Positions 1 through 64,000 of a stretch of 64,000 nucleotides of DNA are shown here, piece after piece. Each line of letters begins with the position of its first letter. Within the stretch, counting starts at the first letter, position 1. The notes beneath the pieces were generated by a model. It was not told the DNA's origin. It saw only the letters and a program-made list of their open reading frames with translations, and did no database searches. A program made the position numbers and the translations under genes. The stretch covers positions 1-64,000 of IMG/VR virus record IMGVR_UViG_2822120212_000001. The stretch is one strand, 5' to 3'. Origin of the DNA: an uncultured virus (IMG/VR IMGVR_UViG_2822120212_000001). Lineage: Duplodnaviria; Heunggongvirae; Uroviricota; Caudoviricetes.

Positions 1-241
1 GACCCTCTTGTAGGGTCTTTCTTTGATTTTGTTATAATATTCCGAATACAAATTTTTAAGGGGATTTGGGGTGCTTAACTCTTAATGAAAAAGAAGATAT
101 TAGGGCTATCGTCAGCATTTTGGAAAAAACTACGCTAAGCAAAAAATACAATAAGCTGTCCATATGGACAGCTTATTTACATAATAATCGTTATCGGTAC
201 TGAAAAAGGATCTTCGATGGAAGATCTTTTACCCTGATTTC

Positions 242-754
242 TTAATAAAAATCTATAAAGAATGGATAGCTGAACTCTGTTCTACTTTGAATGATAAATT
301 GGATTGGATGTTCTTTATTGCTTTCACCACTCAAATTTTCTCCTGTTGATTTTTTTCCTTCATACCAGATGTTACCTTCATCATTCTTTTTGATTGTTTC
401 ATCACCTTCAAAATATATCTCAAATTCATTGTTATTATAATGTTTGAATATTTCTTCCTCGCTTAGTTCAGATGACAATTTCATGTATGCTGCAACAGTT
501 GGATAACCTCCACTTCCCGAAGGTCCTCCACCGTATAGAACCCCATATTCAAAATCTTTTTCGATTACTTCTGTTTTTTTAGGTAAAGGATAATCAAAAA
601 GTTGATTTGCATATTTTTCGGCGTATCTATATTCTTGACCAAATATATAATACAGCAATGAACCAATGCTAATTGAAATTAATAATAGAATAATAAGTAT
701 TTTGTTTTTTTTTATCATCGAATCCCCCTTAGTGTCCTTTGCTAATTGTATCAA
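242..754 (-). CDS. Membrane-anchored hypothetical protein
   Basis: ORF with N-terminal hydrophobic segment (ILIILLLISISIGSLLYYIF); start could be the second Met. Confidence 0.7.
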   Translation of the reverse strand: MIQLAKDTKGDSMIKKNKILIILLLISISIGSLLYYIFGQEYRYAEKYANQLFDYPLPKKTEVIEKDFEYGVLYGGGPSGSGGYPTVAAYMKLSSELSEEEIFKHYNNNEFEIYFEGDETIKKNDEGNIWYEGKKSTGENLSGESNKEHPIQFIIQSRTEFSYPFFIDFY

Positions 755-1132
755 TATATGGCAATCTCGGGCATTAATATTTAGAAAAATTAGTCAAAAA
801 TAAGGATAATTTGTTTAAAATCAAATTTTTCTTTCTTGTTTTAAAGTAAATTACTAACTTTAGTTGAATATGAACTCTCTCAATGAATACTCTATACAAA
901 ATTAGTTAACATAACGCATCATTATTGGTAGCAAGGACAAGGAGGAATACCTACTTTCACAAGGGAACCTCCTTTTATTGTTCTATGGATCTATGCATTT
1001 TTTTATACATTCCTATCCTGGCGCGGTTTTAGGGTTCTCTTTTGTTACTGGGTTCGTCGAAAAACTGTATAAAACCTTGCATACTCTTAGCTTGTTTTTC
1101 TATGGAATGCTGTCGATACCTTTTTAATGCAT

Positions 1133-1205
1133 AAAGAAAAGACACCCTAAGGTGCCTTCTTGCGATTTGAACCATCGTAATATGGTATCGGATGCCAATC
1201 CAATT
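1133..1205 (-). repeat. Copy 1 of the cassette-associated sRNA/terminator element
   Basis: Minus strand TGGTTCAAATCGCAAGAAGGCACC-TTAG-GGTGTCTTTTCTTT, preceded by TG-G-TAAAAT extended -10; related copies at 4899, 6895, 9537, 10571, 61990, 62283, 63246. Confidence 0.8.
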
Positions 1206-1280
1206 ATTATTTTACCACGTTAAGTAATGTTGGTTATTGAGAAATAAGAAAAGCACTCGAAAGAGTGCTTTTAACTATTG

Positions 1281-1350
1281 ATAAAATGTAAGATTTCTCA
1301 ACCAAGCATAATAAATCCAGTTAAAACTATTTTGTCATATTTTGTCGAAA
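1281..1350 (-). promoter_or_regulatory. Spo0A-type promoter/leader with no gene behind it (empty cassette)
   Basis: TGTCATA plus TGTCGAA (1343-1349) boxes and leader homologous to those upstream of the 8823 and 9441 lipoproteins; terminator follows directly at ~1250-1272. Confidence 0.6.
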
Positions 1351-1405
1351 GAAAATAAAAAAAGAGAGTACCAGTCTCTCCTTTTTATCTATTAGTAAAA
1401 AATAG

Positions 1406-1612
1406 TCACCTATATGGTTGATGTTGATATTGCTGATACTGTTGATATGATTGCCAATTTTGTGATGGCGAAGCATATATAATGTAAGGTGGCCACGGTA
1501 TCTGGGGTGGCCACCCTTGAGGACGTGGAGGTATAGCAGCCGGATCTAAATAGTAACCCTGAGTTGGAGCTTGATAGTAAACTGGTCTCTGTCTATAAAA
1601 ATATCCATTCAA
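1406..1612 (-). CDS. Small Q/Y/P-rich protein, possibly spore-associated
   Basis: AGGAGG RBS then TTG at 1612; low-complexity QYQQYQ/PPQ content; hairpin downstream. Confidence 0.55.
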   Translation of the reverse strand: MNGYFYRQRPVYYQAPTQGYYLDPAAIPPRPQGWPPQIPWPPYIIYASPSQNWQSYQQYQQYQHQPYR

Positions 1613-1806
1613 GTTCGTTCCTCCTAACATAAATTTGAAATTTATTTGATGTAGTATATCTAATTGGGAACGTAATGGATAATTGTCCTTTTAAAATTGG
1701 GAGAACATCTAATAGGTAATAAAAATGAGCGTTGAGTGGTTCTTTTGTCATAATTGCTTTCAAACTGCATTTATTGAGTGTGATAAGTATTTTTTGGAGG
1801 TGACAT

Positions 1807-2520
1807 ATGTCAGAAGAAAAAGATTTACATGGTGCTGCATTTAATCCGAATTTAATTGGTCCGACATTCCCACCTATTCCATCGTTCACTTTGCCTACAG
1901 GTCCGACTGGGATTACAGGTCCTACAGGGTCAACAGGAATTGGTATAACTGGTCCCACGGGTCCTACAGGATCAACAGGAATTGGTATAACTGGTCCCAC
2001 GGGTCCTACAGGGCCAACAGGAATTAGTATAACTGGCCCCACGGGGCCTACTGGACCAACAGGAAATACTATAGCGTATGGAGCATTGTATGATAGATCC
2101 AATACACTTCGTACAGCAAATGTAGGCCAAAAAGTAGTTTTCCAGGATCTTGGTCCATCTTTGGGAACAAATCTTGATCTATTAAATAATAGTATCCAAG
2201 TATTGAGTGGTGGAATATATGAAATTAATATGGATTTAACAGCAAGAGTTTTTAATCGTGATTTAACCCCAGTAAATACAGTTTTAAAATTTAGGTTATA
2301 TATTAATGACATTACACCTGTTCAAGAAAGTGAAATTGAAGGTACGACATCTATAAGTACAGATGTCATTGCATCCGTTTTGAATGCGTATACCATTGGG
2401 AAAACAATACTAATCAGATTAAATGCAAATGATTCATTAAGTATTATTATTGATGTTGCACAAGGAGAAATTTCTTCTTATGGAAATCCATCTTTAGTCG
2501 TAACAAGAATTGCAGATTAA
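1807..2520 (+). CDS. Collagen-like exosporium protein (BclA-type N-terminal targeting leader)
   Basis: [24 protein letters not shown] leader, GPT/GXT triplets, globular C-terminal domain, GGAGGTG RBS. Confidence 0.9.
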
Positions 2521-2674
2521 TATCGGGTGTTAGAGAAATAGTTTTAATAAGAAGATGAATAGTAAAAAAGAGAGCCGTTGGGCTCTCTTTTTTATTTGGT
2601 GAAAATATGGAACGGAGGTTGATTCTAAGATGATATGTATTCATCTCCTTAGTAAATAAAGGGTACAAATGTCA

Positions 2675-3583
<909 letters not shown>

Positions 3584-3666
3584 ATACGTAGTAAGATTGT
3601 TATATACCATAGGGATGGTACTAAAAAAAGAGAGCCAATTGTCTCTCTTTTTTTGGTGAAATCAAA

Positions 3667-3735
3667 TCATAGTATGTCTTTGTTATCGCGTAACATTTTG
3701 ACATACAACGCTAACTGTTTAGTGAAGCATTCTTT
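3667..3735 (-). pseudogene. 3' remnant (KECFTKQLALYVKMLRDNKDIL*) of a small protein gene, possibly an XRE-type regulator
   Basis: Homologous to the 4731-4850 remnant; no start; adjacent to a terminator. Confidence 0.5.
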
Positions 3736-3864
3736 TCAGTTACAGCTAATTTACCCATACTTTGTCGAAGAGAAATAAAAAAGAGAGTCTCCGCTATTGC
3801 AAATGTCATTTTCTTACTCTTATACATTTAATAGTTATGACAAGCAGTCATAGGAGGTGAATGC

Positions 3865-4572
3865 ATGAAAGAAGAAAATACTGTTTTACGTGGAGCAGCT
3901 CTTGAACCAAATTTAGTTGGCCCCACACTACCACCTATACCACCATTTACGTTACCAACGGGACCTACTGGAGCTACAGGAATAACAGGACCCACTGGTC
4001 CGACGGGTCCAACCGGAGTTGGAAGTACTGGAGCAACCGGACCTACGGGAATAACGGGTTCTACTGGTTTAACTGGAGCGACGGGTCCTACAGGACCAAC
4101 TGGCCCCACAGGACCTCGTCTATTTTTTATACCGCTTGCGAGAATACCAGAACCTATAGAACTTTCACCAAATACAGATAATGTTCAAATTATGGAGATC
4201 TTTGTCAATGTACAGGAAGAAAATGATTTCGTCCATTTAAACGCAACGATAGGTACAGAAATTAATATTGATACAGAAAGTAACGATAGTGCTATTTTTA
4301 TTGTGGATAAAATAACGTATCAGTTATTCCGTGAAGATGTGTTATTGGCAGAGTCGGTTGTATCTGCAGACTATAAGGTAAATCTAGTAAATCCACTATA
4401 TACTTTTAATTCTACATTTACATGGGTAGACTTTCCATCTGACCCAGTATTTCCAACAGATCCAGTACGTTATCACATTATAGCTAATATAGGTAATTTT
4501 GATATGGTAATAAGTGCTCAAGTTAGAAATCGAGGGTTTACTGCGGTGATGTTTCCTACCGATCCCATCTAA
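3865..4572 (+). CDS. Collagen-like exosporium protein
   Basis: [24 protein letters not shown] leader, GPT repeats; C-terminal domain paralogous to 24227-24982. Confidence 0.9.
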
Positions 4573-4730
4573 GGATGCCTTTAAAAGAAGTACAATTCTT
4601 ACATTTTCTCTATCACTATTTTTATTATGCAAAAAAGAGAGCCAAATGGCTCTCTTACCATAAATTAGTAAAGTTATGTAAAATTTTACTAATATCAAAT
4701 GGGAATGATTTCTTTTATTATGAAATCAAA

Positions 4731-4850
4731 TCACAATATGTCTTTGTTGCTTTGCAACATTTCCACGTACAAAGAAACTTGTTTAGCGAAACGCCCTTGC
4801 TGACGTCCATCAAGTTTTTCATAATCTCTTTTAATGTCTTTGCAAAATGT
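4731..4850 (-). pseudogene. 3' remnant (..KRDYEKLDGRQQGRFAKQVSLYVEMLQSNKDIL*)
   Basis: Second, diverged copy of the remnant at 3667. Confidence 0.5.
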
Positions 4851-4898
4851 AAAATTACTTAACTATCGAGATCAAGAAAATATTTATATTTTACTAGC

Positions 4899-4980
4899 AA
4901 AAGAAAAGACACCCCAAGGTGCCTTCCTCCGACTTGAACCACTTTAATTTTAATAATATGTATTGGACTCCCATCCAAAT
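4899..4980 (-). repeat. Copy 2 of the sRNA/terminator element, directly 3' of the OLD nuclease gene
   Basis: TTGGA-TGGGAG-TCCAA hairpin ... AAATTAAAGTGGTTCAAGTCGGAGGAAGGCACC-TTGG-GGTGTCTTTTCTTTT. Confidence 0.85.
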
Positions 4981-4981
4981 A

Positions 4982-6691
4982 TTATTTCTCATTCCACCAT
5001 TTTTGTATTTCTTTAATCAAAGGAAAACGTTCAGCTTCTTCCTTTGACATTTTATTTGCAACTTCTACTCCTACCTTAATTTTATTTCCAATTCCAGGTA
5101 TATCACCGAAGTTTCCATAATCCAGAGTTTCTGCTTCTTTACCTAAAACATCTGCTAAAATATCCTTTGGATACATATTTTCTAATGTTCTATAGTCCTT
5201 ATTCATTAAAAATTCAACATTATTTTCAATACACTGATCTTTATAATCTAATTTTATTTGTTTTATTTTCCCTCCTTCTTCTTCAGGTTTAGGTAAATCA
5301 CTATCTATAATGACCATACTTTTTTCATGCAATTTTTTTAAATCTTCTGCAGCAATTTGAAATAGATTATCACCACCAAGAGTGATAATTAATATTCTTT
5401 CCCTCTCTATGTCCAAACCAATTTTTTTTAATAGTATTGGTAAAATTTTCACCTCAGTTGGTCCCTCAACAAATATTATGCCTGCTGCAGAGAGAGCTAA
5501 AGGTAAATAGGCACCTAAAGTACTAAAAACTATCTCTTTATTAGCAATATCAATATCCTGGCAATTGGTTTGATTACCATCGTGTTTAATTAGATATAAT
5601 TTTTCTCTATTTTTCAAGGACTGTAATATAAAAGGAGAATGTGTTGCCAATACCCATTGTATTGAAAATTCACGAGAAATCTTTCTAATTAATTTAATAA
5701 ATCTTTGCTGTAGCATTGGATGCAAACCTATTTCAGGCTCGTCAATAAATACAATATTCATTTTGGAAAAATTATTTAGCACTTTGGCAACGAGAAACAT
5801 AGTATTATAGATTCCATCACCACTTCGGGATAATGGTTGTTCTTTTTCATTTCCATTTTGGTTCCAAATTAAAAATATATCCTCAGATTTCTCATCCCCT
5901 TGAGTCCTATTTATTTCTATTCTTACTAATTCTGGTAGTAAAATCCTGAAATATCCCATGAATTTTTCATGTTTTCCGGAAGTTTTTCCTCTTTCTGAAC
6001 AAATCTCTTTGAAAAAATTAACTAATTGTAATTTTTTATCTTCTTCTTTAATTAAAATTTGTTCGTTACTTCTTGTAACACCTGGAACATATAAGGAATT
6101 CAAATTCTTCATAGAGTCCTTTAATTCAGTGAAAAATGTAATTAGACGGTATAATGTGTTTGAAAAATCATTAATTTTATCATATCCAAAAAACTTTTGA
6201 ACATGATTATTCCAAGATTTTAAATCAACATAAGATTGAAATTCATCAAATGCGCTTTGTCTAAGCGGGAGGGTTAGTAGTATTACTGCGTCTGAAAAAA
6301 ACTGTTTAACCTTTTCTCTTTGAATATCGATCCCTTGGTCATTTAAATCTTTTAATTCTTTTTCAAAATATTGATCTTTATCTACACACTGCCATAGGGT
6401 ATCTAAATCTTCTCTTGTACATTTAAGGGATAATTTGATACATTGTGGGGAGCTATCTAGAGAAAAACCTTTACGATGCTCACTTCCATCCAATAATTTA
6501 GATAATTCTTTATCCATTTGTGTGCCGACATTTATACAACTATTTAAACCTAAAAATGATGCTAATAAAGCTGAGGTTTTCCCTGTATCATTAATTCCCG
6601 ACAGCACAGTAATGTTACTAACATCTAGCTTGAGTAGAGGATTACTTCCAATAGACCTAAAATTACTTATTTCAATACTATTTATATACAT
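4982..6691 (-). CDS. OLD-family ATP-dependent nuclease (ABC-ATPase + TOPRIM), putative anti-phage
   Basis: Walker A GINDTGKT, signature LSRSGDG, Walker B IDEPEIGLHP, ATHS H-loop, TOPRIM VEGPTE and DSD. Confidence 0.85.
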   Translation of the reverse strand: MYINSIEISNFRSIGSNPLLKLDVSNITVLSGINDTGKTSALLASFLGLNSCINVGTQMDKELSKLLDGSEHRKGFSLDSSPQCIKLSLKCTREDLDTLWQCVDKDQYFEKELKDLNDQGIDIQREKVKQFFSDAVILLTLPLRQSAFDEFQSYVDLKSWNNHVQKFFGYDKINDFSNTLYRLITFFTELKDSMKNLNSLYVPGVTRSNEQILIKEEDKKLQLVNFFKEICSERGKTSGKHEKFMGYFRILLPELVRIEINRTQGDEKSEDIFLIWNQNGNEKEQPLSRSGDGIYNTMFLVAKVLNNFSKMNIVFIDEPEIGLHPMLQQRFIKLIRKISREFSIQWVLATHSPFILQSLKNREKLYLIKHDGNQTNCQDIDIANKEIVFSTLGAYLPLALSAAGIIFVEGPTEVKILPILLKKIGLDIERERILIITLGGDNLFQIAAEDLKKLHEKSMVIIDSDLPKPEEEGGKIKQIKLDYKDQCIENNVEFLMNKDYRTLENMYPKDILADVLGKEAETLDYGNFGDIPGIGNKIKVGVEVANKMSKEEAERFPLIKEIQKWWNEK

Positions 6692-6946
6692 ATGTAAGCC
6701 TCCAAGACAGTTTGGAATTTAAGTATGAACAAAATAAAAAGTTATTAAACCTAAAATTATAATAGCATAAGTTTAGAATATATTAGGGATATAGCTAGCT
6801 ATATCTTTCTTTTTTATTAATCTCTAATTAGGGATAACAACCTATTATTAATGTATTTTTTAATCTTGTTGAAACTCAAATGTTTTATCCAATGAAAAAA
6901 AGACACCTTAAGGTGCTTTTCTTCGATTATTTTAATTTAAAATTAA

Positions 6947-7759
6947 TTAATCAATGTTGGGATAGTTTTCTAAAGCATGATGGATTTCTTGTCTTAGTTC
7001 AGTGCATTCATTTTTTAAAGTATTTATAATTTCTATATCGCTTGTGTTAATATCTTCATTTTCGATTATTTTATTATTATATATTAAAGATAATTTTATG
7101 TATCTATTCCCCAATCTAGTATGAGAATTTTTAAATTTAATGTATTTTTCTTGTTGTTCTTTAGATTCCTTTAAAGACAGACGGTATATTGTTTTGAAAT
7201 TTATAAGAGCTTTTTTAACAAATCCCAATTGGATGTTTATATTTTTAAGCATTATATCGATTTTTTGATTAGCTGCAAGAGATGTAGATATTTTGTTAAG
7301 CTCTATTTGTCTTTCTTCTAACTCATTAATTTTTTCTTGGGCTATAGTTGCTATATTCTTAGACTCATCAATCAATGAGTTTAATTGCTCTATTTTCGAA
7401 TCAGACTCGTTTAAATTCAATTGAGTTTGTTGTCTTGCATTTTCGATTTCTATTAACTTTTCTGTAGCTAGTTGTAATGTATTTTCTGCTTCTTCAATTT
7501 TTTTGTTAGCTTTTCTTTCTAAAAGCTTTACATAAATAAATGCGGCAGATGCTAGGGCAATAATGGCTCCTCCTACAAAAATAATCCAATTACTGATGCT
7601 TGATATTTCCCCTTGCAAAAATGTAATTTGGCTATCTTTCGCAGAAATAATCTTATCTTGTACGTCTTTTACAGTCTCCAAAGAATCAACCTTCGTTTGT
7701 AATTTGCTCAATTGTTCTTTAATTTGTTCGTTAGATATTGTAAATAAAGTCATTTTCAC
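6947..7759 (-). CDS. Single-TM coiled-coil hypothetical protein
   Basis: TM WIIFVGGAIIALASAAFIYV flanked by heptad-rich helices. Confidence 0.7.
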   Translation of the reverse strand: MKMTLFTISNEQIKEQLSKLQTKVDSLETVKDVQDKIISAKDSQITFLQGEISSISNWIIFVGGAIIALASAAFIYVKLLERKANKKIEEAENTLQLATEKLIEIENARQQTQLNLNESDSKIEQLNSLIDESKNIATIAQEKINELEERQIELNKISTSLAANQKIDIMLKNINIQLGFVKKALINFKTIYRLSLKESKEQQEKYIKFKNSHTRLGNRYIKLSLIYNNKIIENEDINTSDIEIINTLKNECTELRQEIHHALENYPNID

Positions 7760-7818
7760 TGTTTAATCTCCTTTGGTGTATTAATTCATAAATAAAAGCA
7801 CTCTCTCGAGTGCCCATT

Positions 7819-8163
7819 TTATGCAGATACAGCAACTTTATCTTTACGGAAGATACCCATTAATCCGCCGATTAATAATAATACTCCTGGTAATAAGTAA
7901 ATCAGAGATATACAAATAAAGCCTCCGATAGCAGCAACAGTCATCATGATACCGCCAACTTTCGCTTTACCTCTTACCATAACAGAACCAACAATTCCTA
8001 AGATTGATAGTCCTACAGCGCCCCAACCTAATCCGATAATCGTATTTGCACCATCAGCTTCGAAAGCTGCTCCCATACCACCGATTAATAGTGCAACAAA
8101 TGCACAAATAATACCAAAAATACCACCAATAAGTCCTAATACAAATTCAGCTGTTCGTTTCAT
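7819..8163 (-). CDS. DUF4064-like membrane protein
   Basis: MKRTAEFVLGLIGGIFG start; four TM segments. Confidence 0.75.
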   Translation of the reverse strand: MKRTAEFVLGLIGGIFGIICAFVALLIGGMGAAFEADGANTIIGLGWGAVGLSILGIVGSVMVRGKAKVGGIMMTVAAIGGFICISLIYLLPGVLLLIGGLMGIFRKDKVAVSA

Positions 8164-8181
8164 GTTTAACTCCCTATATAA

Positions 8182-8823
8182 TTATTTAGATTTAAAGAAT
8201 ACTTTATTTTGTTTTTGAGTTTCAAATTGAATCGTAAAGTCATCACCAGTATTTACAACTTGTGAAATGTAACCTTCGCCTTCAGCACCTTTGTATAATT
8301 TTTGATGTAACTGGTTAGGTGTTACAGCGGATAGTTCATGATTATATACTTGTCCTTCTTTTGATACTAATTTAAAGTTCATATCAGACAGTAAATATTC
8401 AAAGTCTTGTGTTTCAGCATCTACTACTTTCCCTTTTACTTTAACTAATACCCATTCTTTTCCCTCAGGAGCAGGTTCGTTGAATTCATTTTCTTTTTTT
8501 AGAATTCCAAAAGCTTGTTCACCACGTACAACTTCTAAAATGGAAACTTCAACTTTCGCTTTGAATTTCTTAAATTCTCCACCGTCAGTATTTAAAATAA
8601 CATCGTCTATAGAAGCAGTTTCATTAAATGCTATAGGATTAGAACGGTTACCCTTAGCAGATTCTGTTTTTCCTTCTTTTGAATTATTTTTTTTTGTTTC
8701 TTGTTTTGGTTGCTCTTTTTCTTTTGTTTCTACTCCATTACTAGTCTTCTCGTTAGATCCGCATGCAGCTAAACTAAAAGCAAGTGCTCCTGTCAAAGCG
8801 ATTGTACCCAATTTCTTATACAT
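8182..8823 (-). CDS. Lipoprotein, DUF4352-like
   Basis: Lipobox LAAC; NPI...APEGKEWVLVKVK motif typical of phage immunity-region lipoproteins. Confidence 0.75.
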   Translation of the reverse strand: MYKKLGTIALTGALAFSLAACGSNEKTSNGVETKEKEQPKQETKKNNSKEGKTESAKGNRSNPIAFNETASIDDVILNTDGGEFKKFKAKVEVSILEVVRGEQAFGILKKENEFNEPAPEGKEWVLVKVKGKVVDAETQDFEYLLSDMNFKLVSKEGQVYNHELSAVTPNQLHQKLYKGAEGEGYISQVVNTGDDFTIQFETQKQNKVFFKSK

Positions 8824-8840
8824 TATGTTTCCTCCAGTTA

Positions 8841-8910
8841 TGTAAAATGTAAGATTTCCGAAACTATCATAACAGAAACGGTTACAACTATTTTGTCATA
8901 TTCTGTCGAA
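8841..8910 (-). promoter_or_regulatory. Putative Spo0A-activated sigma-A promoter
   Basis: 0A box TGTCGAA 8904-8910 plus TGTCATA; minus strand ATGACA-N22-TATGAT (over-spaced, as in spoIIG-type promoters). Confidence 0.6.
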
Positions 8911-8952
8911 CGAAAATAAAAAAAGCACTCACAAGAGTGCTTAGTCATAAAT

Positions 8953-9441
8953 CTAATGTTTTTTACTAGATTTTTTATGTCCTTTATTTCGTTCACAAGC
9001 TACACCATCGCCATCACGATCTAAATGCGAAGCATAAGCTGGGCTATCTGGAGTTATATCATAGTAACCGGCATTATTTGCATCTGTACAGTTTGCAAAG
9101 TGAACTTTCTCTTGTTTAGGTGCAGCTTGTTGCTGAGGTGCTGTATTAGCTGTAGCTTTTTGTTGCTCCTGTTCTTTTGCTCGAGCTGCTTCTTGTTGTT
9201 TCTTTTGCTCTTCGGCTTTTTTCTGTTCTTCTAACTTCTTTTGTTCCTCAGCCTGTTTTTGTTCTTCGGCTTTTTTCTGTTCTTCTATTTTCTTTTGTTC
9301 ATCTTCCTGTTTTTTCTCATCTTCTTTTTTAGTTTCTTGTTTTTGTTCTTCTGATGTACTTGCTTTATCATTTGAACCACAAGCAGCCAATCCCATAAGT
9401 AGCACGCTGCATGCTAAAGCCATTAATAATTTTTTACTCAT
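8953..9441 (-). CDS. Lipoprotein with C-terminal Excalibur Ca-binding domain
   Basis: LAAC lipobox, EEQKK repeats, FANC...LDRDGDGVACE. Confidence 0.85.
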   Translation of the reverse strand: MSKKLLMALACSVLLMGLAACGSNDKASTSEEQKQETKKEDEKKQEDEQKKIEEQKKAEEQKQAEEQKKLEEQKKAEEQKKQQEAARAKEQEQQKATANTAPQQQAAPKQEKVHFANCTDANNAGYYDITPDSPAYASHLDRDGDGVACERNKGHKKSSKKH

Positions 9442-9536
9442 AATTTAATTCCTCCAAGATATATAAAATGTAATATTTCTGGACAATCTTATCAAAATAA
9501 ATATCTATATATTGTCATATTGTGTCGAAAGATAAT

Positions 9537-9583
9537 AAAAAAGACACCCAAAGGTGCCTTCCGACTTGAACCACTTTAATTTT
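9537..9583 (-). repeat. Copy 4 of the sRNA/terminator element, overlapping the stop codon of the 9576-10424 gene
   Basis: Plus strand AAAAAGACACCCAAAGGTGCCTTCCGACTTGAACCACTTTAATTT. Confidence 0.85.
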
Positions 9584-10424
9584 GGTTGAGTCTTATTTTC
9601 AACTCATCTTTATATTTTTCAACTAAACCAAGTCCATCCATGAACTTAATAAATTCGTTATTCAATTCAGGTGCCATATAATTAATGATTTCATGAGATG
9701 CGGAAGTACATAAAGCTCTCGCCATACCAGCAAAGTGATTTAAGTTTTCTGGATTCCTTATTGGTTTGAAAGAAAAAGGATTATTAATTATATCGTCATT
9801 AATTAATCCGTTTAAAGATTCATATCCATGAGCTTCTAAAGATAAAATTTCATAGTATTTATAGATTTGATCGTCATTTAATTTTCTCACCAGCATTTTA
9901 ATAGATGTTGGCCCTCCTTTAAACAAGGAATACCATTTTGGTTCATATGTATTATTGTATTTTTTATTTTGTATTTCTTTAGTGATTTCCCATTGTTTAA
10001 GGATTTTATTGAAAATTGGTTCTTTCAAAAGCTGATCTATCATAACTATTTTATTTTGAAATTTTTCTTTTGGTATCGATACATGTTTAGGGGGATTTTT
10101 AAGCATATTATCGTGTACTATTTTTTGGTTTTTTAAATAACCTACATAATAACTGATCGCCCTATCTTTAATGAATTTTTTGTGTTGAGTAATGTATTTT
10201 AGAGAAAGATAAGTTTCAAGTGCAGAACGTATCATTACTATTGAAGGACTTTTCAATTGATGGTCAGCTAAAATAAAATTTCCATCTATTTGTTCAATTA
10301 GTTTTCTATAAATACTTAAAATTATTTTTTGTTCAACAGTTAAATCTTCGCGTTCTCCTAATTTTGTCATTAAATCTACACTAAATTCTATACTTTTACT
10401 TAAATCGATTAGTCGTTTATCCAT
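9576..10424 (-). CDS. DUF5677-like protein
   Basis: RSALE, WYSLFKGGPTSIK and YEILSLEAHG motifs; AT-rich accessory gene. Confidence 0.65.
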   Translation of the reverse strand: MDKRLIDLSKSIEFSVDLMTKLGEREDLTVEQKIILSIYRKLIEQIDGNFILADHQLKSPSIVMIRSALETYLSLKYITQHKKFIKDRAISYYVGYLKNQKIVHDNMLKNPPKHVSIPKEKFQNKIVMIDQLLKEPIFNKILKQWEITKEIQNKKYNNTYEPKWYSLFKGGPTSIKMLVRKLNDDQIYKYYEILSLEAHGYESLNGLINDDIINNPFSFKPIRNPENLNHFAGMARALCTSASHEIINYMAPELNNEFIKFMDGLGLVEKYKDELKIRLNQN

Positions 10425-10570
10425 GTCCCCTTAATCCTCGCTTAACAGTGTTATTTTTTATGCTTATTTTAAATTATCCATAATATGGCCTATTTAAATT
10501 CGTAAGATATATAGGAATTACAATCAATCCGTTTATATATATACATTATCATATTCTGTTGTAAATGAAT

Positions 10571-10680
10571 AAGAAAAGACACCCTAAGGTGCCTTTCTCC
10601 GACTTGAACCACTTTAATTTTAATAATATGTGTTGGACTCTAATTTAATATTATTGTATTAAGTTGGTGTGGGGTGACAA
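10571..10680 (-). ncRNA. Stand-alone copy 5 of the element with its own promoter (~80-nt sRNA candidate)
   Basis: Minus strand TTGTCA-N16-TACAAT directly upstream; no ORF between promoter and terminator. Confidence 0.55.
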
Positions 10681-10997
10681 TAGAACCAGTATACAATTAG
10701 TCTGGATATCTTGAACGATTCTTTTCAAAAAATGGATATATATGCTATATTATGCGTAAGGTTGTAAGAGAATGCACTTAATCTATAGGCTGAGTTAATT
10801 CAACAAGAATTATAAAAGTTAAAGTTTTTTTTACTAGGAAAAATATTTATCTTTTTTTGTAGAAGTTATTGTCGTTGATTCACTTTTTAATAAAAACAGT
10901 ATATATGGCTGAATCTGAGGAGATATTCTTGAAGGTTTACTTAGCTATGAATTAAAGAATAATAATAAAATAATACATTCATAGGAGAAGGTTTTTA

Positions 10998-13019
10998 ATG
11001 GGATTAAATATGAGTTCTCAAAAATTTGGAAGTTTTGAAGATTTAAGCACTACGACTAGACAAAAAATTGAAATGCTAATGAGTAAATTAGATGAGGAAC
11101 AATATACGTATAGTATTTATTATGGTTATCCAATTATTGATGAAAATAATAAAAAAGATTTTGTTAAAGGGATAATTATAAGTGAAAAAGGAATTATAAT
11201 CCTTTACGAAAATCCAGAAGAGAAAAATCTTTATACAACACGCATTTTTCAATTAGTTTCACAAGACTCTTCTTTGTTTGGAATATTAAGGGGTATTGGG
11301 GATTTTATAATAGAATTTAATTTAAATGATTCGAAGATGTTAGAGAACTTAAAACAAGTCCCTCCAAAATTGACCGCAGATATAATTTTGAAGATTAATA
11401 GAGCTGTTCAAATGGCTTATGGTTTAACAAATGAAGATGAACGTGAGTTAAGTAAACCTACAAGCTTAGGGGCCAAGATAAAAGAAAGAAATACATTCAT
11501 AGGGATGTATGATGAAAATCAATTTAATATGATTCATGCTCACCAAAATCAGAATATTCGAGTTCGTGGTTTAGCTGGTAGTGGTAAAACAATTCTAATG
11601 GCTAAAAAAATGGCATACTTGCATTATAAAGATCGAAATAAAAAAATGGCATTCGTTTTTTATACATTGTCCCTTAAACAAACTGTATTGAGATTATTTA
11701 AGCAGTACTATAATGATTATGATAGATATGGTGAGCCTGATTTTAGTAAGATTGATATTTTTCATAGCTGGGGAGGAATGTATAAAAAAGGATTTTATTC
11801 ATTGATAGCCCAATACTCTAATCGGCCATTTTACACCTTAGGTGATGCACAGTCAAAAAAAAATCTTAAGGAAGATCCATATGAATTTGTGTGTAGGGAT
11901 ATTCTTGAAAATGTAAAAGATGAAAATTTAGATTTATATGATTACGTTTTTATAGATGAAGCACAAGATTTTAAAATCAATTTCTTTAAGATGGCAAGAA
12001 AAAGTTTGAAAAAAGATGGCAAGTTAATTTATGCATACGACGAACTACAATCATTAAATGAAGACAATTCTATTCCTCCCAAATCTGAAATATTTGGTAA
12101 TGACGAGTGCATAGATATTAATTTAAAAACTAGTTATAGAGCACCTGTTCAGGTTCTTACAGTAGCACATGCATTGGGATTGGGTATGCATCGGGAAACA
12201 AATGGCGAAGAATTATCCTTTGTAAACATGATTAAAGATAAATCGGTTTGGACTGATGTTGGTTATTATGTAGCAAATGGTAAATTAGAATATGGTGAAT
12301 ATGTTGAACTTGAAAGGAAAGAAGAAAAGGTTCAAGATAACTGTATTGTAAATACTGAAATATGCAACAGTCCAACTGAGCAATATGAAAAACTATCTGA
12401 AAAAATAATTACCCTTATCAAAGAAGAAGATATATTACCAGAAGATATATTAATAATTGATCTAGAAACTCAACAAGTTAATAACAATCATGCAACTTTT
12501 AAGAAGATATTTAATAATTTAGCTCGTAAAAAGGATTTCGTTAAGAATGAAAAGGTTGCAGCTTCAATAAATCTAATAAATAGGGATAATCCCAATGTTG
12601 TTAAAATAAAGGATGCAATACCGTACACTACAATTTTCAGAGCTAAAGGTAATGAGGCGAATATTGTATTTATTGTTAATACGGACACTTTGCAGATGAT
12701 TCAAAGTGTCACTAGGAATAAAATTTTCACTGCTATGACGAGAGCAAGATATGCAGTTTGGCTAATGGGTACAAGAGATATAGAGGCGTATCGAAAAGAG
12801 ATTGAAATTGTTGAAAATAATAATTATATGCTGAAATTCACATACCCATCTGAACAGGAATTAGAAAAAATTAAGACCTACGGAGAAGTAGACAGTAGAA
12901 ACCAAATAAAATTTAATACTGCTGAAAAGTCTTTTGATGAGCTTATAAAATCCAATCCGGACTTAGCAAAATACCTACTCCAGCAAATGCAGTCAAAAGT
13001 TGATGGTTTAGGTGATTAA
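10998..13019 (+). CDS. SF1/UvrD-like helicase of a Helicase-DUF2290-type defence system
   Basis: GLAGSGKT, IDEAQD, TIFRAKGNE, AMTRAR motifs; overlaps the next gene. Confidence 0.85.
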   Translation: MGLNMSSQKFGSFEDLSTTTRQKIEMLMSKLDEEQYTYSIYYGYPIIDENNKKDFVKGIIISEKGIIILYENPEEKNLYTTRIFQLVSQDSSLFGILRGIGDFIIEFNLNDSKMLENLKQVPPKLTADIILKINRAVQMAYGLTNEDERELSKPTSLGAKIKERNTFIGMYDENQFNMIHAHQNQNIRVRGLAGSGKTILMAKKMAYLHYKDRNKKMAFVFYTLSLKQTVLRLFKQYYNDYDRYGEPDFSKIDIFHSWGGMYKKGFYSLIAQYSNRPFYTLGDAQSKKNLKEDPYEFVCRDILENVKDENLDLYDYVFIDEAQDFKINFFKMARKSLKKDGKLIYAYDELQSLNEDNSIPPKSEIFGNDECIDINLKTSYRAPVQVLTVAHALGLGMHRETNGEELSFVNMIKDKSVWTDVGYYVANGKLEYGEYVELERKEEKVQDNCIVNTEICNSPTEQYEKLSEKIITLIKEEDILPEDILIIDLETQQVNNNHATFKKIFNNLARKKDFVKNEKVAASINLINRDNPNVVKIKDAIPYTTIFRAKGNEANIVFIVNTDTLQMIQSVTRNKIFTAMTRARYAVWLMGTRDIEAYRKEIEIVENNNYMLKFTYPSEQELEKIKTYGEVDSRNQIKFNTAEKSFDELIKSNPDLAKYLLQQMQSKVDGLGD

Positions 13020-13713
13020 TGTGGCTAAGACTAAAGAATTAGTTGGTACTTTAGAAAAAGACTTAGTTATAAATCAATTGACTAATTTGTACTTGGTTCA
13101 GGAAAAGATACCTAATATAAATAACAGTAAAATTCCAGAAATTAAAGAAAATAGTGTTGGACGAAGAACTCCGAAGTTTACCAGTAGAACGTATGCGGAA
13201 GTCTATAGAGATATGCTATTTAACGAGAATTATAATTTGTTGTTAAATGATGATTCTATAATTGATTTCCATTATGAATTCAATGATGAAGGGAAAATAA
13301 TAGGGCATAATTTATCATTCATTCCGGGACTTGATGCAGAAATAAGCTTAAATGAAGATATGTATAATATGGAAGATCAAATTATTATTTTAACAACAGC
13401 AACAAATTATCTAAGGATAGATTATGATTTAACAGGAAAAAAGGACATTGTTCACACAGATGTTCATATGCACTATGGTTTGTTTGAAAGAGGAGAAAAA
13501 GGGGAGGGATTACTTTCAGAGCTAAGGGTACCGATAGAAGGTATTTTGTATCCTTATGAGTTTATATATATTGTTCTTAAATATATATATGACGTTAGCG
13601 ATGATGATCTGCAATTCCTGTTAGATTTTGAGTACAGTAAAAAGCATTGTCTTGAAGAATGTGAATTTGATAAACTGATACTTTCCTTTGATAGAAAGTC
13701 CTATCAGTATTGA
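13012..13713 (+). CDS. DUF2290-like protein
   Basis: YLRIDYD...HTDVHMHYG...LRVP motif; coupled to the helicase. Confidence 0.7.
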   Translation: MINVAKTKELVGTLEKDLVINQLTNLYLVQEKIPNINNSKIPEIKENSVGRRTPKFTSRTYAEVYRDMLFNENYNLLLNDDSIIDFHYEFNDEGKIIGHNLSFIPGLDAEISLNEDMYNMEDQIIILTTATNYLRIDYDLTGKKDIVHTDVHMHYGLFERGEKGEGLLSELRVPIEGILYPYEFIYIVLKYIYDVSDDDLQFLLDFEYSKKHCLEECEFDKLILSFDRKSYQY

Positions 13714-13757
13714 ACTGTTTTTGATGTAGTGTTGTTGTATTATGTTTATATTGACAA

Positions 13758-13790
13758 AAAATAAGGTGGCAAATGCCACCTTATTTTTTT
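13758..13790. terminator. Bidirectional intrinsic terminator
   Basis: AAAAAATAAGGTGGC-AAAT-GCCACCTTATTTTTTT. Confidence 0.8.
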
Positions 13791-13981
13791 CTTTTTTACA
13801 CTATTGTTAAAAATATCCACGTGAGGTTCTCGTAAACTTAATTTGTCTATTTTATTTCTATGTCATTTAAGGAACGTTTCTATATGGCTATTCACAAACT
13901 TTCTCAACATTTTTCTGATAACCACACGACTGAATTTTGGCAAAAATATGATATTATGAAAATAATAAAATAAACGGACGT

Positions 13982-14066
13982 AAAAAAGACCCACGGTGCA
14001 AGTAGTGCTGGTAACACTCTTACACTGCCCCTACTACCCTAGGGAACATTGTCGCGGATCTTATAC
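13982..14066 (-). ncRNA. Antisense RNA within the aimR leader
   Basis: Minus strand TGTGT-TATAAT at ~14072-14082; AAGATCCGCG/CGTGGGTCTT closing stem with two inner hairpins and a U-tail. Confidence 0.6.
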
Positions 14067-14097
14067 ATATAATTATAACACACCATAGATTGAGGGT

Positions 14098-14135
14098 GGC
14101 ACGTTTTCCTTTATGGGGTTTACGTGTCTTTTGTT
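14098..14135 (+). terminator. Attenuator-like terminator just upstream of the aimR RBS
   Basis: GGCACGT...ACGTGTC followed by TTTTGTT. Confidence 0.55.
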
Positions 14136-14153
14136 CCGGCAAGGAGGAGCAAA

Positions 14154-15326
14154 ATGAAATATTGGTTATTTAAAGTTGTTGATCAAATTGATTTTCAAAA
14201 AAAGAGCCAAGAGAGTATTTCAAAAGAACTTGGAATAAGTGGCCCTGCGTTTTCAAAGAATTTATCAGGGAAAAGTGAATTGAATTTTTTAAATGTAGTA
14301 AAGTTAGTTGAATTATTATATGAAGATCCGCTTGAAAAGAATTATATGATCCATGAATTTTGTAAAAAAACTAAAAGTAAAAAGAATTTAAGAATAGCTA
14401 TGGAGTATGGAAATGCTTTAGGGGATTTGGAACTCCTTAGAATCGCGATTCAAAGAGGCTTTGAATCTAATAACTCTAAAACTTACGAATGGGCATATAT
14501 ATATGAACTCGTTTGGTTAAGAGCTAAGAAATTTTTTACAGCTGAAAAACTTTTAACGGAGACTGAGAATAGGAAAAAGAGTAAAGTTCTTAAAAATGAA
14601 GAAACTAAAATAATGTTTGATATTTTAACATTATATTCTATGTATGATTGTAGGGATTTTAAACTTTTAGATGGGTATATACAAACATTACAGGAAAAAA
14701 TATCTGAACTTCCTAGCCAATTTATAAAAGATATATACAGTAGCCGTGTAAAGGAATGGTATGCGTATGCATTGCTAATGGACGAGCAAATAGAAAAATC
14801 AAGAGAACTATGCCATAGTATATTGAATGTTAATGATGAATTAGGTTATTTAAGGTTATTAAAAATTTCTGCATTAGGATATTTAGGTGAATCATACGTT
14901 GAAAATTATGAACAATCTTTATGGTATTTAAATAAAGGGATTGAGATGCTAGACCAACTATCTTATGAGAAAGCAGAAAACCGAAAAAAAGAGTTTTTAA
15001 ATATGAGGTCTTACATTAGAATAATCCATCAAAAGGATATGTATGATTTACAAATTTTTGATGTGGGCGAGAAAGCGCTTCTATATATAGTAACAGGAGA
15101 AAAAGAAAAAGCTGCCACTATATTAAGAAAGTACGAAAAAGAGAATGGTAGTCTGTCTCCAATGAAATTATGTTATTTAGGAATGGCATTGGAAGATAGA
15201 AAATTACTAGAAAAATCAATTGAGTTATTCTACTCGCAAGGGTGTAAATTTTATAGTTATTTACCTCGAAAAATATTGGTAGATATTAATGAAAATGGTA
15301 TAATATACAAGGGTGATGCTAAATGA
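14154..15326 (+). CDS. aimR: Arbitrium receptor (HTH + TPR, RRNPP family)
   Basis: N-terminal HTH, KKNLRIAMEY motif, helical repeats; followed by a secreted peptide gene; next to the repressor; AAGGAGG RBS. Confidence 0.85.
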   Translation: MKYWLFKVVDQIDFQKKSQESISKELGISGPAFSKNLSGKSELNFLNVVKLVELLYEDPLEKNYMIHEFCKKTKSKKNLRIAMEYGNALGDLELLRIAIQRGFESNNSKTYEWAYIYELVWLRAKKFFTAEKLLTETENRKKSKVLKNEETKIMFDILTLYSMYDCRDFKLLDGYIQTLQEKISELPSQFIKDIYSSRVKEWYAYALLMDEQIEKSRELCHSILNVNDELGYLRLLKISALGYLGESYVENYEQSLWYLNKGIEMLDQLSYEKAENRKKEFLNMRSYIRIIHQKDMYDLQIFDVGEKALLYIVTGEKEKAATILRKYEKENGSLSPMKLCYLGMALEDRKLLEKSIELFYSQGCKFYSYLPRKILVDINENGIIYKGDAK

Positions 15327-15478
15327 AAAAAGTACTAGCTTTAGTAACAACTTTGGCTTTAGTCGGAGTACTATATGTATCTCCTGTTAAAGGTCAAAAG
15401 GAGCAGCCTAAACAAGTAGCAAAGGATGCTCAAACTCAAATTATGCTTAGAATGGACCCAGGGACAGGAATGGGATAA
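15323..15478 (+). CDS. aimP: Arbitrium pro-peptide MKKVLALVTTLALVGVLYVSPVKGQKEQPKQVAKDAQTQIMLRMDPGTGMG (51 aa; absent from the ORF track)
   Basis: ATGA overlap with aimR stop, signal peptide, C-terminal DPG/Gly-rich peptide. Confidence 0.85.
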   Translation: MKKVLALVTTLALVGVLYVSPVKGQKEQPKQVAKDAQTQIMLRMDPGTGMG

Positions 15479-15510
15479 TTTTCTGGTTAAGGGTTCGATA
15501 TAAATAGATT

Positions 15511-15545
15511 GAATGCGATTGTCTCTTAATGGGGCAATCGCATTC
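15511..15545 (+). promoter_or_regulatory. Inverted repeat between aimP and aimX (terminator or AimR-controlled site)
   Basis: GAATGCGATTGTCTC-TTAAT-GGGGCAATCGCATTC. Confidence 0.65.
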
Positions 15546-15644
15546 GCTGTTTATAGGGGGATTAACTAAATTTCAAAATTAAATATTAGTTATACATTGT
15601 GATAAATTCACAAACTACTATGAAAATATCGGAGGATGTTGGTG

Positions 15645-15782
15645 ATGGAACAAAATACAATCGAAAAAGAGTTAATCGAAGTTGAAGGTAATCTACAAGG
15701 AATCTTTAATGCGGCTCATAATGGGGATGCTGAGTCTTATGAAATTCTTTTGAAAATAAAAGAGGCGATCGGTAGCATTTAA
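15645..15782 (+). CDS. aimX: AimX-position small ORF (45 aa), convergent with the repressor
   Basis: GGAGG RBS, MEQNTIEKELIEVEGNLQGIFNAAHNGDAESYEILLKIKEAIGSI; called from position only. Confidence 0.55.
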   Translation: MEQNTIEKELIEVEGNLQGIFNAAHNGDAESYEILLKIKEAIGSI

Positions 15783-15787
15783 CGCTA

Positions 15788-16138
15788 TCAATCGCCTGAT
15801 ATTTTAACTAGTTGTTTTATCATTTCAATAAGTTCTTTTTGTTTATCAGGATTCTTAGATCGAATATCTATCATTACTTGTTCTAAGTCATCCTTAGCTG
15901 TTAATTCAGGATTCTTCTCATCGGATTCACCTAATACATAAGAAACGGATACATTTGCGAGTTTAGCTATATCTAAAGAAGTTTTTCTCGATGGACATTT
16001 ATCTATTTCTTCGTTCTCCCACATAGATACAGCAGATTTACTTTTTAGTCCTAGTGCGTTAATGAATTCAGATTGGCTCATTTTGAGTATTTCCGTTCTG
16101 ATTTCTTTAACCCTTTTACTAATCAATTGATGATTCAT
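15788..16138 (-). CDS. CI-like XRE repressor (no peptidase domain)
   Basis: HTH MSQSEFINALGLKSKSAVSMWEN; divergent from a cro-like gene. Confidence 0.85.
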   Translation of the reverse strand: MNHQLISKRVKEIRTEILKMSQSEFINALGLKSKSAVSMWENEEIDKCPSRKTSLDIAKLANVSVSYVLGESDEKNPELTAKDDLEQVMIDIRSKNPDKQKELIEMIKQLVKISGD

Positions 16139-16230
16139 CAGTTTTCTCTCCTTTATAGAAGTCCCGTCTACTATTATCTTTTACTTTTTTTCATTAACTA
16201 TAGTCAATATATATAAAATTTAACAGGAAA

Positions 16231-16590
16231 GTTCACTCAAAGACAACCTTTTTAAGTTTATAGAAAAAAATAAATTTCGTTGTTCACAAAAAGTGAACGT
16301 TGTGTTATTATCAAATTAACGAAAAGAACAAAGGTGATAAACATGAAACTAAATATCGAAAAGGCCAAATCGTTACGCAAGAAACGTGGTTATAGTCAGG
16401 CTTATGTAGGTGATTATCTTGGTTACTCAACAAAATCCGCTTATTCACAACTTGAATCTGGCAAGAGACAACCAAGTATATACAGATTGGGTTTGTTGTC
16501 TAAATTGTATGATGTTACAGTTGATGAATTAGTAGAAAGTTAACGAAAAGTTAACTATTATTTTTAACTAAACGTTCACTTTTTGTGAAC
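16231..16590. promoter_or_regulatory. Operator set GTTCAC-N5-GTGAAC
   Basis: Copies at 16231-16247 (degenerate), 16282-16298, 16539-16555 (GTTAAC variant), 16574-16590. Confidence 0.75.
16343..16543 (+). CDS. Cro-like XRE regulator
   Basis: 66-aa HTH, AGGTG RBS. Confidence 0.85.
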   Translation: MKLNIEKAKSLRKKRGYSQAYVGDYLGYSTKSAYSQLESGKRQPSIYRLGLLSKLYDVTVDELVES

Positions 16591-16607
16591 TGAGAGGAGG
16601 AAAGAAA

Positions 16608-17411
16608 ATGAAGCAGTTACAGGTTTTCAATCATCAAGAATTTGGAGCGTTAGAGGTTATACACCTTAACGGTAAGGAAATTTTCAATCTTGAAAATGTA
16701 GCGTGGTCACTTGGATATACGAAAGTGGCAAAAGGGAAAACTTATCTTCGAAAAGATCGTATCGAGAAAGTCATCCAAAAAGCTGATATATCAGTAATTG
16801 TCCACGATGGACAACCATACATTACCGAAGATGGATTGTATGAGCTGATTTTCGAATCAGAAACTCAGAAAGCAAAAGAATTTCGAAAATGGGTAACAAG
16901 CGAAGTGCTACCTTCTATTAGAAAACACGGAGCATACATGACGCCGAAAACAATCAACGCCCTACTTCAAGATCCAGACTTAATTATCGGTCTTGCATCA
17001 CAACTGAAGCAGGAACAACAAGCTAGACAGATTGCAGAGCAAAAGAATCTTATGTTAACACAACAAATTGCAGAAAACGCATCAAAGATTACATACCTAG
17101 ATCAAATTCTTCAATCGCAAGATACAGTAACAGTTTCGCAGGTTGCAGCTGACTATGGTTTGTCAGCAATGAAGCTTAATAAAATCCTAAATGATGAAAA
17201 AGTACAGTACAAAGTAAATAATCAATGGTTACTTTACTCTAAACACCAAAACAAAGGTTACACAAAATCGAAAACAGTTGATGTAGTGCATACAGATGGT
17301 AGTAGATCAGTGAAAATGAATACTCGTTGGACGCAAAAAGGAAGACTTTTCATCCACGAACTTCTAACGAAACGCGGAATCATTCCAGAAATGGATAGGG
17401 AGGCGGTTTAA
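16608..17411 (+). CDS. Phage antirepressor (Bro-N + ANT/KilA-C)
   Basis: FRKWVTSEVLPSIRKHGAY and TRWTQKGRLFI motifs. Confidence 0.9.
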   Translation: MKQLQVFNHQEFGALEVIHLNGKEIFNLENVAWSLGYTKVAKGKTYLRKDRIEKVIQKADISVIVHDGQPYITEDGLYELIFESETQKAKEFRKWVTSEVLPSIRKHGAYMTPKTINALLQDPDLIIGLASQLKQEQQARQIAEQKNLMLTQQIAENASKITYLDQILQSQDTVTVSQVAADYGLSAMKLNKILNDEKVQYKVNNQWLLYSKHQNKGYTKSKTVDVVHTDGSRSVKMNTRWTQKGRLFIHELLTKRGIIPEMDREAV

Positions 17412-17531
17412 ATGATGGAAGAAAGCACATTAGCACATTTAATGATTCTGGTTATGTTCATTACACTTTATGGGTTCATTCATCTGATGGATTGGATAGA
17501 TAGACGGTATATAAGGGCGGAACAAAAATGA
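17412..17531 (+). CDS. Small membrane protein (39 aa)
   Basis: GGGAGG RBS, single TM. Confidence 0.5.
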   Translation: MMEESTLAHLMILVMFITLYGFIHLMDWIDRRYIRAEQK

Positions 17532-17691
17532 CAAACATATTAAATAAAATAGAAGTAGCTCAAAAATTACTAGAGAGAATTAACGAAATAACTCAGGTTT
17601 GTAACAGTGCAGAAACAGCACTAGTGATTAAAAATTTAGCGGAAGCAAGGAAAATTATTTTAAATTGTTAAGGACCGAAGGAGAGAGGGAA

Positions 17692-17880
17692 ATGAACTCA
17701 AAGGTGTTTATTACAAACTATGATAGCAAGACGACGAATTTAAAAGGGAAGGTTAAAGAAAGCCAATTTAAGTTGGAGTTAACTTTCTGGAGTAAAGAAG
17801 AATGCATGTCAGCACAAGCATCCTTCCTAAAAGATTTTAATGATTTTCTTAAACAAAGAAATAGTAAGGCTGATTTCTAA
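17692..17880 (+). CDS. Hypothetical early protein
   Basis: GAGG RBS; 3' end overlaps the convergent DUF2513 gene. Confidence 0.5.
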   Translation: MNSKVFITNYDSKTTNLKGKVKESQFKLELTFWSKEECMSAQASFLKDFNDFLKQRNSKADF

Positions 17881-18254
17881 GATTTCAATCCTAACATATC
17901 AGCTATATATGCTTTTGCTAGTTCAGACAATATAGGGAGAGAAACACTTCCAACAATAGATGCTTTTTCCTTAGTCTTCTCCCAAACGGTCTTCTCACGA
18001 ATGTTATCTAAGAATTGGTGACCATTCCATGTTATAGAGGAAATAATTGCGTCCTGTCCTTCATAGTAGGTTTGTGTAGAAGCATTAATATATCCAGCTT
18101 CTACTAACCGTTGAATGGTATAAAAAATATCTTCTTCTGAATAGCTTTGTAATTTGTCCTTTTGCAATAAAAAGTGAAGAGATAATAATTCATTGTGATC
18201 TGACTCTTCAACAGTTAACAACAGATCACGCACACAATCATGATTTAATTTCAT
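17877..18254 (-). CDS. DUF2513-family protein (moron antisense to the early operon)
   Basis: MKLNHDCVRDLLL...ITWNGHQFLDNIR..VWEKTK; GGAGGTG RBS. Confidence 0.8.
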   Translation of the reverse strand: MKLNHDCVRDLLLTVEESDHNELLSLHFLLQKDKLQSYSEEDIFYTIQRLVEAGYINASTQTYYEGQDAIISSITWNGHQFLDNIREKTVWEKTKEKASIVGSVSLPILSELAKAYIADMLGLKS

Positions 18255-18327
18255 ATATTCACCTCCTGTCAAATCTGATAGGAACATTATACCAAATTAG
18301 GATAGTGATAGATAAGGTGGGAAGGCG

Positions 18328-18465
18328 ATGGATAAACAGCAATGTGATGAAAACGAACAAAAGAAACTCGCGTGGATCATAAAGGATTTAAGAGCTAGAG
18401 GGATACATAACAGCGCAGATAAGGTTGAGGAAGCACATAAGAAGTATATAACTCTAGCTAAATGA
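18328..18465 (+). CDS. Small phage protein (45 aa)
   Basis: AAGGTGG RBS, open frame MDKQQCDENEQKKLAWII... Confidence 0.5.
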   Translation: MDKQQCDENEQKKLAWIIKDLRARGIHNSADKVEEAHKKYITLAK

Positions 18466-18733
18466 TAAAAGCCCTGCAAGGGGATGCAGGGCAAGACTAA
18501 GGGTATTGAAGAATTGTCGATTCTAAAAGTAAAGGACTTCTTGGAATGTTATAAGTTTAACATATAGTTCATTAAATTTTTATATAAAGATTTTACGAAT
18601 TTATGAACAAGATAAAATTTGATAAAAGGAGTGATTCATGTGGAAGAAAATAAGAATCAAGCCCCTGCGGTAACAGAGGCTGAAATTAAAGTGGTTATTA
18701 TTCTTGATTCAAAAGAAGTAGCATTACAAATCG

Positions 18734-18979
18734 TTAGACCAACTCTTTCTCAGAGTTAATTTCATCAACAACTTTTTGAAGTAGCTCAATAGTAAATTGA
18801 TTTTGGTGAGAAAGTTTTATTCCAATTAACGGTGCTACAATTTTTTGGATAATATCGCCTGGAGTCATTGCTTGACCGTTAATTCGTTCAATAAACTCTT
18901 CCACATCAATTAGATTAGCTTCTCTATTTTTACTTTCAATTTCTTTAGCTAAAGCCATAACATCAATGTTATTTTTCAT
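18734..18979 (-). CDS. Hypothetical protein with a sigma-H-like promoter
   Basis: AAGGAGGTG RBS; minus strand AGGA-N17-GAAT overlapping TGTCGAA at ~19006-19032. Confidence 0.65.
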   Translation of the reverse strand: MKNNIDVMALAKEIESKNREANLIDVEEFIERINGQAMTPGDIIQKIVAPLIGIKLSHQNQFTIELLQKVVDEINSEKELV

Positions 18980-19328
18980 ATGAAACACCTCCTTTTTGTC
19001 TAATTAATTCGACAAAAAGGAGGAAAATCCTACAAGAATAAGACGAGTCTTTTATCGTCCGAATATTCAGTTATATAATATTAGTTCTGCACCTTATTGA
19101 GAGGTTCCTGGATATTCTGATGTGTGAAAGCATCAAAAAAGCCCGTACAGAAGCACAGGCCAGTTGTTACACATATCGGTAACTAAATTTTAACAGACTT
19201 TCAGAAAGTTAGCTATTGAAAGTATAAAACGCTCGATGGCAACGAGCGTTTTAGAGAAAATATTCCCTAAAATTAGCTACACATATTATAGCATAAGTTT
19301 TCTCTCAGTAAATAAGGAGGAATGAAAT

Positions 19329-19529
19329 ATGATTGAAAATCTAATTACTTACGGTAATCATCACGATTCATCAGCAAGAGACTTCATGGATTACTGCCAA
19401 GGATGTGGCGGAGAAATCTTCTACGGGGAAGGATACCTTGATTTTAGTGGTGATCCAATCCATGCAGAATCTGAATGCATCAAAAAGTACGTTGAGGAAC
19501 ATTCCATGAAGAAAGTAGCAGGTGAATGA
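19329..19529 (+). CDS. Small Zn-finger-like phage protein
   Basis: CQGC...H..EC; strong RBS. Confidence 0.7.
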   Translation: MIENLITYGNHHDSSARDFMDYCQGCGGEIFYGEGYLDFSGDPIHAESECIKKYVEEHSMKKVAGE

Positions 19530-19722
19530 AATGGATATGAACATACATCACAAATTTGAATTAGAAAAACGAATTTTCAATAGATTGATTGAGCATAACA
19601 GGCAAAACGCTGAACCTCATTCAAAGGCTGTCATTTTAGCGTATGAGCATGGTTTACAAGTTTTAGAGGATATGTACAAAACTAGCAAACAAGAAGAGGT
19701 AAATGAAACATCGCCATTTTAA
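19522..19722 (+). CDS. Hypothetical phage protein
   Basis: ORF overlapping the previous gene within the operon. Confidence 0.65.
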   Translation: MNEMDMNIHHKFELEKRIFNRLIEHNRQNAEPHSKAVILAYEHGLQVLEDMYKTSKQEEVNETSPF

Positions 19723-19739
19723 AAGAGAGGGAGATTCTT

Positions 19740-20363
19740 ATGACAACTGAAAATTACTTTTCTAAATTAGCTCAAATAGATTGCTCGGAACATGTTGAAA
19801 AGAAAGGTCGCTTTAGCTATCTATCGTGGGCGTGGGCGGTTAAAAAGCTTCGTGAAGTAGATCCGACGGCAACATGGGAAGTAAAGCGATTCGATGGAGT
19901 ACCTTACCTTAAAACGGATTGCGGTTACTTTGTAGAAGTTGAGGTAACTGTACAGGGATTACCGCTTAGTCAGATTCATCCGATACTTAACAACCAAAAT
20001 AAGCCAATTGATGAGCCTAACAGCTTTGACATTAACACAAGTATCCAACGTTGCTTAGTAAAAGCTATAGCACTTCACGGATTGGGATTATATATCTATG
20101 CGGGCGAAGACTTGCCAGAAGTGCACGAAGAAATGGTTACTGCTCAACAGGTTGGTGCAATCAAATTAAACATAAAAAAACTAGTTACTCTTCGGAAAGT
20201 AGACGAAGACACGATTAAAGGTCATTTAAGTATCAAAGAAGTTGCTGAATTAACGTTAAAGCAAGCTGAAGAGGTACTTAAAAAATCAACGGATTGGGTT
20301 AAAAACGCTGAAAAAGAAGCAGCGGAAGCTAAAGAAAAAGAAATGGTAGATCAAACAAATTAA
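19740..20363 (+). CDS. sak: Sak/Rad52-like ssDNA annealing protein (DUF1071)
   Basis: YLSWAWA...DINTSIQRCLVKAIALHGLGLYIYAGEDLP. Confidence 0.9.
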   Translation: MTTENYFSKLAQIDCSEHVEKKGRFSYLSWAWAVKKLREVDPTATWEVKRFDGVPYLKTDCGYFVEVEVTVQGLPLSQIHPILNNQNKPIDEPNSFDINTSIQRCLVKAIALHGLGLYIYAGEDLPEVHEEMVTAQQVGAIKLNIKKLVTLRKVDEDTIKGHLSIKEVAELTLKQAEEVLKKSTDWVKNAEKEAAEAKEKEMVDQTN

Positions 20364-20376
20364 GGAGTGAAAACCT

Positions 20377-20553
20377 ATGTTAGATAAAAATCAATCTAAA
20401 GTCGTCCTTCCGGCGTGGGTGTGGAAGGGCGCGCGAAATGAAAAAGAAGCGAGAGAAAAGGCGATTGAGTACATCACTCCTGATCGCTATCCAGGATATA
20501 AAATAATCAAAATTCAAGGTGACATAGCGGTATGCGAAAGGGAGATGGTTTGA
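20377..20553 (+). CDS. Small phage protein (58 aa)
   Basis: AAGGAG RBS; MLDKNQSKVVLPAWVW... Confidence 0.6.
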   Translation: MLDKNQSKVVLPAWVWKGARNEKEAREKAIEYITPDRYPGYKIIKIQGDIAVCEREMV

Positions 20554-20777
20554 TGTTTAAAGTTCCTGTTAGAAGACAAACTCAAATTGAAATGTTAATA
20601 GCTACAAACGATTTGATTGAACGAGGATTTGATTTCCTAACACCAATCAAACCGGTATATAAGAACGGTAAGTTCTATGAGCAAAGCGGCAGAAGTTTTC
20701 AAGGGAAACATGAATTTAGGGCAATCGGCTACACGGATAATGTCAGCTACGAATGTTGGATGAAGAAGGTGAACTAA
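20553..20777 (+). CDS. Hypothetical phage protein
   Basis: Translationally coupled ORF in the operon. Confidence 0.65.
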   Translation: MFKVPVRRQTQIEMLIATNDLIERGFDFLTPIKPVYKNGKFYEQSGRSFQGKHEFRAIGYTDNVSYECWMKKVN

Positions 20778-21899
20778 ATGGCAGATGTAAAATGGATAAA
20801 ACTCTCTACTAGCATGTTTGAAGATGAAAAGATTCGATTGATTGAAAGTTTACCAGATGCAGACACACTACTAATCATTTGGATTAAGTTGTTGTCTCAA
20901 GCGGGCAGAACAAATGCCAATGGTTACATTTTCTTGAGTGAAAACATTCCTTTCACAGAAGAAATGCTTTCAACACTTTTTAATAGACCGATAGCAACTG
21001 TGAGACTTGCATTACAAACGTTCAAACAGTTCGGAATGATAGACATCACTGATGATCAGTACATATGCATCTCGAATTGGGAAAAGCATCAAAACGTTGA
21101 TGGATTAGAAAAAATCCGCGAACAAAACAGATTACGTAAGCAAAAACAAAGAGAGAAAGAAAAACAGTTTCTATTAGGGAATGACATGGGTACATGTGCC
21201 TATTGCGGAAATGTAGCAAAAACACTAGATCATCTAATTCCTAAATCGCATGGTGGATTGGATACTCAAGAAAATTGCGTAGCGTGTTGTAAACGATGTA
21301 ATGAAATGAAAACAAATCGTCCTTTAGAAGTCTTTCTTAATGAATGTTTACTGTTAGGAACACCGGTGTTGGATTTGAAGTCGGTTTTAAATAACAAGAA
21401 AATCATGAGTTTAGTTGACTATCAAGACGGAAAATTTTTACGTCCTGTGACAGGTCACGTGACACGTCACGGTAGTCACGCAACAGATATAGAAGAAGAT
21501 AAAGAATTAGATAAAGAAAAAGATAAAAAGAAGAAAGAAAAAACTTCTCGTCACAAGTTTGAAACTTGCGACATCAACGGGGCTAAGTATTTGTTTGAAA
21601 AAATTAAGGGTAACAATCCTAAACAAAAAGAGCCTAACTTCGATACTTGGTCTAATGATTTTAGATTGATGCGTGAAAAAGATAATCGTGAATTACAAGA
21701 GATTAAAGATGTTATTGATTGGTGCCAAGCAGATCCGTTTTGGCAGGGGAATATCTTATCCGCTAAAAAGCTACGTGAAAAGTTCGATCAATTGACAATT
21801 CAAATGAATTCTAAAAAGGGAGCGAAGAGCAATGCAGAGAGCGGCAGCAGCAATACCAACCGATATAGCCAAAAAGGTGAATATGACTATGGATTCTGA
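20778..21899 (+). CDS. Phage replisome organizer/initiator with an in-frame HNH domain
   Basis: WIKL..MFEDEKIRLIE N-terminus; CAYC..DHLIPKSHGG...NCVACCKRCN; C-terminal FWQGNILSAKKLREKFDQL. Confidence 0.9.
   Translation: MADVKWIKLSTSMFEDEKIRLIESLPDADTLLIIWIKLLSQAGRTNANGYIFLSENIPFTEEMLSTLFNRPIATVRLALQTFKQFGMIDITDDQYICISNWEKHQNVDGLEKIREQNRLRKQKQREKEKQFLLGNDMGTCAYCGNVAKTLDHLIPKSHGGLDTQENCVACCKRCNEMKTNRPLEVFLNECLLLGTPVLDLKSVLNNKKIMSLVDYQDGKFLRPVTGHVTRHGSHATDIEEDKELDKEKDKKKKEKTSRHKFETCDINGAKYLFEKIKGNNPKQKEPNFDTWSNDFRLMREKDNRELQEIKDVIDWCQADPFWQGNILSAKKLREKFDQLTIQMNSKKGAKSNAESGSSNTNRYSQKGEYDYGF
21448..21481. repeat. GTCACG/GTGAC repeats, likely lytic origin iterons
   Basis: GTGACAGGTCACGTGACACGTCACGGTAGTCACGC inside the initiator gene, followed by an A-rich tract. 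Confidence 0.6.
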
Positions 21900-22641
21900 T
21901 GTGTGCGATACACATGGAATGAATAAGATGAAGTTCGGTGGACAAGTTGTTTGCCCTCGATGCTTCCTTGAAAACGAAAGTAATAAGCTTCAGCAACAGG
22001 AACAAGCGAAATATGATGCGGATAAGGCGAATGAGAAGAAGTTCATGTTCCATCAACAAAGTTTGATCGCCGATAGCAACATTAAGAAAGCTAACTTTGA
22101 TAACTATCAACCTACTAGCGAGGAAGGAGCGAAGAACCTAGAACTCGCAAAGGTCATCGCAACAGATTACCTCAATAGAAAGGTATTTAATACAATTATG
22201 GCCGGGAATTGCGGAGCAGGGAAAACACATCTTGCTTACGCTATAGCGGAAGAACTTGCAGGTACGGGGATATCAGTTGTCTTCGTCACAGTTGGTGAAT
22301 TGCTACGGAAGATTAAAAGTACGTTTAATAAAGATTCCTCCTTAACTGAGGATTCAATCATTCGAACGCTAGTAAGAGCAGATGTATTAATAGTCGATGA
22401 TTTGGGAGCAGAGTTAGGGGCCCTCGATGCGAATACAAAGGCAACAAACTTCATTAATAGGGTATTATTTGATGTTTTTGATGGTAGGCAGGGTAAATCT
22501 ACCATATTCACGACAAACCTCACAGGAGAGCGTCTAGAAGGCGCATATGATGAACGAATTGTATCACGTATCTTCAATAACTTTAGAGCGATTGTTTTCA
22601 AAGATACAAAGGATTACAGAAGAAAAGCATTGCCATTTTAA
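21832..22641 (+). CDS. DnaC/IstB-like helicase loader
   Basis: GNCGAGKTHLA, IVDDLGAE, TIFTTN. Confidence 0.9.
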   Translation: MQRAAAAIPTDIAKKVNMTMDSDVCDTHGMNKMKFGGQVVCPRCFLENESNKLQQQEQAKYDADKANEKKFMFHQQSLIADSNIKKANFDNYQPTSEEGAKNLELAKVIATDYLNRKVFNTIMAGNCGAGKTHLAYAIAEELAGTGISVVFVTVGELLRKIKSTFNKDSSLTEDSIIRTLVRADVLIVDDLGAELGALDANTKATNFINRVLFDVFDGRQGKSTIFTTNLTGERLEGAYDERIVSRIFNNFRAIVFKDTKDYRRKALPF

Positions 22642-22656
22642 AAGGGGGAATAAACG

Positions 22657-22920
22657 ATGTGTGCATGTAATGGAACGGGAGTAATTAAGAACGATATGGG
22701 GAATGGCTGCTATCAATTTGCACCGTGTATTTGCGAAGCAGGGAATCGCAGTCCTGAAGAAGTGGATAGAAGACGTCATGCCGTTATGGCGGAACTAAGA
22801 GAAATTCATCAATTACAACTGGAGGGGAAATGGGATGCCACGACTTGGAACGGATTTGGAAAAAGAGAATTACACAATAGCAGCGCAACAAAGGAAGTAC
22901 ATGAAGAACTCGCGTCGTAA
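22657..22920 (+). CDS. Small Cys-motif phage protein
   Basis: MCACNGTG...PCIC. Confidence 0.6.
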   Translation: MCACNGTGVIKNDMGNGCYQFAPCICEAGNRSPEEVDRRRHAVMAELREIHQLQLEGKWDATTWNGFGKRELHNSSATKEVHEELAS

Positions 22921-23122
22921 TATGTATATCGCTTTAGAAGAATTGGACCTGGTGTTTGATGAGAGTGAAGTAATTCGATTACAAGAAATGTGGAGTGAGA
23001 ACAAAAATATCATTGAGATCGCAAGAGAGTTGGGGAGACATCAACTTGAAATCGCCGCTTTGATTATGGATCAGGCAGATAAAAACATTATTAAATCCCG
23101 TCCGATGGGGTTAGGGGCATGA
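22835..23122 (+). CDS. HTH-like phage protein
   Basis: IIEIARELGRHQLEIAALI. Confidence 0.7.
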   Translation: MPRLGTDLEKENYTIAAQQRKYMKNSRRNMYIALEELDLVFDESEVIRLQEMWSENKNIIEIARELGRHQLEIAALIMDQADKNIIKSRPMGLGA

Positions 23123-23388
23123 AACAACTAACACTAGAGGATGTTGTAGGAAGTTTTGATTACTCAGCGAAGAGCACGGCCGAGCGATTCCTTGCGAAAA
23201 CTAGCGTCATAACGACATACGAGGTTCACTTCTACGATCAAGACGAGCGACAAAAGATAGATTGGTTCGATGTTAAGAACGAGAGCGAAGCATGGAGTGC
23301 GGCAGTGAAAGAACATGGCAAGGGTATTCAGGAGATTGGGATAACTATCTCTAGTCGTACACGAGACGAAATTATGGCATTGGATTAG
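23119..23388 (+). CDS. Hypothetical phage protein
   Basis: ATGA-coupled ORF. Confidence 0.65.
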   Translation: MKQLTLEDVVGSFDYSAKSTAERFLAKTSVITTYEVHFYDQDERQKIDWFDVKNESEAWSAAVKEHGKGIQEIGITISSRTRDEIMALD

Positions 23389-23400
23389 GAGGGAATAAGT

Positions 23401-23679
23401 GTGAAATACAAACCTGTACCAACGTGGGAAGACTATGAAATAGCCAAGAGGAACGGAATTAGCAAAGTCAATGTAGATGCCCGTGTTCAATCCCTTAATT
23501 GGGATATAGAAAAAGCGATAACAAAGCCAGTGAATAAATTTGATAAATATTATGTGGATTTAGCTAAAAAGAATGGAATTGCATATCACACATATCTTAA
23601 GAGGCTGTCGCTTGGATGGAATGAAATAAAAGCAGCTACAGCACGGACACGGAAATATAAGAAGAAACAAATTAGCTAG
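23401..23679 (+). CDS. Tandem small-HTH repeat phage protein
   Basis: Two AKxNGI...R...W...A.T repeats. Confidence 0.7.
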   Translation: MKYKPVPTWEDYEIAKRNGISKVNVDARVQSLNWDIEKAITKPVNKFDKYYVDLAKKNGIAYHTYLKRLSLGWNEIKAATARTRKYKKKQIS

Positions 23680-23687
23680 GAGACAAC

Positions 23688-23816
23688 ATGAACGAGCTAG
23701 ACAGGTTAATAGAAAAATTGATTGATAGGCATGTATTTAAATTACCTGATGGCCGTGATTTATATGAAGGGTCATATGAGGAACTAAGGCGGTTATTGAA
23801 AGGAGATGAAGAGTAA
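23688..23816 (+). CDS. FbpA-like (Fur-regulated basic protein family) small protein
   Basis: LIEKLIDRHVFKLPDGRDLYEGSYEEL; AGGAG RBS. Confidence 0.6.
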   Translation: MNELDRLIEKLIDRHVFKLPDGRDLYEGSYEELRRLLKGDEE

Positions 23817-24226
23817 TGCAAGCAGTGGAGAATAGCGTTTATGAAATTACTAAGTTAATTAGCGATGCAAAGGGAGGTAAGTAATGAAAAAAGAAACTGT
23901 GTTGCAGGTGCAAAGTGAACTAGAGGTAGTAGAGAGTGAGATTCGTAAGCTGGAATATCACTTGGTGGGATTGGATAACGAGAAGCGGAAGACGAAGCTT
24001 TCCTTGGAAGTGTTGAAGAAACAGAAAGAGAAATTGAAAAGTTACTTATAAGGAGCGGGACAGAATGAAATTAAGATTAAAAATTAAGCGGTTGTATTTT
24101 ATAAATTGAACACAATAGTTATTTTACAGAAAAAGAACAGCTAGTAAAAACTAACTGCGTGGTTGATTAAACATAGATAATTTAGTATTTATATTTCCAT
24201 AATGAGATGAGTAATTCCTATTTTTA

Positions 24227-24982
<756 letters not shown>

Positions 24983-25101
24983 TATAATTCACCTCTAAAA
25001 GTTCGTATTACTAATAGTAAATGCAATGATAGAGCCAAGTGAAATGGACAAGCGGTTGTATTTTAAAAATTAAACAAAATAGTTATTTGAGAGAAAAAGA
25101 A

Positions 25102-25374
25102 TTATTTCAAATGTTGTAGTTGCGATTCAGCCATTCCTGCACCAATAATAGCACCAATAATTAATGCGCAAGCAATTAAAATACCTAAAATTATCAAAAT
25201 AGCAAAAGTGATTTTTTTCGCTGTATCTCCTTTCGGAGCAAGAATAGCTAAAACAATTGAGATAGATAGTATAAAAATACCAGTTAAAGAACCAAAGTGT
25301 ATATATCTAGAAAATAAACCGAAAAATAAGAATGCAGTTAAAAACATTGAAATGAAACCAAAATATTTTCTCAT
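25102..25374 (-). CDS. Small 3-TM membrane protein
   Basis: Hydrophobic ORF with TGGTATAAT promoter upstream. Confidence 0.65.
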   Translation of the reverse strand: MRKYFGFISMFLTAFLFFGLFSRYIHFGSLTGIFILSISIVLAILAPKGDTAKKITFAILIILGILIACALIIGAIIGAGMAESQLQHLK

Positions 25375-25482
25375 TGTTTTAGCCTTTCTTGAAAAATTAA
25401 TTATACAGATTATACCATTATCAAAGTGGATTGAAGTTGAATTTAAACAAAATCGTTATTTGAATAGAAAAGGAGATAGGGT

Positions 25483-25623
25483 TTACAAACCCATCTCTTC
25501 CAACAGAGATAAGTGCAGTTTTGCTTCTTCACAATTTGGATTAATGCAGTAATGAATAAACGAATGTTCATCGTGTTGTATGAGAGGTTGATCACAAGAT
25601 ACACATGTGTACGGTGAGAGCAT
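25483..25623 (-). CDS. 46-aa Zn-ribbon protein (MLSPYTCVSCDQPL...YCINPNC...)
   Basis: AAGGAGGT RBS, CxxC + CxxxxC; absent from the ORF track. Confidence 0.65.
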   Translation of the reverse strand: MLSPYTCVSCDQPLIQHDEHSFIHYCINPNCEEAKLHLSLLEEMGL

Positions 25624-26217
25624 TTTATATACCTCCTTACAGATTATGGGTTAATTTTAACACGGTTTTAGTTGGTTGAGGAGTAAGGAAAAAGCGTTAA
25701 TTTTTAAATAAAAAAAGAGCCCTGCGAGTAGGGATGCAGGGCTCCATAAGGTCGAGTTATGTCGTACTCACAAGGGATTTTAACATGAATGTTGTGGTAA
25801 ACATACTGGTAAATGTATCTAATTTACTTAGAGCTGATATTTTAAATGAAAACGCTTAAAAGGACCCGATTAGGGGTGCGGGTCCTTTTAATGAAACACT
25901 AAACTTTTATGGGATTACCAATACATTACCATAAAAGGGAGTTGGTTTCCATGTATTAGGTATTGAGAAATCTTTTTATAAATACTTCATTTTGTAGAAA
26001 TAAGAAAACTAAGAAAGAGCACCATGCATCAGTGCTCTTTAAGATAGGAGGTAACACTCTGAACGGCTAGATTAGAGATATATGATGTGAAAAAGAAATA
26101 AGAACAAAATTTTATTATAGACCTAATAAAAAAAGGCAGCTAGCAAAAGCTAACTGCTCCAATTATGGAATATGGTTAAGAAATGGGTTGTCTGCATTAT
26201 TGACGAAATATTTAGTT

Positions 26218-26628
26218 TTAAAACCAGTATTCATAAACATTTTCTGAATTTAATTTACGATTTAATACTTTTTTGTTTAAATTTTTGTTCTTATCTTTAT
26301 TGTCATATGAAGAGTTACTTAATAAAGATTGAACAGATGCATTAGAGTATTCTTCACCACTTTGATCATTAATAATCTTATTTTTTCGAATCCAATCCTG
26401 TATATCTTTAGTAGTGAAACGGTCTTTTAATTTTTTAGTTTTACAAGCATGTCTGATTTTATCAATTAAAGGAATAACTCTCGGCGCTACAGTGATGTTT
26501 AAGTCTTTTTCAATTAAAGATTGAATGTAACTTTGTAAGGATAAACCGTCGTTAGAAGCTTTAACAGATGCACCTTTATGTAATTCTTCAGGCAGTCTTA
26601 ATGAAAATGCTTTTTTCAAGTTAATCAC
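26218..26628 (-). CDS. HicB-like RHH N-terminus + unknown C-terminal domain
   Basis: FSLRLPEELH...LSLQSYI; TTGACG-N17-TACCAT promoter bracketed by a TCACGTAG/CTACGTGA inverted repeat. Confidence 0.7.
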   Translation of the reverse strand: MINLKKAFSLRLPEELHKGASVKASNDGLSLQSYIQSLIEKDLNITVAPRVIPLIDKIRHACKTKKLKDRFTTKDIQDWIRKNKIINDQSGEEYSNASVQSLLSNSSYDNKDKNKNLNKKVLNRKLNSENVYEYWF

Positions 26629-26741
26629 CTCCTCACGTAGTATGGTATCAAATGTACAAATTTACGTCAAGTAGTTCGGTGTCATTTCTACGTGATTTTT
26701 AAGATTTAAATAATCCTTTTAATAGAAAGCGAGGAATAACA

Positions 26742-27371
26742 ATGGGACAAGGTAACCGTGGAATGGCATTTGAAATGCTTATCAATCTAGCGAATGAAAT
26801 GTACCAACGCGAGGGAGTGGCACTTATAAACAAGCGTCCGACTCCTGTGAAGGTGTTAAAAAGTAAAGGTGGACGAGTATTAAACGGATTCTATGAAGCA
26901 AAGAGTACAGTAGACTATGATGGCGTGTATAAGGGACGAGCTATTGCGTTTGAAGCTAAATCTACGGAGAAGGACACACGTTTTGATTTAAAGAACATTG
27001 CGCAGCATCAATTGGATTATCTGGAGAAAGCAGAAAAGATGGGAGCAATATGCTTCTTCCTTATAGAGTTTAGTAAGGATAAGTCAGTATTTGCAGTACC
27101 ACTATCAATCATTCAATCTTATGTAAGGATGTCTCATCAACCGAAGGGCAAGAAGTCTATACCAAGAGCAGACTTTGATATTTATGGGTACTTAGTAGAG
27201 CAGACAGAACGAGCACCAGTTGATTACTTGCAATACATTGATGAAGCAGTAGTACCAGTTATGTTTGATGGAATGATTCAATTTGATCAGGACTATAAGA
27301 AAGTAGCAAATAACATTGAAGCAGCAAAAGAGAAGATGGCCAACAAGAAACGTAAATTATTAAAGGCTTAA
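26742..27371 (+). CDS. recU: Holliday junction resolvase RecU
   Basis: NRGMAFE, KRPTP, STVDYDGVYKG..FEAK. Confidence 0.92.
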   Translation: MGQGNRGMAFEMLINLANEMYQREGVALINKRPTPVKVLKSKGGRVLNGFYEAKSTVDYDGVYKGRAIAFEAKSTEKDTRFDLKNIAQHQLDYLEKAEKMGAICFFLIEFSKDKSVFAVPLSIIQSYVRMSHQPKGKKSIPRADFDIYGYLVEQTERAPVDYLQYIDEAVVPVMFDGMIQFDQDYKKVANNIEAAKEKMANKKRKLLKA

Positions 27372-27507
27372 TGGATAACAGAACCATGCAGAGTGGATGG
27401 TGGGGCTACTCGCTATGCATGGTTCCCTTATTCAACCATGAGATAGTAAAATTTCACGTACCTTATGTGATTTGAAAATAGTAAAATTAGAAATAGGGGG
27501 GTTACAG

Positions 27508-27891
27508 ATGGCGCAATTATCATTATTTCCAGAAATAAGCAACGAGGAATATAAGTTAATCCAAAAGGCAGTAGTGAAGGTATTGCAAGATTACAAGGCT
27601 CTATCAGTCCGTATGATGAACCAAAGTGAATGTGAAAGGGAAAGTATTCAGTTATTCCCGGAGCTGCGTGATACAAGGAAAATAAACGATTACAAGTACT
27701 TACAAATCAAAAGAGCGTTAGATCATTCATTAGATACTGAACAAAAAGAGATTATTGAGCGTAAGTATCTAAATCATGGGTTAATGAGTGATAAGGCGGT
27801 AAAGGCTCAAATGATGTTAGAAAACAATTGGTATTACTATCAGAAGAAAAATGCGATTATGGCTATTGCTACAGCATTGCGGATTATATAA
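27508..27891 (+). CDS. ArpU-family late transcription activator
   Basis: EIIERKYL...SD......YYYQKKNAI..IATAL. Confidence 0.85.
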   Translation: MAQLSLFPEISNEEYKLIQKAVVKVLQDYKALSVRMMNQSECERESIQLFPELRDTRKINDYKYLQIKRALDHSLDTEQKEIIERKYLNHGLMSDKAVKAQMMLENNWYYYQKKNAIMAIATALRII

Positions 27892-27905
27892 GGAGGATTC
27901 GAAGA

Positions 27906-28055
27906 ATGGAACTTCGCTATACACTATATTTAAATGGTAGTTTTTATGGATGTGGAACAATAGAGTATATTAATGAATTGATCAGTGATTATCTTATCAA
28001 TTGTAATATGTACGGAAGAAATGAAGTTGATTTCAGAGTTGAAAAGGTTGAGTAG
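27906..28055 (+). CDS. Small hypothetical protein
   Basis: AAGGAGG RBS, 49 aa. Confidence 0.6.
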   Translation: MELRYTLYLNGSFYGCGTIEYINELISDYLINCNMYGRNEVDFRVEKVE

Positions 28056-28060
28056 AAAAC

Positions 28061-28130
28061 ACGGATAAAATGCGGATAAAGTAACGATAAAGGAGCGGAT
28101 AAGCAAATGCGCGATTCGAATTATCATTAT
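28061..28130 (+). promoter_or_regulatory. Late promoter with phased GATAA repeats (putative ArpU sites)
   Basis: GATAA at 28064, 28075, 28086, 28098, then TATCAT -10. Confidence 0.65.
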
Positions 28131-28134
28131 CTTA

Positions 28135-28951
28135 CAAGCTTATTAAAGAGCTTTGGACAGTCCTTTGACAACCGCATAACGAAGAGGATTAGTACACCTA
28201 TAAGTGAAACGTTCTTATGCGAGAATGTCACGGTAACGTATACCGCATAGTAGGGCGGGCAAGGCGGTACGAACCTGCATTAAGACGATAAGACCAATGA
28301 ATGTATAACAATGACATATTCCAGTATGGCGGGTGCAAATTACTCGCATTCGTCATGCTGTTTCTATATTATGTTTAGTATTCAGCTCAGAATGCGTCCT
28401 CTGGGCTGATGGTGAACATAATGCCTTTCTATTCTTTGTTAACGTCGTTTCTTGAAAATGGAAATGGGGTGGTTGTTCTTGATTGGATGAACATCGCGTT
28501 TTTAAAAAGAAAAACAAGAATAAAGGGCTTCTTCATCAATTTGGACAGGCATTACACTTATAGCGATTACTCACGAATTTTCGCTATGCAGAGAGCTTCC
28601 GCTCTTTGTTTGAGCCAATTCAGCGGAAACATTCCCCTTCCGTACCTTTAGTGTATTGGTTCAAACAAGGCGTCGGAAGAAAAGTACACGTCTTGATATA
28701 AATTAAAAAACCTTTATAAGAGAGTTACCCCATAGCTCTCGAGTCCACGGTCTTAAAACGAGAAGATTCTTAGTCTTCTCCCAATCACCGAGCGTAAAGC
28801 GCGTAGCTAATAAGAGCTAAAAAATCACATGATGCGATGGCTTGGAGAAGGGTGAGAGTTCTCATCCTTAAATGAAGAGATACTTATTGCCATTTGTTTT
28901 CTCTCTTTTCTCCCATCCCCTTGAAAGCTGTCACTTTGGTGATAGCTTTTT
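28135..28951 (+). ncRNA. ~800-nt hairpin-rich non-coding late leader
   Basis: At least six long hairpins with G-U pairs on the + strand; ends in terminator 28924-28951. Confidence 0.5.
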
Positions 28952-29008
28952 GTTTTGTAGGATATTCTCTTTTTCTATCGAATAGATAGTAGGAAAGGGG
29001 ATGAGTGT

Positions 29009-29233
29009 ATGAGAGTGTTTTTTAGGAGCGAATCTGGAGAATTGATTCTTGATTCGAAAAATGAGGATGTAGCTAGTTTAATGGCTGTTTTGAAAGAAAC
29101 TAACAGTATTAAAATAGGTCTCTTTAATTATGATGTAAAGAATTATAAATTGGAGTATTATCGGCATTCCAAAAACGAGGAACCAGAAAAAGAACTAAAT
29201 ATCATTTTGCAACGTAACTATAATGATCAATAG
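29009..29233 (+). CDS. Hypothetical protein with a sigma-H-like promoter
   Basis: AGGA(28959)-N17-GAAT, RBS, own terminator. Confidence 0.65.
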   Translation: MRVFFRSESGELILDSKNEDVASLMAVLKETNSIKIGLFNYDVKNYKLEYYRHSKNEEPEKELNIILQRNYNDQ

Positions 29234-29569
29234 CATCCATAACGGGTGCTTTTTTCTTTGTTATATAGAAATTATATATTAACCACTAAGCATATAAAGA
29301 AATATGGAGCATAGAATGATATTGACACCACGATATTAGGATTATTGCTGCGTTTTAGTGTTACCCCTATGTTCACGAAAAGGCACCTGAATAAGGTGCC
29401 TTTTTGATGAACCATTTTAATAATGAAATCATATAGTATAGTGTAGGACAAGCTAACCGCTTATATCCTATTCAATGCTCATTGAGAAGCCATTCACATA
29501 TTTCAGCATCTACTGACGTGGATGCTCTTTTTTATTGAGAAAAACAGACATTTAATTAGAAGGGGAGTG

Positions 29570-29845
29570 ATGGGTATAACATTAGAAGAGTTAGAAAAGT
29601 GTTTTAATGAAGCTTTATATGAAGAAGCAGAGTATGTAGCTGTTCTAATTGAAATGGATGGAATTCCTAGCGATGAAGTAATTATTAACGACAAACATAA
29701 CATTGATTCTAAACTAGCATATTATAAGAAAACGTACAATGAAGATTTAGAACATAGATACACTCCAGGAATTCGTATTGTAGGTTTTGCGTATGGTTAT
29801 TCGTTCTCAGAAATCCTACGTCAATTAGGATTGTTGGTAAATTAG
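29570..29845 (+). CDS. Phage hypothetical protein
   Basis: GGGGAG RBS; EVIIN...KLAYYKKTYNEDL. Confidence 0.7.
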   Translation: MGITLEELEKCFNEALYEEAEYVAVLIEMDGIPSDEVIINDKHNIDSKLAYYKKTYNEDLEHRYTPGIRIVGFAYGYSFSEILRQLGLLVN

Positions 29846-29974
29846 TGATGAAACCAATAGTAATTATCGTAGGCGCTGCCGTGATCTGGGTGGCGTCTTG
29901 TTTGTTGTTAAGGAAAGATAAGGGGAGAAATAAAAAAGAGGACTAAAGCCCTCTTTTTAATAAATACCTAAGGT

Positions 29975-30112
29975 TTACGCACAAATTGGAATCCCTAATG
30001 CTATTAAAGTCAATGCTACTTGAAGAGAAAGTTCTAATCTAGCAATTTCGATTCCAGCAACTGAGACCACTAAAAAAGGTTGTCCATTAACGAACAAAAC
30101 ACAACTGTCCAT
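29975..30112 (-). CDS. DUF3956-like small protein (45 aa)
   Basis: AAAGGAGG RBS; MDSCVLFVNGQPFLVVSVAGIEIARLELSLQVALTLIALGIPICA. Confidence 0.65.
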   Translation of the reverse strand: MDSCVLFVNGQPFLVVSVAGIEIARLELSLQVALTLIALGIPICA

Positions 30113-30262
30113 GCTTACGCCTCCTTTCTAGCAATCTAATACAGTATATGAATAAAACGATAATATGTAATGGTTAAATTGATTAATTTAATAGAATTGA
30201 TAGATTTGTCTTGTTTTACAAAACAAACGAACACAACGAACGGAAATAGAGGAGGCGGAAAT

Positions 30263-30499
30263 ATGTTAGATAGTAAGACTAAAGAAGTAGTAGAAAGAGT
30301 GTATGAGCACGCTAAACAATTTGTCATTGAACATCAAAAAGTATCTGTTTCTTTCATTCAACGTAGATTTCGAATTGGTTACACCGCAGGGGCTACGATA
30401 GTAGAACGTTTAGAAGAAGAAGGTATTGTCGGTCCTGAAAAATCTAATTTACATTCAAGAGACGTATTAGTAAAAGAATATAGTCCGGGACAAAAATAG
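30263..30499 (+). CDS. Stand-alone FtsK/SpoIIIE gamma domain
   Basis: SVSFIQRRFRIGYTAGATIVERLEEEGIVGP. Confidence 0.85.
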   Translation: MLDSKTKEVVERVYEHAKQFVIEHQKVSVSFIQRRFRIGYTAGATIVERLEEEGIVGPEKSNLHSRDVLVKEYSPGQK

Positions 30500-30851
30500 A
30501 GATGATATACAAATTATATTTGTATATAGATATGTAGACGTATTTTTTGTATAAATTATAAATAGATATAATTATATATTGTTCTGTAAGAAGACTATAT
30601 TCTTCTCTATTTACCTATGTATACATTTTCACTAATTTATTATGAAATATACATTGATTTAAAGTGTATTAATTAAAGTATCAAATCCGTTGCTTTTTTT
30701 ATTTTACAAAAAAAGAACCCGCTGGAGTTCGGGTCCTTTTCAAAAGTGATGATGTTTTCTCGGATTAGGAAAGAGAAAAACACAAAAATATAATACATCG
30801 AGTTTGAGAGATTTTCAAGACTAAATTGGGGATTACCGCGAGGTGGTGAAT

Positions 30852-31760
30852 ATGGCTAGGCAACGAAGCCCAGATCGTGACAAAGCATTTGAAATATATA
30901 AATTAAGTAAAGGTGAGAAACCACTGGTTGAGATTGCTGAAGAGTTAGGAATAAAGAATCCTTCACAAATCAGAAAGTGGAAATCTCAAGACAAATGGGA
31001 TGAAAAAATAAATGGTAACGTAACTATTGCGAAAAGGAGCGTTACTAATGTTAAAAATCCCAAAACAAAAGAAAAATTAAAAGAGATTTTAGAGGATGAA
31101 GAGCTGACCGAAAAGGAACGGCTCTTTTGTTTGTATTACGTGAAATACTTCAATGGTACACAAGCCGCACTTAAAAGCGGTTACTCCAAAGACGGTGCTC
31201 ATGTACAGGCTAGTCGATTACTAAGACGTGAACGAGTTTCTTCCTATATAAAAGAGCTTAAAGGTGAGTTAGTTGAAAATGTATTTGTGGAAGCGATGGA
31301 TGTGCTAAAAGAGTACATTAAGATTGCTTTTGCTGATATTACTAACTATGTGACTTTTGGCCAAAGAGAAGTTGAACTAGAACCATTAGAAAAAACATCA
31401 GTAGATGAAGAAGGGAATGAAGTGACAGAGTTTATTACAGAAACACGTATGATGAACTTTGTTGATTTAGCTGAGTCTGATATGATAGATGGCTCAATAA
31501 TTACTGAAGTGAAGCAGGGGCGTGACGGCATTTCCATTAAGCTCGCTGACAAAATGAAGGCTCTGGACAAACTGTCATTATACTTTGATTTATTCCCTGA
31601 CAACTTTAAACGAAAAGTTGATGAGGAAAGATTACACATGCAGCAAGAAGCACAGAAAGTACAGATGGAGAAGACTAAAGCCGAAATCAAACGTATTGAT
31701 GATGGTGACGATGATTCAACTATCGAGATTACTGTTGATTATGGTGATAAAGATGAGTAA
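30852..31760 (+). CDS. terS: Terminase small subunit
   Basis: N-terminal HTH, FCLYYVKYFNGTQAA..GYS, IKLADKMKAL. Confidence 0.9.
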   Translation: MARQRSPDRDKAFEIYKLSKGEKPLVEIAEELGIKNPSQIRKWKSQDKWDEKINGNVTIAKRSVTNVKNPKTKEKLKEILEDEELTEKERLFCLYYVKYFNGTQAALKSGYSKDGAHVQASRLLRRERVSSYIKELKGELVENVFVEAMDVLKEYIKIAFADITNYVTFGQREVELEPLEKTSVDEEGNEVTEFITETRMMNFVDLAESDMIDGSIITEVKQGRDGISIKLADKMKALDKLSLYFDLFPDNFKRKVDEERLHMQQEAQKVQMEKTKAEIKRIDDGDDDSTIEITVDYGDKDE

Positions 31761-33006
31761 AACGAAAGTACAGTTCAATCGTATTTTCAAACCAGTTAAT
31801 GAATGTAGGAAGCGTTACAGGGCTTTAAAAGGTTCTGCTGGTAGTGGGAAGTCTACTAATATCGCACAAGATTACATTCTTAAATTATCCGATCCTAAAT
31901 ACCAAGGCGCTAATTTACTTGTTGTACGAAAAATAGATGTTACTAATCGTCATTCTACTTATGCAGAATTAAGAAAGGCGATTAACATCATATTTGGTAA
32001 GAAAGCCAGTAAATACTGGACCATCAGGCAAAGCCCTTTAGAAATGGTCTGTAAAACAACAGGGAATATGATTATTTTCCGCGGTATGAAGGATGATAAC
32101 GAGCGTGAAAAGGTTAAATCGATTACGTTCGAGCATGGTAAATTAACATGGATATGGATAGAAGAATCAACTGAGTTAAAAGAAAATGATATTGATATTC
32201 TTGATGACCGTTTGCGTGGTATATTGCCAAACGAAAATCTTTACTATCAGATTACATTTACATTTAACCCTGTATCATCAACTCACTGGATCAAGAAGAA
32301 ATACTTTGACATTGAACATCCGGACATTTTTACTCACCATTCTACTTATTTAACAAACAGGTTCATTGACGATGCGTATCATCGACGCATGATGCTGCGT
32401 AAAGAGCAGGACCCAGAAGGATACCAAGTATACGGAGAGGGTGACTGGGGGGAAATTGGCGGTGTAATCCTTAAAAATTATAAAGTTCATGACTTTGATA
32501 CTTCATTTGAACGATTCGACTCTATGAATCATAGCCAAGACTTTGGATTTAACCATGCTAACGCTATTCTTACAGGCGGTTGGAAAGATGGAGAGTTATA
32601 TATTTGCAATGAGATATACGTCCATGAAAAAGACACGAATGAGATCATTGAGATTGCAGATAAACAAGGTTTAAACAACCGTTTGTTTATGTATTGTGAT
32701 TCTGCTGAACCAGATCGTATTAAGATGTGGAAGAAAGCAGGATACAAAGCTACTGCTGTTGTTAAGAACCCAAACAGCGTAAAAGCTCAAATAGACTATT
32801 TGAAAACATTAAAAATACACATTCATCCTTCCTGCGTAAATACCATTGCAGAAATACAACAATGGAAATGGAAAAAGGATTCGAAGACAGGTTTATATTT
32901 AGACGAACCTGTAGAAGTGTTTGACGATGCTATGGCAGCACTACGCTATATCATTGAAGAAAAACGTCGTAACAGAAAAGCAAAAGCAGTTAGATCAATC
33001 TATTAA
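31753..33006 (+). CDS. terL: Terminase large subunit, PBSX family
   Basis: GSAGSGKS, WIEE, TFNP, DFGF, DDAMAALRY. Confidence 0.93.
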   Translation: MSKTKVQFNRIFKPVNECRKRYRALKGSAGSGKSTNIAQDYILKLSDPKYQGANLLVVRKIDVTNRHSTYAELRKAINIIFGKKASKYWTIRQSPLEMVCKTTGNMIIFRGMKDDNEREKVKSITFEHGKLTWIWIEESTELKENDIDILDDRLRGILPNENLYYQITFTFNPVSSTHWIKKKYFDIEHPDIFTHHSTYLTNRFIDDAYHRRMMLRKEQDPEGYQVYGEGDWGEIGGVILKNYKVHDFDTSFERFDSMNHSQDFGFNHANAILTGGWKDGELYICNEIYVHEKDTNEIIEIADKQGLNNRLFMYCDSAEPDRIKMWKKAGYKATAVVKNPNSVKAQIDYLKTLKIHIHPSCVNTIAEIQQWKWKKDSKTGLYLDEPVEVFDDAMAALRYIIEEKRRNRKAKAVRSIY

Positions 33007-33018
33007 GGAGGTGAGACG

Positions 33019-34452
33019 ATGTTTGAACATTATATTCCTTTACTGGATGAACAAAATGGCGAGCCTACACCAAAGCTACTCAAGAGAATTATCGATGAGT
33101 TTGAACCATTAAAACAACGCATGACTAACAGGTACGAACGCTACAAAGCAAGTGAAAAGGGTGTGCCTATCTTTACTCGCGAGTTTAAAGGTGATGGTAA
33201 TAAAGATAAGGTGAACAATAAGTTAAATAATGATTTCTTTTCTGAAATTATAGATACAAAGATTGGTTATATGTTTGGTTTACCCATTTCATATAGCTTA
33301 GATCATGACGATGATGAGGTACTAAAACGAATCCAGGACTTCTTAAAAGCAAATCATACTGAAGATGCTGATGCGGAAACAGGGAAGTTCGCTTCTATTT
33401 GTGGATACGGAGCGAGACTACTGTATCACGATAAAGAAGGCATAGAAAAGGTTATGAATATCAAACCTTATGAAGCTATATTTCTTACGAATTCAAGCAT
33501 TGCAGAACCTAACTATGCTATCCGCTGCTATCCAATCAAAGTAATTGATGGAGATGATTTCAAAGACGGATACAAAGTAGAGTTCTACAATGAAACAAAC
33601 ATTATTGAGTACACTGGTGAAGATTTAGATAAGTTAGTAGAAATAAACCGTATCCCTAACTTATACAAAAGTGTGCCTCTTATTGGATTCCCGAACAATG
33701 AAGAATTGCAGGGGGATGTTGATAAAGCTATATCACTTATTGAGGGGTACGATAGAGCGTTTTCTGATGTTAACAGTGAAATCGAGCAGTTCCGCTTGGC
33801 TTATATGATTTTTAAAGGCGTTGATATAGATGAGAATACTGTTGAAGATTTAAAGAAAACAGGCGCTCTTGATGTTGGTGAAAATGGCGAAGCGTCTTTT
33901 TTAACTAAAAACCTAAATGATGATATTTTAGAACACCATTTAGACAGGTTAGAAAAAAATATATGTCGCTTCACCAAGCATGTAAATCTTACTGATGAAT
34001 CGTTTGGTTCTAACCTTACGGGTGTCGCAATTCGCTACAAGCTTTTAGCTTTAGAAACGAAATCAGGAACATTAGAAGTGAAGTTTACTAAGTCATTGCG
34101 TCAACAATTTAAGTTACTATTTGATGCTTGGAACTTACGATCGAATAAATCTGAGTTAGATTACTTATGTATGACATTCCAATTCACACGAAATATTCCA
34201 GTAAACCTAGCTGATGAAGCTGATGTACAAGGGAAGTTGCAAGGTTTGATGAGTGAAGAAACACGGTTATCTTTATTTTCTGCTGTTCACGATCCTAAAG
34301 CAGAGATACAGAAGATGCTAGAAGAAGAGGCTGATTCCATCAATTTAGATTCCGTTTATAAAGGCGGTGATACTAATGGACTGGGACAAGAAACAGAAAC
34401 ACCTTCAAAAGATAGAGGACGAACTGGAAAAGGCGATACTTTACCTGTATAA
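33019..34452 (+). CDS. Portal protein, SPP1 type
   Basis: Position; GYMFGLPI, SNLTGVAIRYKL motifs. Confidence 0.9.
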   Translation: MFEHYIPLLDEQNGEPTPKLLKRIIDEFEPLKQRMTNRYERYKASEKGVPIFTREFKGDGNKDKVNNKLNNDFFSEIIDTKIGYMFGLPISYSLDHDDDEVLKRIQDFLKANHTEDADAETGKFASICGYGARLLYHDKEGIEKVMNIKPYEAIFLTNSSIAEPNYAIRCYPIKVIDGDDFKDGYKVEFYNETNIIEYTGEDLDKLVEINRIPNLYKSVPLIGFPNNEELQGDVDKAISLIEGYDRAFSDVNSEIEQFRLAYMIFKGVDIDENTVEDLKKTGALDVGENGEASFLTKNLNDDILEHHLDRLEKNICRFTKHVNLTDESFGSNLTGVAIRYKLLALETKSGTLEVKFTKSLRQQFKLLFDAWNLRSNKSELDYLCMTFQFTRNIPVNLADEADVQGKLQGLMSEETRLSLFSAVHDPKAEIQKMLEEEADSINLDSVYKGGDTNGLGQETETPSKDRGRTGKGDTLPV

Positions 34453-35293
34453 AGATGCTTTAGAGGAAGTCAGAGGAATACTGGCTTTTTATTATGCCAA
34501 ATATGCGGTAAATGAGCAGTTGAGTATGCAGGAAATGCGCCGATTCAATCGATATAAGAGCATGCAAAGTGAACTGCAACAAGTTATTAATGAAATAACA
34601 TATGAGAAAAAGAAATCTCTCAATGAAATGCTCTCCAATCAGTATGGAGAGTCTTTTTATTATACGAGTTATCTCATCGAGAAAGAAGTCGGCGTGGCTC
34701 TTTCGTATGGTCTTCTTGACCCGAACGTCATTAAACGAGCGGTACAAATGCCAATCGATAAAATGACACTCAATCAAAGGTTAAGTGCACATCGAGTGCA
34801 GATAGTTAACCGGATACGAAGAGAATTATCTATTGGTCTTAGAAAAGGTGAAGGATATGCAGTCATGGCTAATCGTATTAAATCGATACTTGATGGTGAT
34901 GCGAAGAAAGCAAAAATGGTTGCATGGACAGAAAGTGCTAGGGTGCAAAACTTAGGTACCTATGACAGTGCCTCTCATGCTTTCGATGAAGGTGTATCAA
35001 TGGAGAAGATTTGGATTTCTACATTAGATAAACGTACACGTCCTACTCATCAAGCGGCAGATCATCAGAAAGTACCGTTTAAAGATTTATTTAAAGTCGG
35101 TGGTTATAGCTGTGAATATCCACATGATAGCAATTTACCTGCTAAAGAAGTTGTTCGTTGCCGCTGTACATTTATTACTGAGGTAGCGGATGTTAGTCCA
35201 TTCATTGAGAGGAGGGCTAGAAACCCAACAACAGGTAGGAATGAAGTGATTGCAGCAGTTAGTTATGAAAAGTGGAAAGACTCTATTGAATAA
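34376..35293 (+). CDS. Minor capsid / head morphogenesis protein (SPP1 gp7-like)
   Basis: W.STLD.RTR..H...CRCT. Confidence 0.85.
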   Translation: MDWDKKQKHLQKIEDELEKAILYLYKDALEEVRGILAFYYAKYAVNEQLSMQEMRRFNRYKSMQSELQQVINEITYEKKKSLNEMLSNQYGESFYYTSYLIEKEVGVALSYGLLDPNVIKRAVQMPIDKMTLNQRLSAHRVQIVNRIRRELSIGLRKGEGYAVMANRIKSILDGDAKKAKMVAWTESARVQNLGTYDSASHAFDEGVSMEKIWISTLDKRTRPTHQAADHQKVPFKDLFKVGGYSCEYPHDSNLPAKEVVRCRCTFITEVADVSPFIERRARNPTTGRNEVIAAVSYEKWKDSIE

Positions 35294-35360
35294 AAAAACA
35301 TGAGGGCTTATAGATTGCGAACTTAACAGGGCGTATTCATAGGAACTCAGAGGAGGAATA

Positions 35361-36086
35361 ATGATGAAACAATATTTAGTTAAGGATTTACCAGTACAGT
35401 TTTTTAAGGGGAAAAAGAAAGTTAAATCACCTTTACGCATGGAGAATTTACAATTTTTCTCTGATCAAGGATTGCCAGCAGATGATAAGTTGATTGAAGA
35501 ACAAACATCACCGGAAGAACAAAAGCCATCAGAAGAACAAATACAGCCTGTTGATGAGCATAAAGAACCAAAACTAGAGGGTGCAACTAAAGCATTTATA
35601 GAAAAAATGGTGCAATCAGCAGAAGATCGAGTCCGTTCAAAATATTCAAAGGAGCTCAATGCAACAAAAAAAGAATTAGAAAACTATAAAACAGCCTCTA
35701 TGACCGCACAAGAAAAAGCTGAATATGAAATGAAGCAACTTCAAGACCAATTAGAAGAAAGAGAGCGAGTACTTCACCAAAAAGAGATGCAAAGTGCCGC
35801 TGCGGATGGTTTATCGGCGATTGGACTAGATCTTAAATTTGTAGACTTTGTTATTGGTTCAGATGTAGAAGATACAAAAGTTAGAGTATCGAAGTTTAAT
35901 GACTTGTTCTCTTCTGCGTTGGAAGTAAAAGTAGCTGAAAGATTTAAAGCCGCTGGGAGAGAGATTCATGCTGGAAGTGGTTCTGGTGGAGGTTTCACTA
36001 AAGAGCATGTCGCTTCAATGAGTCAGTCAGAAATTAATGCGAACTGGGTACAAATTCAGCAATCTATGAAAACATGGAACAAATAA
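35361..36086 (+). CDS. Capsid scaffolding protein (DUF4355-like)
   Basis: NLQFF motif, coiled coil, precedes the major capsid gene. Confidence 0.85.
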   Translation: MMKQYLVKDLPVQFFKGKKKVKSPLRMENLQFFSDQGLPADDKLIEEQTSPEEQKPSEEQIQPVDEHKEPKLEGATKAFIEKMVQSAEDRVRSKYSKELNATKKELENYKTASMTAQEKAEYEMKQLQDQLEERERVLHQKEMQSAAADGLSAIGLDLKFVDFVIGSDVEDTKVRVSKFNDLFSSALEVKVAERFKAAGREIHAGSGSGGGFTKEHVASMSQSEINANWVQIQQSMKTWNK

Positions 36087-36100
36087 GGAGGAAATAATAT

Positions 36101-36913
36101 ATGACAGTATCAAATTTTATTCGAACAATTTGGGAAGCTCGTTTAATGGCAAACTTCCATAAACGTTCTATCGCTAATTTAATTACAACAGCACCAACAA
36201 AAATCGAAGGTAATAAACTTATATTTAACCGTGTTGGCGCTGTAAATGTAAAGGATTATTCGGGTTCGGTTGAATGGGATGGCGTAAATACGCTTAAAAA
36301 AGAAATTAATATGGATCAGAAGAAATACTTCGCTTTCCAAGTGGATGATGTAGACGAAGTGCAATCGGCAGGAGACTTAATTGATCCGCATACACAAGAA
36401 GCGGCAGCAATCCTTCAAGAAACAGCTGATAAATATGTATTAGGCTTATATACTGGTGCTCATGCTGATAATACACTCGGTGATGATACAACGCCAATCG
36501 AGTTAAATAAAACGAATGTATATGATTATATTGTAGATTTGAATACTGCACTTAATAAAAAGAAAGTACCAAAAGAAGAGCGCTTTACAATCATTAACTC
36601 ACAAGTTCTTGGTCTACTTTCTAAGGATGATCGTTTTACAAGACAGCCAGTCATTTTAACAAATGGTGTTGTTGAGGGACAAATTATTAATGGTTCACAA
36701 ATTGTTGTGTCGGAAGAAATTTCTGCCACTGAAGGAAAATATAAAATCTTAGGACTTCATAAATCTGCAATTGGACATGGTACACAATTAAACGAAACGG
36801 AAGCGATGCGTTTACAAGGAGCATTTGCTGATGGTATTCGTGGTTTAATGGTATATGGTTCTGGTGTTCTTCGTCCAGAATCTCTAGCAGTTCTTACAGC
36901 AACAATTAAGTAA
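36101..36913 (+). CDS. Major capsid protein
   Basis: Position; DQKKYFAFQVDD, GLMVYGSGVLRPE. Confidence 0.88.
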   Translation: MTVSNFIRTIWEARLMANFHKRSIANLITTAPTKIEGNKLIFNRVGAVNVKDYSGSVEWDGVNTLKKEINMDQKKYFAFQVDDVDEVQSAGDLIDPHTQEAAAILQETADKYVLGLYTGAHADNTLGDDTTPIELNKTNVYDYIVDLNTALNKKKVPKEERFTIINSQVLGLLSKDDRFTRQPVILTNGVVEGQIINGSQIVVSEEISATEGKYKILGLHKSAIGHGTQLNETEAMRLQGAFADGIRGLMVYGSGVLRPESLAVLTATIK

Positions 36914-36964
36914 TAGGAGCAGGATAATCCCTGCTCCTATTTTTTTTAGAAAGGAGAGATAATT

Positions 36965-37129
36965 ATGGCTTGGTTTTTAAACAAAGATACGGGAATTACA
37001 TGGGAAGTAACTGATGCGGACCAATTGAATCGATGTAAAAAGGATCCGACATATGAAGAGGTCGATGAACCAAAAACAGAAATAGTTAAAAAGAAACGTC
37101 GCGTAGCCCCTACACAAGTAGGTGAGTAG
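36965..37129 (+). CDS. Small virion-region protein (54 aa)
   Basis: AAGGAG RBS; MAWFLNKDTGITWEV... Confidence 0.6.
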   Translation: MAWFLNKDTGITWEVTDADQLNRCKKDPTYEEVDEPKTEIVKKKRRVAPTQVGE

Positions 37130-37438
37130 GTGGATATAAAAGTAGAAATCCTAAAGCGTGTAAAGTTGCAGGTACCCAATATAGGTGAGGAAAACTTATT
37201 AATAAGCATTGAAGATACAATGTTAATCGTTGCTGAGTACACAAACAGAACAATTCCTGAATTCCCTCCTGCTTATCCTGGTATCATCGCAAAGATGGTA
37301 GTTTATGAGTATAGGGAGCAAGAAAGAGAAGGGAAGAAAAGTGAATCGTTAGGTAACTATTCTGTTACTTATGACGATGTGGGAGATTATCCAGTGAGCG
37401 TTACGAAAGGACTGAAAGTGAGGTTGCGTGTCTTATGA
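37130..37438 (+). CDS. Head-tail connector (adaptor)
   Basis: EGKKSESLGNYSVTY motif. Confidence 0.85.
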   Translation: MDIKVEILKRVKLQVPNIGEENLLISIEDTMLIVAEYTNRTIPEFPPAYPGIIAKMVVYEYREQEREGKKSESLGNYSVTYDDVGDYPVSVTKGLKVRLRVL

Positions 37439-37779
37439 TTCAATCCATGATTCGTAAGTTTGGTAAAGAAGCTACTGTACTCTGTAATGTTGGGTCTGAT
37501 GATGGACCATATCCAACAGAAGAATGGGAAGAAATCAACAATGTAAAAGGTGTGTTGGATGCTATCCAAGGTGAAAAGGATGCTCGTAATAAGAAAGTGG
37601 AGGAGAAAAGTACACATTTCTTTTACTGTTTACCATTTGATATAACGATTCAAGATAGATTAGTTATTGATAAGAAGGTATACAGTGTTACGTATCCTGG
37701 TGATCCAATGAATGCAGGTAGATTCCTTCAAATAGAATTGGAGATGTTGCCATATGAGCATGAAGTTCCAATCGAATAG
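37435..37779 (+). CDS. Head closure protein
   Basis: Position and size. Confidence 0.75.
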   Translation: MIQSMIRKFGKEATVLCNVGSDDGPYPTEEWEEINNVKGVLDAIQGEKDARNKKVEEKSTHFFYCLPFDITIQDRLVIDKKVYSVTYPGDPMNAGRFLQIELEMLPYEHEVPIE

Positions 37780-38161
37780 AGCTGCGGTAATGGCAAGACA
37801 CTTAGCAGCTAAAAAGGCTGCTCATACTGCTATTGGTCAATTTGTTACTTCTAAAGCAAAGTTACTTGCTGCTGTAGATACTAGTAATCTAAGAAACAGT
37901 ATTAGTTCAAAAGCGGAACTAGAAAAGGTTGTTATTGGAACTTCTGCTGATTATGGAATTTACGTCGAGAAAGGCACAGGGATCTATGCCGAGGATGGAA
38001 ATGGGCGTCAGACTCCCTGGATGTACCGTGACCCTAAAACTGGGAAAATGGTTAAAACACAAGGACAACACGCACAACCATTTCTTAGGCCAGCAGCAGA
38101 GAATAATAAGCCGATGATTACACAAGTTGGAACACGAACCTATTCGTCATTAATGAGGTAG
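37754..38161 (+). CDS. HK97 gp10-like tail completion protein
   Basis: VDTSNLRNSI, YVEKGT, QPFLRPA. Confidence 0.85.
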   Translation: MSMKFQSNRAAVMARHLAAKKAAHTAIGQFVTSKAKLLAAVDTSNLRNSISSKAELEKVVIGTSADYGIYVEKGTGIYAEDGNGRQTPWMYRDPKTGKMVKTQGQHAQPFLRPAAENNKPMITQVGTRTYSSLMR

Positions 38162-38165
38162 ATAC

Positions 38166-38528
38166 ATGAATGACTTTATAAATATATTACACAGTGAATT
38201 AAAACAGACTCATAAAGAGTCGTACTATGAGATTGCGAAAACAACTGCTGATATGCCTTATCTGGTGTACATGGTAAATGATGATAAAGAACCTTGGGGA
38301 AGAAAGAATATTATGCTTACAATTGATATTTATGGAACTTCTGCTCATATAGCGAAGATTGACCAACTAATTACGGAGTTAGAAAACAATCTTCATAGAA
38401 AGAGATTAAGCAGCGCTCAATTTGGTGCTGCTATTTCTTATCTTTCGAGTCAGAAAGTACCTGATTCAGACCCACATATAAGACGCAAAGAAGTACGATT
38501 CATTTTAAGAACTTATTTTAAACAATAG
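38166..38528 (+). CDS. Tail terminator
   Basis: PYLVY motif, position. Confidence 0.75.
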   Translation: MNDFINILHSELKQTHKESYYEIAKTTADMPYLVYMVNDDKEPWGRKNIMLTIDIYGTSAHIAKIDQLITELENNLHRKRLSSAQFGAAISYLSSQKVPDSDPHIRRKEVRFILRTYFKQ

Positions 38529-38542
38529 AGAGGATTGATTGG

Positions 38543-39133
38543 ATGGCAGCTCCACAACCAAAACCAGAAAATATTCTCTTCGGAGATTGGGGGGCGTTTT
38601 ACTTCAATTACGGGGAAGAGAAAGACGAATTGAAAGTAGGAGCAACACAAGGCGGTGGTTCATTTAAATACGAACCAGAGTTTAAAGAAATTGATTATGA
38701 CGGTTCTCCTGGTGACACTATGGGAATGAAACGTATCACTAAATCAAAAACGCAAATAAGCTTTAAAACTCTCGAATTCCTTGATAAAGAAAAAATCAAG
38801 AATTTCATCGCTGGATTAAAAGTTTCAGAAGAAACTGTTACGAAAGATGGGAAAACGATCAAATATGATGTAATCGAAGCTACAGAACGTCTTACTAAAG
38901 AAAGCTATCTTAAAAACGTAGCTTGGGTTGGTGAAACATTAGGCGGCGATATTGTTGAAATCATCGTATATAACGCGCTATCTGATGGTTCTTTAGAATT
39001 ATCATTTGAAAATGAAAGTGAAGTTGTTCCAGAGATAACATTCACAGGGCATCGTGATCCGGAAAACATCCGAAAAGTGCCATGGAAGAAACGTATTTTA
39101 AAAGCAGCAGAAGCAACAAAATTATTAGGTTAA
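38543..39133 (+). CDS. Major tail protein
   Basis: GATQGG motif, position, followed by a terminator. Confidence 0.8.
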   Translation: MAAPQPKPENILFGDWGAFYFNYGEEKDELKVGATQGGGSFKYEPEFKEIDYDGSPGDTMGMKRITKSKTQISFKTLEFLDKEKIKNFIAGLKVSEETVTKDGKTIKYDVIEATERLTKESYLKNVAWVGETLGGDIVEIIVYNALSDGSLELSFENESEVVPEITFTGHRDPENIRKVPWKKRILKAAEATKLLG

Positions 39134-39188
39134 ACGATTAAAGAGTAGGGATTATCCCCTGCTCTTTTTATTTTAAGGAGGAATAAGC

Positions 39189-39617
39189 ATGGCAATAACA
39201 ATTCAAGAAAAAGAATACGCAGTAAGGCAAATTCATGGTGGAGATTTATTTTCCGTCGTTCGTATTTTAAAGAAATCAAAATTCAAGATTGATACTAACT
39301 TATTAAAAGATTTAATGATGGGTGTCCGAAATAAAGAGGGCGCAACAAAGGAAGATGTTTTAGCTGCACAAGAGACTTTTGGGTACGACATTATCATGAA
39401 ATTCATCTTTGGATTAGAAGAAGCAGAACAAGAATTTTTTGAGTTCATTTCTGGACTGTTAGTATATGAAGATGAAAACAGGAAAAAGACATCACCAGAT
39501 TGGGAAACAATACGAACTTTAAATCTAAAAGAGTTAGTTAAGTTGTTTACTGCAATCAAGGATTCAGAAGTTGGGTTGGTTAAACTTTTTTCCAATGCGG
39601 TGAACTTGATGAAATAG
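39189..39617 (+). CDS. Tail assembly chaperone (G)
   Basis: Between major tail and tape measure genes. Confidence 0.8.
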   Translation: MAITIQEKEYAVRQIHGGDLFSVVRILKKSKFKIDTNLLKDLMMGVRNKEGATKEDVLAAQETFGYDIIMKFIFGLEEAEQEFFEFISGLLVYEDENRKKTSPDWETIRTLNLKELVKLFTAIKDSEVGLVKLFSNAVNLMK

Positions 39618-39928
39618 ACTTCATTGATACATTAGCTTCTCGATATCCAAACATGGATTACATACGCGGTTTGGATGCCGAAATAGTTATTAATTTGTAT
39701 CTCACCGCAAAGAAAAAAGAAATGAATCGTATGTTGTGGGAAGAGTGGTGCGCTTTACAGCCGTATTGTGATGAAACATTTCCTCAATTCAAACATAAGC
39801 GTGAAAATCCTACACAAGAACAGGTTCAACAATATAACAAATCAATCGAACAAACACCGAAACAGAAACTTACAAAAGAAGAAGTGTTTGCTCGCGTTGC
39901 GGAAATCCGCGGAAAGGCGGGTGAATAG
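39585..39928 (+). CDS. Tail chaperone GT extension via probable -1 frameshift at CTTTTTTC (39585-39592)
   Basis: -1 frame is open from the T-run into the 39653-39928 ORF, which has no clear RBS. Confidence 0.65.
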
Positions 39929-42900
39929 ATGGAATTATTCAAGATGTTTGGGTCAATCTTCTTAAAAGACGATCAGTTACAAAGAGGGTTGACTAATGCT
40001 GAAAGAAGCGGACAGAGAACTACTGGCATTTTAGGGCGTGGATTTGGACAAGTCGGGCAAGCGGCAGTTGGACTAGGGGCTTCTGTCGGAGGGGCAGCCA
40101 TTGCAATTGGTGGATTAGTAGGTATAGCTGTCGGTGTAGGTGCAGCTATTGCTGGTGTAGTTCATGTTGGTTCTGAGTATACGAAACAAATGTCAAAGGT
40201 AGAAGCGCTTTCTCGTTCAAACGGACTACAAATGGCTGAGCTTGGAGCTAATGCACGCAAATTAGGTGCTGAAACACGTTGGTCAGCTACAAACGTAGCT
40301 CAAGCCTATGAATATATGGCTCTTGCAGGTTGGGATTCTAACCAAATGATTGCAGCTAGTAAACCACTACTTGACTTAGCGACTGCTGGTGCGCTAGACC
40401 TTGCAAAAGCGAGTGACATTGTGACTAATTTTATTGGTCAGTTGCTAGGAAACTAGCTTCTAAAAATATCAGGTGAATTGCTGGAAGCCCTCCTTTATAT
40501 GGGTAATCAGCAGCCAAGCTTCACAGGGATGTGAAGAAGGTTCAACGACTAACACACGGAGTCTAGAACAGACAGTAAAGTGACACGAGCGCCTGACACC
40601 TTAACAGGAAATCTGAAGGTGATGATATAGTCTGAACTTACGCGATGGAAAAGTGTAAGAGGTAAAGGATAAAGAACCTTTACGATAACAAATTGGATAC
40701 AATGACTCCATTCGGAATGAAAGCTTCAGAAGCAGGACGAGCAGCTGATGTATTCGCATTAGCCCAAGCGACTGCTAATTTAAACGTTGAACAGCTTGGC
40801 GAGACTATGAAATATGCAGCTCCTGTAGCTGCTACATTCGGTTTAAACATCGAACAAACAGCTGCAATTGCTCAGATTTTTGCAAATAACGGTATTAAAG
40901 CTTCTATGGCTGGTACTGCATTACGTGCTGGCTTATCTCGATTAGCTGCACCGCCAAAAGAAGCGGCTAAATCATTATCAGCATTAAATGTGACAGTTAA
41001 AGATTCACAAGGTAACTTGAAACCAATGAATGAAATCATCGGGCAATTACACGATGGGTTTGGGAAGTTAACTGATGCTCAACAAATCGCTGCTGCAAAA
41101 GCAATTTTCGGTGAAGAAGCGTATGCGGGATGGATTCAAGTTATTAAGGGTGGTAAACCTGCCTTTGATGATATGGTAAATAACCTCGAAACAGCTGAAG
41201 GTTCTGCAAAAGTTATGGCTGAAACAATGGCAAATAACTTATCAGGCGCAGTCGATGGCGTTAAATCACAATTAGAAAATTTAGGACTTGTTGTTTTCTC
41301 GCACGTTGAGCCAGCACTTGTCGCAATGACAAACGGAACTAATAGTGCTGTTAAATCTCTTACTGACTGGCTTGATCCATCTGGGCGTGCTGTTGAAGCA
41401 GCTAAATTAATGCAACAAACTGATCAGCAGTTAGCCCAATCTAAAGCTATTCTTGATATGAATCTTAAAAAGGGGAAGATAACGCAACAAGAGTATAATG
41501 AAAAGCTAGCTTTGGCTAAGAAGCACGCTGAAGATATGATGAACGCAGATGGTATGTTAGCTCAGAAAAAAGAAGAGTTAAAAATGAAGGTCGAGGAAGG
41601 GTCCATGACTCAAGAGGAAGCCAACAAAATCCTCGATCAATCTGAAGTTGAATATCAAAAACTCCAACAAGGTATTGAACAAACGAGACAACGACAAGAA
41701 GCCATGAATAAAGTATTCGAACCACTTCGTGATGCGATTGGCATCATCCAACAAGTCGGCGCTGCTATTGAGCAATTCTGGATTGCGGCAACTGGGGATA
41801 GAAATGCACTGGTTGAAGGTTATGACATACTTACCAAACTAGGCTTTTCAGCTAATGCGATTCAGTTTATACAAGAAACTGCCGCTGCTGTGCAGTATGG
41901 CATAGAAACCATGAAAGCACTGATATCAGGGGACTGGGGAGCTGCTAGCAATTTCTTAGATAAGTTAGGGTTTTCACCTGAACAAAAAGCGAATATTATC
42001 ATGTTTGTTCAAGATGTACATGCTCAAATAAGTAATTTTATAGCGAATATGCAATCTGTAATATCCGCAGCTGCTCCTGTGATCATGGGAATTATCGGTG
42101 CAACGATAGATTTTATCAAAAATGTATGGGGCACAATCCTTCCATACGTGATGCCGTTACTAACTGATGTTCTTAACTTTGTGAACGGAATAATCTCGCA
42201 AATAGCTGCATTTTGGCAACAAAACGGTAACCAAATAGTACAAGCTGTACAAAATGCGTTTTCAATCATTCAATCTATTATAGCTTTTGTGATGCCAGTC
42301 GTGATGTCAATTGTACAATCTACCTGGTCTGCTATAAAAGATATTATCCAGGGTGCCGTAAATCTCATTATGGGGATTATAAAGCTTTTCGCATCTGTTT
42401 TAACCGGCGATTTTTCTGGAATGTGGGAAGGAATAAAGCAGATTTTTAATGGAGCCATCCAATTAATTTGGGGGCTTATTCAATTTGTGTTCGTTAAACA
42501 AATATTTAGTGCTGTAAAAGGGCTGGCATCTTCCTTTGGTTCTACGATTAGTAGTATGTGGTCTACTGTTGTTGGGTATTTCCAGACATTTATCAAGGAA
42601 CCAATCGCTTCTGTAGTTCGCATGGCATTTGATATCGGTGAAGCTGCCATGAAAATTAAAGACAAACTTATCAATCCGATTAAAGAAGCCTGGAGTGGAA
42701 TTATGGGTTGGATTGATAAAATTAAAAACGGTGTAGCGAATATGTTCAGCGGTATTCACATTCCAGTACCTAAAATCAGTGTAAATGGTTCTTTGAATCC
42801 TACGAAATGGGCAAGTGAAGGTCTACCATCTTTCGATGTTAAATGGGCAGCAAATGGCGCGTTAATCAAGCCTGGTAACCCTACACTTGTGGGCGTTGGC

Positions 42901-43134
42901 GATGCGCGTGGGTACGATGAAACAGTATTACCATTGCGTAAGCAAACGTTTGATGCTATCGCCAATGGAATCATGAGTTCATTACCATTAAAGCAACAGC
43001 AAGGAGCGCAATATGCATCGCAAGGGCCAACTGTTTTGCAAATTAATTTAAATGGCAGAGAAATAGCAAAAGAAATTTACTCTGATGTTAATGAATTCCA
43101 AGAACGCAAGAAAGAAAGATTGAAAGTATTTTAG
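39929..43134 (+). CDS. Tape measure protein, two exons (39929-40426 + 40696-43134; 978 aa spliced)
   Basis: TP901-type core; splicing restores ..ASDIVT|DTMTPFG.. in frame. Confidence 0.92.
40427..40695 (+). ncRNA. Group I self-splicing intron, 269 nt, no homing endonuclease
   Basis: P1 UGACU/GGUCA with U40426.G40436; P AAUUGCUGGAA 40476, Q AAUCAGCAGC 40505, R GUUCAACGACUAA 40540, S GAUAUAGUCU 40624; terminal G40695. Confidence 0.95.
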
Positions 43135-43146
43135 GTAGGTGATGAT

Positions 43147-44613
43147 ATGACCGGAATTAGTTTCTTTAGTTTTAACGGAAAAAGAAATTCAAATGTAATT
43201 CCATTGCAGGGTAAAAAGCGCCCTGCATGGGCTCCTTTGGAGCGTACATTTCTTGAAGTCCCACATTATCCAGGTGGTAGGTTACTGCGTACACAAACTA
43301 AAATGAGAAAAGTAATTGTACCAGTGGCATTATTATATGATTCGGCTGAAGAAGCTGAAAAACTAAAAGAAGAAATAGCAGATTGGCTCGTTACGGATCA
43401 ACCGTGCGAGCTTATTTTTGATGATGAAAAAGATCGTACATTTTTAGCTGTTGTAGATGAAACTTTGGATTTAAACCAGATAGTTAATATCGGCGAAGGA
43501 ACTTTAATTTTCATTTGTCCAATGCCATATAAATTAGGACCAATTCGAAATGCAAAAGTAAAACTAGAACCAAATAATACTATTAAAATGAATGTTTTGA
43601 ATGAAGGAAGTGTATTTTCAGAACCAAATTTCAAGATACAAGTAGAGAACCCTTCCACATTCATCGATATTATAAACAAAAATGGAGATCAACATTTTCG
43701 TATAGGGTATCCAGTTAAGGTAGATGAAACACCAATAAGTCGGTATGAATTGGTTATGCATGATAAGGCGAATTCTCTAGTAGGTTGGACGGAAGTGGGG
43801 AAAGATTTTGTTTCTGATTACGGAATTGTAGCAGGTAAAATGATAGCGGATGGCGCACGTATCATGCCATCTGATTACGGTCAAGGGCAATTTTGGCATG
43901 GGCCAGCGGTGAAAAAAAGCATTACAGGTGGACCGCTACAAGATTTCACACTTGATGCAATAGTTGAATGTCGAAACTTAAACCCTGAAACTATGGGACG
44001 TGTAGAACTTTATTTATTAGATGAAAGCAGCGTTGTAGTTGGAAAAGTAGGTATGTTCGATGCATATAGAAATTCTAGCGAAAATTTTGGTGAGGTTATG
44101 GCGGGAAACGGTGACTACAATCATCTAATTATAGCGGAAACTGGTTATTATCGTTCAACTTGGAATAATTTTTATGGACGTCTACACATTGCACGAGTAG
44201 GGAACTATTGGCAAGGTGATATTGCCTTGCTTGATGAAAAAGGAAATTACCATACAGAAAAATTCGCCCAATGGTGGGATACGGGCAATAGCTTTATGAA
44301 AAAGGTAGCTCAAATTGTTGTTCATATATGTTCGTTTAATGATGCACCATCATTAACTGCAGCTGTGCATGATATTAAAGTGCAAAAGGTAAATAGCAAT
44401 ACAGAACGTCAAATACCTTACATTGTTCAAAAAGGTGATCTTGTAGAAATCGATTCATCGGATGCAAGTATACGTATTAATGGAGCAGATGCAATTCATA
44501 CAAAAGATTTTATGAGTGACTATATACGTGTAGAAAAAGGCAATAATGATATCGAAATATTCCCTAACAACATTGGACAGGTAGATGCCACATATAGGGA
44601 GCGTTACAAATGA
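43147..44613 (+). CDS. Distal tail protein (Dit) with inserted domain
   Basis: FSFNG start, ELIFDDEKDR, FICPMPY; longer than a minimal Dit. Confidence 0.85.
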   Translation: MTGISFFSFNGKRNSNVIPLQGKKRPAWAPLERTFLEVPHYPGGRLLRTQTKMRKVIVPVALLYDSAEEAEKLKEEIADWLVTDQPCELIFDDEKDRTFLAVVDETLDLNQIVNIGEGTLIFICPMPYKLGPIRNAKVKLEPNNTIKMNVLNEGSVFSEPNFKIQVENPSTFIDIINKNGDQHFRIGYPVKVDETPISRYELVMHDKANSLVGWTEVGKDFVSDYGIVAGKMIADGARIMPSDYGQGQFWHGPAVKKSITGGPLQDFTLDAIVECRNLNPETMGRVELYLLDESSVVVGKVGMFDAYRNSSENFGEVMAGNGDYNHLIIAETGYYRSTWNNFYGRLHIARVGNYWQGDIALLDEKGNYHTEKFAQWWDTGNSFMKKVAQIVVHICSFNDAPSLTAAVHDIKVQKVNSNTERQIPYIVQKGDLVEIDSSDASIRINGADAIHTKDFMSDYIRVEKGNNDIEIFPNNIGQVDATYRERYK

Positions 44614-47600
44614 GTAAAGCAAATAATCTATTACACATTGTGGATTTCAAAACAGAGAAAATCATTGGTGTTATTCAAGAAAAAGACTACTGGAACGATA
44701 TTCGCCAGTGGGAGCTTAAAAATAATATAGACCAATTAGAGTTCAATACAATGGACGGAACAAAAATATCAGCTTCTCTTGTACAGCAAAACCTTATCGT
44801 AAAACAAACTAGAGATGGTACTTTTGTTTCTTACGTTATTACGGAAGCAGAGCAAGATTCAGTAGAACGCTCTAAAAAAATTCACGCACTTGGAGAACAT
44901 ACAAAGTTAAAGAAAGCGGCAGTAATTAAGCCACAGACCTTACAAGCATCCACAATTAATCAGGCTGTTGATTTCGCCTTGGAAGGGACTGAGTGGAAGC
45001 GTGGGGACACTGAGTATAGTGGTATACGGACTATTCATATTAAGGATTTCACAAACCCGCTTGATTTCTTAAAACAAATCGCATCTACTTTTGAACTTGA
45101 GATTCGTTTTAGAACAGAAATACAGGGTTCTTTTATTGTCGGTCGTTATGTAGATTTAATAAAAAAGATTGGCCGTGACAATGGGAAAGAATTCGTACTA
45201 GGAAAAGATGTACAAGGCATACGTCGTATTGAGAATAGCCAAAATGTAGTAACCGCTCTTGTAGGTGTTGGGCCATCTAAAGAAAATCCTGATACTGGGA
45301 AAGAAGAGTTTCTGACTTTTGAAGATATCAACGGTGGAAAGTTGTACGTAAGTAATAACGATGCGTTACAACGTTGGTCGAAAGACGGCAAGCATTTATT
45401 TGATATTTATTCACCGCAAACAGAAGATCAAGATATGACAAAGCAACGACTCAAACAGTTAACTGAAGCAGAATTAAAGAAGCGAATTAATAGTTCTACT
45501 TTATATGAAGTTGATGCAGTTGCACTTGAAAGAGTGTTCGGTTTATCTCATGAAGCGGTTCATAAAGGCGATACGGTACGAATAAAAGATACCGGGTTTA
45601 GTCCACCACTTTTCTTAGAAGCCAGGTTAATCGCAGCTGATGAATGTGACACTGATCCATCAAAAGATAAATATATCTTTGGTGACTATCGTGAAATTGC
45701 AGATACACGAAGCCTTATCGATAGGTTATACGCACAAATCATGGGTAGCTTATCAAATAAAGCATCTAAAGAATTACTAGATTTGTTAGATAAGAAACTT
45801 CAAGAAAATGTAACAGAAACAGAAGTCATTCGAAAAGAGTCGGAAGCAGCGAAGAAAATTGCTGAACAAGTGGCTGAAAACTTGAAGAATAATACCGTTG
45901 ATATTATTGAAGGCGTAAATCCACCAACAGCAAACTTAAAGGATAGAAAGACGTTGTGGCAAGATATTAGTAAAGGGAAACCGGGTATTCTGAAATTGTG
46001 GAAGGATGGCAAATGGGATCCTGTTATTCCTGATGTGGAATCCGTTAAGAAAGAAACGTTGGAACAAGTGAGCAAAGATATCGAGACCACAAAAAGCGAA
46101 TTAAATCAAAAGGTTCAAGAAGCGCAAAAACAAGCAACAGGGCAATTTAATGAAGTGAAAGAAAGCTTACAAGGTGTTAGTCGTATCATTTCTGATGTGC
46201 AAAATAAACAGGGTGAAATTGATAAAAAGGTAACAAAGTTTGAGCAGGATTCTAATGGGTTTAAATTATCTATTGAATCGTTAACTAAAAAAGATACTGA
46301 TATCAGCAATAAATTAAATACAGTCGAGCAAACAGCGGAAGGTACGAAAAAGACAATTTCCTCTGTGCAAGAGACGATAAATAGTTTTGAATCAGGTTCA
46401 AGAAACTTTCAGAAAAACGGTTCGTTTGCTGATGAAATACATGGATGGGGGCAATATGTAGCTTCTGGTCAACCGACAAATCAAAAACCAACACTTACGG
46501 TTATTGATGATAGTTTATCAGGTACAAAAAAAGCTGCAACAATTAAATTTATTGATAATTGGTCAAATGGTTTCTATAATCCACACACAGTGAAATTAAC
46601 ACCAGGTGAAGAGTATACATGGTTCGTATTTCTTAAAGCTAACAAAGCTGGAAAGATTTCAGTCGGTAGCGAGCAAAGTGGTAGTGGTACTCGCATACTA
46701 GACGTTACTACTACGGGAGCTTACTATTTTCATACTTTTAAAGCATCTGAAACCGGTGCATCAGCATTTAGGATATATTCGCTTGCAGAATTAAAAAACG
46801 TAGATTTCTCTGTCACAGTAAAAGATTTAGTTCTTGTGAAAGGTAATATAAAACCTGCTGCATGGTTTCCTGCACCAGAAGATCAAGTTGCTCTACCAGA
46901 TTTCAAAAAAGTAACAACTGAAATTACGGAGCAAGCTGGAAAGATTAGTGAGAAGTTAACAAGTGTAGAAAAGAAATTTGATGAGCAAGAAATAGGAGTG
47001 CGTAATTTAATATCAGACACGAAATATTGGGAAACAACACAAGTAGCTTCAAATTCAGCGTATGGAATATTTAAATATGATTTAAATCCATTGTTTAGTA
47101 CATTAGTTGAGCAAACTGTTACCTTCAGTTTCGAAGTGAAAATTATCACGAATGATAACACTGAGGGAAGGGTTCAATTTTATGGTGCTAATGGTTCTCC
47201 AAAATATACTTTTGCTCAAAAAGTTTTTACAGGCATAAATAAAGATTTTCAGAGGGTTACTTACACTACTAAAATTCAGGAGATTCCTAGTAACGCTGGA
47301 CAAGCAAGAATAGAGTTTTGGGGAATAGATGCTAAAACAACAAAAATCATTATTCAAAACTTTAAACTTGAAAAGGGGAACAAAGCCACTGGATGGACAC
47401 CTGCACCAGAAGATCAAGTAACAAATGATGAATTCACAAAAAAAACAACCGAGATTGAAAAAAGTGTGATTGGAATCAAAGAAACAGTAACAAAAGTAGA
47501 CAATAATCAAAGTGGATTTGATAAGCGTGTAACAGCAGTAGAGAAAACCGCTGAAGGTATTTCTCAAAACGTTACCAAGTTACAAGAAACACAAACGACA

Positions 47601-49670
47601 CAAGGTAAACAGATTACTGAAGCACAATCTACAATTAAACAACATTCTGATGCGCTGAATTTAGCTGTAAAAATGAAAGATGTTGAAGATTACGTTGGAG
47701 GAATTGGTAACCAAACGGTTTTACGCAATGTTTTGTGGAAAAACGACACGAAATATTGGCAATTAACTTCAAACGCAGCAAGAGATACACAAGTAACTTA
47801 TAAGGGGTGCAATTCACTTAGTGTTATCACTACAGGTAATGCGAGTAATTTGTATAAAGGGGCATCACACGATTATATAAACGCTGGGCCTGGATGGAAT
47901 TATGTTTTCTCTGCTTACTTTTATACAGATAATAAAGCTAGTATAGATGCCGGAGCTGCTATCGAACTTCAGTGTTACGATGTAAACAATAAAATGATTA
48001 AAAATTACTTACAAGAAATAACTATTTCACAAGGTACATGGATTCGTACACATGTGGCAGGGCTATTAGTCGAAGGCACAAAGAAAGTTAAAGTGCTGTT
48101 TTGGGTTCGTAAAAATGGTCGTCTATGGATGGCGCAACCTATGCTACAAATTGGTGAAAAACCATCATCATTTATGGAAAATCCAGCTGATATTGCTGGT
48201 ACGGATGAATTAATCGAAGAAGTGGGAAAGAAAGTAGCTACACTAGATTACAATCAGAAAACAACTGAACTAGAGCGTCTTATTTCTGCCAATGCGCAGG
48301 GGATTAGTCTTGCTGCAGTAAAAAACGAAGTATATACAAAACAACAGGCTGACGGAAAATATGCGGATAAAGCGTATGTAGAAAAACAAGCAGGACGTAT
48401 TGACGTAACTGAAAAAGCGATTACTAGTACCGTCCAAAAAGGCGATATTATCTCGGCTATTAACCAGACGGCAGAACAGATTCAAATTGATGTTGCGAAG
48501 TTGAAAATCAACGCTGATACCATTGTAAAATGGCTCACTGCAACAGGTATTAATGCAGATGTAATTAAAATCGAAAATGGGAAAGTTACGATCGATAAGA
48601 ATGGTATTACAGCAAAAATGGCTGACTTCTTTTTTGAAGATGAGCGCGGGCAGAAATTTTCAGTAACACCAAGAACGAATCTCATTCCAGATCATGACTT
48701 TTCACACATTTCTTTTACTACTGTTAATAATAATTTTTTGAAGATCGAATACAGTCCTACATGGACAATTATGTCTAGTCCATATATTGAGAAACCAGTG
48801 GTTAATAATTATGAGCCAATGGTTAATCCGATGCGGATAGATTTAGGAAACTGGATTCGATTTACATTATTTGAAGGGGTAAAACCAGGTAAGAAATACA
48901 CATTGTCGGCTCATTTCAGAGCAACTACCAATGATAATCGTGTAAACATTACAAACAAGCCAATCATGAGAGCGGTATTCGGTAAATATAACGGTGACAC
49001 TCCCGTGGAGCTTGGACGAGCATCAAAAACTTACGATGCACCAAGCATTCAAACTGGAAAAATAGTAAGATACGCTTTAACCTTCACTGTTCCGAGCAAC
49101 TATGTAGAAGGAAATGGGTATGTTTATATCGATTTATTTGGCGAGGGGCTCTTAAATAATATGCAAGCAATTGCTGTATCAGGTGTTCAGTTGGTGGAAG
49201 GTGACGTTCCTTCCGTTTATAACTGGGATACAACACATGGACAACTCGTAAACGGAACACTGCCTTTTTCTACAATTGCACTTGGTACAAAAGATAATGT
49301 TATTTACCACAATCATGTGAACAAATGGAACTATATGAATGCGCCACTTGAAATCATAAGTAATGGCGAAATGATGGCACTCGTTGGAAGCGATCGTGCA
49401 GGACTCAGTTTTTATCCCCGTGGCGGTGGAGAACGTAGAAGTTACATCGGTCACATTTACAACAATGAAAATAGATTTCGGATTGAATCAAAAGATCCTG
49501 TTGCAACGACACAATCAATTGAATGTAATGGGATTAACGTATGTGGTGGATACTTTGGTGCTAATGCAGGTTCTATTCATTATACAAATGGTAGCTTAGG
49601 TTTAGGGTGGTATTTCCATGATGGCCGATGGAATTATGTTGATTTCACAAATATGACTTCTAGAACATAG
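44610..49670 (+). CDS. Tail spike / host-specificity protein (Tal + coiled coil + carbohydrate-binding-like modules)
   Basis: N-terminal tail endopeptidase-like region; repeated RN(L/F)...W.PAPEDQ modules. Confidence 0.85.
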   Translation: MSKANNLLHIVDFKTEKIIGVIQEKDYWNDIRQWELKNNIDQLEFNTMDGTKISASLVQQNLIVKQTRDGTFVSYVITEAEQDSVERSKKIHALGEHTKLKKAAVIKPQTLQASTINQAVDFALEGTEWKRGDTEYSGIRTIHIKDFTNPLDFLKQIASTFELEIRFRTEIQGSFIVGRYVDLIKKIGRDNGKEFVLGKDVQGIRRIENSQNVVTALVGVGPSKENPDTGKEEFLTFEDINGGKLYVSNNDALQRWSKDGKHLFDIYSPQTEDQDMTKQRLKQLTEAELKKRINSSTLYEVDAVALERVFGLSHEAVHKGDTVRIKDTGFSPPLFLEARLIAADECDTDPSKDKYIFGDYREIADTRSLIDRLYAQIMGSLSNKASKELLDLLDKKLQENVTETEVIRKESEAAKKIAEQVAENLKNNTVDIIEGVNPPTANLKDRKTLWQDISKGKPGILKLWKDGKWDPVIPDVESVKKETLEQVSKDIETTKSELNQKVQEAQKQATGQFNEVKESLQGVSRIISDVQNKQGEIDKKVTKFEQDSNGFKLSIESLTKKDTDISNKLNTVEQTAEGTKKTISSVQETINSFESGSRNFQKNGSFADEIHGWGQYVASGQPTNQKPTLTVIDDSLSGTKKAATIKFIDNWSNGFYNPHTVKLTPGEEYTWFVFLKANKAGKISVGSEQSGSGTRILDVTTTGAYYFHTFKASETGASAFRIYSLAELKNVDFSVTVKDLVLVKGNIKPAAWFPAPEDQVALPDFKKVTTEITEQAGKISEKLTSVEKKFDEQEIGVRNLISDTKYWETTQVASNSAYGIFKYDLNPLFSTLVEQTVTFSFEVKIITNDNTEGRVQFYGANGSPKYTFAQKVFTGINKDFQRVTYTTKIQEIPSNAGQARIEFWGIDAKTTKIIIQNFKLEKGNKATGWTPAPEDQVTNDEFTKKTTEIEKSVIGIKETVTKVDNNQSGFDKRVTAVEKTAEGISQNVTKLQETQTTQGKQITEAQSTIKQHSDALNLAVKMKDVEDYVGGIGNQTVLRNVLWKNDTKYWQLTSNAARDTQVTYKGCNSLSVITTGNASNLYKGASHDYINAGPGWNYVFSAYFYTDNKASIDAGAAIELQCYDVNNKMIKNYLQEITISQGTWIRTHVAGLLVEGTKKVKVLFWVRKNGRLWMAQPMLQIGEKPSSFMENPADIAGTDELIEEVGKKVATLDYNQKTTELERLISANAQGISLAAVKNEVYTKQQADGKYADKAYVEKQAGRIDVTEKAITSTVQKGDIISAINQTAEQIQIDVAKLKINADTIVKWLTATGINADVIKIENGKVTIDKNGITAKMADFFFEDERGQKFSVTPRTNLIPDHDFSHISFTTVNNNFLKIEYSPTWTIMSSPYIEKPVVNNYEPMVNPMRIDLGNWIRFTLFEGVKPGKKYTLSAHFRATTNDNRVNITNKPIMRAVFGKYNGDTPVELGRASKTYDAPSIQTGKIVRYALTFTVPSNYVEGNGYVYIDLFGEGLLNNMQAIAVSGVQLVEGDVPSVYNWDTTHGQLVNGTLPFSTIALGTKDNVIYHNHVNKWNYMNAPLEIISNGEMMALVGSDRAGLSFYPRGGGERRSYIGHIYNNENRFRIESKDPVATTQSIECNGINVCGGYFGANAGSIHYTNGSLGLGWYFHDGRWNYVDFTNMTSRT

Positions 49671-49678
49671 AGAGGGAG

Positions 49679-50083
49679 ATGAGTATGAACCCAGACAAAT
49701 TTATGCGTCCAATGCCACCTAATGAACAGTCACCATTCTTAGGTAGAGTAGTTGATTTGAAGAAAGGTGAAAATCAAGTCACCGTTAGCATTCCAAACGA
49801 TATGCTAGAATTTTGCGGTATCAAAGAAGATACAAAAGTAGAAGTTTGGGGGCTTCCTGATGGTACGCTGAGTATTCGCATTGCTACTGCATGTGACTTA
49901 TGTAATAAGGGTGGCAGAGTTTACGAGATTGAGCTTTTCGGTAAAGTAAGTCATATCTGTGCAGACGATTATGTAAAGCTAACTGGAAAGAGACCAGGGG
50001 CTTCTGATGAAGTAACAATTGAACATGTGGAAGAAGTAGAAAATAGAGTAATAGAGGGGGCATTATCAGCAGATCAGTATTAA
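49679..50083 (+). CDS. AbrB/MazE-like protein
   Basis: GRVV...VSIP...GIKEDTKVEV + CxxC...C. Confidence 0.6.
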   Translation: MSMNPDKFMRPMPPNEQSPFLGRVVDLKKGENQVTVSIPNDMLEFCGIKEDTKVEVWGLPDGTLSIRIATACDLCNKGGRVYEIELFGKVSHICADDYVKLTGKRPGASDEVTIEHVEEVENRVIEGALSADQY

Positions 50084-50195
50084 CTAAATACATGTAAGCA
50101 AGTAGGGCAGCCCTGAGCTGTTTTTAATTTTGAATAAAATATTGTTTTTATAACAAAGAGGAGCGATTTCGCTGCTCTTTTTATTTTGAAATGAG

Positions 50196-50429
50196 GTGGT
50201 TAAAGTGGAAGGGTTACAAGAGGTAAAAGGCGATGTTCAAGAAATTAAGCAAGAAATTAAGGAAATAAGGTTAGAGATTAAAAGTTTGGAGATGCGTACA
50301 ACAGGCAACGAGAAAGATATTGATAATATCAACAAGCAACTAGATAAAATTAGCGCAAATACTACCTGGATTTTACGACTTATTGTAGGTGGACTTGTTG
50401 GGGCTGCTCTTACTTTCTTATTGAAATGA
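50196..50429 (+). CDS. XhlA-family holin accessory protein
   Basis: Coiled coil + NTTWILRLIVG TM. Confidence 0.85.
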   Translation: MVKVEGLQEVKGDVQEIKQEIKEIRLEIKSLEMRTTGNEKDIDNINKQLDKISANTTWILRLIVGGLVGAALTFLLK

Positions 50430-50440
50430 GGTGGTATGTA

Positions 50441-50680
50441 ATGTTTGAAATTACAGTAATGATTGGCATTGTAGTAGGTCTTTCGCAAATTGGAAAAACA
50501 ATTGGATTACAAACAAAATATGTTCCGTTACTAAATTTAACGCTTGGCATTGTGCTAGGCGTTTTATTTTTGGCCGGAGATATCAAAACAAATGTATTTC
50601 AAAGAATCATCATCGGACTGTCAGCAAGTGGACTATTTGATCACACAAAAATTATGAAAAAGGATGTTGATGAAAAATGA
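50441..50680 (+). CDS. Holin
   Basis: KYVPLLNL.LG, GLSASGLFD. Confidence 0.85.
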   Translation: MFEITVMIGIVVGLSQIGKTIGLQTKYVPLLNLTLGIVLGVLFLAGDIKTNVFQRIIIGLSASGLFDHTKIMKKDVDEK

Positions 50681-51741
50681 AAAAGACATTAAAACATATT
50701 TCTTCTATAGTCTTTGCGGTTATTTTAGTTTTATCTATTGCAACAAGTGCTTTTGCTGATAGAACGCTTATTATTCCTGATTTACCTAAACAACCATATC
50801 GTTACGGTGTTGGTGCTTACGAGGGCGTTGTAGCTCATTCTACGGCGACTCCAGAAGCTCCAGCTATTAACATTCAAAAATATGAATCTCGTACATGGAG
50901 AAATGCATTCGTTCATTATGCAGTCGATTGGAATGAAACAATCCAAATTGCTGATACAAAGTACATTGCTTATGGTGGTGGACCTGCTGCGAATAAGCGT
51001 TTTGTCCACGTTGAATTATGTGAAACAGCAGACTATGCAAAATTCAAACGTTCATATGAAAAATACGTAAAACTTTTAGCGGAAATTTTAAAAGATAACA
51101 AGATATCTGTAGAAAAAGGATTGTGGACACATAGCGATGTAACTCATCACCTTGGCGGTACAGATCATGAAGATCCAATTGATTACTTAAAGTCTCATGG
51201 CGTTTCAGAAGCTCAATTTAGAGCGGATGTACAACGAGCATATAATAATTCTAGTGCTGATGTTTCTGTTCCTGAAAAACCATCTAAACCAGAAGAAGTA
51301 CCAACAGCTGTAACAGACGGTATTGCTTATATTGAAGGCTACAACGTTAATTTACGTAAAGGACCTGGTACAAGTTATTCTAAGATTCGTCAACTAAACA
51401 AACCAGAATCTTATATTGTGTGGGCGGAAAAGGATGGTTGGTTAAATCTCGGTGGAGATCAGTGGATTAAGAACGATTCATCTTATGTGAAGTTTAATAA
51501 GAAAAGTACAGTAGATTCTTCTATTGTTGGAAAGCGTGTTGTTTCAAAAGTTAACAATCTACGTTTCTATGATGCTCCATCTTGGCAGGATAAAGATGTT
51601 GCTGGTTCTGTAGATACTGGTTTAGGATTCACAATTGATGCAAAAGTAAGGGTAAATGGCTCACCGCAATATAAAGTACACAATAGTAAAGGTAAAACAT
51701 ACTATGTAACAGCAAATGAAGCCTATGTGTATGTGAAATAA
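50677..51741 (+). CDS. Endolysin, N-acetylmuramoyl-L-alanine amidase with signal peptide and SH3-like domains
   Basis: VAHSTAT, HVELC, THSDV..GGTDHEDP; VNLRKGPGT. Confidence 0.92.
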   Translation: MKKTLKHISSIVFAVILVLSIATSAFADRTLIIPDLPKQPYRYGVGAYEGVVAHSTATPEAPAINIQKYESRTWRNAFVHYAVDWNETIQIADTKYIAYGGGPAANKRFVHVELCETADYAKFKRSYEKYVKLLAEILKDNKISVEKGLWTHSDVTHHLGGTDHEDPIDYLKSHGVSEAQFRADVQRAYNNSSADVSVPEKPSKPEEVPTAVTDGIAYIEGYNVNLRKGPGTSYSKIRQLNKPESYIVWAEKDGWLNLGGDQWIKNDSSYVKFNKKSTVDSSIVGKRVVSKVNNLRFYDAPSWQDKDVAGSVDTGLGFTIDAKVRVNGSPQYKVHNSKGKTYYVTANEAYVYVK

Positions 51742-51802
51742 CAAGAAAAAGGGGAGCTACTCATAGAGTAGCTCCCCTTTTTTATAGTTCTATTTTTATA
51801 TT

Positions 51803-52297
51803 TTACCAAGGTGCATTATAAAGCATAGTCACAACTTCAGCTCTTGTTGCAAATTCATTTCCACGAGTTCCATCAAAGATACCCAATTGCTTTGCACGAA
51901 TATCTGAGAAATAGAATCCGTTTTCTGGACTCCACACACTATTATTTCTCATTTGTAATACCATTGCAGCAGCTTCGCTACGTGTGATCCAATTGGTTCC
52001 ACGAGAACCGTCTGATATGCCATTGTTTATTACATGTCTACGAGCATCGTCATAACTTACATTAACTGCTCCTCCATGGTTATAACGAGTGATCATTAAC
52101 CACATATCTTGTCGAGTAGCTAGGTTATCTGCCATATAAGCAGTGATAATTCCGTTTCTCATCGCCCAATTCATTTGGGTATCTGACCAATGCGCTGATG
52201 CTTCTTTAGGAGCGACTGTTGCGAAACCAGCAGATAACATAACAGCTGCAGCAGCAACGACCATGATTTTTTTAAGTTTTTTTAACATACTTTCCAT
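51803..52297 (-). CDS. Secreted protein with SLH-like repeats
   Basis: Signal peptide ASA|HW; ATRQD/ITRSE/ATRAEV repeats. Confidence 0.75.
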   Translation of the reverse strand: MESMLKKLKKIMVVAAAAVMLSAGFATVAPKEASAHWSDTQMNWAMRNGIITAYMADNLATRQDMWLMITRYNHGGAVNVSYDDARRHVINNGISDGSRGTNWITRSEAAAMVLQMRNNSVWSPENGFYFSDIRAKQLGIFDGTRGNEFATRAEVVTMLYNAPW

Positions 52298-52505
52298 CCC
52301 TTTCCCCTATGTAAAATTATTACATCTATTATATTACGGTATTTGGTTTTCAGAGTAAATTGATATATCAGAATTTAGGGTATTCTTTTAGTCATATTTT
52401 GTGAACTCGATAACAAAAATGGAATTCAATTAAACACTATGAAAGGTTGGAGGTATGAAGTTAAGTAAAAAGAGGGTCTACTCAACTTTGAGTAGGCCCT
52501 CTTTT

Positions 52506-52842
52506 TTAATTTATATTCACTAATTCATCAAATTTAAATTCCGTACTCAATCCAAATGCATCTGTACAATACACTGTTTTTAGCATTGGTTCGATGTGTA
52601 AAACATTTATGTACATATCTTGAATCATCCCGTCACGGTAGTATGAAATTAATATTTCTTCATGAGATTGCATTGATTGAATAAGACTACGTTCAATCTG
52701 TTCTTGCATATCTTCACTAACAATTGGTTTCGGTACTTTATTTTTTATGACTTTTTACAATTTAGGTCTTGATAACGAACGGTTGCCATTTCACCATGCC
52801 ACGACCTTTTATTTTAGGTGTTCCCCAGCTTTGACTTTCCAT
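52506..52842 (-). pseudogene. YolD-like gene with internal deletion/frameshift
   Basis: KGRGMVKWQPF N-terminus ends in an early stop; C-half (ISYYRDG...FDELVNIN) is separate; LexA-like GAAC-N4-GCTC at 52882-52895. Confidence 0.75.
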
Positions 52843-52897
52843 GATGATCCCCCGATTCGTGTAATTTATGTTCATTATACACGAGCGTACGTTCTTT

Positions 52898-53137
52898 TTA
52901 AACTGCTTTTTCTGCGTTGTTTTTCCCCTCTAATTCCTTATTTAAAAATTCTATTCGTCGTTGGATAAATTCAATTTCACTTCGGCGGGCTGCATTATAT
53001 CCTTTGAAATGCCCTTTTGCGTAACCATCAGCAGCTTTTATTTCATTTTCAAAATCATTAATGCTATCTGTTAAGAATTGAATGCGTTCATTCATTATTT
53101 CTATTAAATATTCAACAGATTTTCGCTCCATACCCAT
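52898..53137 (-). CDS. Hypothetical protein
   Basis: AAGGAG RBS. Confidence 0.6.
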   Translation of the reverse strand: MGMERKSVEYLIEIMNERIQFLTDSINDFENEIKAADGYAKGHFKGYNAARRSEIEFIQRRIEFLNKELEGKNNAEKAV

Positions 53138-53174
53138 ATAAACAGCTCCTTTTTTTATAAAATTACACTTTTTT

Positions 53175-53405
53175 TTACATATACCAAAAGTCGGTTACTT
53201 GTTTTCTTGGTTCATGCTTCCGAACAACCTTCATAACCTTCTGCATAGTAGTTGGAGATGGTACATAATCTTTATCGTTACATAATTGGCCCAACGTATT
53301 TCTATTCACTTTACTCACCTTGGAAAACTCCTGTATTGAATAATCGTAGTTAGCTAGAAATTTAGCTAGCTTTGTTTTATGCCTACCGATACCTCTGCCC
53401 CACAC
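53175..53405 (-). CDS. XRE-type HTH protein divergent from the FtsK operon
   Basis: SIQEFSKVSKVNRNTLGQLCN...PS. Confidence 0.8.
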   Translation of the reverse strand: MWGRGIGRHKTKLAKFLANYDYSIQEFSKVSKVNRNTLGQLCNDKDYVPSPTTMQKVMKVVRKHEPRKQVTDFWYM

Positions 53406-53512
53406 ATGAATCTCCTCCGTAATCCTTTTTAATCATCCTTGTCCAAAATGCAAAAAACTATACGCAATTGCACAAAAGATTTGGCATATTGTCCAAGCCA
53501 TCCACAATATGA

Positions 53513-53634
53513 TGTATCAAGGTTGCTGCCAAAGTAGCTACCAAAGTAAATAGCCTAATCGCTATCAAGGTAACTAGTATTTGTACTATCAAAGTAGCTA
53601 TCAAGTTATCTATCAAGGTAACACTACCAAGGTA
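53513..53634 (+). repeat. Phased 12-bp direct repeats GCTA(T/C)CAA(A/G)GTA, ~8 copies
   Basis: Units at 53513, 53525, 53537, 53561, 53585, 53597, 53609, 53623. Confidence 0.85.
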
Positions 53635-53696
53635 TTAAGCCGATAAACCCATGTATCATAAGGATTTCAAATTCTGTTTATAAAGGGGAGTTTTAT

Positions 53697-53891
53697 ATGG
53701 TAACTACATTTATTTCATTAGGAGTTTTAGGGGCAACAACAATTGGTGGAGCAATATTAGAAAAGCATCTTGTAAAAAATGATCACGTTGCTGCAGCTAA
53801 ACTTTTAAGTGATGGAATGTATCACGGAATGAGGATAGGTGGAGTTTGTTTCATCGGTTACGTATTTATTAAAATTTTAATCATGTTCTAG
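53697..53891 (+). CDS. Small 2-TM protein of the FtsK operon
   Basis: Two hydrophobic segments, GGGGAG RBS. Confidence 0.75.
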   Translation: MVTTFISLGVLGATTIGGAILEKHLVKNDHVAAAKLLSDGMYHGMRIGGVCFIGYVFIKILIMF

Positions 53892-53902
53892 GAGGTCGTG
53901 AA

Positions 53903-55069
53903 ATGGGAATCATCAAAGAATGGCTTCATAAACAAAGTTTAAAGAATCAACTTATAGAGGTATTTGGAAAAGCGGGTTTATATGTGGACCATCAAACTAG
54001 GGGTGGGAAAGTCCCAATTTACCCGAAGATACATGATATATCCTCTTCGAAAGAAAAGGTTCGATATATATTCACCATTCCGAACGGTTTGGATCCAAAG
54101 ACTATTGAAAAGAAATGGTTTTGCTTTCAACAAATATTAGGGAGGAATGTAGCGATTGAAGGTGATATTAAAAAGTTTGTGCTCAATGTGTTTCATTCAG
54201 ATGCAGGACTACAAACATACAATTACAGTTATAAGAAATGGCAGCCATTATTAAAACGGCATCGTCTTCCTGTTGTGGTAGGTCGGGACCAATTTGGGAA
54301 CATGATTGTGTATGACATGGTTGAAGCAAATACACCACATTTACTCATTGCAGGTGAAACAGGGAGTGGTAAAAGTAGTATGGTACGTGTTGTTCTTTCC
54401 ACACTCATTCAATATATGTCTCCTGAAAAGTTGCATTTATACCTGGGTGACTTAAAAAACTCTGAATTTCATTTCTTGAGAAGAGTCAAACATGTAAAAG
54501 AGGTTTGCATGGAAGAAATCGAAATGAAAATCATGCTTCAGAAAGTGTGGAAGGAAATACGCGAACGTAGAAAGTTGATGGAAGAGTATGAAGTGGATCA
54601 CATTGATGAATACAACAAATTGAATCCTGGTAATCAGAAACCATATCTCTTACTTGCTATTGATGAAGTAGCGATGCTTCAAGATGAAAAGGAATGTATG
54701 TCCACAATTGAAAAGATATCGGCAGTCGGTAGGGCGCTCGGTGTCTTCCTCATGCTTAGTATGCAACGTCCTGACGCAAAAGTATTAGATGGTAAGTTAA
54801 AATTGAATATGACCGTAAGAATGGGCTTTAAATGTGCCGATACAATCAATAGCAACATCGTGGGTACACCTGGATCAGAACACTTGGAGCAATCGGGCCA
54901 AATGATTTTAAAATTAAATGGTTTAAAGAAAGTTCAAGCTCCATTTTTAGAATTAAGCAAAGCGAAACAAATTGTAGGACCTTATCGTATTCCGAAAGAG
55001 GATATAACGCTTCAGAATCCTCCACAAAAAGAAAATAAATTGTTTGGGGTGTTAGATTATGAACAGTAG
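53903..55069 (+). CDS. FtsK/SpoIIIE-family ATPase (no gamma domain)
   Basis: PHLLIAGETGSGKS, DLK, IDE, GRALG, QRP. Confidence 0.9.
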   Translation: MGIIKEWLHKQSLKNQLIEVFGKAGLYVDHQTRGGKVPIYPKIHDISSSKEKVRYIFTIPNGLDPKTIEKKWFCFQQILGRNVAIEGDIKKFVLNVFHSDAGLQTYNYSYKKWQPLLKRHRLPVVVGRDQFGNMIVYDMVEANTPHLLIAGETGSGKSSMVRVVLSTLIQYMSPEKLHLYLGDLKNSEFHFLRRVKHVKEVCMEEIEMKIMLQKVWKEIRERRKLMEEYEVDHIDEYNKLNPGNQKPYLLLAIDEVAMLQDEKECMSTIEKISAVGRALGVFLMLSMQRPDAKVLDGKLKLNMTVRMGFKCADTINSNIVGTPGSEHLEQSGQMILKLNGLKKVQAPFLELSKAKQIVGPYRIPKEDITLQNPPQKENKLFGVLDYEQ

Positions 55070-55667
55070 AGACAAAGTGATACTAGGCGATTTGAAACGT
55101 TTCAGATGTATGTCGCGCGATGATATTATAGATTTGCATTTTCATGGAGTAAAAAACGCAGTTACTTGCTGTAATACTGTTATGAAACGATTGAGAAGAG
55201 ACGGCCATGTGGATGCCAATATCACACAGCAGCCATTTGTATATTTTCCTCAACCTAGCACACTTCGAAAAACTAGCCAAAAGATTCCACACTTCCTCGG
55301 TATTGTGGATATATATAAACAGCTTATCCATTATGAAAAACCTAAACTATTTAAAGTAGAACCAAAATACGGAAAGGATTATATGGAACCTGATGCATTT
55401 ACAATATGGCGCAGATCTCCATTCTTCATCGAAGTCCAGAAGTCGGTTTACAGTAAAAAAGTTATGCAGGATAAAATCAACAGGTATGAATTATATTTTC
55501 GCAGTCAGGAATGGCATAACGAGTCATGGCAGCCAAAAGGTTCTAAATTTTTCCCGTCAATCCTCATTATTACTGATAAGCAGTATGATATTAGTTCTTC
55601 TAACTTACGAGTCTTTCAAGCTTCTTCAATTAGCAATTTCATAGATAGTATTGCTGTTAAAGCATAA
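55059..55667 (+). CDS. Replication-relaxation family protein (wHTH + PD-(D/E)xK-like)
   Basis: MKRLRRDGHV HTH, HFL, EPDA...FIEVQ; overlaps the FtsK gene. Confidence 0.8.
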   Translation: MNSRDKVILGDLKRFRCMSRDDIIDLHFHGVKNAVTCCNTVMKRLRRDGHVDANITQQPFVYFPQPSTLRKTSQKIPHFLGIVDIYKQLIHYEKPKLFKVEPKYGKDYMEPDAFTIWRRSPFFIEVQKSVYSKKVMQDKINRYELYFRSQEWHNESWQPKGSKFFPSILIITDKQYDISSSNLRVFQASSISNFIDSIAVKA

Positions 55668-55679
55668 TAAGAAGAGTTT

Positions 55680-55872
55680 TATTCGCGGGAATCGTATCCG
55701 TTGTAGCGTTATGCGGAGGATTGTTCATTATGGTTGGTAGCCAGGAACGGGGATTCTCGCTAATAAGTCGTGCGGGGATTGGTTATATAGTGGTGCAAAT
55801 GATTCCGTTGTTTATGAGAGTGCTTGTTGAGATCGCTAAGGCTATTTAGTCCTACTTAATGTAGGACTTTTT
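55680..55872 (+). other. Multi-hairpin structured region (sso/oriT or ncRNA candidate) + terminator
   Basis: TATTCGCGGGAATC/GATTCTCGCTAATA stem enclosing hairpins carrying TAGCGT and GGTTGGTAGCC; AGTCCTAC/GTAGGACT terminator. Confidence 0.45.
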
Positions 55873-56035
55873 CATATGATAATAACCATCTATCGTTATT
55901 ATCAGACAACATATCTTAACTCAACATTCGCAATAAATAGTTTTATGTTTCTAAAATTGTAATATATTTACATTTGTGAAAATCGAAAGTATGATGAAGG
56001 TGCAAGCTATAAAACTATTAAAGGGGGATTTTTTT

Positions 56036-56467
56036 ATGTTAAAGAAACTAGCAATGGGAGCATTAGCAACTGGAATTGCTTTATCTGGGGCCGGAGGAGC
56101 ACTTGCAGCTGAAAAACCTCAGGTAGTTGATAAAAAGATTTCATCCAATTCCATAGCATCGGTTAATGTAGGTAACGGGCAAACTGACGGAACACTTTAT
56201 TCTATTAGTGCTTATCGTTTAATTCCAGTAAAAGCTTCGAGTTTAAGTCAAAAATCACTTTCTGTGGATTTATGGGGACACTCAGATACTAAAATTTCTA
56301 TTTATGAAGATAGTGAGTATGGTAGACTTTTAGGTTCATGGACAATGTCTGAAACACCAAAGACGGTAAGCATTAACCCTAGTAAAACTTATTATTTACG
56401 TATTGGTGTAATGCCACATAGCCAAGATAGTTCGTGGAACTATGTGGTAAATTGGCAATTTAAATAA
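56036..56467 (+). CDS. Secreted beta-rich protein
   Basis: Signal peptide MLKKLAMGALATGIALSGAGGALA. Confidence 0.75.
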   Translation: MLKKLAMGALATGIALSGAGGALAAEKPQVVDKKISSNSIASVNVGNGQTDGTLYSISAYRLIPVKASSLSQKSLSVDLWGHSDTKISIYEDSEYGRLLGSWTMSETPKTVSINPSKTYYLRIGVMPHSQDSSWNYVVNWQFK

Positions 56468-56558
56468 TTAAGAAAAAACCCTGTTTATACAGGGTTTTTT
56501 CTTTGCAGGAATTTATCAATCATCATGGAATACTGTCACTAGGAGGTGTTGTGACGTT

Positions 56559-57149
56559 ATGACGGACGAAATTGTTTATTCTGCTAGTGAAGTATACAAG
56601 CGACTAGGAATTTCCGATAGCACCCTTAGAAAGTACATGGAAGTATTATCACGCGAAGGATTCGCAGTAAAGAAAGATAATCGAGGCAGACGCCAATACA
56701 CAGAGCATGACGTTATGGTGATTGAGAAGTTAATTGAACTCAGTAAGCATGACGGTATGACGCTAGAGAAGGCAGCGAAGATGATTGCGCAGCAAATAGA
56801 GAAGGTTAATCCGGATCTGATTCAAGAAGATCCTGAGGAAACGGATTTAGTGCCATTCCACATTAAACAGCAATTACAGCAGCAGTACAGCGTTATGGCG
56901 CAAGAAATGAATCAGAGTATGTTAGCGATGGAGAAGCGATTAAGTGAGCAGGCGAAGCAAAGTAACGAGGAAATTAAAGCGAGTATAGAATCGCATAATG
57001 AACGAGTGGAAAAACGATTGGAAGCTCGGGATGAGACGCTTATGAAGACACTACGTGAGATGCAGGAAACGAAGAGATTAATGCAGGAATTTCGGGATGA
57101 GGTTGCTGCAGCGAATGAGAAGAAAAAGCCGTGGTGGCGGTTTTGGTGA
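56559..57149 (+). CDS. MerR-type HTH + coiled coil + KKPWWRFW tail (DUF3967-like, RacA-like architecture)
   Basis: YSASEVYKRLGISDSTLRKY...RRQY; sigma-H-like AGGA-N17-GAAT at 56507-56531. Confidence 0.8.
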   Translation: MTDEIVYSASEVYKRLGISDSTLRKYMEVLSREGFAVKKDNRGRRQYTEHDVMVIEKLIELSKHDGMTLEKAAKMIAQQIEKVNPDLIQEDPEETDLVPFHIKQQLQQQYSVMAQEMNQSMLAMEKRLSEQAKQSNEEIKASIESHNERVEKRLEARDETLMKTLREMQETKRLMQEFRDEVAAANEKKKPWWRFW

Positions 57150-57301
57150 GAACAAGAAATATATGAAGTAACCAATAAAGTTGCATAAAATCAATGGTTT
57201 GAAAGTCTAATATCGCAAAATTATCTTTCAAAATAACTCGTATACTTTGTTATAATCAACCCAGGATATATAATACTGGTTAATCGAAAAGAGGGATAAT
57301 A

Positions 57302-57475
57302 GTGAAACAAGTAGCTCTCCATCAATTGCACAAAGAGCATAATAAACGAATAGCAGAATTTCATAAAAAAAACGAAATTAAAATTCAACGTGGTGAAAAT
57401 GGGAACGGTTTGCTAGCTAAATGGGAAAGATTTTTCTATAACAAGGTAATTTCCCCTCTAAAGAATGTTAAATAA
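57302..57475 (+). CDS. Small basic protein (57 aa)
   Basis: GAGGG RBS, GTG start. Confidence 0.5.
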   Translation: MKQVALHQLHKEHNKRIAEFHKKNEIKIQRGENGNGLLAKWERFFYNKVISPLKNVK

Positions 57476-57541
57476 TAAAAGAGAAGCAGGAGTGTTTTGG
57501 TTTCCTGCTTAAAATAAATAAAAAACAGAANNTTCTGTTTT

Positions 57542-57748
57542 TTATTTATTTTCTAACGTCTCGTAAAGACGCTTGTACATATCTTTATATGCTTTAGAAT
57601 GTCGGTTGACTAGTTGAGAATCTACATAATGCTCAACTAGCATGTCAATGATGTTATTAATTGATGTTTTATCCATACCTTCTTGTTCCTTTATAAATGG
57701 TTTAAGGGTATTTAGCTTTAGCAAAACGGCTGGTGAAATTTTAGCTGT
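57542..57748 (-). pseudogene. 5'-truncated partition adaptor paralogue
   Basis: TAKISPAVLLKL...IIDMLVEHYV aligns with SIKISNQSKEEL...IIDLLIDRYV of the next gene; in-frame stop upstream, no RBS. Confidence 0.6.
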
Positions 57749-57809
57749 TTAATCCGTGTATTTAAGTAAGTGGAAGAAAGTTGATTAGGTATAGATATAT
57801 TAAAAAAAA

Positions 57810-57860
57810 GTGGAAATATAGAAATATCCCTATTTCTAAATAGGGATATTTCTATATTTT
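57810..57860. repeat. Centromere-like AAATAGGG/ATAGAAAT cluster downstream of the par operon
   Basis: Same units as 59086-59428, in inverted arrangement. Confidence 0.7.
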
Positions 57861-58234
57861 TAAATCTCTGTTAATAGCTTGAATTTCCTTTTCTGTTCAG
57901 GTGTTAGCTCATTTTCTACATAGCGATCTATAAGTAAATCGATGATCTCATAAGCAAATTTTGTGTTTGTAAGTTTCATTAATACTTCTAGTTCTTCTTT
58001 TGATTGATTAGAAATTTTAATGCTACCTTGTTGATTTTTAAATTTCTTTTTTGATTCAATTTTTTCGTTTCTTTTTTCTTTTCGAGTTACTTGTTTTTCT
58101 TCAGTCTTAGGTTGAGAAGGCGTAGCTGGAACCTCGTTATTTTCCACTACAGCTTGTCCTTGCTCTGGTACATAAGGCTCAGTAGGTTCAAAGTTACTTT
58201 TCTTTCTACCTAACAAACCAGGAGTTCTCGCCAT
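57860..58234 (-). CDS. Centromere-binding adaptor of a type Ib partition system
   Basis: Directly after parA; disordered N-terminus, RHH-like C-terminus. Confidence 0.75.
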   Translation of the reverse strand: MARTPGLLGRKKSNFEPTEPYVPEQGQAVVENNEVPATPSQPKTEEKQVTRKEKRNEKIESKKKFKNQQGSIKISNQSKEELEVLMKLTNTKFAYEIIDLLIDRYVENELTPEQKRKFKLLTEI

Positions 58235-58235
58235 T

Positions 58236-59057
58236 TTACACACCAACCTTCATTTTTTCAAACATATCAATACGAGATAGCAATTCATCACTAATCGTTT
58301 CGTATAGTTCAATTACATTCATATCATGTCTATCTTTTTCAGTAATACCATTCACATCAAATCGTTTAATACGTTCCATTTGAGGGACGATGTTTTTAAA
58401 TAGGTTTTCTTCACCGAAAATTTCACGAGCATTTTCCATGATATATTCGTCAACCTTACCGTTGTTTTTTAATAGGACAGGAAGAACACCAACTACTTCA
58501 ATATCAAGATCATATTGCTCTTTTAGCTTAATAAGTTCATTAACATAATTCTCAGCACCAGTTAGAGAACGCTCTTGAGTTTGCAAAGCAATTAGAACAT
58601 AATCAGAAGCTACAACGGCGTTCTTTGTAACTTCTAGTGACATTGGAGGAACATCGATAAATATGTAGTCGTATTTATGCTTTATCTTTTCAAGTAATCC
58701 TTTAAAGTAATGATCTTCTTCAGCTTCCGAAGAACAATTTTTATAAAGGAATTTTGCGAAATCTTGAAAATCAACGTAAGAAGGAAGTAAATGTAAGTTC
58801 TCCATAATTTCCACTTCTAAGCCGTCTAGGTTCCCCTCTTGTATTCCCTTCATTAATGTTTTTTCTACTGTAACAATTTCATCAGGGTTAAGAATGGATT
58901 TTGTTAACATTAAAGACTTTGTTGCGTTACTTTGTGGATCAAGGTCAACAAGTAATGTACGCTTGCCCTTTTTAGCAAATTCATAAGAGTTCAATACAGC
59001 ATTTGTGGTTTTACCGACTCCACCTTTGTAATTACCTACCGTAATTGTAATAGCCAT
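58236..59057 (-). CDS. parA: ParA/Soj Walker-type ATPase
   Basis: KGGVGKTT, DLDPQSNAT, IFIDVPP. Confidence 0.93.
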   Translation of the reverse strand: MAITITVGNYKGGVGKTTNAVLNSYEFAKKGKRTLLVDLDPQSNATKSLMLTKSILNPDEIVTVEKTLMKGIQEGNLDGLEVEIMENLHLLPSYVDFQDFAKFLYKNCSSEAEEDHYFKGLLEKIKHKYDYIFIDVPPMSLEVTKNAVVASDYVLIALQTQERSLTGAENYVNELIKLKEQYDLDIEVVGVLPVLLKNNGKVDEYIMENAREIFGEENLFKNIVPQMERIKRFDVNGITEKDRHDMNVIELYETISDELLSRIDMFEKMKVGV

Positions 59058-59085
59058 TTTTAACACTCCAGTTATATTATTTAAA

Positions 59086-59428
59086 ATTTCCCTATATCCC
59101 TTTATAGAAATAGGGAAAAATAGAAATAGGGAAATAGGGATATTTCTAACTATAGAAATAGGGATATTTCTATATCTTTAAAGAAATTATAACAATGATA
59201 TTTGGGTTATGCAATAGAATCATAGAGTTAGTAATTAATAACAAAAACGTTGGTATCAAAAGATTATTTTGATGTATGAAGTAGAGAGAGTTAAGAAACA
59301 AATATGTAATTTCGTAGAGATGTTAGTAGAGGCAAAAATAATTAAAATAGGGAAATATAGATATAGGGAAAAGGGGAAATATCCCTATATCTATAAGTGG
59401 AAATAGGGAAATAGGGAAATAGGGATAT
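59086..59428. repeat. Centromere (parS/parC)-like 8-bp repeats, two clusters (59086-59175, 59346-59428)
   Basis: Tandem and inverted AAATAGGG units around the parA upstream region. Confidence 0.8.
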
Positions 59429-59594
59429 TATTCAAAAAGTGCGTAAATTCGCTGTTTACAAAGGATAAAGCTTGTTGTAACGTAGTACACAACAAGCACC
59501 ATTCTACAAAACAAAACATAATTTGATATTTTACATAAACGAAGATCATGAAGATCGATAGAGCAAAATCAAAACAATTGAATATGAACAGAAA

Positions 59595-59768
59595 ACAAAA
59601 AGCCACTCCATTTGCTATCGGCTACCAACCTTTAGCGGAGTGACTCAGTTCTAGTAATTGCTACCAACACTTACTAGAATGAACTGTATTAACCCACAGT
59701 GTTTACGTTTAAGTAGTGTACCATCACTTTCTTAAACAACTATGCCTTTTCACGAGGCTTCTTTGATA
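59595..59768 (-). ncRNA. Antisense (copy-control-like) RNA, ~170 nt
   Basis: Minus strand TTGATA-N17-TAAAAT (59802-59774); two hairpins with GTTGGTAGC loops; GTCACTCC/GGAGTGGC stem + U-tail. Confidence 0.7.
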
Positions 59769-59850
59769 TACCCATTTTATCTATTGTTTGGATAAATATC
59801 AACTAGTAAATACTAGTTTTGATTATTTTGTAGTCCAAAAGATATATAAC

Positions 59851-59922
59851 GGGCATCTCTAAGCCTAGAAGTCTTGTGATGTACAGGCCATTTAGGGAAT
59901 TAGAGATGCCTTTTTGTTTTTT
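59851..59922 (+). terminator. Attenuator terminator
   Basis: GGCATCTCTAA...TTAGAGATGCC then TTTTTGTTTTTT; alternative partner AGGCTTCTTTGA at 59755-59766. Confidence 0.7.
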
Positions 59923-59924
59923 GT

Positions 59925-60470
59925 TCGCGTGGAATTGCCTGAAACCACGTAAATAAAACTGATAAGCCGTGATTCCGTGCTTCTATATAGAGGGAACGTG
60001 TTACGGCGTGGCTAGCTGTTGGTCGTGCAGGGGGTACAGAGTATACGCCTACAAAAACAGCACCCCTCATTGGAATCCTGTTCTTCTGGTGAGGGTGGGC
60101 GAGAACTTGCCCAGGGACGATTCTCTAAAAGGTTCGGGTGGTTATCGTTAGCATTACGGTGCTAGGGAGTACATTCAGTTTGTCGTGTAGGGACGATATT
60201 ACAAGGACAAGCCATAGTAAAAGGATGTATGCGGTGAAAATCGCTGAGTGAACAGGGTCTATACATACGGATACCTTATAAGTGACCGCATGGCGAAAAC
60301 AAAGACGCTTATCCATCTATTTTGACTGATTACTTTTTTTGTAGTCTTTCAAAGTAGGGGATAAATCTGCCTTCCAGCCGTATTCCATAATCGTTCCCAC
60401 ATGATAAAAACCCTCAAGACCTTCAGTCAAGCGTAACTGTGAAGAAAGGATGAAAAACATGAGTTTGTTT
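59925..60470 (+). ncRNA. Large structured non-coding region (candidate replication RNA/origin)
   Basis: GC-richer than flanks, no credible ORF, many hairpins incl. UACG and GAAA tetraloops, GATAAGC/GCTTATC long-range stem. Confidence 0.5.
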
Positions 60471-60827
60471 AACTTTTGGGGGAATGACTTACTAAGATAG
60501 AGGAATAAATAAGGGATTTACTATTTACTTGGTTAAAGGATAAGGGGACGGATGATTAAAATATTTCCTATTGCAGAATTTGGTTTTACATATCGGATAT
60601 AGTACGTGAAATTAAACTTATATAATTTTAGTTTGATTGGTATATGGTGATATTCTAGCAGTTGATGAAAAAGCACGTTGAGAAGTGATGAAGTAAACAG
60701 AAAAAATATTGTTAGAAGATGTAGTGGTTAACCTCAGTAAACAAAAATTAACTTTTATTGTATATTTTGAAAATAGATATTAATTAAGGTAATCTTAATT
60801 TAAACTAATAAGGGGAGGGATATCATT

Positions 60828-61769
60828 GTGAAAGTATTTAAATTAACTACAGAAAGTCATGCTCTTTTAGATTTGAATGAACAGAGCTGGGAAACTACTA
60901 TTGCTTATTATGAGAAGGAAACTCATAAGAGAGCGCCCTATTATTGTGATCTAAAAAAGAAAACCAGATATTTTGCTGTTTGTCCTGGTTGTAATAATCC
61001 GGTTCAATTAGTAAATTTGTATGTTAATAAGAAATTACCAGGCAACGAAAAGAAGCAATCCCCACATGCTAAACATCAACCGCATTCAGTTATTGGAATA
61101 GCAACCTATTATCAAGAAAAGTACGATACCTGTGAATTGAGACAGAGAACACCCTTCAGTGATACTGAGAAAAGAGCTGGAACGGAAGTACCAAATGAAA
61201 TATTGCAGCTCATACAACGATATCCAGACATTTTATATAAACATATACGAAAAATAATAGGTATCAATTTTTCTAGACGCGTATTTGAGCGCATGATTGA
61301 TAATTTTCTTCGTGCAAATGGACATTGTTATAAGCGTATTAATAAATTTAATTTGCCGTATGCTTTTCTATATATGCAAAAAAGTACAAGAATTATTAAT
61401 CAACATATTACAGAAGGTCATGCTTATCAAAAAGAAATAATTGATTGTATACAAAATAGTAAATATTTTACTGTATCTGATAATAAAATTACACCTATTA
61501 ACCCGAAGGTTGATGGATTTGTAGAAATTGATTTTTACTTAACAAAACATAAAATAACACCAATTAAAAATATGATTACTCTCTGTATTACTGAATCTAA
61601 GGGAGGGGAAGTTGATAGTTTATTAGAAAAGGAATTTCCAGTAAATGAATCTGATTATATAAATGATATCAACGAGGCGATGGACAATGGGGATAATGAA
61701 ATGGATAGTAATAAAGCTAGATCTCAATTGAGAGAGATGGTACTCAATTGCATTGAAAAAAATAAGTGA
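60828..61769 (+). CDS. Hypothetical protein with N-terminal Zn-binding motif (CPGC...H...C)
   Basis: GGAGGG RBS; AT-rich accessory gene; resembles CoiA-type N-termini. Confidence 0.7.
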   Translation: MKVFKLTTESHALLDLNEQSWETTIAYYEKETHKRAPYYCDLKKKTRYFAVCPGCNNPVQLVNLYVNKKLPGNEKKQSPHAKHQPHSVIGIATYYQEKYDTCELRQRTPFSDTEKRAGTEVPNEILQLIQRYPDILYKHIRKIIGINFSRRVFERMIDNFLRANGHCYKRINKFNLPYAFLYMQKSTRIINQHITEGHAYQKEIIDCIQNSKYFTVSDNKITPINPKVDGFVEIDFYLTKHKITPIKNMITLCITESKGGEVDSLLEKEFPVNESDYINDINEAMDNGDNEMDSNKARSQLREMVLNCIEKNK

Positions 61770-61789
61770 ATGAGAGGTTTAACATATGA

Positions 61790-61982
61790 TATGTTACGCT
61801 TTCTAATTAGAGAATCTGTTTTATAAAACGTGTCCACGATTTATGTCTTACTATATGTAATATTTGTTTAGTGTAATTTTTATGAATATATATAGTTACA
61901 TAAAGTTTTTGAGAAAAAGAAAGTATACTTTGATATTGTGTAATAAGGACAAGGCCCGCCTACGGAAATAGGTGGGTTTTTT
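61790..61982 (+). repeat. Copy A of a ~190-bp duplicated promoter+terminator segment
   Basis: Aligns with 63412-63603; degenerate PlcR box 61887-61902. Confidence 0.8.
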
Positions 61983-62016
61983 AATGCATAAAGAAAAGAC
62001 ACCCTAAAGTGCCTTT

Positions 62017-62226
62017 CTACTCTGTAACAAATTTAAATACATAGTACATAAAAAATAAACAAGATAGATATGCTAGTCTGCCAGCAATCGATTCTTTCAT
62101 AAATTTCATAAGTACCACTTTGATAATCAACGCTAAAAATAATGGTATAAACAGTATCATAGCCAGCTTGATTGCTAAGTCATTTATAGTTGGGTTAAAT
62201 GGTTCAAAATTAATTATGATATTCAC
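62017..62226 (-). CDS. Small 2-TM protein bracketed by element copies 6 and 7
   Basis: GGAAGGT RBS, GTG start, hydrophobic. Confidence 0.65.
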   Translation of the reverse strand: MNIIINFEPFNPTINDLAIKLAMILFIPLFLALIIKVVLMKFMKESIAGRLAYLSCLFFMYYVFKFVTE

Positions 62227-62480
62227 TTACCTTCCTTTTATCCTTTTATATTTATAATAAAATTTATATTGTTTTGTCTAATAGAAAAGAGACCATAAGG
62301 TGCCTTCCTCCAACTTGAACCATCTTAATTTTTATTATATAAGAAAAGAAGACATGGATTAAGATGTCTTCTTTTACTTGTACACTTGGTGTTAAGAAGG
62401 TATTGCATTGCTTAAAAACTATAAAAAAATATAACAATCATCGAGTAAGCCTATTATAGCATCAATAAATAGAGTTTTTA

Positions 62481-62496
62481 TATGTAATATTGCATA
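62481..62496. promoter_or_regulatory. PlcR box
   Basis: TATGTAATATTGCATA matches TATGnAnnnnTnCATA. Confidence 0.6.
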
Positions 62497-62932
62497 TATA
62501 TAGATTTATTTATATTTTATCTATATAGTTAAATTGTCTGTTATTTTTTTTAATTCATTTATTTATTTTATTTTTGTGCGCTCCAGCAATGGAGCCTTTT
62601 TTTATGCAATAAAACATTTTCTTTGCGTTATTTAGTTGATCTATATTAACTTTACCTTCTTAAATTATATCTATATTTTACCAAGTAATTATATAGATAA
62701 CCAGTTTTTTCTAATAATCTATTTGATAAATAACTTTAATGTTATTTATTATTTGTATATTATTATGTTATAATGGTAATCTCTAAAACTACCCAAAAAA
62801 GGCTGCCAGTAATGGTGGTCTTTTTTATATTGGTGAGATTGTACTAGTATGATAGAATAGAATTAACTGTATATTGTGAGGGTGATTGGTTATCCCTTCT
62901 TTCCATTTGGAAGGAAAGGGGGTGATATACCT

Positions 62933-63088
62933 ATGGAGTTTTTGTTTGAGCTTCTAAAAGAATTTGTGAAAGCCATTGTACGTGAAGTTTCTGCGTATGT
63001 TTTTAGGAAACAAATTTTAGAAAAAGATAACAAAAAACCCACTCCTCGTCGCCGTCGGAAGCAAAAGGGTGGGTTTCGTAAAAAATAA
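62933..63088 (+). CDS. Putative type I toxin (51 aa; amphipathic helix + very basic tail)
   Basis: RBS sequestered in hairpin 62892-62923; convergent overlapping antisense unit. Confidence 0.6.
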   Translation: MEFLFELLKEFVKAIVREVSAYVFRKQILEKDNKKPTPRRRRKQKGGFRKK

Positions 63089-63180
63089 ATGATATAACCA
63101 CCACCCTGACGGTAGCAGTTACTAGAAGAGATGTTAGCGCATCTCTTCTTTTATTATATACACAAGGTATTACTGTAATA
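63030..63180 (-). ncRNA. Putative antitoxin RNA
   Basis: Minus strand TTGATT-N16-TATAAT (~63219-63192) and a second TATAAT (63158-63153); AAACCCAC/GTGGGTTTTTT terminator inside the toxin ORF. Confidence 0.55.
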
Positions 63181-63411
63181 CTAATACAGTAATTATATCA
63201 AATGTACATAAAAAATCAATGAGCACGTAATGGATATAATGTACAAAAGAAAAGCCACCCTAAGGTGCCTTCCTCCGACTTGAACTACTTTAATTTTATA
63301 TAAATATACACGTATTACCCCTTTGTTATACGTGTAAACACATCCTATAAAACAGAATCGTCTATATACACCAGATTGTTAGTTCACAAAATATCAAGAG
63401 ATTTGAGATCA

Positions 63412-63603
63412 ATATGTTACGTCTTTCAAAAGAATCTGCTTTATAGAATGTATCCACAATTTATATTTTACTACATGTAATATTTATATAGTGTATTTTT
63501 TACAAATATGTATAATTGCATAAAGTTTACAAGAAAAAGAGAGTATACTTTGGTATTGTGTAATAAAGATATAACCCACCTACGGAAATAGGTGGGTTAT
63601 TTT
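63412..63603 (+). repeat. Copy B of the duplicated segment with intact PlcR box (63507-63522)
   Basis: TATGTATAATTGCATA, TATACT -10, then AACCCACCTA/TAGGTGGGTT hairpin. Confidence 0.8.
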
Positions 63604-63672
63604 ATATCGGTGAGCTTGTTTATGTAATCTAGAATAAATTCGGTGTATATGAGGATGCTGGAAGGGTATTAA

Positions 63673-63999
63673 TTATAGCGCCAAACTTTGTTCGTATCTC
63701 TCTACATCTTCCATAGTTTTAAATATTAATACATCAAAAATTCCTTTTTCATTCCCACATACGACAACAAAACCATCCGTTGCTTCCAAAACTCTACCGA
63801 CGCCGCCATCCGTAAGCTTAATACTGGTGAGATGTTTTACGTTCAGTTTTTCTTCTTTTTGAATATAAGTAGTTATGGGTGTCCCTACAGGAAATGCGCT
63901 TGTGATATCTTCTGTTGTATATGTACCATCTATTGATTGAGTTTGAGCTGCGATGGAATCAGTTTGAGTGGTACATCCTGTTGAGCTTATTAAAAGAAT
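63673..63999 (-). CDS. Probable lipoprotein, 5' end outside the window
   Basis: Open frame ILLISSTGCTTQ...YEQSLAL*. Confidence 0.65.
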   Translation of the reverse strand: MLLISSTGCTTQTDSIAAQTQSIDGTYTTEDITSAFPVGTPITTYIQKEEKLNVKHLTSIKLTDGGVGRVLEATDGFVVVCGNEKGIFDVLIFKTMEDVERYEQSLAL

Positions 64000-64000
64000 T

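What the first reader, a model, noticed from the sequence alone, without database searches (positions are those of the whole stretch)
13930..14153. aimR leader carries its own antisense-RNA attenuator, an extra RNA layer on arbitrium
Seen: + strand TG-A-TATTAT promoter (~13949-13957), a ~190-nt leader and a terminator (14098-14135) just before the aimR RBS; ACGTAAA (13978-13984) could pair with TTTACGT (14119-14125) as an antiterminator; a minus-strand TGTGT-TATAAT promoter gives a ~85-nt three-stem RNA ending in a U-tail. Inference: AimR is made in a burst on entry into a naive cell and then silenced as the antisense RNA accumulates, which would give a timer or RNA-based superinfection control separate from the peptide. 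I know of no description of this for arbitrium, but cannot check the literature here.
Basis: partly seen in the sequence, partly recalled or inferred. Interest (0 to 1): 0.8.

Follow-up and report, generated by a model that had tools for sequence, protein, structure and literature searches.

The report
Antisense RNA switch guarding phage aimR
In front of the gene for the peptide-signal receptor that Bacillus cereus-group phages use to choose between killing and dormancy lies a conserved small RNA gene on the opposite strand, next to a terminator-like hairpin, which looks like a plasmid-style RNA brake on the receptor that has not been described for this signalling system.

Summary
An ~84-nt RNA gene (13982-14065, minus strand) with its own extended -10 promoter lies wholly inside the ~190-nt aimR leader. 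It has a closing stem plus U6 tail and two hairpins. All 45 of 45 distinct homologues fold to the same three-way junction. The minus strand is always the more stable one. 13 of 36 pairs show compensatory changes. Rfam has no match.

The leader DNA stays 71-98% identical between phages whose AimR proteins are only 27-30% identical. The leader also carries a terminator-like hairpin with a U-tract (14098-14135), and a hairpin that pairs this U-tract with the ribosome-binding site.

The 5' arm of the terminator and its flank imitate the 5' part of the small RNA. They can therefore pair with the small RNA's target, and this helix co-varies in five sequence groups. Terminator and antiterminator folds are near-isoenergetic.

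Best reading: countertranscript-driven attenuation of aimR, as in pIP501, pT181 or pCF10. Nothing shows transcription, termination or timing directly. One clade keeps the RNA but lacks the terminator consensus. I found no description in the searchable literature.

The parts
13866..13906 (.). Conserved nested inverted repeat upstream of the aimR promoter (consensus TTGAGAAAC..GTTTCTCAA; the left arm is degenerate in the window). Possibly an operator.
   Evidence: Alignment consensus. The function is inference only; no binding protein was identified.
13947..13957 (+). aimR promoter: -16 TATG, then -10 TATTAT (13952-57). Expected start ~13964.
   Evidence: TGATATTATGA is invariant in 6 of 6 aligned leaders. 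The start site is inferred from spacing.
13964..14153 (+). aimR 5' leader (~190 nt), non-coding.
   Evidence: No conserved ORF: the median longest ORF is 15 aa (+) and 16 aa (-) in 52 distinct leaders.
13969..13992 (+). 5' leader arm of the outer antiterminator helix (AAUAAACGGACGUAAAAAAGACCC). It pairs with the terminator's 3' arm and U-tract, and its 3' half is covered by the tail of the small RNA.
   Evidence: Forced and near-optimal folds. AAACGGACGU is near-invariant. A switch is predicted in the phage-250-like subgroup.
13982..14065 (-). Small RNA gene, ~84 nt. P1 closing stem (14061-14053 with 13996-13988), P2 and P3 hairpins, U6 tail (13987-13982).
   Evidence: Covariance-model hit 13982-14061 minus, 61 bits. 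Folds. Pair counts. The 5' end is inferred from promoter spacing.
14041..14055 (+). Leader arm of the inner antiterminator helix (AGGGAA..UGUCGC), inside the small RNA's target. It pairs with 14096-14110.
   Evidence: cognate pairing in five groups.
14072..14082 (-). Small-RNA promoter: -16 TGTG (14082-14079), then -10 TATAAT (14077-14072). No good -35.
   Evidence: TGnTATAAT is present in 57 of 58 sequences.
14096..14135 (+). Terminator-like hairpin T (14098-14104/14122-14128, inner stem 14107-10/14115-18) plus U-tract 14129-35. Its 5' arm and flank imitate the 5' part of the small RNA.
   Evidence: -12.9 kcal/mol, z -4.3; the lower stem is kept in 34-36 of 36, with wobble changes only..
14129..14154 (+). 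Hairpin that pairs the U-tract (14129-37) with the end of the Shine-Dalgarno sequence and the spacer (14146-54). SD AAGGAGG lies at 14141-47.
   Evidence: -11.4 kcal/mol, z -3.1. Present in 34 of 38 distinct segments; the other 4 were mis-picked by my script. Arm changes are compensated between groups.
14154..15326 (+). aimR (390 aa).
   Evidence: Pfam AimR PF22871, E 2.6e-42.
15323..15478 (+). aimP-like 51-aa ORF with a signal-peptide-like N-terminus, overlapping the aimR stop codon.
   Evidence: Position and size match the arbitrium layout described in 10.1101/2025.11.23.689978 (abstract and passages). No Pfam hit.

Best explanation
The aimR leader is a countertranscript-controlled attenuator.

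Two facing extended -10 promoters lie about 100 bp apart. One makes the aimR mRNA, starting at ~13964. The other makes an ~84-nt structured antisense RNA (14065->13982) that is fully complementary to leader nucleotides ~+19 to +102.

On its own, the nascent leader can adopt an 'on' fold:
- The 3' part of the antisense target (14041-55) pairs with the terminator's 5' arm and flank (14096-14110).
- The extreme 5' leader (13969-92) pairs with the terminator's 3' arm and U-tract (14115-35).
- No terminator forms, and the U-tract is kept away from the ribosome-binding site.

The antisense RNA probably makes first contact through its two hairpin loops. Once bound, it covers both upstream arms. The terminator hairpin (14098-14128 plus U-tract) then forms and transcription stops before aimR. 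Transcripts that still read through have their Shine-Dalgarno region paired with the U-tract. AimR output would therefore fall as the antisense RNA accumulates.

Shown in silico: the RNA gene, its strand and fold, the conserved promoters, both hairpins and the competing helices.
Inferred: transcription itself, termination, and the order and direction of the switch.
For: 1. Structured minus-strand RNA.
- 45 of 45 distinct cores fold independently to P1+P2+P3 plus a U-tail. Mean energy is -37.8 kcal/mol against -25.1 for the plus-strand complement, and the minus strand is more stable in 45 of 45.
- 93.7% of pair cells are paired, against 33-52% in slid registers. 13 of 36 pairs change on both sides, against at most 5 when slid.
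- P1 has 9 pairs, 3 of them compensatory and none broken.
- The covariance model gives exactly one hit in each of 58 of 58 sources.

2. Promoter and tail. TGnTATAAT is present in 57 of 58. The U-tail is invariant, entropy 0.05 bits.

3. Strong constraint. The aligned parts of the leader DNA are 71-98% identical, while downstream AimR is only 27-30% identical in phages 250, LY4, phBC6A52 and Athena.

4. It is non-coding and matches nothing in Rfam.

5. Terminator and SD hairpins are stable: z -4.3 and -3.1. Their variation is of the G-U wobble type expected for a plus-strand RNA.

6. Coupling between target and terminator.
- In nascent-transcript folds, 13-14 of 16 terminator-5'-arm bases pair with the antisense target in 21 of 40 distinct leaders, and 11 of 16 in one more.
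- The duplex energy is -12 to -20 kcal/mol in the 32 of 34 distinct pairs that my script parsed correctly. Mean z over all 34 is -2.75 against shuffles.
- The terminator flank matches its own group's P1' strand best. The diagonal mean is -7.25 against -4.85 off-diagonal, the best of all 120 permutations of five groups.

7. Bistability.
- Window: terminator fold -36.8, antiterminator folds -35.9 and -34.1 kcal/mol. With the target masked, only the terminator fold remains.
- In 37 distinct leaders, ddG averages -0.1 (sd 1.9), with 34 of 37 within 3 kcal/mol.
- Controls: shuffled upstream +2.8, reversed upstream +4.2.

8. Masking the target raises the terminator probability from 0.00-0.19 to 0.80-0.98 in 10 leaders of the phage-250-like subgroup.

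9. The same logic is established for pIP501 RNAIII/repR (PMC4981023, abstract and passages) and for pCF10 Anti-Q (PMC3181467, abstract and passages).
Against: - No direct evidence for either transcript, its strand, its ends or termination. The only expression data are unstranded contigs of RNA libraries.
- At equilibrium the terminator already forms with probability 0.84 in the window, and 0.94-0.99 in 21 of the 25 LY4-like and L027-like leaders, whether or not the target is masked. In two more (L003, L052) my script could not place its stem. The switch would therefore have to be kinetic.
- The terminator's lower stem shows wobble changes only, with no double compensatory change.
- 13 of the 52 leaders listed (the Athena/Waukesha92-like group) keep the small RNA and the SD hairpin but lack the terminator consensus.
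- The bistability control is modest: half of the shuffled leaders also fall within 3 kcal/mol, and the 37 leaders are related to each other.
- The window's own group shows no cognate preference in the full-duplex test.
- The two antiterminator arms are also a DNA inverted repeat centred on the small-RNA -10 box, which could be a protein operator.
- A U-tail directly after the closing stem of a three-way junction is an unusual terminator shape.
Confidence: 0.55

Rival explanations
1. The antisense RNA represses aimR without any attenuation switch. Either the long perfect duplex is cut by RNase III and the mRNA decays, or the two facing promoters interfere with each other. The hairpin at 14098-14135 would then be a constitutive leaky terminator or insulator that simply keeps AimR low.
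For: - The overlap is an ~84-bp perfect duplex between convergent promoters.
- At equilibrium the terminator forms regardless of masking in the window and in most LY4-like and L027-like leaders.
- The Athena/Waukesha92-like group keeps the RNA but not the terminator consensus.
- RNase III-dependent control of the receptor mRNA by an opposing RNA is documented for pCF10 prgX (PMC3181467). Convergent-promoter effects are documented for pIP501 (PMC4981023).
Against: This does not explain three observations:
- The terminator's 5' arm and flank imitate the 5' part of the small RNA and track it across five groups.
- The extreme 5' leader, which lies outside the overlap, is near-invariant and complementary to the terminator's 3' arm and U-tract.
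- The two folds are near-isoenergetic.
Confidence: 0.2
2. The small RNA mainly acts in trans, on another phage or host transcript or on a protein. It would be an immunity RNA like P1 c4 or P4 CI, and its overlap with the aimR leader would be secondary.
For: - Its compact closed three-way-junction shape with two exposed loops resembles, from recall, the phage immunity RNAs c4 and CI.
- The loops are hypervariable: 33 different P2 loops and 15 different P3 loops in 46 sequences, as expected of specificity determinants.
- It is kept in a clade that lacks the terminator consensus.
Against: - It lies just upstream of aimR on the opposite strand in all 58 homologous leaders (which were collected through that leader). 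The same holds in 8 of 12 further aimR loci chosen through the AimR protein, where the other 4 have no hit.
- There is no extended complementarity elsewhere in the 64-kb window: no 12-mer, and one 11-mer against 2.4 expected. Imperfect pairing was not tested, because timed out.
- Hypervariable loops would need a co-varying trans target, whereas a cis target co-varies automatically.
Confidence: 0.1
3. The conserved features are DNA sites rather than RNA elements. The inverted repeat 14041-55 / 14096-14110 and the upstream repeat 13866-13906 would be operators for a phage regulator, and the apparent RNA folds would be by-products.
For: - The arms are symmetric around the small-RNA -10 box (my reading).
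- From recall, AimR of SPbeta binds widely spaced inverted repeats.
- An operator just upstream of the sense promoter is part of the pIP501 design.
Against: - The strand asymmetry is strong: the minus-strand fold is 12.6 kcal/mol more stable on average, in 45 of 45, with many G-U pairs. A DNA palindrome would not produce this.
- Compensatory changes occur inside P1-P3, which are not palindromes around one centre.
- The U-tail, the U-tract and the SD pairing make sense only as RNA.
- The regulators differ greatly between phages (27-30% AimR identity), while these sequences stay the same.
Confidence: 0.05

Closest known systems
Antisense-RNA transcription attenuation in Gram-positive plasmid copy control (pIP501 RNAIII/repR; pT181 and pAMbeta1 from recall)
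   Same: - A cis-encoded structured countertranscript is made from a promoter that faces the sense promoter.
- Its target lies in the 5' leader.
- An intrinsic terminator sits just before the ribosome-binding site.
- Two hairpin loops are available for first contact.
- A conserved inverted repeat lies just upstream of the sense promoter, where pIP501 has its CopR operator.
(PMC4981023, abstract and passages.)
   Different: - The controlled gene is a peptide-signal receptor of a phage, not a replication initiator.
- The RNA is ~84 nt and closed into a three-way junction, against 136 nt for RNAIII.
- There is no sequence or Rfam relationship.
- Attenuation is not shown here.
pCF10 prgQ/prgX RNA circuit of Enterococcus faecalis (Anti-Q and Qs)
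   Same: - A peptide-signalling system of the same receptor superfamily (AimR and PrgX as RRNPP-type receptors: from recall) is combined with overlapping convergent transcripts.
- Anti-Q blocks read-through of the opposing operon without host proteins.
- The receptor mRNA itself is repressed by the opposing RNA.
(PMC3181467, abstract and passages.)
   Different: - In pCF10 the small RNAs are the 5' ends of the two operons, and the receptor mRNA is cut by RNase III.
- Here a dedicated small RNA gene lies inside the receptor's own leader, and the predicted mechanism is termination.
- There is no sequence similarity.
Phage immunity RNAs: P4 CI and P1/P7 c4
   Same: - Small, compact, stem-closed RNAs of temperate phages or plasmid prophages.
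- They act by RNA-RNA pairing in a leader.
- P4 CI causes premature termination.
- c4 loop differences define heteroimmunity.
   Different: - Those RNAs are cut out of the sense transcript and act on repeated sites.
- This one has its own antisense promoter and a fully complementary cis target.
- The hosts and sequences are unrelated.
The antisense idea already in arbitrium: the aimX transcript running opposite to the repressor gene aimC
   Same: Same locus type. The window has the extended aimR-aimP-aimX-aimC-aimL layout, as described in 10.1101/2025.11.23.689978 (abstract and passages).
   Different: - That antisense lies downstream of aimP and targets the repressor, and the preprint finds that a small AimX protein does the work.
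- The RNA here lies upstream, targets aimR itself and is non-coding. The preprint has no occurrence of 'upstream of aimR' or 'UTR'.
RnaG/icsA of Shigella flexneri
   Same: A chromosome- or virulence-plasmid-borne cis-antisense RNA that promotes premature termination of its target mRNA (PMC2879508; only the start of the abstract was seen, in the listing).
   Different: Different organism and gene class, and no sequence relationship was tested.

Membership tests
Countertranscript-driven transcription attenuators (pIP501/pT181 type) | A cis-encoded antisense RNA with its own promoter, convergent with the target promoter | tested here: met
   TGnTATAAT on the minus strand in 57 of 58 sequences. 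A facing TRTGnTATTAT on the plus strand is invariant in 6 of 6. Transcription itself was not observed.
Countertranscript-driven transcription attenuators (pIP501/pT181 type) | The antisense RNA folds into stable stem-loops that present loops for first contact | tested here: met
   Three-helix fold in 45 of 45. 93.7% of pair cells paired and 13 of 36 pairs compensatory. Two variable apical loops.
Countertranscript-driven transcription attenuators (pIP501/pT181 type) | An intrinsic terminator in the leader, between the antisense target and the ribosome-binding site | tested here: inconclusive
   A hairpin plus U-tract is present in the window and in the 36 distinct distal leaders aligned. The consensus is absent in 13 of the 52 leaders listed (the Athena/Waukesha92-like group). 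No termination data exist.
Countertranscript-driven transcription attenuators (pIP501/pT181 type) | An alternative (preemptor) pairing that excludes the terminator and uses the antisense target | tested here: met
   In silico only, and the control effect is modest.
Countertranscript-driven transcription attenuators (pIP501/pT181 type) | The antisense RNA increases premature termination of the target transcript | not testable with these tools
   This needs in vitro transcription or Term-seq with and without the RNA.
Arbitrium system (extended aimR-aimP-aimX-aimC-aimL module) | An AimR receptor gene followed by a short secreted-peptide gene, then an oppositely oriented HTH repressor and a cro-like gene | tested here: met
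   AimR Pfam hit, E 2.6e-42. A 51-aa ORF at 15323-15478. An HTH_3 protein at 15788-16138 (-). An HTH-like 87-aa ORF at 16280-16543 (+). Peptide processing and signalling were not tested.
Any curated RNA family (Rfam 15) | A covariance-model match | tested here: not met
   0 matches at E <= 1 over 12000-17000, both strands.
Type I toxin-antitoxin (antisense RNA opposite a small toxin ORF) | A conserved small ORF opposite the antisense RNA | tested here: not met
   The window's 30-aa plus-strand ORF is not conserved. The median longest ORF is 15 aa in 52 distinct leaders, with differing frames and sequences.

The most novel reading that the evidence does not exclude
The antisense RNA gives arbitrium phages an intracellular genome counter on top of the extracellular peptide counter.

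Both inhibitor and target are made from every phage genome copy. AimR output per cell would therefore saturate or fall as the copy number rises, through multiplicity of infection, replication or plasmid-prophage copy number. This is how plasmids sense their own copy number.

The hypervariable P2 and P3 loops would define RNA specificity groups. Co-resident arbitrium phages would then not silence each other's receptor, while a resident prophage could silence aimR of an incoming phage that carries the same loops, an RNA-based homo-immunity. B. cereus-group strains that carry AimR average 2.8 homologues each (10.1101/2025.11.23.689978, passage).
Probability: 0.25. Interest if true: 0.85.

Novelty: new variant of a known kind. 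Interest (0 to 1): 0.7.

Why it matters
Arbitrium is the model for communication between viruses. Current models treat AimR as simply 'made early' and put all regulation into the peptide and AimX.

A conserved RNA brake on aimR would set how much receptor is present. That would set the peptide threshold and the timing of the lysis-lysogeny decision, and it could add copy-number sensing and phage-specific cross-immunity.

The element is more conserved than the receptor gene itself. It occurs in experimentally used phages such as Waukesha92, so it can be tested directly. It would also define a new RNA family, and it explains at least one doubtful protein annotation: the 'ribonuclease' CDS over the element in phage CUBc25.

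Tried and rejected
- Rfam scan of 12000-17000: no match. tRNA/tmRNA scan of the whole window: none.
- The simple terminator scan did not list the 14098-14135 hairpin, because its loop is too long for that scan.
- The search for related loci with the AimR protein gave only 2 loci. I used blastn against phages and plasmids and a pattern scan instead.
- 60 of the 123 pattern-bearing loci were chance matches and were dropped before all counts.
- RNAalifold on plain MAFFT alignments recovered only P1 and part of the terminator, because P2, P3 and the SD hairpin were misaligned. I therefore used alignment-free folds and a covariance-model alignment, which is fitted to the model and so leans towards it.
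- RNA libraries: all 24 runs are kept as contigs. In the four I laid, contigs cover 13887/13896 to 15600. In one fragmented run the summed word depth is 3852-5567 over 14002-14135, against about 190-850 over most of aimR. Contigs give no strand, ends or reliable level, so I draw no conclusion.
- A duplex scan of the whole window for imperfect trans targets timed out. The exact-word scan found nothing above chance.
- Small-ORF and type I toxin reading: rejected.
- My regex mis-parsed 2 of 34 entries and 4 of 38; these are named where used.

Full report
**Context.** The finding lies directly upstream of a 390-aa gene that matches Pfam AimR (PF22871, E 2.6e-42). After it come:
- a 51-aa aimP-like ORF that overlaps the aimR stop codon;
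- a strong terminator at 15510-15546;
- a 48-aa ORF at 15636-15782;
- an oppositely oriented HTH_3 gene at 15788-16138;
- a cro-like ORF at 16280-16543.

This is the 'extended' arbitrium layout aimR-aimP-aimX-aimC-aimL of a 2025 preprint (10.1101/2025.11.23.689978; abstract and passages read). Upstream, a two-gene plus-strand operon ends at 13713, with a terminator at 13756-13789. The aimR leader is therefore a separate transcription unit.

- Plus strand: TATG-A-TATTAT at 13947-57, a leader of about 190 nt, and a hairpin 14098-14128 followed by UUUUGUU (-12.9 kcal/mol, z -4.3).
- Minus strand: TGTG-T-TATAAT at 14082-14072, and an 84-nt RNA 14065-13982 that folds into a closing stem P1, two hairpins P2 and P3, and a U6 tail (-35.1 kcal/mol, z -4.4).
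- The plus-strand complement of the same stretch folds no better than shuffles (z -0.8 over 13960-14160).

**It is conserved and always sits in front of aimR.**
- blastn found the stretch in 16 phage records and 65 plasmid records, all Bacillus. It lies in unannotated DNA next to aimR-like genes.
- A motif scan of viral contigs, together with the five phage and genome loci fetched earlier, gave 123 loci that hold the pattern. 63 were true homologues and 60 were chance matches, which I dropped.
- A covariance model built from 45 distinct cores gave exactly one hit in each of 58 of 58 sources, always on the strand opposite to aimR.
- I ran the model on 12 further aimR loci that blastn had missed or only partly matched. 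It found the RNA in 8: Waukesha92, BMBtp3, PfNC7401, CUBc25, PHBA67-J, PHBA67-T and phBC6A51 at 41-79 bits, and phIS3501 weakly at 21 bits.
- It found nothing in B83, BMBtp16, the Wbeta-like J5a or the SPbeta-like BUCT082.
- The element is thus widespread in B. cereus-group arbitrium phages, both plasmid-like and integrating, but not universal. I did not see it in the one B. subtilis phage tested.

**The leader is more conserved than the gene it precedes.** The aligned parts of the leader DNA are 71-98% identical. AimR itself is only 27-30% identical in phages 250, LY4, phBC6A52 and Athena. No ORF is conserved in the leader: the median longest ORF is 15-16 aa in 52 distinct leaders. Rfam has no match.

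**It is an RNA, and it is on the minus strand.**
- All 45 distinct cores fold on their own into the same P1/P2/P3 junction with a U-tail.
- The minus strand is more stable than the plus-strand complement in 45 of 45 (mean -37.8 against -25.1 kcal/mol). This reflects many G-U pairs, which would be A-C mismatches on the other strand.
- On the model-fitted alignment, 93.7% of pair cells are standard pairs, against 33-52% in slid registers. 13 of 36 pairs carry changes on both sides, against at most 5 when slid. That alignment leans towards the structure, but the alignment-free folds agree.
- The U-tail is invariant and the stems vary little (0.5-0.66 bits). The two apical loops are close to saturated: 1.8 and 1.27 bits, 33 and 15 different loops, and 44 combinations among 46 sequences.

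**The rest of the leader.** Two plus-strand hairpins follow the antisense target.
- The terminator-like hairpin keeps its 7-bp lower stem in 34-36 of 36 distinct sequences. Only A-U/G-U wobble changes occur, which fits a plus-strand RNA but is not true covariation.
- Its U-tract is also the 5' arm of a second hairpin, whose 3' arm is the end of the Shine-Dalgarno sequence and the spacer up to the A of the start codon (-11.4 kcal/mol, z -3.1).
- This second hairpin is present in every correctly extracted segment (34 of 38; the other four were mis-picked by my script). Its arms change in a compensated way between groups: UUGUCC/GGACAA, UUGUUCC/GGAGCAA and UUGUUCC/GGAACAA.

**How the small RNA is coupled to the terminator.** This is the main new result.
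- The terminator's 5' arm and its flank resemble the 5' part of the small RNA (end of the P1 5' strand, the junction, and the P2 5' arm). They can therefore pair with the same leader segment that the small RNA binds.
- In folds of the nascent transcript, cut just before the terminator's 3' arm, 13-14 of 16 bases of that arm pair with the antisense target in 21 of 40 distinct leaders, and 11 of 16 in one more.
- The predicted duplex is -12 to -20 kcal/mol in the 32 of 34 pairs that my script parsed correctly. Mean z over all 34 is -2.75 against shuffles.
- The variable flank follows the variable P1 strand in five sequence groups. Cognate pairs average -7.25 kcal/mol and non-cognate pairs -4.85. 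The observed assignment is the best of all 120 permutations. One group ties, and in the full-duplex test the window's own group shows no preference.
- The extreme 5' leader (AAUAAACGGACGUAAAAAAGACCC) lies mostly outside the overlap yet is near-invariant. It is complementary to the terminator's 3' arm and U-tract.

**Energies of the two folds.**
- In the window, the terminator fold is -36.8 kcal/mol and the antiterminator folds are -35.9 and -34.1. With the antisense target masked, only the terminator fold remains.
- Across 37 distinct leaders the two states differ by -0.1 kcal/mol on average (sd 1.9), and 34 of 37 lie within 3 kcal/mol.
- Controls are less balanced but overlap: +2.8 (sd 3.95) with shuffled upstream sequence and +4.2 with reversed upstream sequence.

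**Limits.**
- Equilibrium folding already gives the terminator a probability of 0.84 in the window, and 0.94-0.99 in 21 of the 25 leaders of two large groups, whether or not the target is masked. In two more of these leaders my script could not place the terminator stem.
- Only the phage-250-like subgroup shows a clear thermodynamic switch, from 0.00-0.19 to 0.80-0.98. Control would therefore have to be kinetic, as it is in the plasmid systems.
- The Athena/Waukesha92-like group (13 of the 52 leaders listed) keeps the small RNA, the imitating segment and the SD hairpin, but lacks the terminator consensus.
- The two antiterminator arms also form a DNA inverted repeat around the small-RNA -10 box.
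- No tool here could show transcription. The RNA-library contigs cover the leader and aimR but give no strand, ends or level.

**Comparison with known systems.**
- The design matches antisense-RNA attenuation in pIP501 point by point, although attenuation itself is not shown here. Shared features are the facing promoters, a structured countertranscript with two loops, a terminator in the leader, and even a repeat where pIP501 has its CopR operator (PMC4981023).
- It also recalls pCF10, where a peptide-signalling circuit uses Anti-Q to stop read-through and an opposing RNA to repress the receptor mRNA (PMC3181467).
- Phage P4 CI and P1/P7 c4 immunity RNAs are similar in spirit (recalled, not read).
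- The differences are the controlled gene (the arbitrium receptor), the small closed three-way-junction RNA, and the double lock that links the terminator U-tract to the ribosome-binding site.

**Literature.** Searches combining arbitrium or aimR with antisense, small RNA, attenuation and related terms listed only the aimX-versus-aimC antisense idea in the papers whose passages I read, and unrelated papers (passages). The 2019 survey that reported RNA-seq of B. cereus-group arbitrium phages is not in the library. Its figures or supplements could already show this transcript.

**Verdict.**
- The small RNA is real with high probability (about 0.9).
- It controls aimR in cis with good probability (about 0.75).
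- The specific attenuation mechanism is the best-supported model (about 0.5).
- The timer, superinfection and copy-counting readings remain open.

Noticed in passing
window 10998-13713 (+): A two-gene operon just upstream of the arbitrium locus. It encodes a 673-aa UvrD-like helicase (PADLOC 'Helicase' PDLC03002, E 2.7e-98) and a 233-aa DUF2290 protein (PDLC02999, E 1.1e-16). It looks like a candidate anti-phage defence pair carried by the phage.
   Followed up: partly
window 13866-13906; consensus in alignment A1: A nested inverted repeat (TTGAGAAAC-CGTTGATATATAACG-..-GTTTCTCAA) is conserved 60-100 bp upstream of the aimR start site in relatives. Its left arm is degenerate in the window. It may be an operator, at the position where pIP501 has its CopR site.
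   Followed up: no
window 14110-14114 versus relatives (alignment A5): The window's terminator hairpin lacks about 12 nt of the apical loop that 35 of 36 aligned relatives carry (..TATATGTAACAAAT..). This makes its hairpin more compact. In some groups this loop contains UGUAAGA, which resembles the small RNA's P3 arm.
   Followed up: partly
L135 579-761 (phage vB_BcM_CUBc25): A CDS annotated 'ribonuclease' (183 nt, + strand) lies over the small-RNA hit (679-765 minus, 73.9 bits). The annotation is probably a spurious ORF call on the non-coding leader.
   Followed up: partly
window 15636-15782 (+): A 48-aa ORF between the aimP terminator and the end of the HTH repressor gene, at the position where the 2025 preprint places the small AimX antirepressor. 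It was not compared with known AimX proteins.
   Followed up: no
L122 (viral contig) leader: An apparent recombinant. Its antisense target is of the LY4-like type, but its terminator flank is of the L027-like type. Pairing is still possible through G-U wobble.
   Followed up: no
L013 and L018 (two viral contigs with the same genome number in their names): Two copies of the element from what appears to be one host genome belong to different sequence groups, with different P1 strands and loops. This fits the idea that co-resident phages carry non-cross-reacting versions, but it is a single case.
   Followed up: no

What the first reader, a model, noticed from the sequence alone, without database searches (positions are those of the whole stretch)
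59450..60470. Candidate Rep-less, RNA-based replicon: an antisense attenuator gates a large structured non-coding RNA next to parA
Seen: (i) a weak + strand promoter (TTTACA-N17-TAACGT, ~59455); (ii) a strong minus-strand sigma-A promoter (TTGATA-N17-TAAAAT, 59802-59774) giving a ~170-nt RNA with two GTTGGTAGC-loop hairpins and a terminator; (iii) a + strand terminator (59851-59922) whose 3' arm TTAGAGATGCCT (59900-59911) can instead pair with AGGCTTCTTTGA (59755-59766), which the antisense RNA would cover; (iv) downstream, no rep ORF but ~500 nt of GC-richer hairpins (60061-60097, 60097-60112, UACG loop 60149-60164, GAAA loop 60231-60244) inside a GATAAGC(59961)/GCTTATC(60307) stem. Known: this layout is the antisense-driven attenuation used for copy control by pIP501/pT181-type plasmids, where a rep gene follows. 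Inference: here the read-through RNA itself is the product, for example a replication primer or R-loop RNA that maintains the plasmid-prophage.
Basis: partly seen in the sequence, partly recalled or inferred. Interest (0 to 1): 0.88.

Follow-up and report, generated by a model that had tools for sequence, protein, structure and literature searches.

The report
Folded-RNA replication origin of phage-plasmid
A gene-free kilobase beside the partition genes of this Bacillus phage-plasmid encodes a small antisense RNA, a terminator and a large, intricately folded RNA related to the puzzling initiator-free origin of plasmid pLS20, so it is most likely the unit that lets the prophage replicate as a plasmid.

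Summary
Window 59448-60614 is an ORF-free cassette next to parAB of a B. cereus-group plasmid-prophage. It holds a conserved minus-strand promoter (34 of 36 homologues) for a ~175-nt antisense RNA, a long + strand terminator, and a ~385-nt + strand RNA (59928-60311). That RNA has 13 helices and a pseudoknot: 79 pairs, 96.3% paired, 41 with compensatory changes against 24 in shuffles. No Rfam family matches.

The cassette occurs in 139 PLSDB plasmids and 76 IMG/VR stretches. In five 4.5-11 kb plasmids no initiator gene is recognisable. A covariance model of its core finds, as best hit and on the right strand, the replication module of pLS20 and 6 relatives (E 5.6e-6 to 3e-3). pLS20 is the class E theta replicon, reported to replicate from 1.1 kb without a Rep gene.

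It is a distant variant of a known replicon type whose RNA nature I did not find in the papers I could search.

Not supported: the proposed antiterminator pairing, the GATAAGC/GCTTATC closing stem and the weak + promoter. Four related plasmids carry DnaD-like genes near the cassette, and the phage has its own replisome organiser and a Replic_Relax protein. Independence from any protein initiator is therefore inferred, not shown.

The parts
57860..59066 (-). Partition operon: ParA-type ATPase (58236-59066) and a small adaptor protein (57860-58246), transcribed away from the module
   Evidence: Pfam AAA_31/CbiA/ParA hits, E 3e-39; weak DUF5388 hit for the adaptor; adaptor matches phrog_8975
59080..59430 (.). 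Two clusters of AAATAGGGA iterons (59080-59185 and 59337-59430). A third cluster lies at 57806-57867. These are probable centromere sites bordering the module
   Evidence: the repeat finder families D1 and I1-I25
59448..60614 (+). The whole conserved ORF-free cassette, i.e. the proposed plasmid replicon
   Evidence: Block boundaries of 88-92% identity in 9 IMG/VR loci and B. pseudomycoides. 139 PLSDB records match. No conserved ORF
59455..59497 (+). It overlaps a hairpin at 59470-59497 that looks like a terminator on the minus strand
   Evidence: Sequence; minus-strand terminator-like site. Conserved only in the phage-plasmid subfamily
59590..59767 (-). Antisense RNA of about 175 nt: 5' hairpin (59744-59758), loop hairpins 59651-59677 and 59604-59642 (the second is also the terminator stem), then a U-tract complementary to 59590-59602
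   Evidence: Alignment of 17 representatives. A C-A mismatch on the + strand is a G-U pair on the - strand, read. Hairpin 59744-59758
59774..59802 (-). Antisense promoter, -35 TTGATA and -10 TAAAAT
   Evidence: 34 of 36 homologues reach 9 or more of 12 at the aligned place
59803..59816 (.). Conserved palindrome CTAGTAAATACTAG just upstream of the antisense -35. Possibly an operator or an RNA hairpin
   Evidence: Conserved in the alignments; its function was not tested
59851..59926 (+). Attenuator: a long intrinsic terminator (stem 59851-59911, T-run 59911-59923, then GTTC)
   Evidence: -29.3 kcal/mol in the window; formed in 15 of 15 representatives. The arms differ in sequence between homologues yet keep pairing
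59928..60311 (+). Core structured RNA. Helices: H1 59928-59949; variable insertion hairpin 59964-60008; H3 60015-60061; H4 60031-60050; H5 60064-60095; H6 60097-60112; H6b 60113-60126; UACG hairpin 60149-60164; H9 60169-60230; H10 60178-60212; H11 60187-60202; GAAA hairpin 60231-60244; H13 60245-60250 with 60306-60311
   Evidence: 79 pairs, 96.3% of cells paired, 41 pairs with compensatory change against 24.0 +/- 2.9 in shuffles (0 of 500), covariation 0.390 against 0.05-0.08 for slid partners. RNAalifold gives 68 pairs, 32 compensatory. Pairing is 96.3% on the + strand and 82.8% on the - strand, with 214 G-U cells
60143..60198 (+). Pseudoknot: 60143-60147 (TATCG) pairs with 60194-60198 (CGATA) in the loop of H11
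   Evidence: 5 pairs, 100% paired; 4 of 5 switch together (TAGCCA/TGGCT) in 4 of 20 sequences (helix 7)
60308..60365 (.). Inverted repeat CTTATCCATCTA / TAGGGGATAAA around a T-rich 35-nt spacer. The arms are invariant in the family and resemble DnaA boxes (7 of 9). Candidate site of initiation
   Evidence: Alignments. DnaA boxes are not enriched. The pLS20 family has a covarying 20-bp inverted repeat with a T-rich loop at the same place
60401..60431 (-). Conserved promoter-like site TTGACT-18-TATCAT pointing into the inverted repeat. The motif AGTCAAG (60425-60431) is also kept in the pLS20 family and BTB_15p
   Evidence: 27 of 36 homologues reach 9 or more of 12; weak nhmmer matches at this motif; alignment

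Best explanation
Window 59448-60614 is the plasmid-state replicon of this siphovirus plasmid-prophage. It is a distant variant of the class E theta replicon typified by oripLS20, and it works through RNA rather than through a dedicated Rep protein.

Shown here:
- It is ORF-free.
- It encodes a conserved, strongly promoted antisense RNA of about 175 nt. That RNA overlaps the 5' leader of a + strand transcript.
- A long intrinsic terminator follows the leader.
- Behind the terminator lies a 385-nt pseudoknotted RNA under strong structural selection on the + strand.
- Behind the RNA lies an invariant inverted repeat with a T-rich spacer.
- The RNA core is homologous in structure to the core of the pLS20 replication module.

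Inferred:
- Most sense transcripts stop at the attenuator.
- The antisense RNA, whose level follows copy number, raises that fraction or misfolds the leader, giving negative copy control. In part of the family a 'preemptor' inside the antisense target is complementary to the 5' arm of the terminator, as in pT181 and pIP501.
- Read-through transcripts fold into the core RNA. At the adjacent inverted repeat they seed initiation by host proteins, as an R-loop or primer or by recruiting the primosome. No plasmid initiator is needed, as is reported for pLS20.

The adjacent parAB genes and their iterons then segregate the copies. The phage's own replisome organiser and loader at 20778-22641 would serve lytic replication.
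For: Non-coding: none of four ORFs in the core is kept (7, 9, 17 and 10 of 36 homologues lack an internal stop), and there is no third-position bias.

Structure: 79 pairs, 96.3% paired, 41 compensatory against 24.0 +/- 2.9 (0 of 500 shuffles), and a pseudoknot with 4 of 5 covarying pairs. The strand is + (96.3% against 82.8% paired).

Control elements: the antisense promoter is kept in 34 of 36 homologues. The terminator is present in 15 of 15 representatives. Complementarity between a preemptor and the terminator's 5' arm at equivalent positions 59694-59750 gives z -5.2 (L003), -4.8 (L019) and -3.2 (L002).

Replicon role:
- The cassette is in 139 PLSDB records, 76 of them with 80% or more coverage, and in 76 IMG/VR stretches.
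- It fills the large gene-free gap of plasmids of 4.5-8.5 kb.
- One of these is a 4,632-bp Paenibacillus contig with a 77-nt terminal overlap. Its only sizeable ORFs are a 189-aa protein without family, an HTH protein and a resolvase.
- Pfam finds no plasmid Rep family in 87 ORFs of 7 such plasmids. PHROGs finds no replication initiator in 30 ORFs of 6 of them.

Homology to pLS20: model R1, built from this family only, has its best hit in 70.6 kb at pBamB1895 753-901, on the + strand, between alp7A and rap (E 0.0014). It hits 6 of 6 further pLS20-family origins at the same place, including pLS20 itself at NC_015148 65186-65335 (E 5.6e-6 to 3e-3). That lies inside the published module 64501-65745 (PMC8557374, passages read). 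In those six hits 92.9% of cells pair and 9 pairs have compensatory changes against 2.9 +/- 1.3 (0 of 500). The order of parts is the same: long terminator, H1-like hairpin with a UGCC loop, AAATAAACTGA, GGCGAGRAC, UACG hairpin, P9, GNRA hairpin, inverted repeat with T-rich loop, AGTCAAG.

Literature (passages read): oripLS20 is about 1.1 kb, lacks a replication gene and has an unknown mechanism (PMC8557374, section 18 read in full). It replicates in a polA strain, and its copy number is unaffected by chloramphenicol (PMC9743546, PMC4490491).

No integrase or Rep lies in the last 1.7 kb of the record.

RNA libraries of relatives hold contigs across the cassette. In X2 a 3598-nt contig covering 59172-60563 has word depth 616, against 107 for the neighbouring parA contig. 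In X12 a 321-nt contig equals 60057-60378.
Against: Nothing here tests replication; the link rests on homology and distribution.

primary-sequence search finds no similarity to the pLS20-family origin (nhmmer E 0.26). The covariance-model E-values are modest and only roughly calibrated.

The window has candidate initiators in trans:
- a Replic_Relax protein at 55059-55667 (phrog_2190 'replication initiation protein', E 8e-59) beside an FtsK-like ATPase;
- a Phage_rep_org_N protein with a DnaC-like loader.

Four related plasmids carry DnaD-like or HTH_36 proteins next to the cassette:
- L002, 422 aa, phrog_7882, E 3e-9;
- L045, 346 aa;
- L001 and L043, 156-164 aa.

All 7 small plasmids compared share a protein of about 190 aa and unknown family. 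One member has an Arc-like RHH tail. It is not excluded as an initiator.

The attenuation switch is not visible thermodynamically. The terminator forms in every minimum-energy fold, and the preemptor signal is weak in the window itself (z -1.3). The sense promoter of the window is undefined. DnaA boxes are not enriched (84 found, 97 expected). The RNA-seq data are contigs and show neither strand nor ends nor that the cassette is transcribed.
Confidence: 0.68

Rival explanations
1. The cassette is an origin with RNA copy control, but it is not Rep-less. A DnaD-like or Replic_Relax-type protein supplied in trans or from a neighbouring gene opens the inverted repeat. The RNA only provides control or a primer, as repE mRNA does in pAMbeta1.
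For: DnaD-like genes lie directly upstream of the control leader in pBAslCI14 (phrog_7882, E 3e-9) and BTB_15p (phrog_7882, E 8e-12; RepA_N, E 9e-4). HTH_36/DnaD_N-like proteins are present in L001 and L043. The window encodes Replic_Relax and Phage_rep_org_N with a DnaC-like loader. The inverted-repeat arms are invariant, as protein binding sites are.
Against: No such protein was found in 5 small plasmids (L042, L005, L006, L020, L044). No protein family is shared by all carriers. The homologous pLS20 module is reported to replicate alone (PMC8557374, PMC9743546; passages read). The DnaD-like genes differ in size and position, and in L043 the gene is convergent with the cassette.
Confidence: 0.2
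2. The large RNA has a job other than replication, for example regulating lysogeny or partition, or acting as an anti-defence or other trans-acting RNA like the large prophage RNAs ROOL and GOLLD (recalled). It merely travels with plasmid backbones.
For: No Rfam family matches, so no known function is attached. It is widespread on phage-plasmids with variable neighbours. BTB_15p keeps the control leader but swaps the RNA payload, as a cargo module might.
Against: It fills the only large non-coding gap of 4.5-8.5 kb plasmids that must hold an origin somewhere. It is homologous to the core of a minimal replicon defined by experiment (PMC8557374). Its position next to the partition genes is constant in two distant families.
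Confidence: 0.08
3. The folds act in single-stranded DNA: a single-strand origin of a rolling-circle element started by the nicking-type Replic_Relax protein.
For: phrog_9381 'replication initiation by nicking' matches the Replic_Relax protein (E 7.6e-12). Single-strand origins are strand-specific and highly structured (established knowledge).
Against: 214 G-U cells and UNCG and GNRA tetraloops point to RNA. Promoter, antisense RNA and terminator make sense only for transcripts. The small plasmids have no rolling-circle Rep. pLS20 is classed as a theta replicon (PMC4490491, passages read).
Confidence: 0.03

Closest known systems
oripLS20, the class E theta replicon of Bacillus subtilis plasmid pLS20 and its family (Meijer et al. 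1995, not held, known only through citations; Val-Calvo et al. 2021, PMC8557374, passages and section 18 read)
   Same: Both are ORF-free modules of about 1.1-1.2 kb lying directly beside divergently transcribed partition genes. They share the order of parts: long terminator with a TTTTTTGTTTG tail, hairpin with a UGCC loop, AAATAAACTGA, UACG hairpin, long-range helix P9, GNRA hairpin, inverted repeat with a T-rich loop, AGTCAAG. The covariance model of this family hits 7 of 7 pLS20-family origins at the same place and strand.
   Different: There is no detectable primary-sequence similarity (nhmmer E 0.26). The internal domain is 37 nt here against about 90 nt there. The inverted repeat has a different sequence: invariant and DnaA-box-like here, covarying there. 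The hosts differ (B. cereus group, Peribacillus, Paenibacillus, Pseudalkalibacillus against the B. subtilis group), and so do the carriers (phage-plasmids and small cryptic plasmids against conjugative plasmids). In the papers I could search I found no description of pLS20's origin as a structured RNA with antisense control: 'oripLS20' gave 1 paper and 'pLS20'+'ColE1'+'RNA' gave 12 papers, none on this by title.
ColE1-type replicons (class B theta: RNA II preprimer and RNA I antisense; established knowledge)
   Same: No plasmid initiator is needed. A long folded sense RNA runs into the origin. A small, strongly expressed antisense RNA is complementary to the 5' end of the sense RNA and ends near its start (geometry).
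   Different: There is no sequence or Rfam relation: the only RNAI match, at 62754-62827, has E 1 and is chance. This module has an intrinsic terminator between leader and core. The related pLS20 is reported as independent of Pol I (PMC9743546). The hosts are Gram-positive.
Antisense-driven transcription attenuation of pT181 and pIP501/pAMbeta1
   Same: An antisense RNA gene lies inside the leader and a terminator lies downstream. In part of the family a segment inside the antisense target is complementary to the terminator's 5' arm.
   Different: No rep gene follows the attenuator. The preemptor is weak in the window (z -1.3), and the switch is not seen in minimum-energy folds.
[quoted passage not shown]
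   Same: It may belong to the same wider group. Bt407 plasmid BTB_15p is 15,189 bp, carries TnpI and a Tn3-family transposase, and has 3.4 copies per cell (PMC3569317). It shares the promoter, antisense and attenuator leader with this cassette (nhmmer E 5.7e-76). That BTB_15p equals pHT1030 is my recollection and guess, not a result.
   Different: BTB_15p has a different 540-nt segment in place of the core RNA, R1 does not hit it, and it carries a DnaD-like gene upstream.

Membership tests
Class E theta replicon (oripLS20 type) | Replication module of about 1.1 kb without a replication gene | tested here: met
   The 1.17-kb conserved block 59448-60614 has no conserved ORF
Class E theta replicon (oripLS20 type) | Lies beside the partition module | tested here: met
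   parAB lies at 57860-59066, divergent. pLS20 and pBamB1895 have alp7A immediately upstream, divergent
Class E theta replicon (oripLS20 type) | Sequence similarity to oripLS20 (the BlastN criterion used by Val-Calvo et al.) | tested here: not met
   nhmmer with the profile of 36 cassettes against pBamB1895 1-1500 gives a best E of 0.26. The blastn hits that were listed were all from the B. cereus group or 3 other genera
Class E theta replicon (oripLS20 type) | Shared RNA core (my criterion, not a published one) | tested here: met
   R1 hits 7 of 7 pLS20-family origins at the same place and strand, E 5.6e-6 to 3e-3. In six of those hits 9 pairs are compensatory against 2.9 in shuffles
Class E theta replicon (oripLS20 type) | Autonomous replication without a plasmid protein; independence from Pol I | not testable with these tools
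   Needs cloning and host mutants
Class E theta replicon (oripLS20 type) | DnaA boxes at conserved positions | tested here: inconclusive
   TTATNCACA with up to 1 mismatch: 84 matches in the window against 97 expected, 3 of them in or near the module. The inverted-repeat arms match at 7 of 9 by my reading
pT181 / pIP501 antisense attenuation | A rep gene downstream of the attenuator | tested here: not met
   No ORF is conserved in 59928-60460. The next gene, 60828-61769, has no family and is not conserved among carriers
pT181 / pIP501 antisense attenuation | A preemptor inside the antisense target that competes with the terminator | tested here: inconclusive
   Partner of the 5' arm at 59694-59750: z -5.2, -4.8 and -3.2 in 3 representatives, about -2 in several others, -1.3 in the window. 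3'-arm partners are not significant. The terminator is always in the minimum-energy fold
ColE1 RNA I / RNA II | Membership of Rfam RNAI or sequence relation | tested here: not met
   There is no match in the module. RF00106 matches only at 62754-62827 with E 1
Any Rfam 15 family | Covariance-model match at the gathering score | tested here: not met
   The only gathering-level hit in the window is the group I intron at 40417-40659. E<=1 hits within or touching the module are SNORD83 60217-60334 (E 0.12) and, upstream in the iterons, TtnuHACA21; both are below their gathering scores
pHT1030 / ori1030 | Sequence identity or similarity to ori1030 | not tested
   No ori1030 sequence is held. Papers naming it gave only vector tables

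The most novel reading that the evidence does not exclude
The covarying, pseudoknotted RNA is itself the initiator of class E replicons: an 'RNA Rep'. After escaping an antisense-gated attenuator it folds next to its own template. Through its conserved purine-rich single-stranded segments and tetraloops it recruits host replication proteins, or invades the adjacent inverted repeat, and so replaces a plasmid initiator protein. The control leader is a portable module that can gate different payload RNAs, as BTB_15p suggests. If so, phage-plasmids and cryptic plasmids across Bacillaceae and Paenibacillaceae share an RNA-only replication system, and the origin of pLS20, described as little understood in 2021, gets a concrete, mutable mechanism.
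Probability: 0.3. Interest if true: 0.88.

Novelty: new variant of a known kind. Interest (0 to 1): 0.72.

Why it matters
Plasmid prophages of the B. cereus group have been described as having partition genes but no clear plasmid replication gene (PMC8026635, passages read). This cassette gives a concrete candidate for how they persist. It also ties them to pLS20, whose initiator-free origin is described as mechanistically unknown (PMC8557374).

A comparative structure is now available: 13 helices, a pseudoknot, an antisense RNA and an attenuator. That makes the open question of how class E replicons start replication directly testable by compensatory mutagenesis.

Practical uses:
- The cassette is a replicon marker missing from current typing. 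MOB-suite gave no replicon type for the small plasmids.
- It is a candidate new Rfam family.
- It is a possible compact, protein-free origin for Bacillus vectors.

Tried and rejected
1. Rfam: nothing in the module at gathering level, and only chance-level hits at E<=1.
2. Single-sequence folding is not informative: z -0.93 and 0.06.
3. fold_alignment on the attenuator region recovered only 5 pairs, because MAFFT does not align arms of different length. I relied on per-sequence folds instead.
4. The closing stem 59961/60307 is rejected.
5. The long-range pairing that RNAalifold proposed between the H1 loop and the 5' arm of H6, and between 60138-60143 and the region after the inverted repeat, was set aside. 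These pairs show only one-sided changes, and the local H6 helix shows double changes.
6. DnaA-box enrichment: none.
8. pLS20cat under AB615352 and pBamB1895 under OK210095 were not found. NZ_OK210095 and NC_015148 were.
9. Meijer 1995 (PMC307180) is not held. The supplement of PMC8557374 was listed but not read. Either may bear on whether transcripts or structures of oripLS20 were described.
10. R1 with default filters found only 1 of 6 pLS20-family origins; all were found with filters off.
11. No R1 hit in BTB_15p.
12. RNA contigs show presence in RNA libraries only. Uncovered parts and depth differences are not evidence of transcript ends.
13. Earlier notes of this scan: nothing by place or by sequence.
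14. Two scripts stopped with a KeyError after printing part of their results. In one search ORF47 and ORF71 were not tested.
Full report
What the window is. The window is bases 1-64000 of a 65,703-base IMG/VR virus record rated complete. Pfam scans of 67 ORFs show a siphovirus with:
- terminase, SPP1-type portal, capsid and tail genes;
- a tape-measure gene interrupted by a group I intron;
- an amidase;
- an arbitrium AimR regulator;
- a Sak annealase, RecU, a Phage_rep_org_N replisome organiser and a DnaC/IstB-like loader (20778-22641).

Near the finding lie an FtsK-like ATPase (53903-55069), a Replic_Relax protein (55059-55667), a MerR/DUF3967 protein, and a ParA ATPase with a small adaptor (57860-59066, minus strand). 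No integrase or recombinase was found in those 67 ORFs. The last 1.7 kb of the record holds only a small protein without family, a DUF5065 protein and a cold-shock protein. The element therefore looks like a plasmid prophage of the kind catalogued for B. cereus sensu lato. In that catalogue only ParA, an RHH adaptor and sometimes a Replic_Relax protein are listed as plasmid functions (PMC8026635, passages read).

Checking the observation. The stretch 59391-60827 has no ORF longer than 71 codons. It contains an island of 46-52% G+C at 59900-60300 in a background of about 30%.

The minus-strand promoter (TTGATA-17-TAAAAT, 59802-59774) is found by the scan. Its aligned position is a good sigma-A promoter in 34 of 36 homologues. 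Leftwards from it lie a 5' hairpin (59744-59758), a hairpin at 59651-59677 and a terminator hairpin at 59604-59642 followed by a U-run. This gives an RNA of about 175 nt. In several homologues one pair of the terminator stem is C-A on the + strand but G-U on the minus strand (read). That fits a minus-strand RNA.

The + strand terminator (stem 59851-59911, then TTTTTGTTTTTTG) is strong, and one exists at the same place in 15 of 15 representatives. The weak + promoter at 59455 is there, but by my count it matches 8 of 12 positions and the scan does not list it.

It is no better than shuffled arms in the window (z -0.8), and the best partner of the 3' arm falls at different places in the other sequences. 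The proposed outer stem uses GATAAGC, which lies inside a 45-nt insertion that the small plasmids lack.

The structured RNA. I collected homologues from several sources:
- PLSDB: 139 records for the 1.1-kb query and 100 for the core;
- IMG/VR;
- species-representative genomes, by a degenerate pattern: 16 loci, including Peribacillus and Paenibacillus;
- one phage record.

Of 36 distinct cassettes, I aligned 20 that are less than 96% identical over 59915-60325. RNAalifold predicts 68 pairs, 32 of them with compensatory changes. I refined this by eye to 13 helices and tested the result with the count of structure pairs:

| Measure | Structure | Control |
|---|---|---|
| Cells forming standard pairs | 96.3% of 1467 | - |
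| Pairs with changes on both sides | 41 of 79 | 24.0 +/- 2.9 in shuffles (0 of 500 as high) |
| Covariation score | 0.390 | 0.05-0.08 when partners are slid by 1-3 columns |

A pseudoknot (60143-60147 with 60194-60198) switches from UAUCG/CGAUA to AGCCA/UGGCU in four sequences, so 4 of its 5 pairs covary. The fold includes a UACG and a GAAA tetraloop hairpin and a variable insertion hairpin. It belongs to the + strand: 96.3% of cells pair there against 82.8% on the complement, and there are 214 G-U cells. None of four ORFs tested in the core is conserved, and substitutions show no codon periodicity. No Rfam 15 family matches. The single-sequence fold energy is unremarkable, so this conclusion rests on the comparison.

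What carries it. Most carriers are 45-90 kb plasmids or viral contigs of the B. cereus group. The same cassette also lies in the one large gene-free gap of small plasmids: pBFC_1 (7.3 kb), two further 7.5-kb plasmids, a 6.9-kb, an 8.5-kb, a 7.5-kb Peribacillus contig and an 11.4-kb Peribacillus contig. It is also on a 4,632-bp Paenibacillus contig whose ends overlap by 77 nt, which would make a 4,555-bp circle.

An all-against-all comparison of ORFs found no protein family shared by all carriers. A protein of about 190 aa is common to the 7 small plasmids but absent from the window and from pBAslCI14. It has no Pfam family. One member has an Arc-like RHH tail.

Pfam found no plasmid Rep family in 87 ORFs of 7 small plasmids. 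PHROGs found no initiator in 30 ORFs of six of them.

Against a blanket 'Rep-less' reading:
- pBAslCI14 and BTB_15p have DnaD-like proteins of 422 and 346 aa just upstream of the leader;
- L001 and L043 have a small HTH_36/DnaD_N-like protein.

Link to pLS20. Papers describe the pLS20 replication module as about 1.1 kb, without a replication gene, next to alp7AR, with DnaA boxes and an unknown mechanism (PMC8557374, section 18 read). It is classed as the class E theta replicon, is independent of Pol I, and is unaffected by chloramphenicol (PMC9743546 and PMC4490491, passages read).

A profile of my 36 cassettes finds no sequence similarity to the origin of pBamB1895, a pLS20-family plasmid (E 0.26). 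I then built a covariance model of the sub-domain 60126-60262, with 138 positions and 30 pairs, from this family alone. Its results:
- Its best hit in 70.6 kb is pBamB1895 753-901, on the + strand, inside the gene-free stretch between alp7A and rap (E 0.0014).
- It then hits six of six further family members at the same place, including pLS20 itself at record positions 65186-65335 (E 5.6e-6 to 3e-3).
- In those six, the long-range helix P9 and the GNRA hairpin covary: 9 pairs with double changes against 2.9 +/- 1.3 in shuffles (0 of 500). That alignment is fitted to the model and holds only 6 sequences.

An alignment of the seven pLS20-family origins shows the same order of parts as here. It also shows, by my reading, a covarying pseudoknot partner (GCACU/AGUGC, UUACU/AGUAA, UGCC/GGCA, GCUU/AAGC) and a minus-strand TTGACG-17-TAAAAT promoter just upstream of the long terminator. 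I therefore regard the cassette as a distant structural relative of oripLS20.

How it probably works. The geometry is that of ColE1, with a pT181-like terminator added. A strongly promoted antisense RNA covers the first 175 nt or so of the sense leader and ends at the A-rich start of that leader. About 85 nt further on, the sense RNA meets a very stable terminator.

In some lineages a segment inside the antisense target (equivalent to 59694-59750) is complementary to the terminator's 5' arm (z down to -5.2). That would be the classical preemptor. In the window this signal is weak, and minimum-energy folds always contain the terminator. The switch is therefore inferred, not shown.

The 5' end of the leader (GAACAG...AAAAAG) is complementary to the tail after the terminator, and it changes with it (GAACGG with CCGTTC in the small plasmids). 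Its role is unexplained.

Read-through RNA folds into the core. The invariant inverted repeat with a T-rich spacer (60308-60365) follows, and a conserved promoter-like site points back into it (60430-60401; 27 of 36 homologues). I infer that initiation occurs there with host proteins. Whether the RNA primes, forms an R-loop or recruits a primosome cannot be told from sequence.

Expression. Logan contigs from four RNA libraries of relatives cover the cassette. In a culture transcriptome (X2) the contig covering 59172-60563 has mean word depth 616, against 107 for the parA contig. A 321-nt contig from a metatranscriptome (X12) equals 60057-60378. Contigs show neither strand nor ends, and DNA carry-over is possible, so this is weak support.

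Novelty. The kind is known: an initiator-free class E replicon. This is a sequence-unrelated variant in other hosts and on phage-plasmids. I did not find the RNA anatomy that I describe for both families in the library I could search. Meijer 1995 and the supplement of PMC8557374 were not seen. Two earlier notes of this scan on other genomes reached a similar reading. They are leads, not independent evidence.

Noticed in passing
window 39929-43134: The tape-measure gene is split by a group I intron. RF00028 matches at 40417-40659 (94.7 bits), between two PhageMin_Tail ORFs (39929-40456 and 40693-43134).
   Followed up: no
window 57806-57867, 59080-59185, 59337-59430: Three clusters of AAATAGGGA iterons with 8-nt period flank parAB, including a perfect 22-nt palindrome at 57814-57859. 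They are probable centromere sites. The Rfam 'mir-368' and snoRNA hits there are artefacts of these repeats.
   Followed up: partly
L045 (NC_018880.1, Bt407 plasmid BTB_15p) 1299-2320: It has the same promoter, antisense and attenuator leader as the window (nhmmer E 5.7e-76). This is followed by a different 540-nt segment of 42-49% G+C with its own tetraloop-like hairpins, then the shared AGTCAAG motif. A DnaD-like 346-aa gene lies upstream. The control leader looks modular.
   Followed up: partly
L002 (NC_014333.1, pBAslCI14) 6972-8240: A 422-aa protein matching phrog_7882 (DnaD-like helicase loader) lies directly upstream of, and on the same strand as, that plasmid's copy of the cassette.
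   Followed up: partly
window 59586-59602 and 59909-59926: The A-rich 5' end of the sense leader is complementary to the U-rich tail plus GTTC after the attenuator, and it changes with it in the small plasmids (GAACGG/CCGTTC). The antisense RNA tail and the attenuator tail are nearly the same sequence.
   Followed up: partly
window 60401-60431: A conserved minus-strand promoter-like site (TTGACT-18-TATCAT) points into the inverted repeat. It could give a short second antisense or primer RNA.
   Followed up: partly
window 59933-59944: The loop of hairpin H1 (AAUUGCCUGAAA) is nearly invariant. Its UGCC is complementary both to the 5' arm of the attenuator and to the 5' arm of helix H6. The pLS20 family has UGCC in the equivalent loop.
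   Followed up: no
window 4982-6691, 10998-13713, 14124-15326: An OLD-like AAA/TOPRIM nuclease, a UvrD-like helicase with a DUF2290 protein (possible defence genes), and an arbitrium AimR regulator.
   Followed up: no
L042 (4,632-bp Paenibacillus contig) and L044 (11,382-bp Peribacillus contig): The contig names give assembly coverages of 265 and 6799, which suggests multicopy plasmids. The chromosomal coverage was not seen, so no copy number can be given.
   Followed up: no
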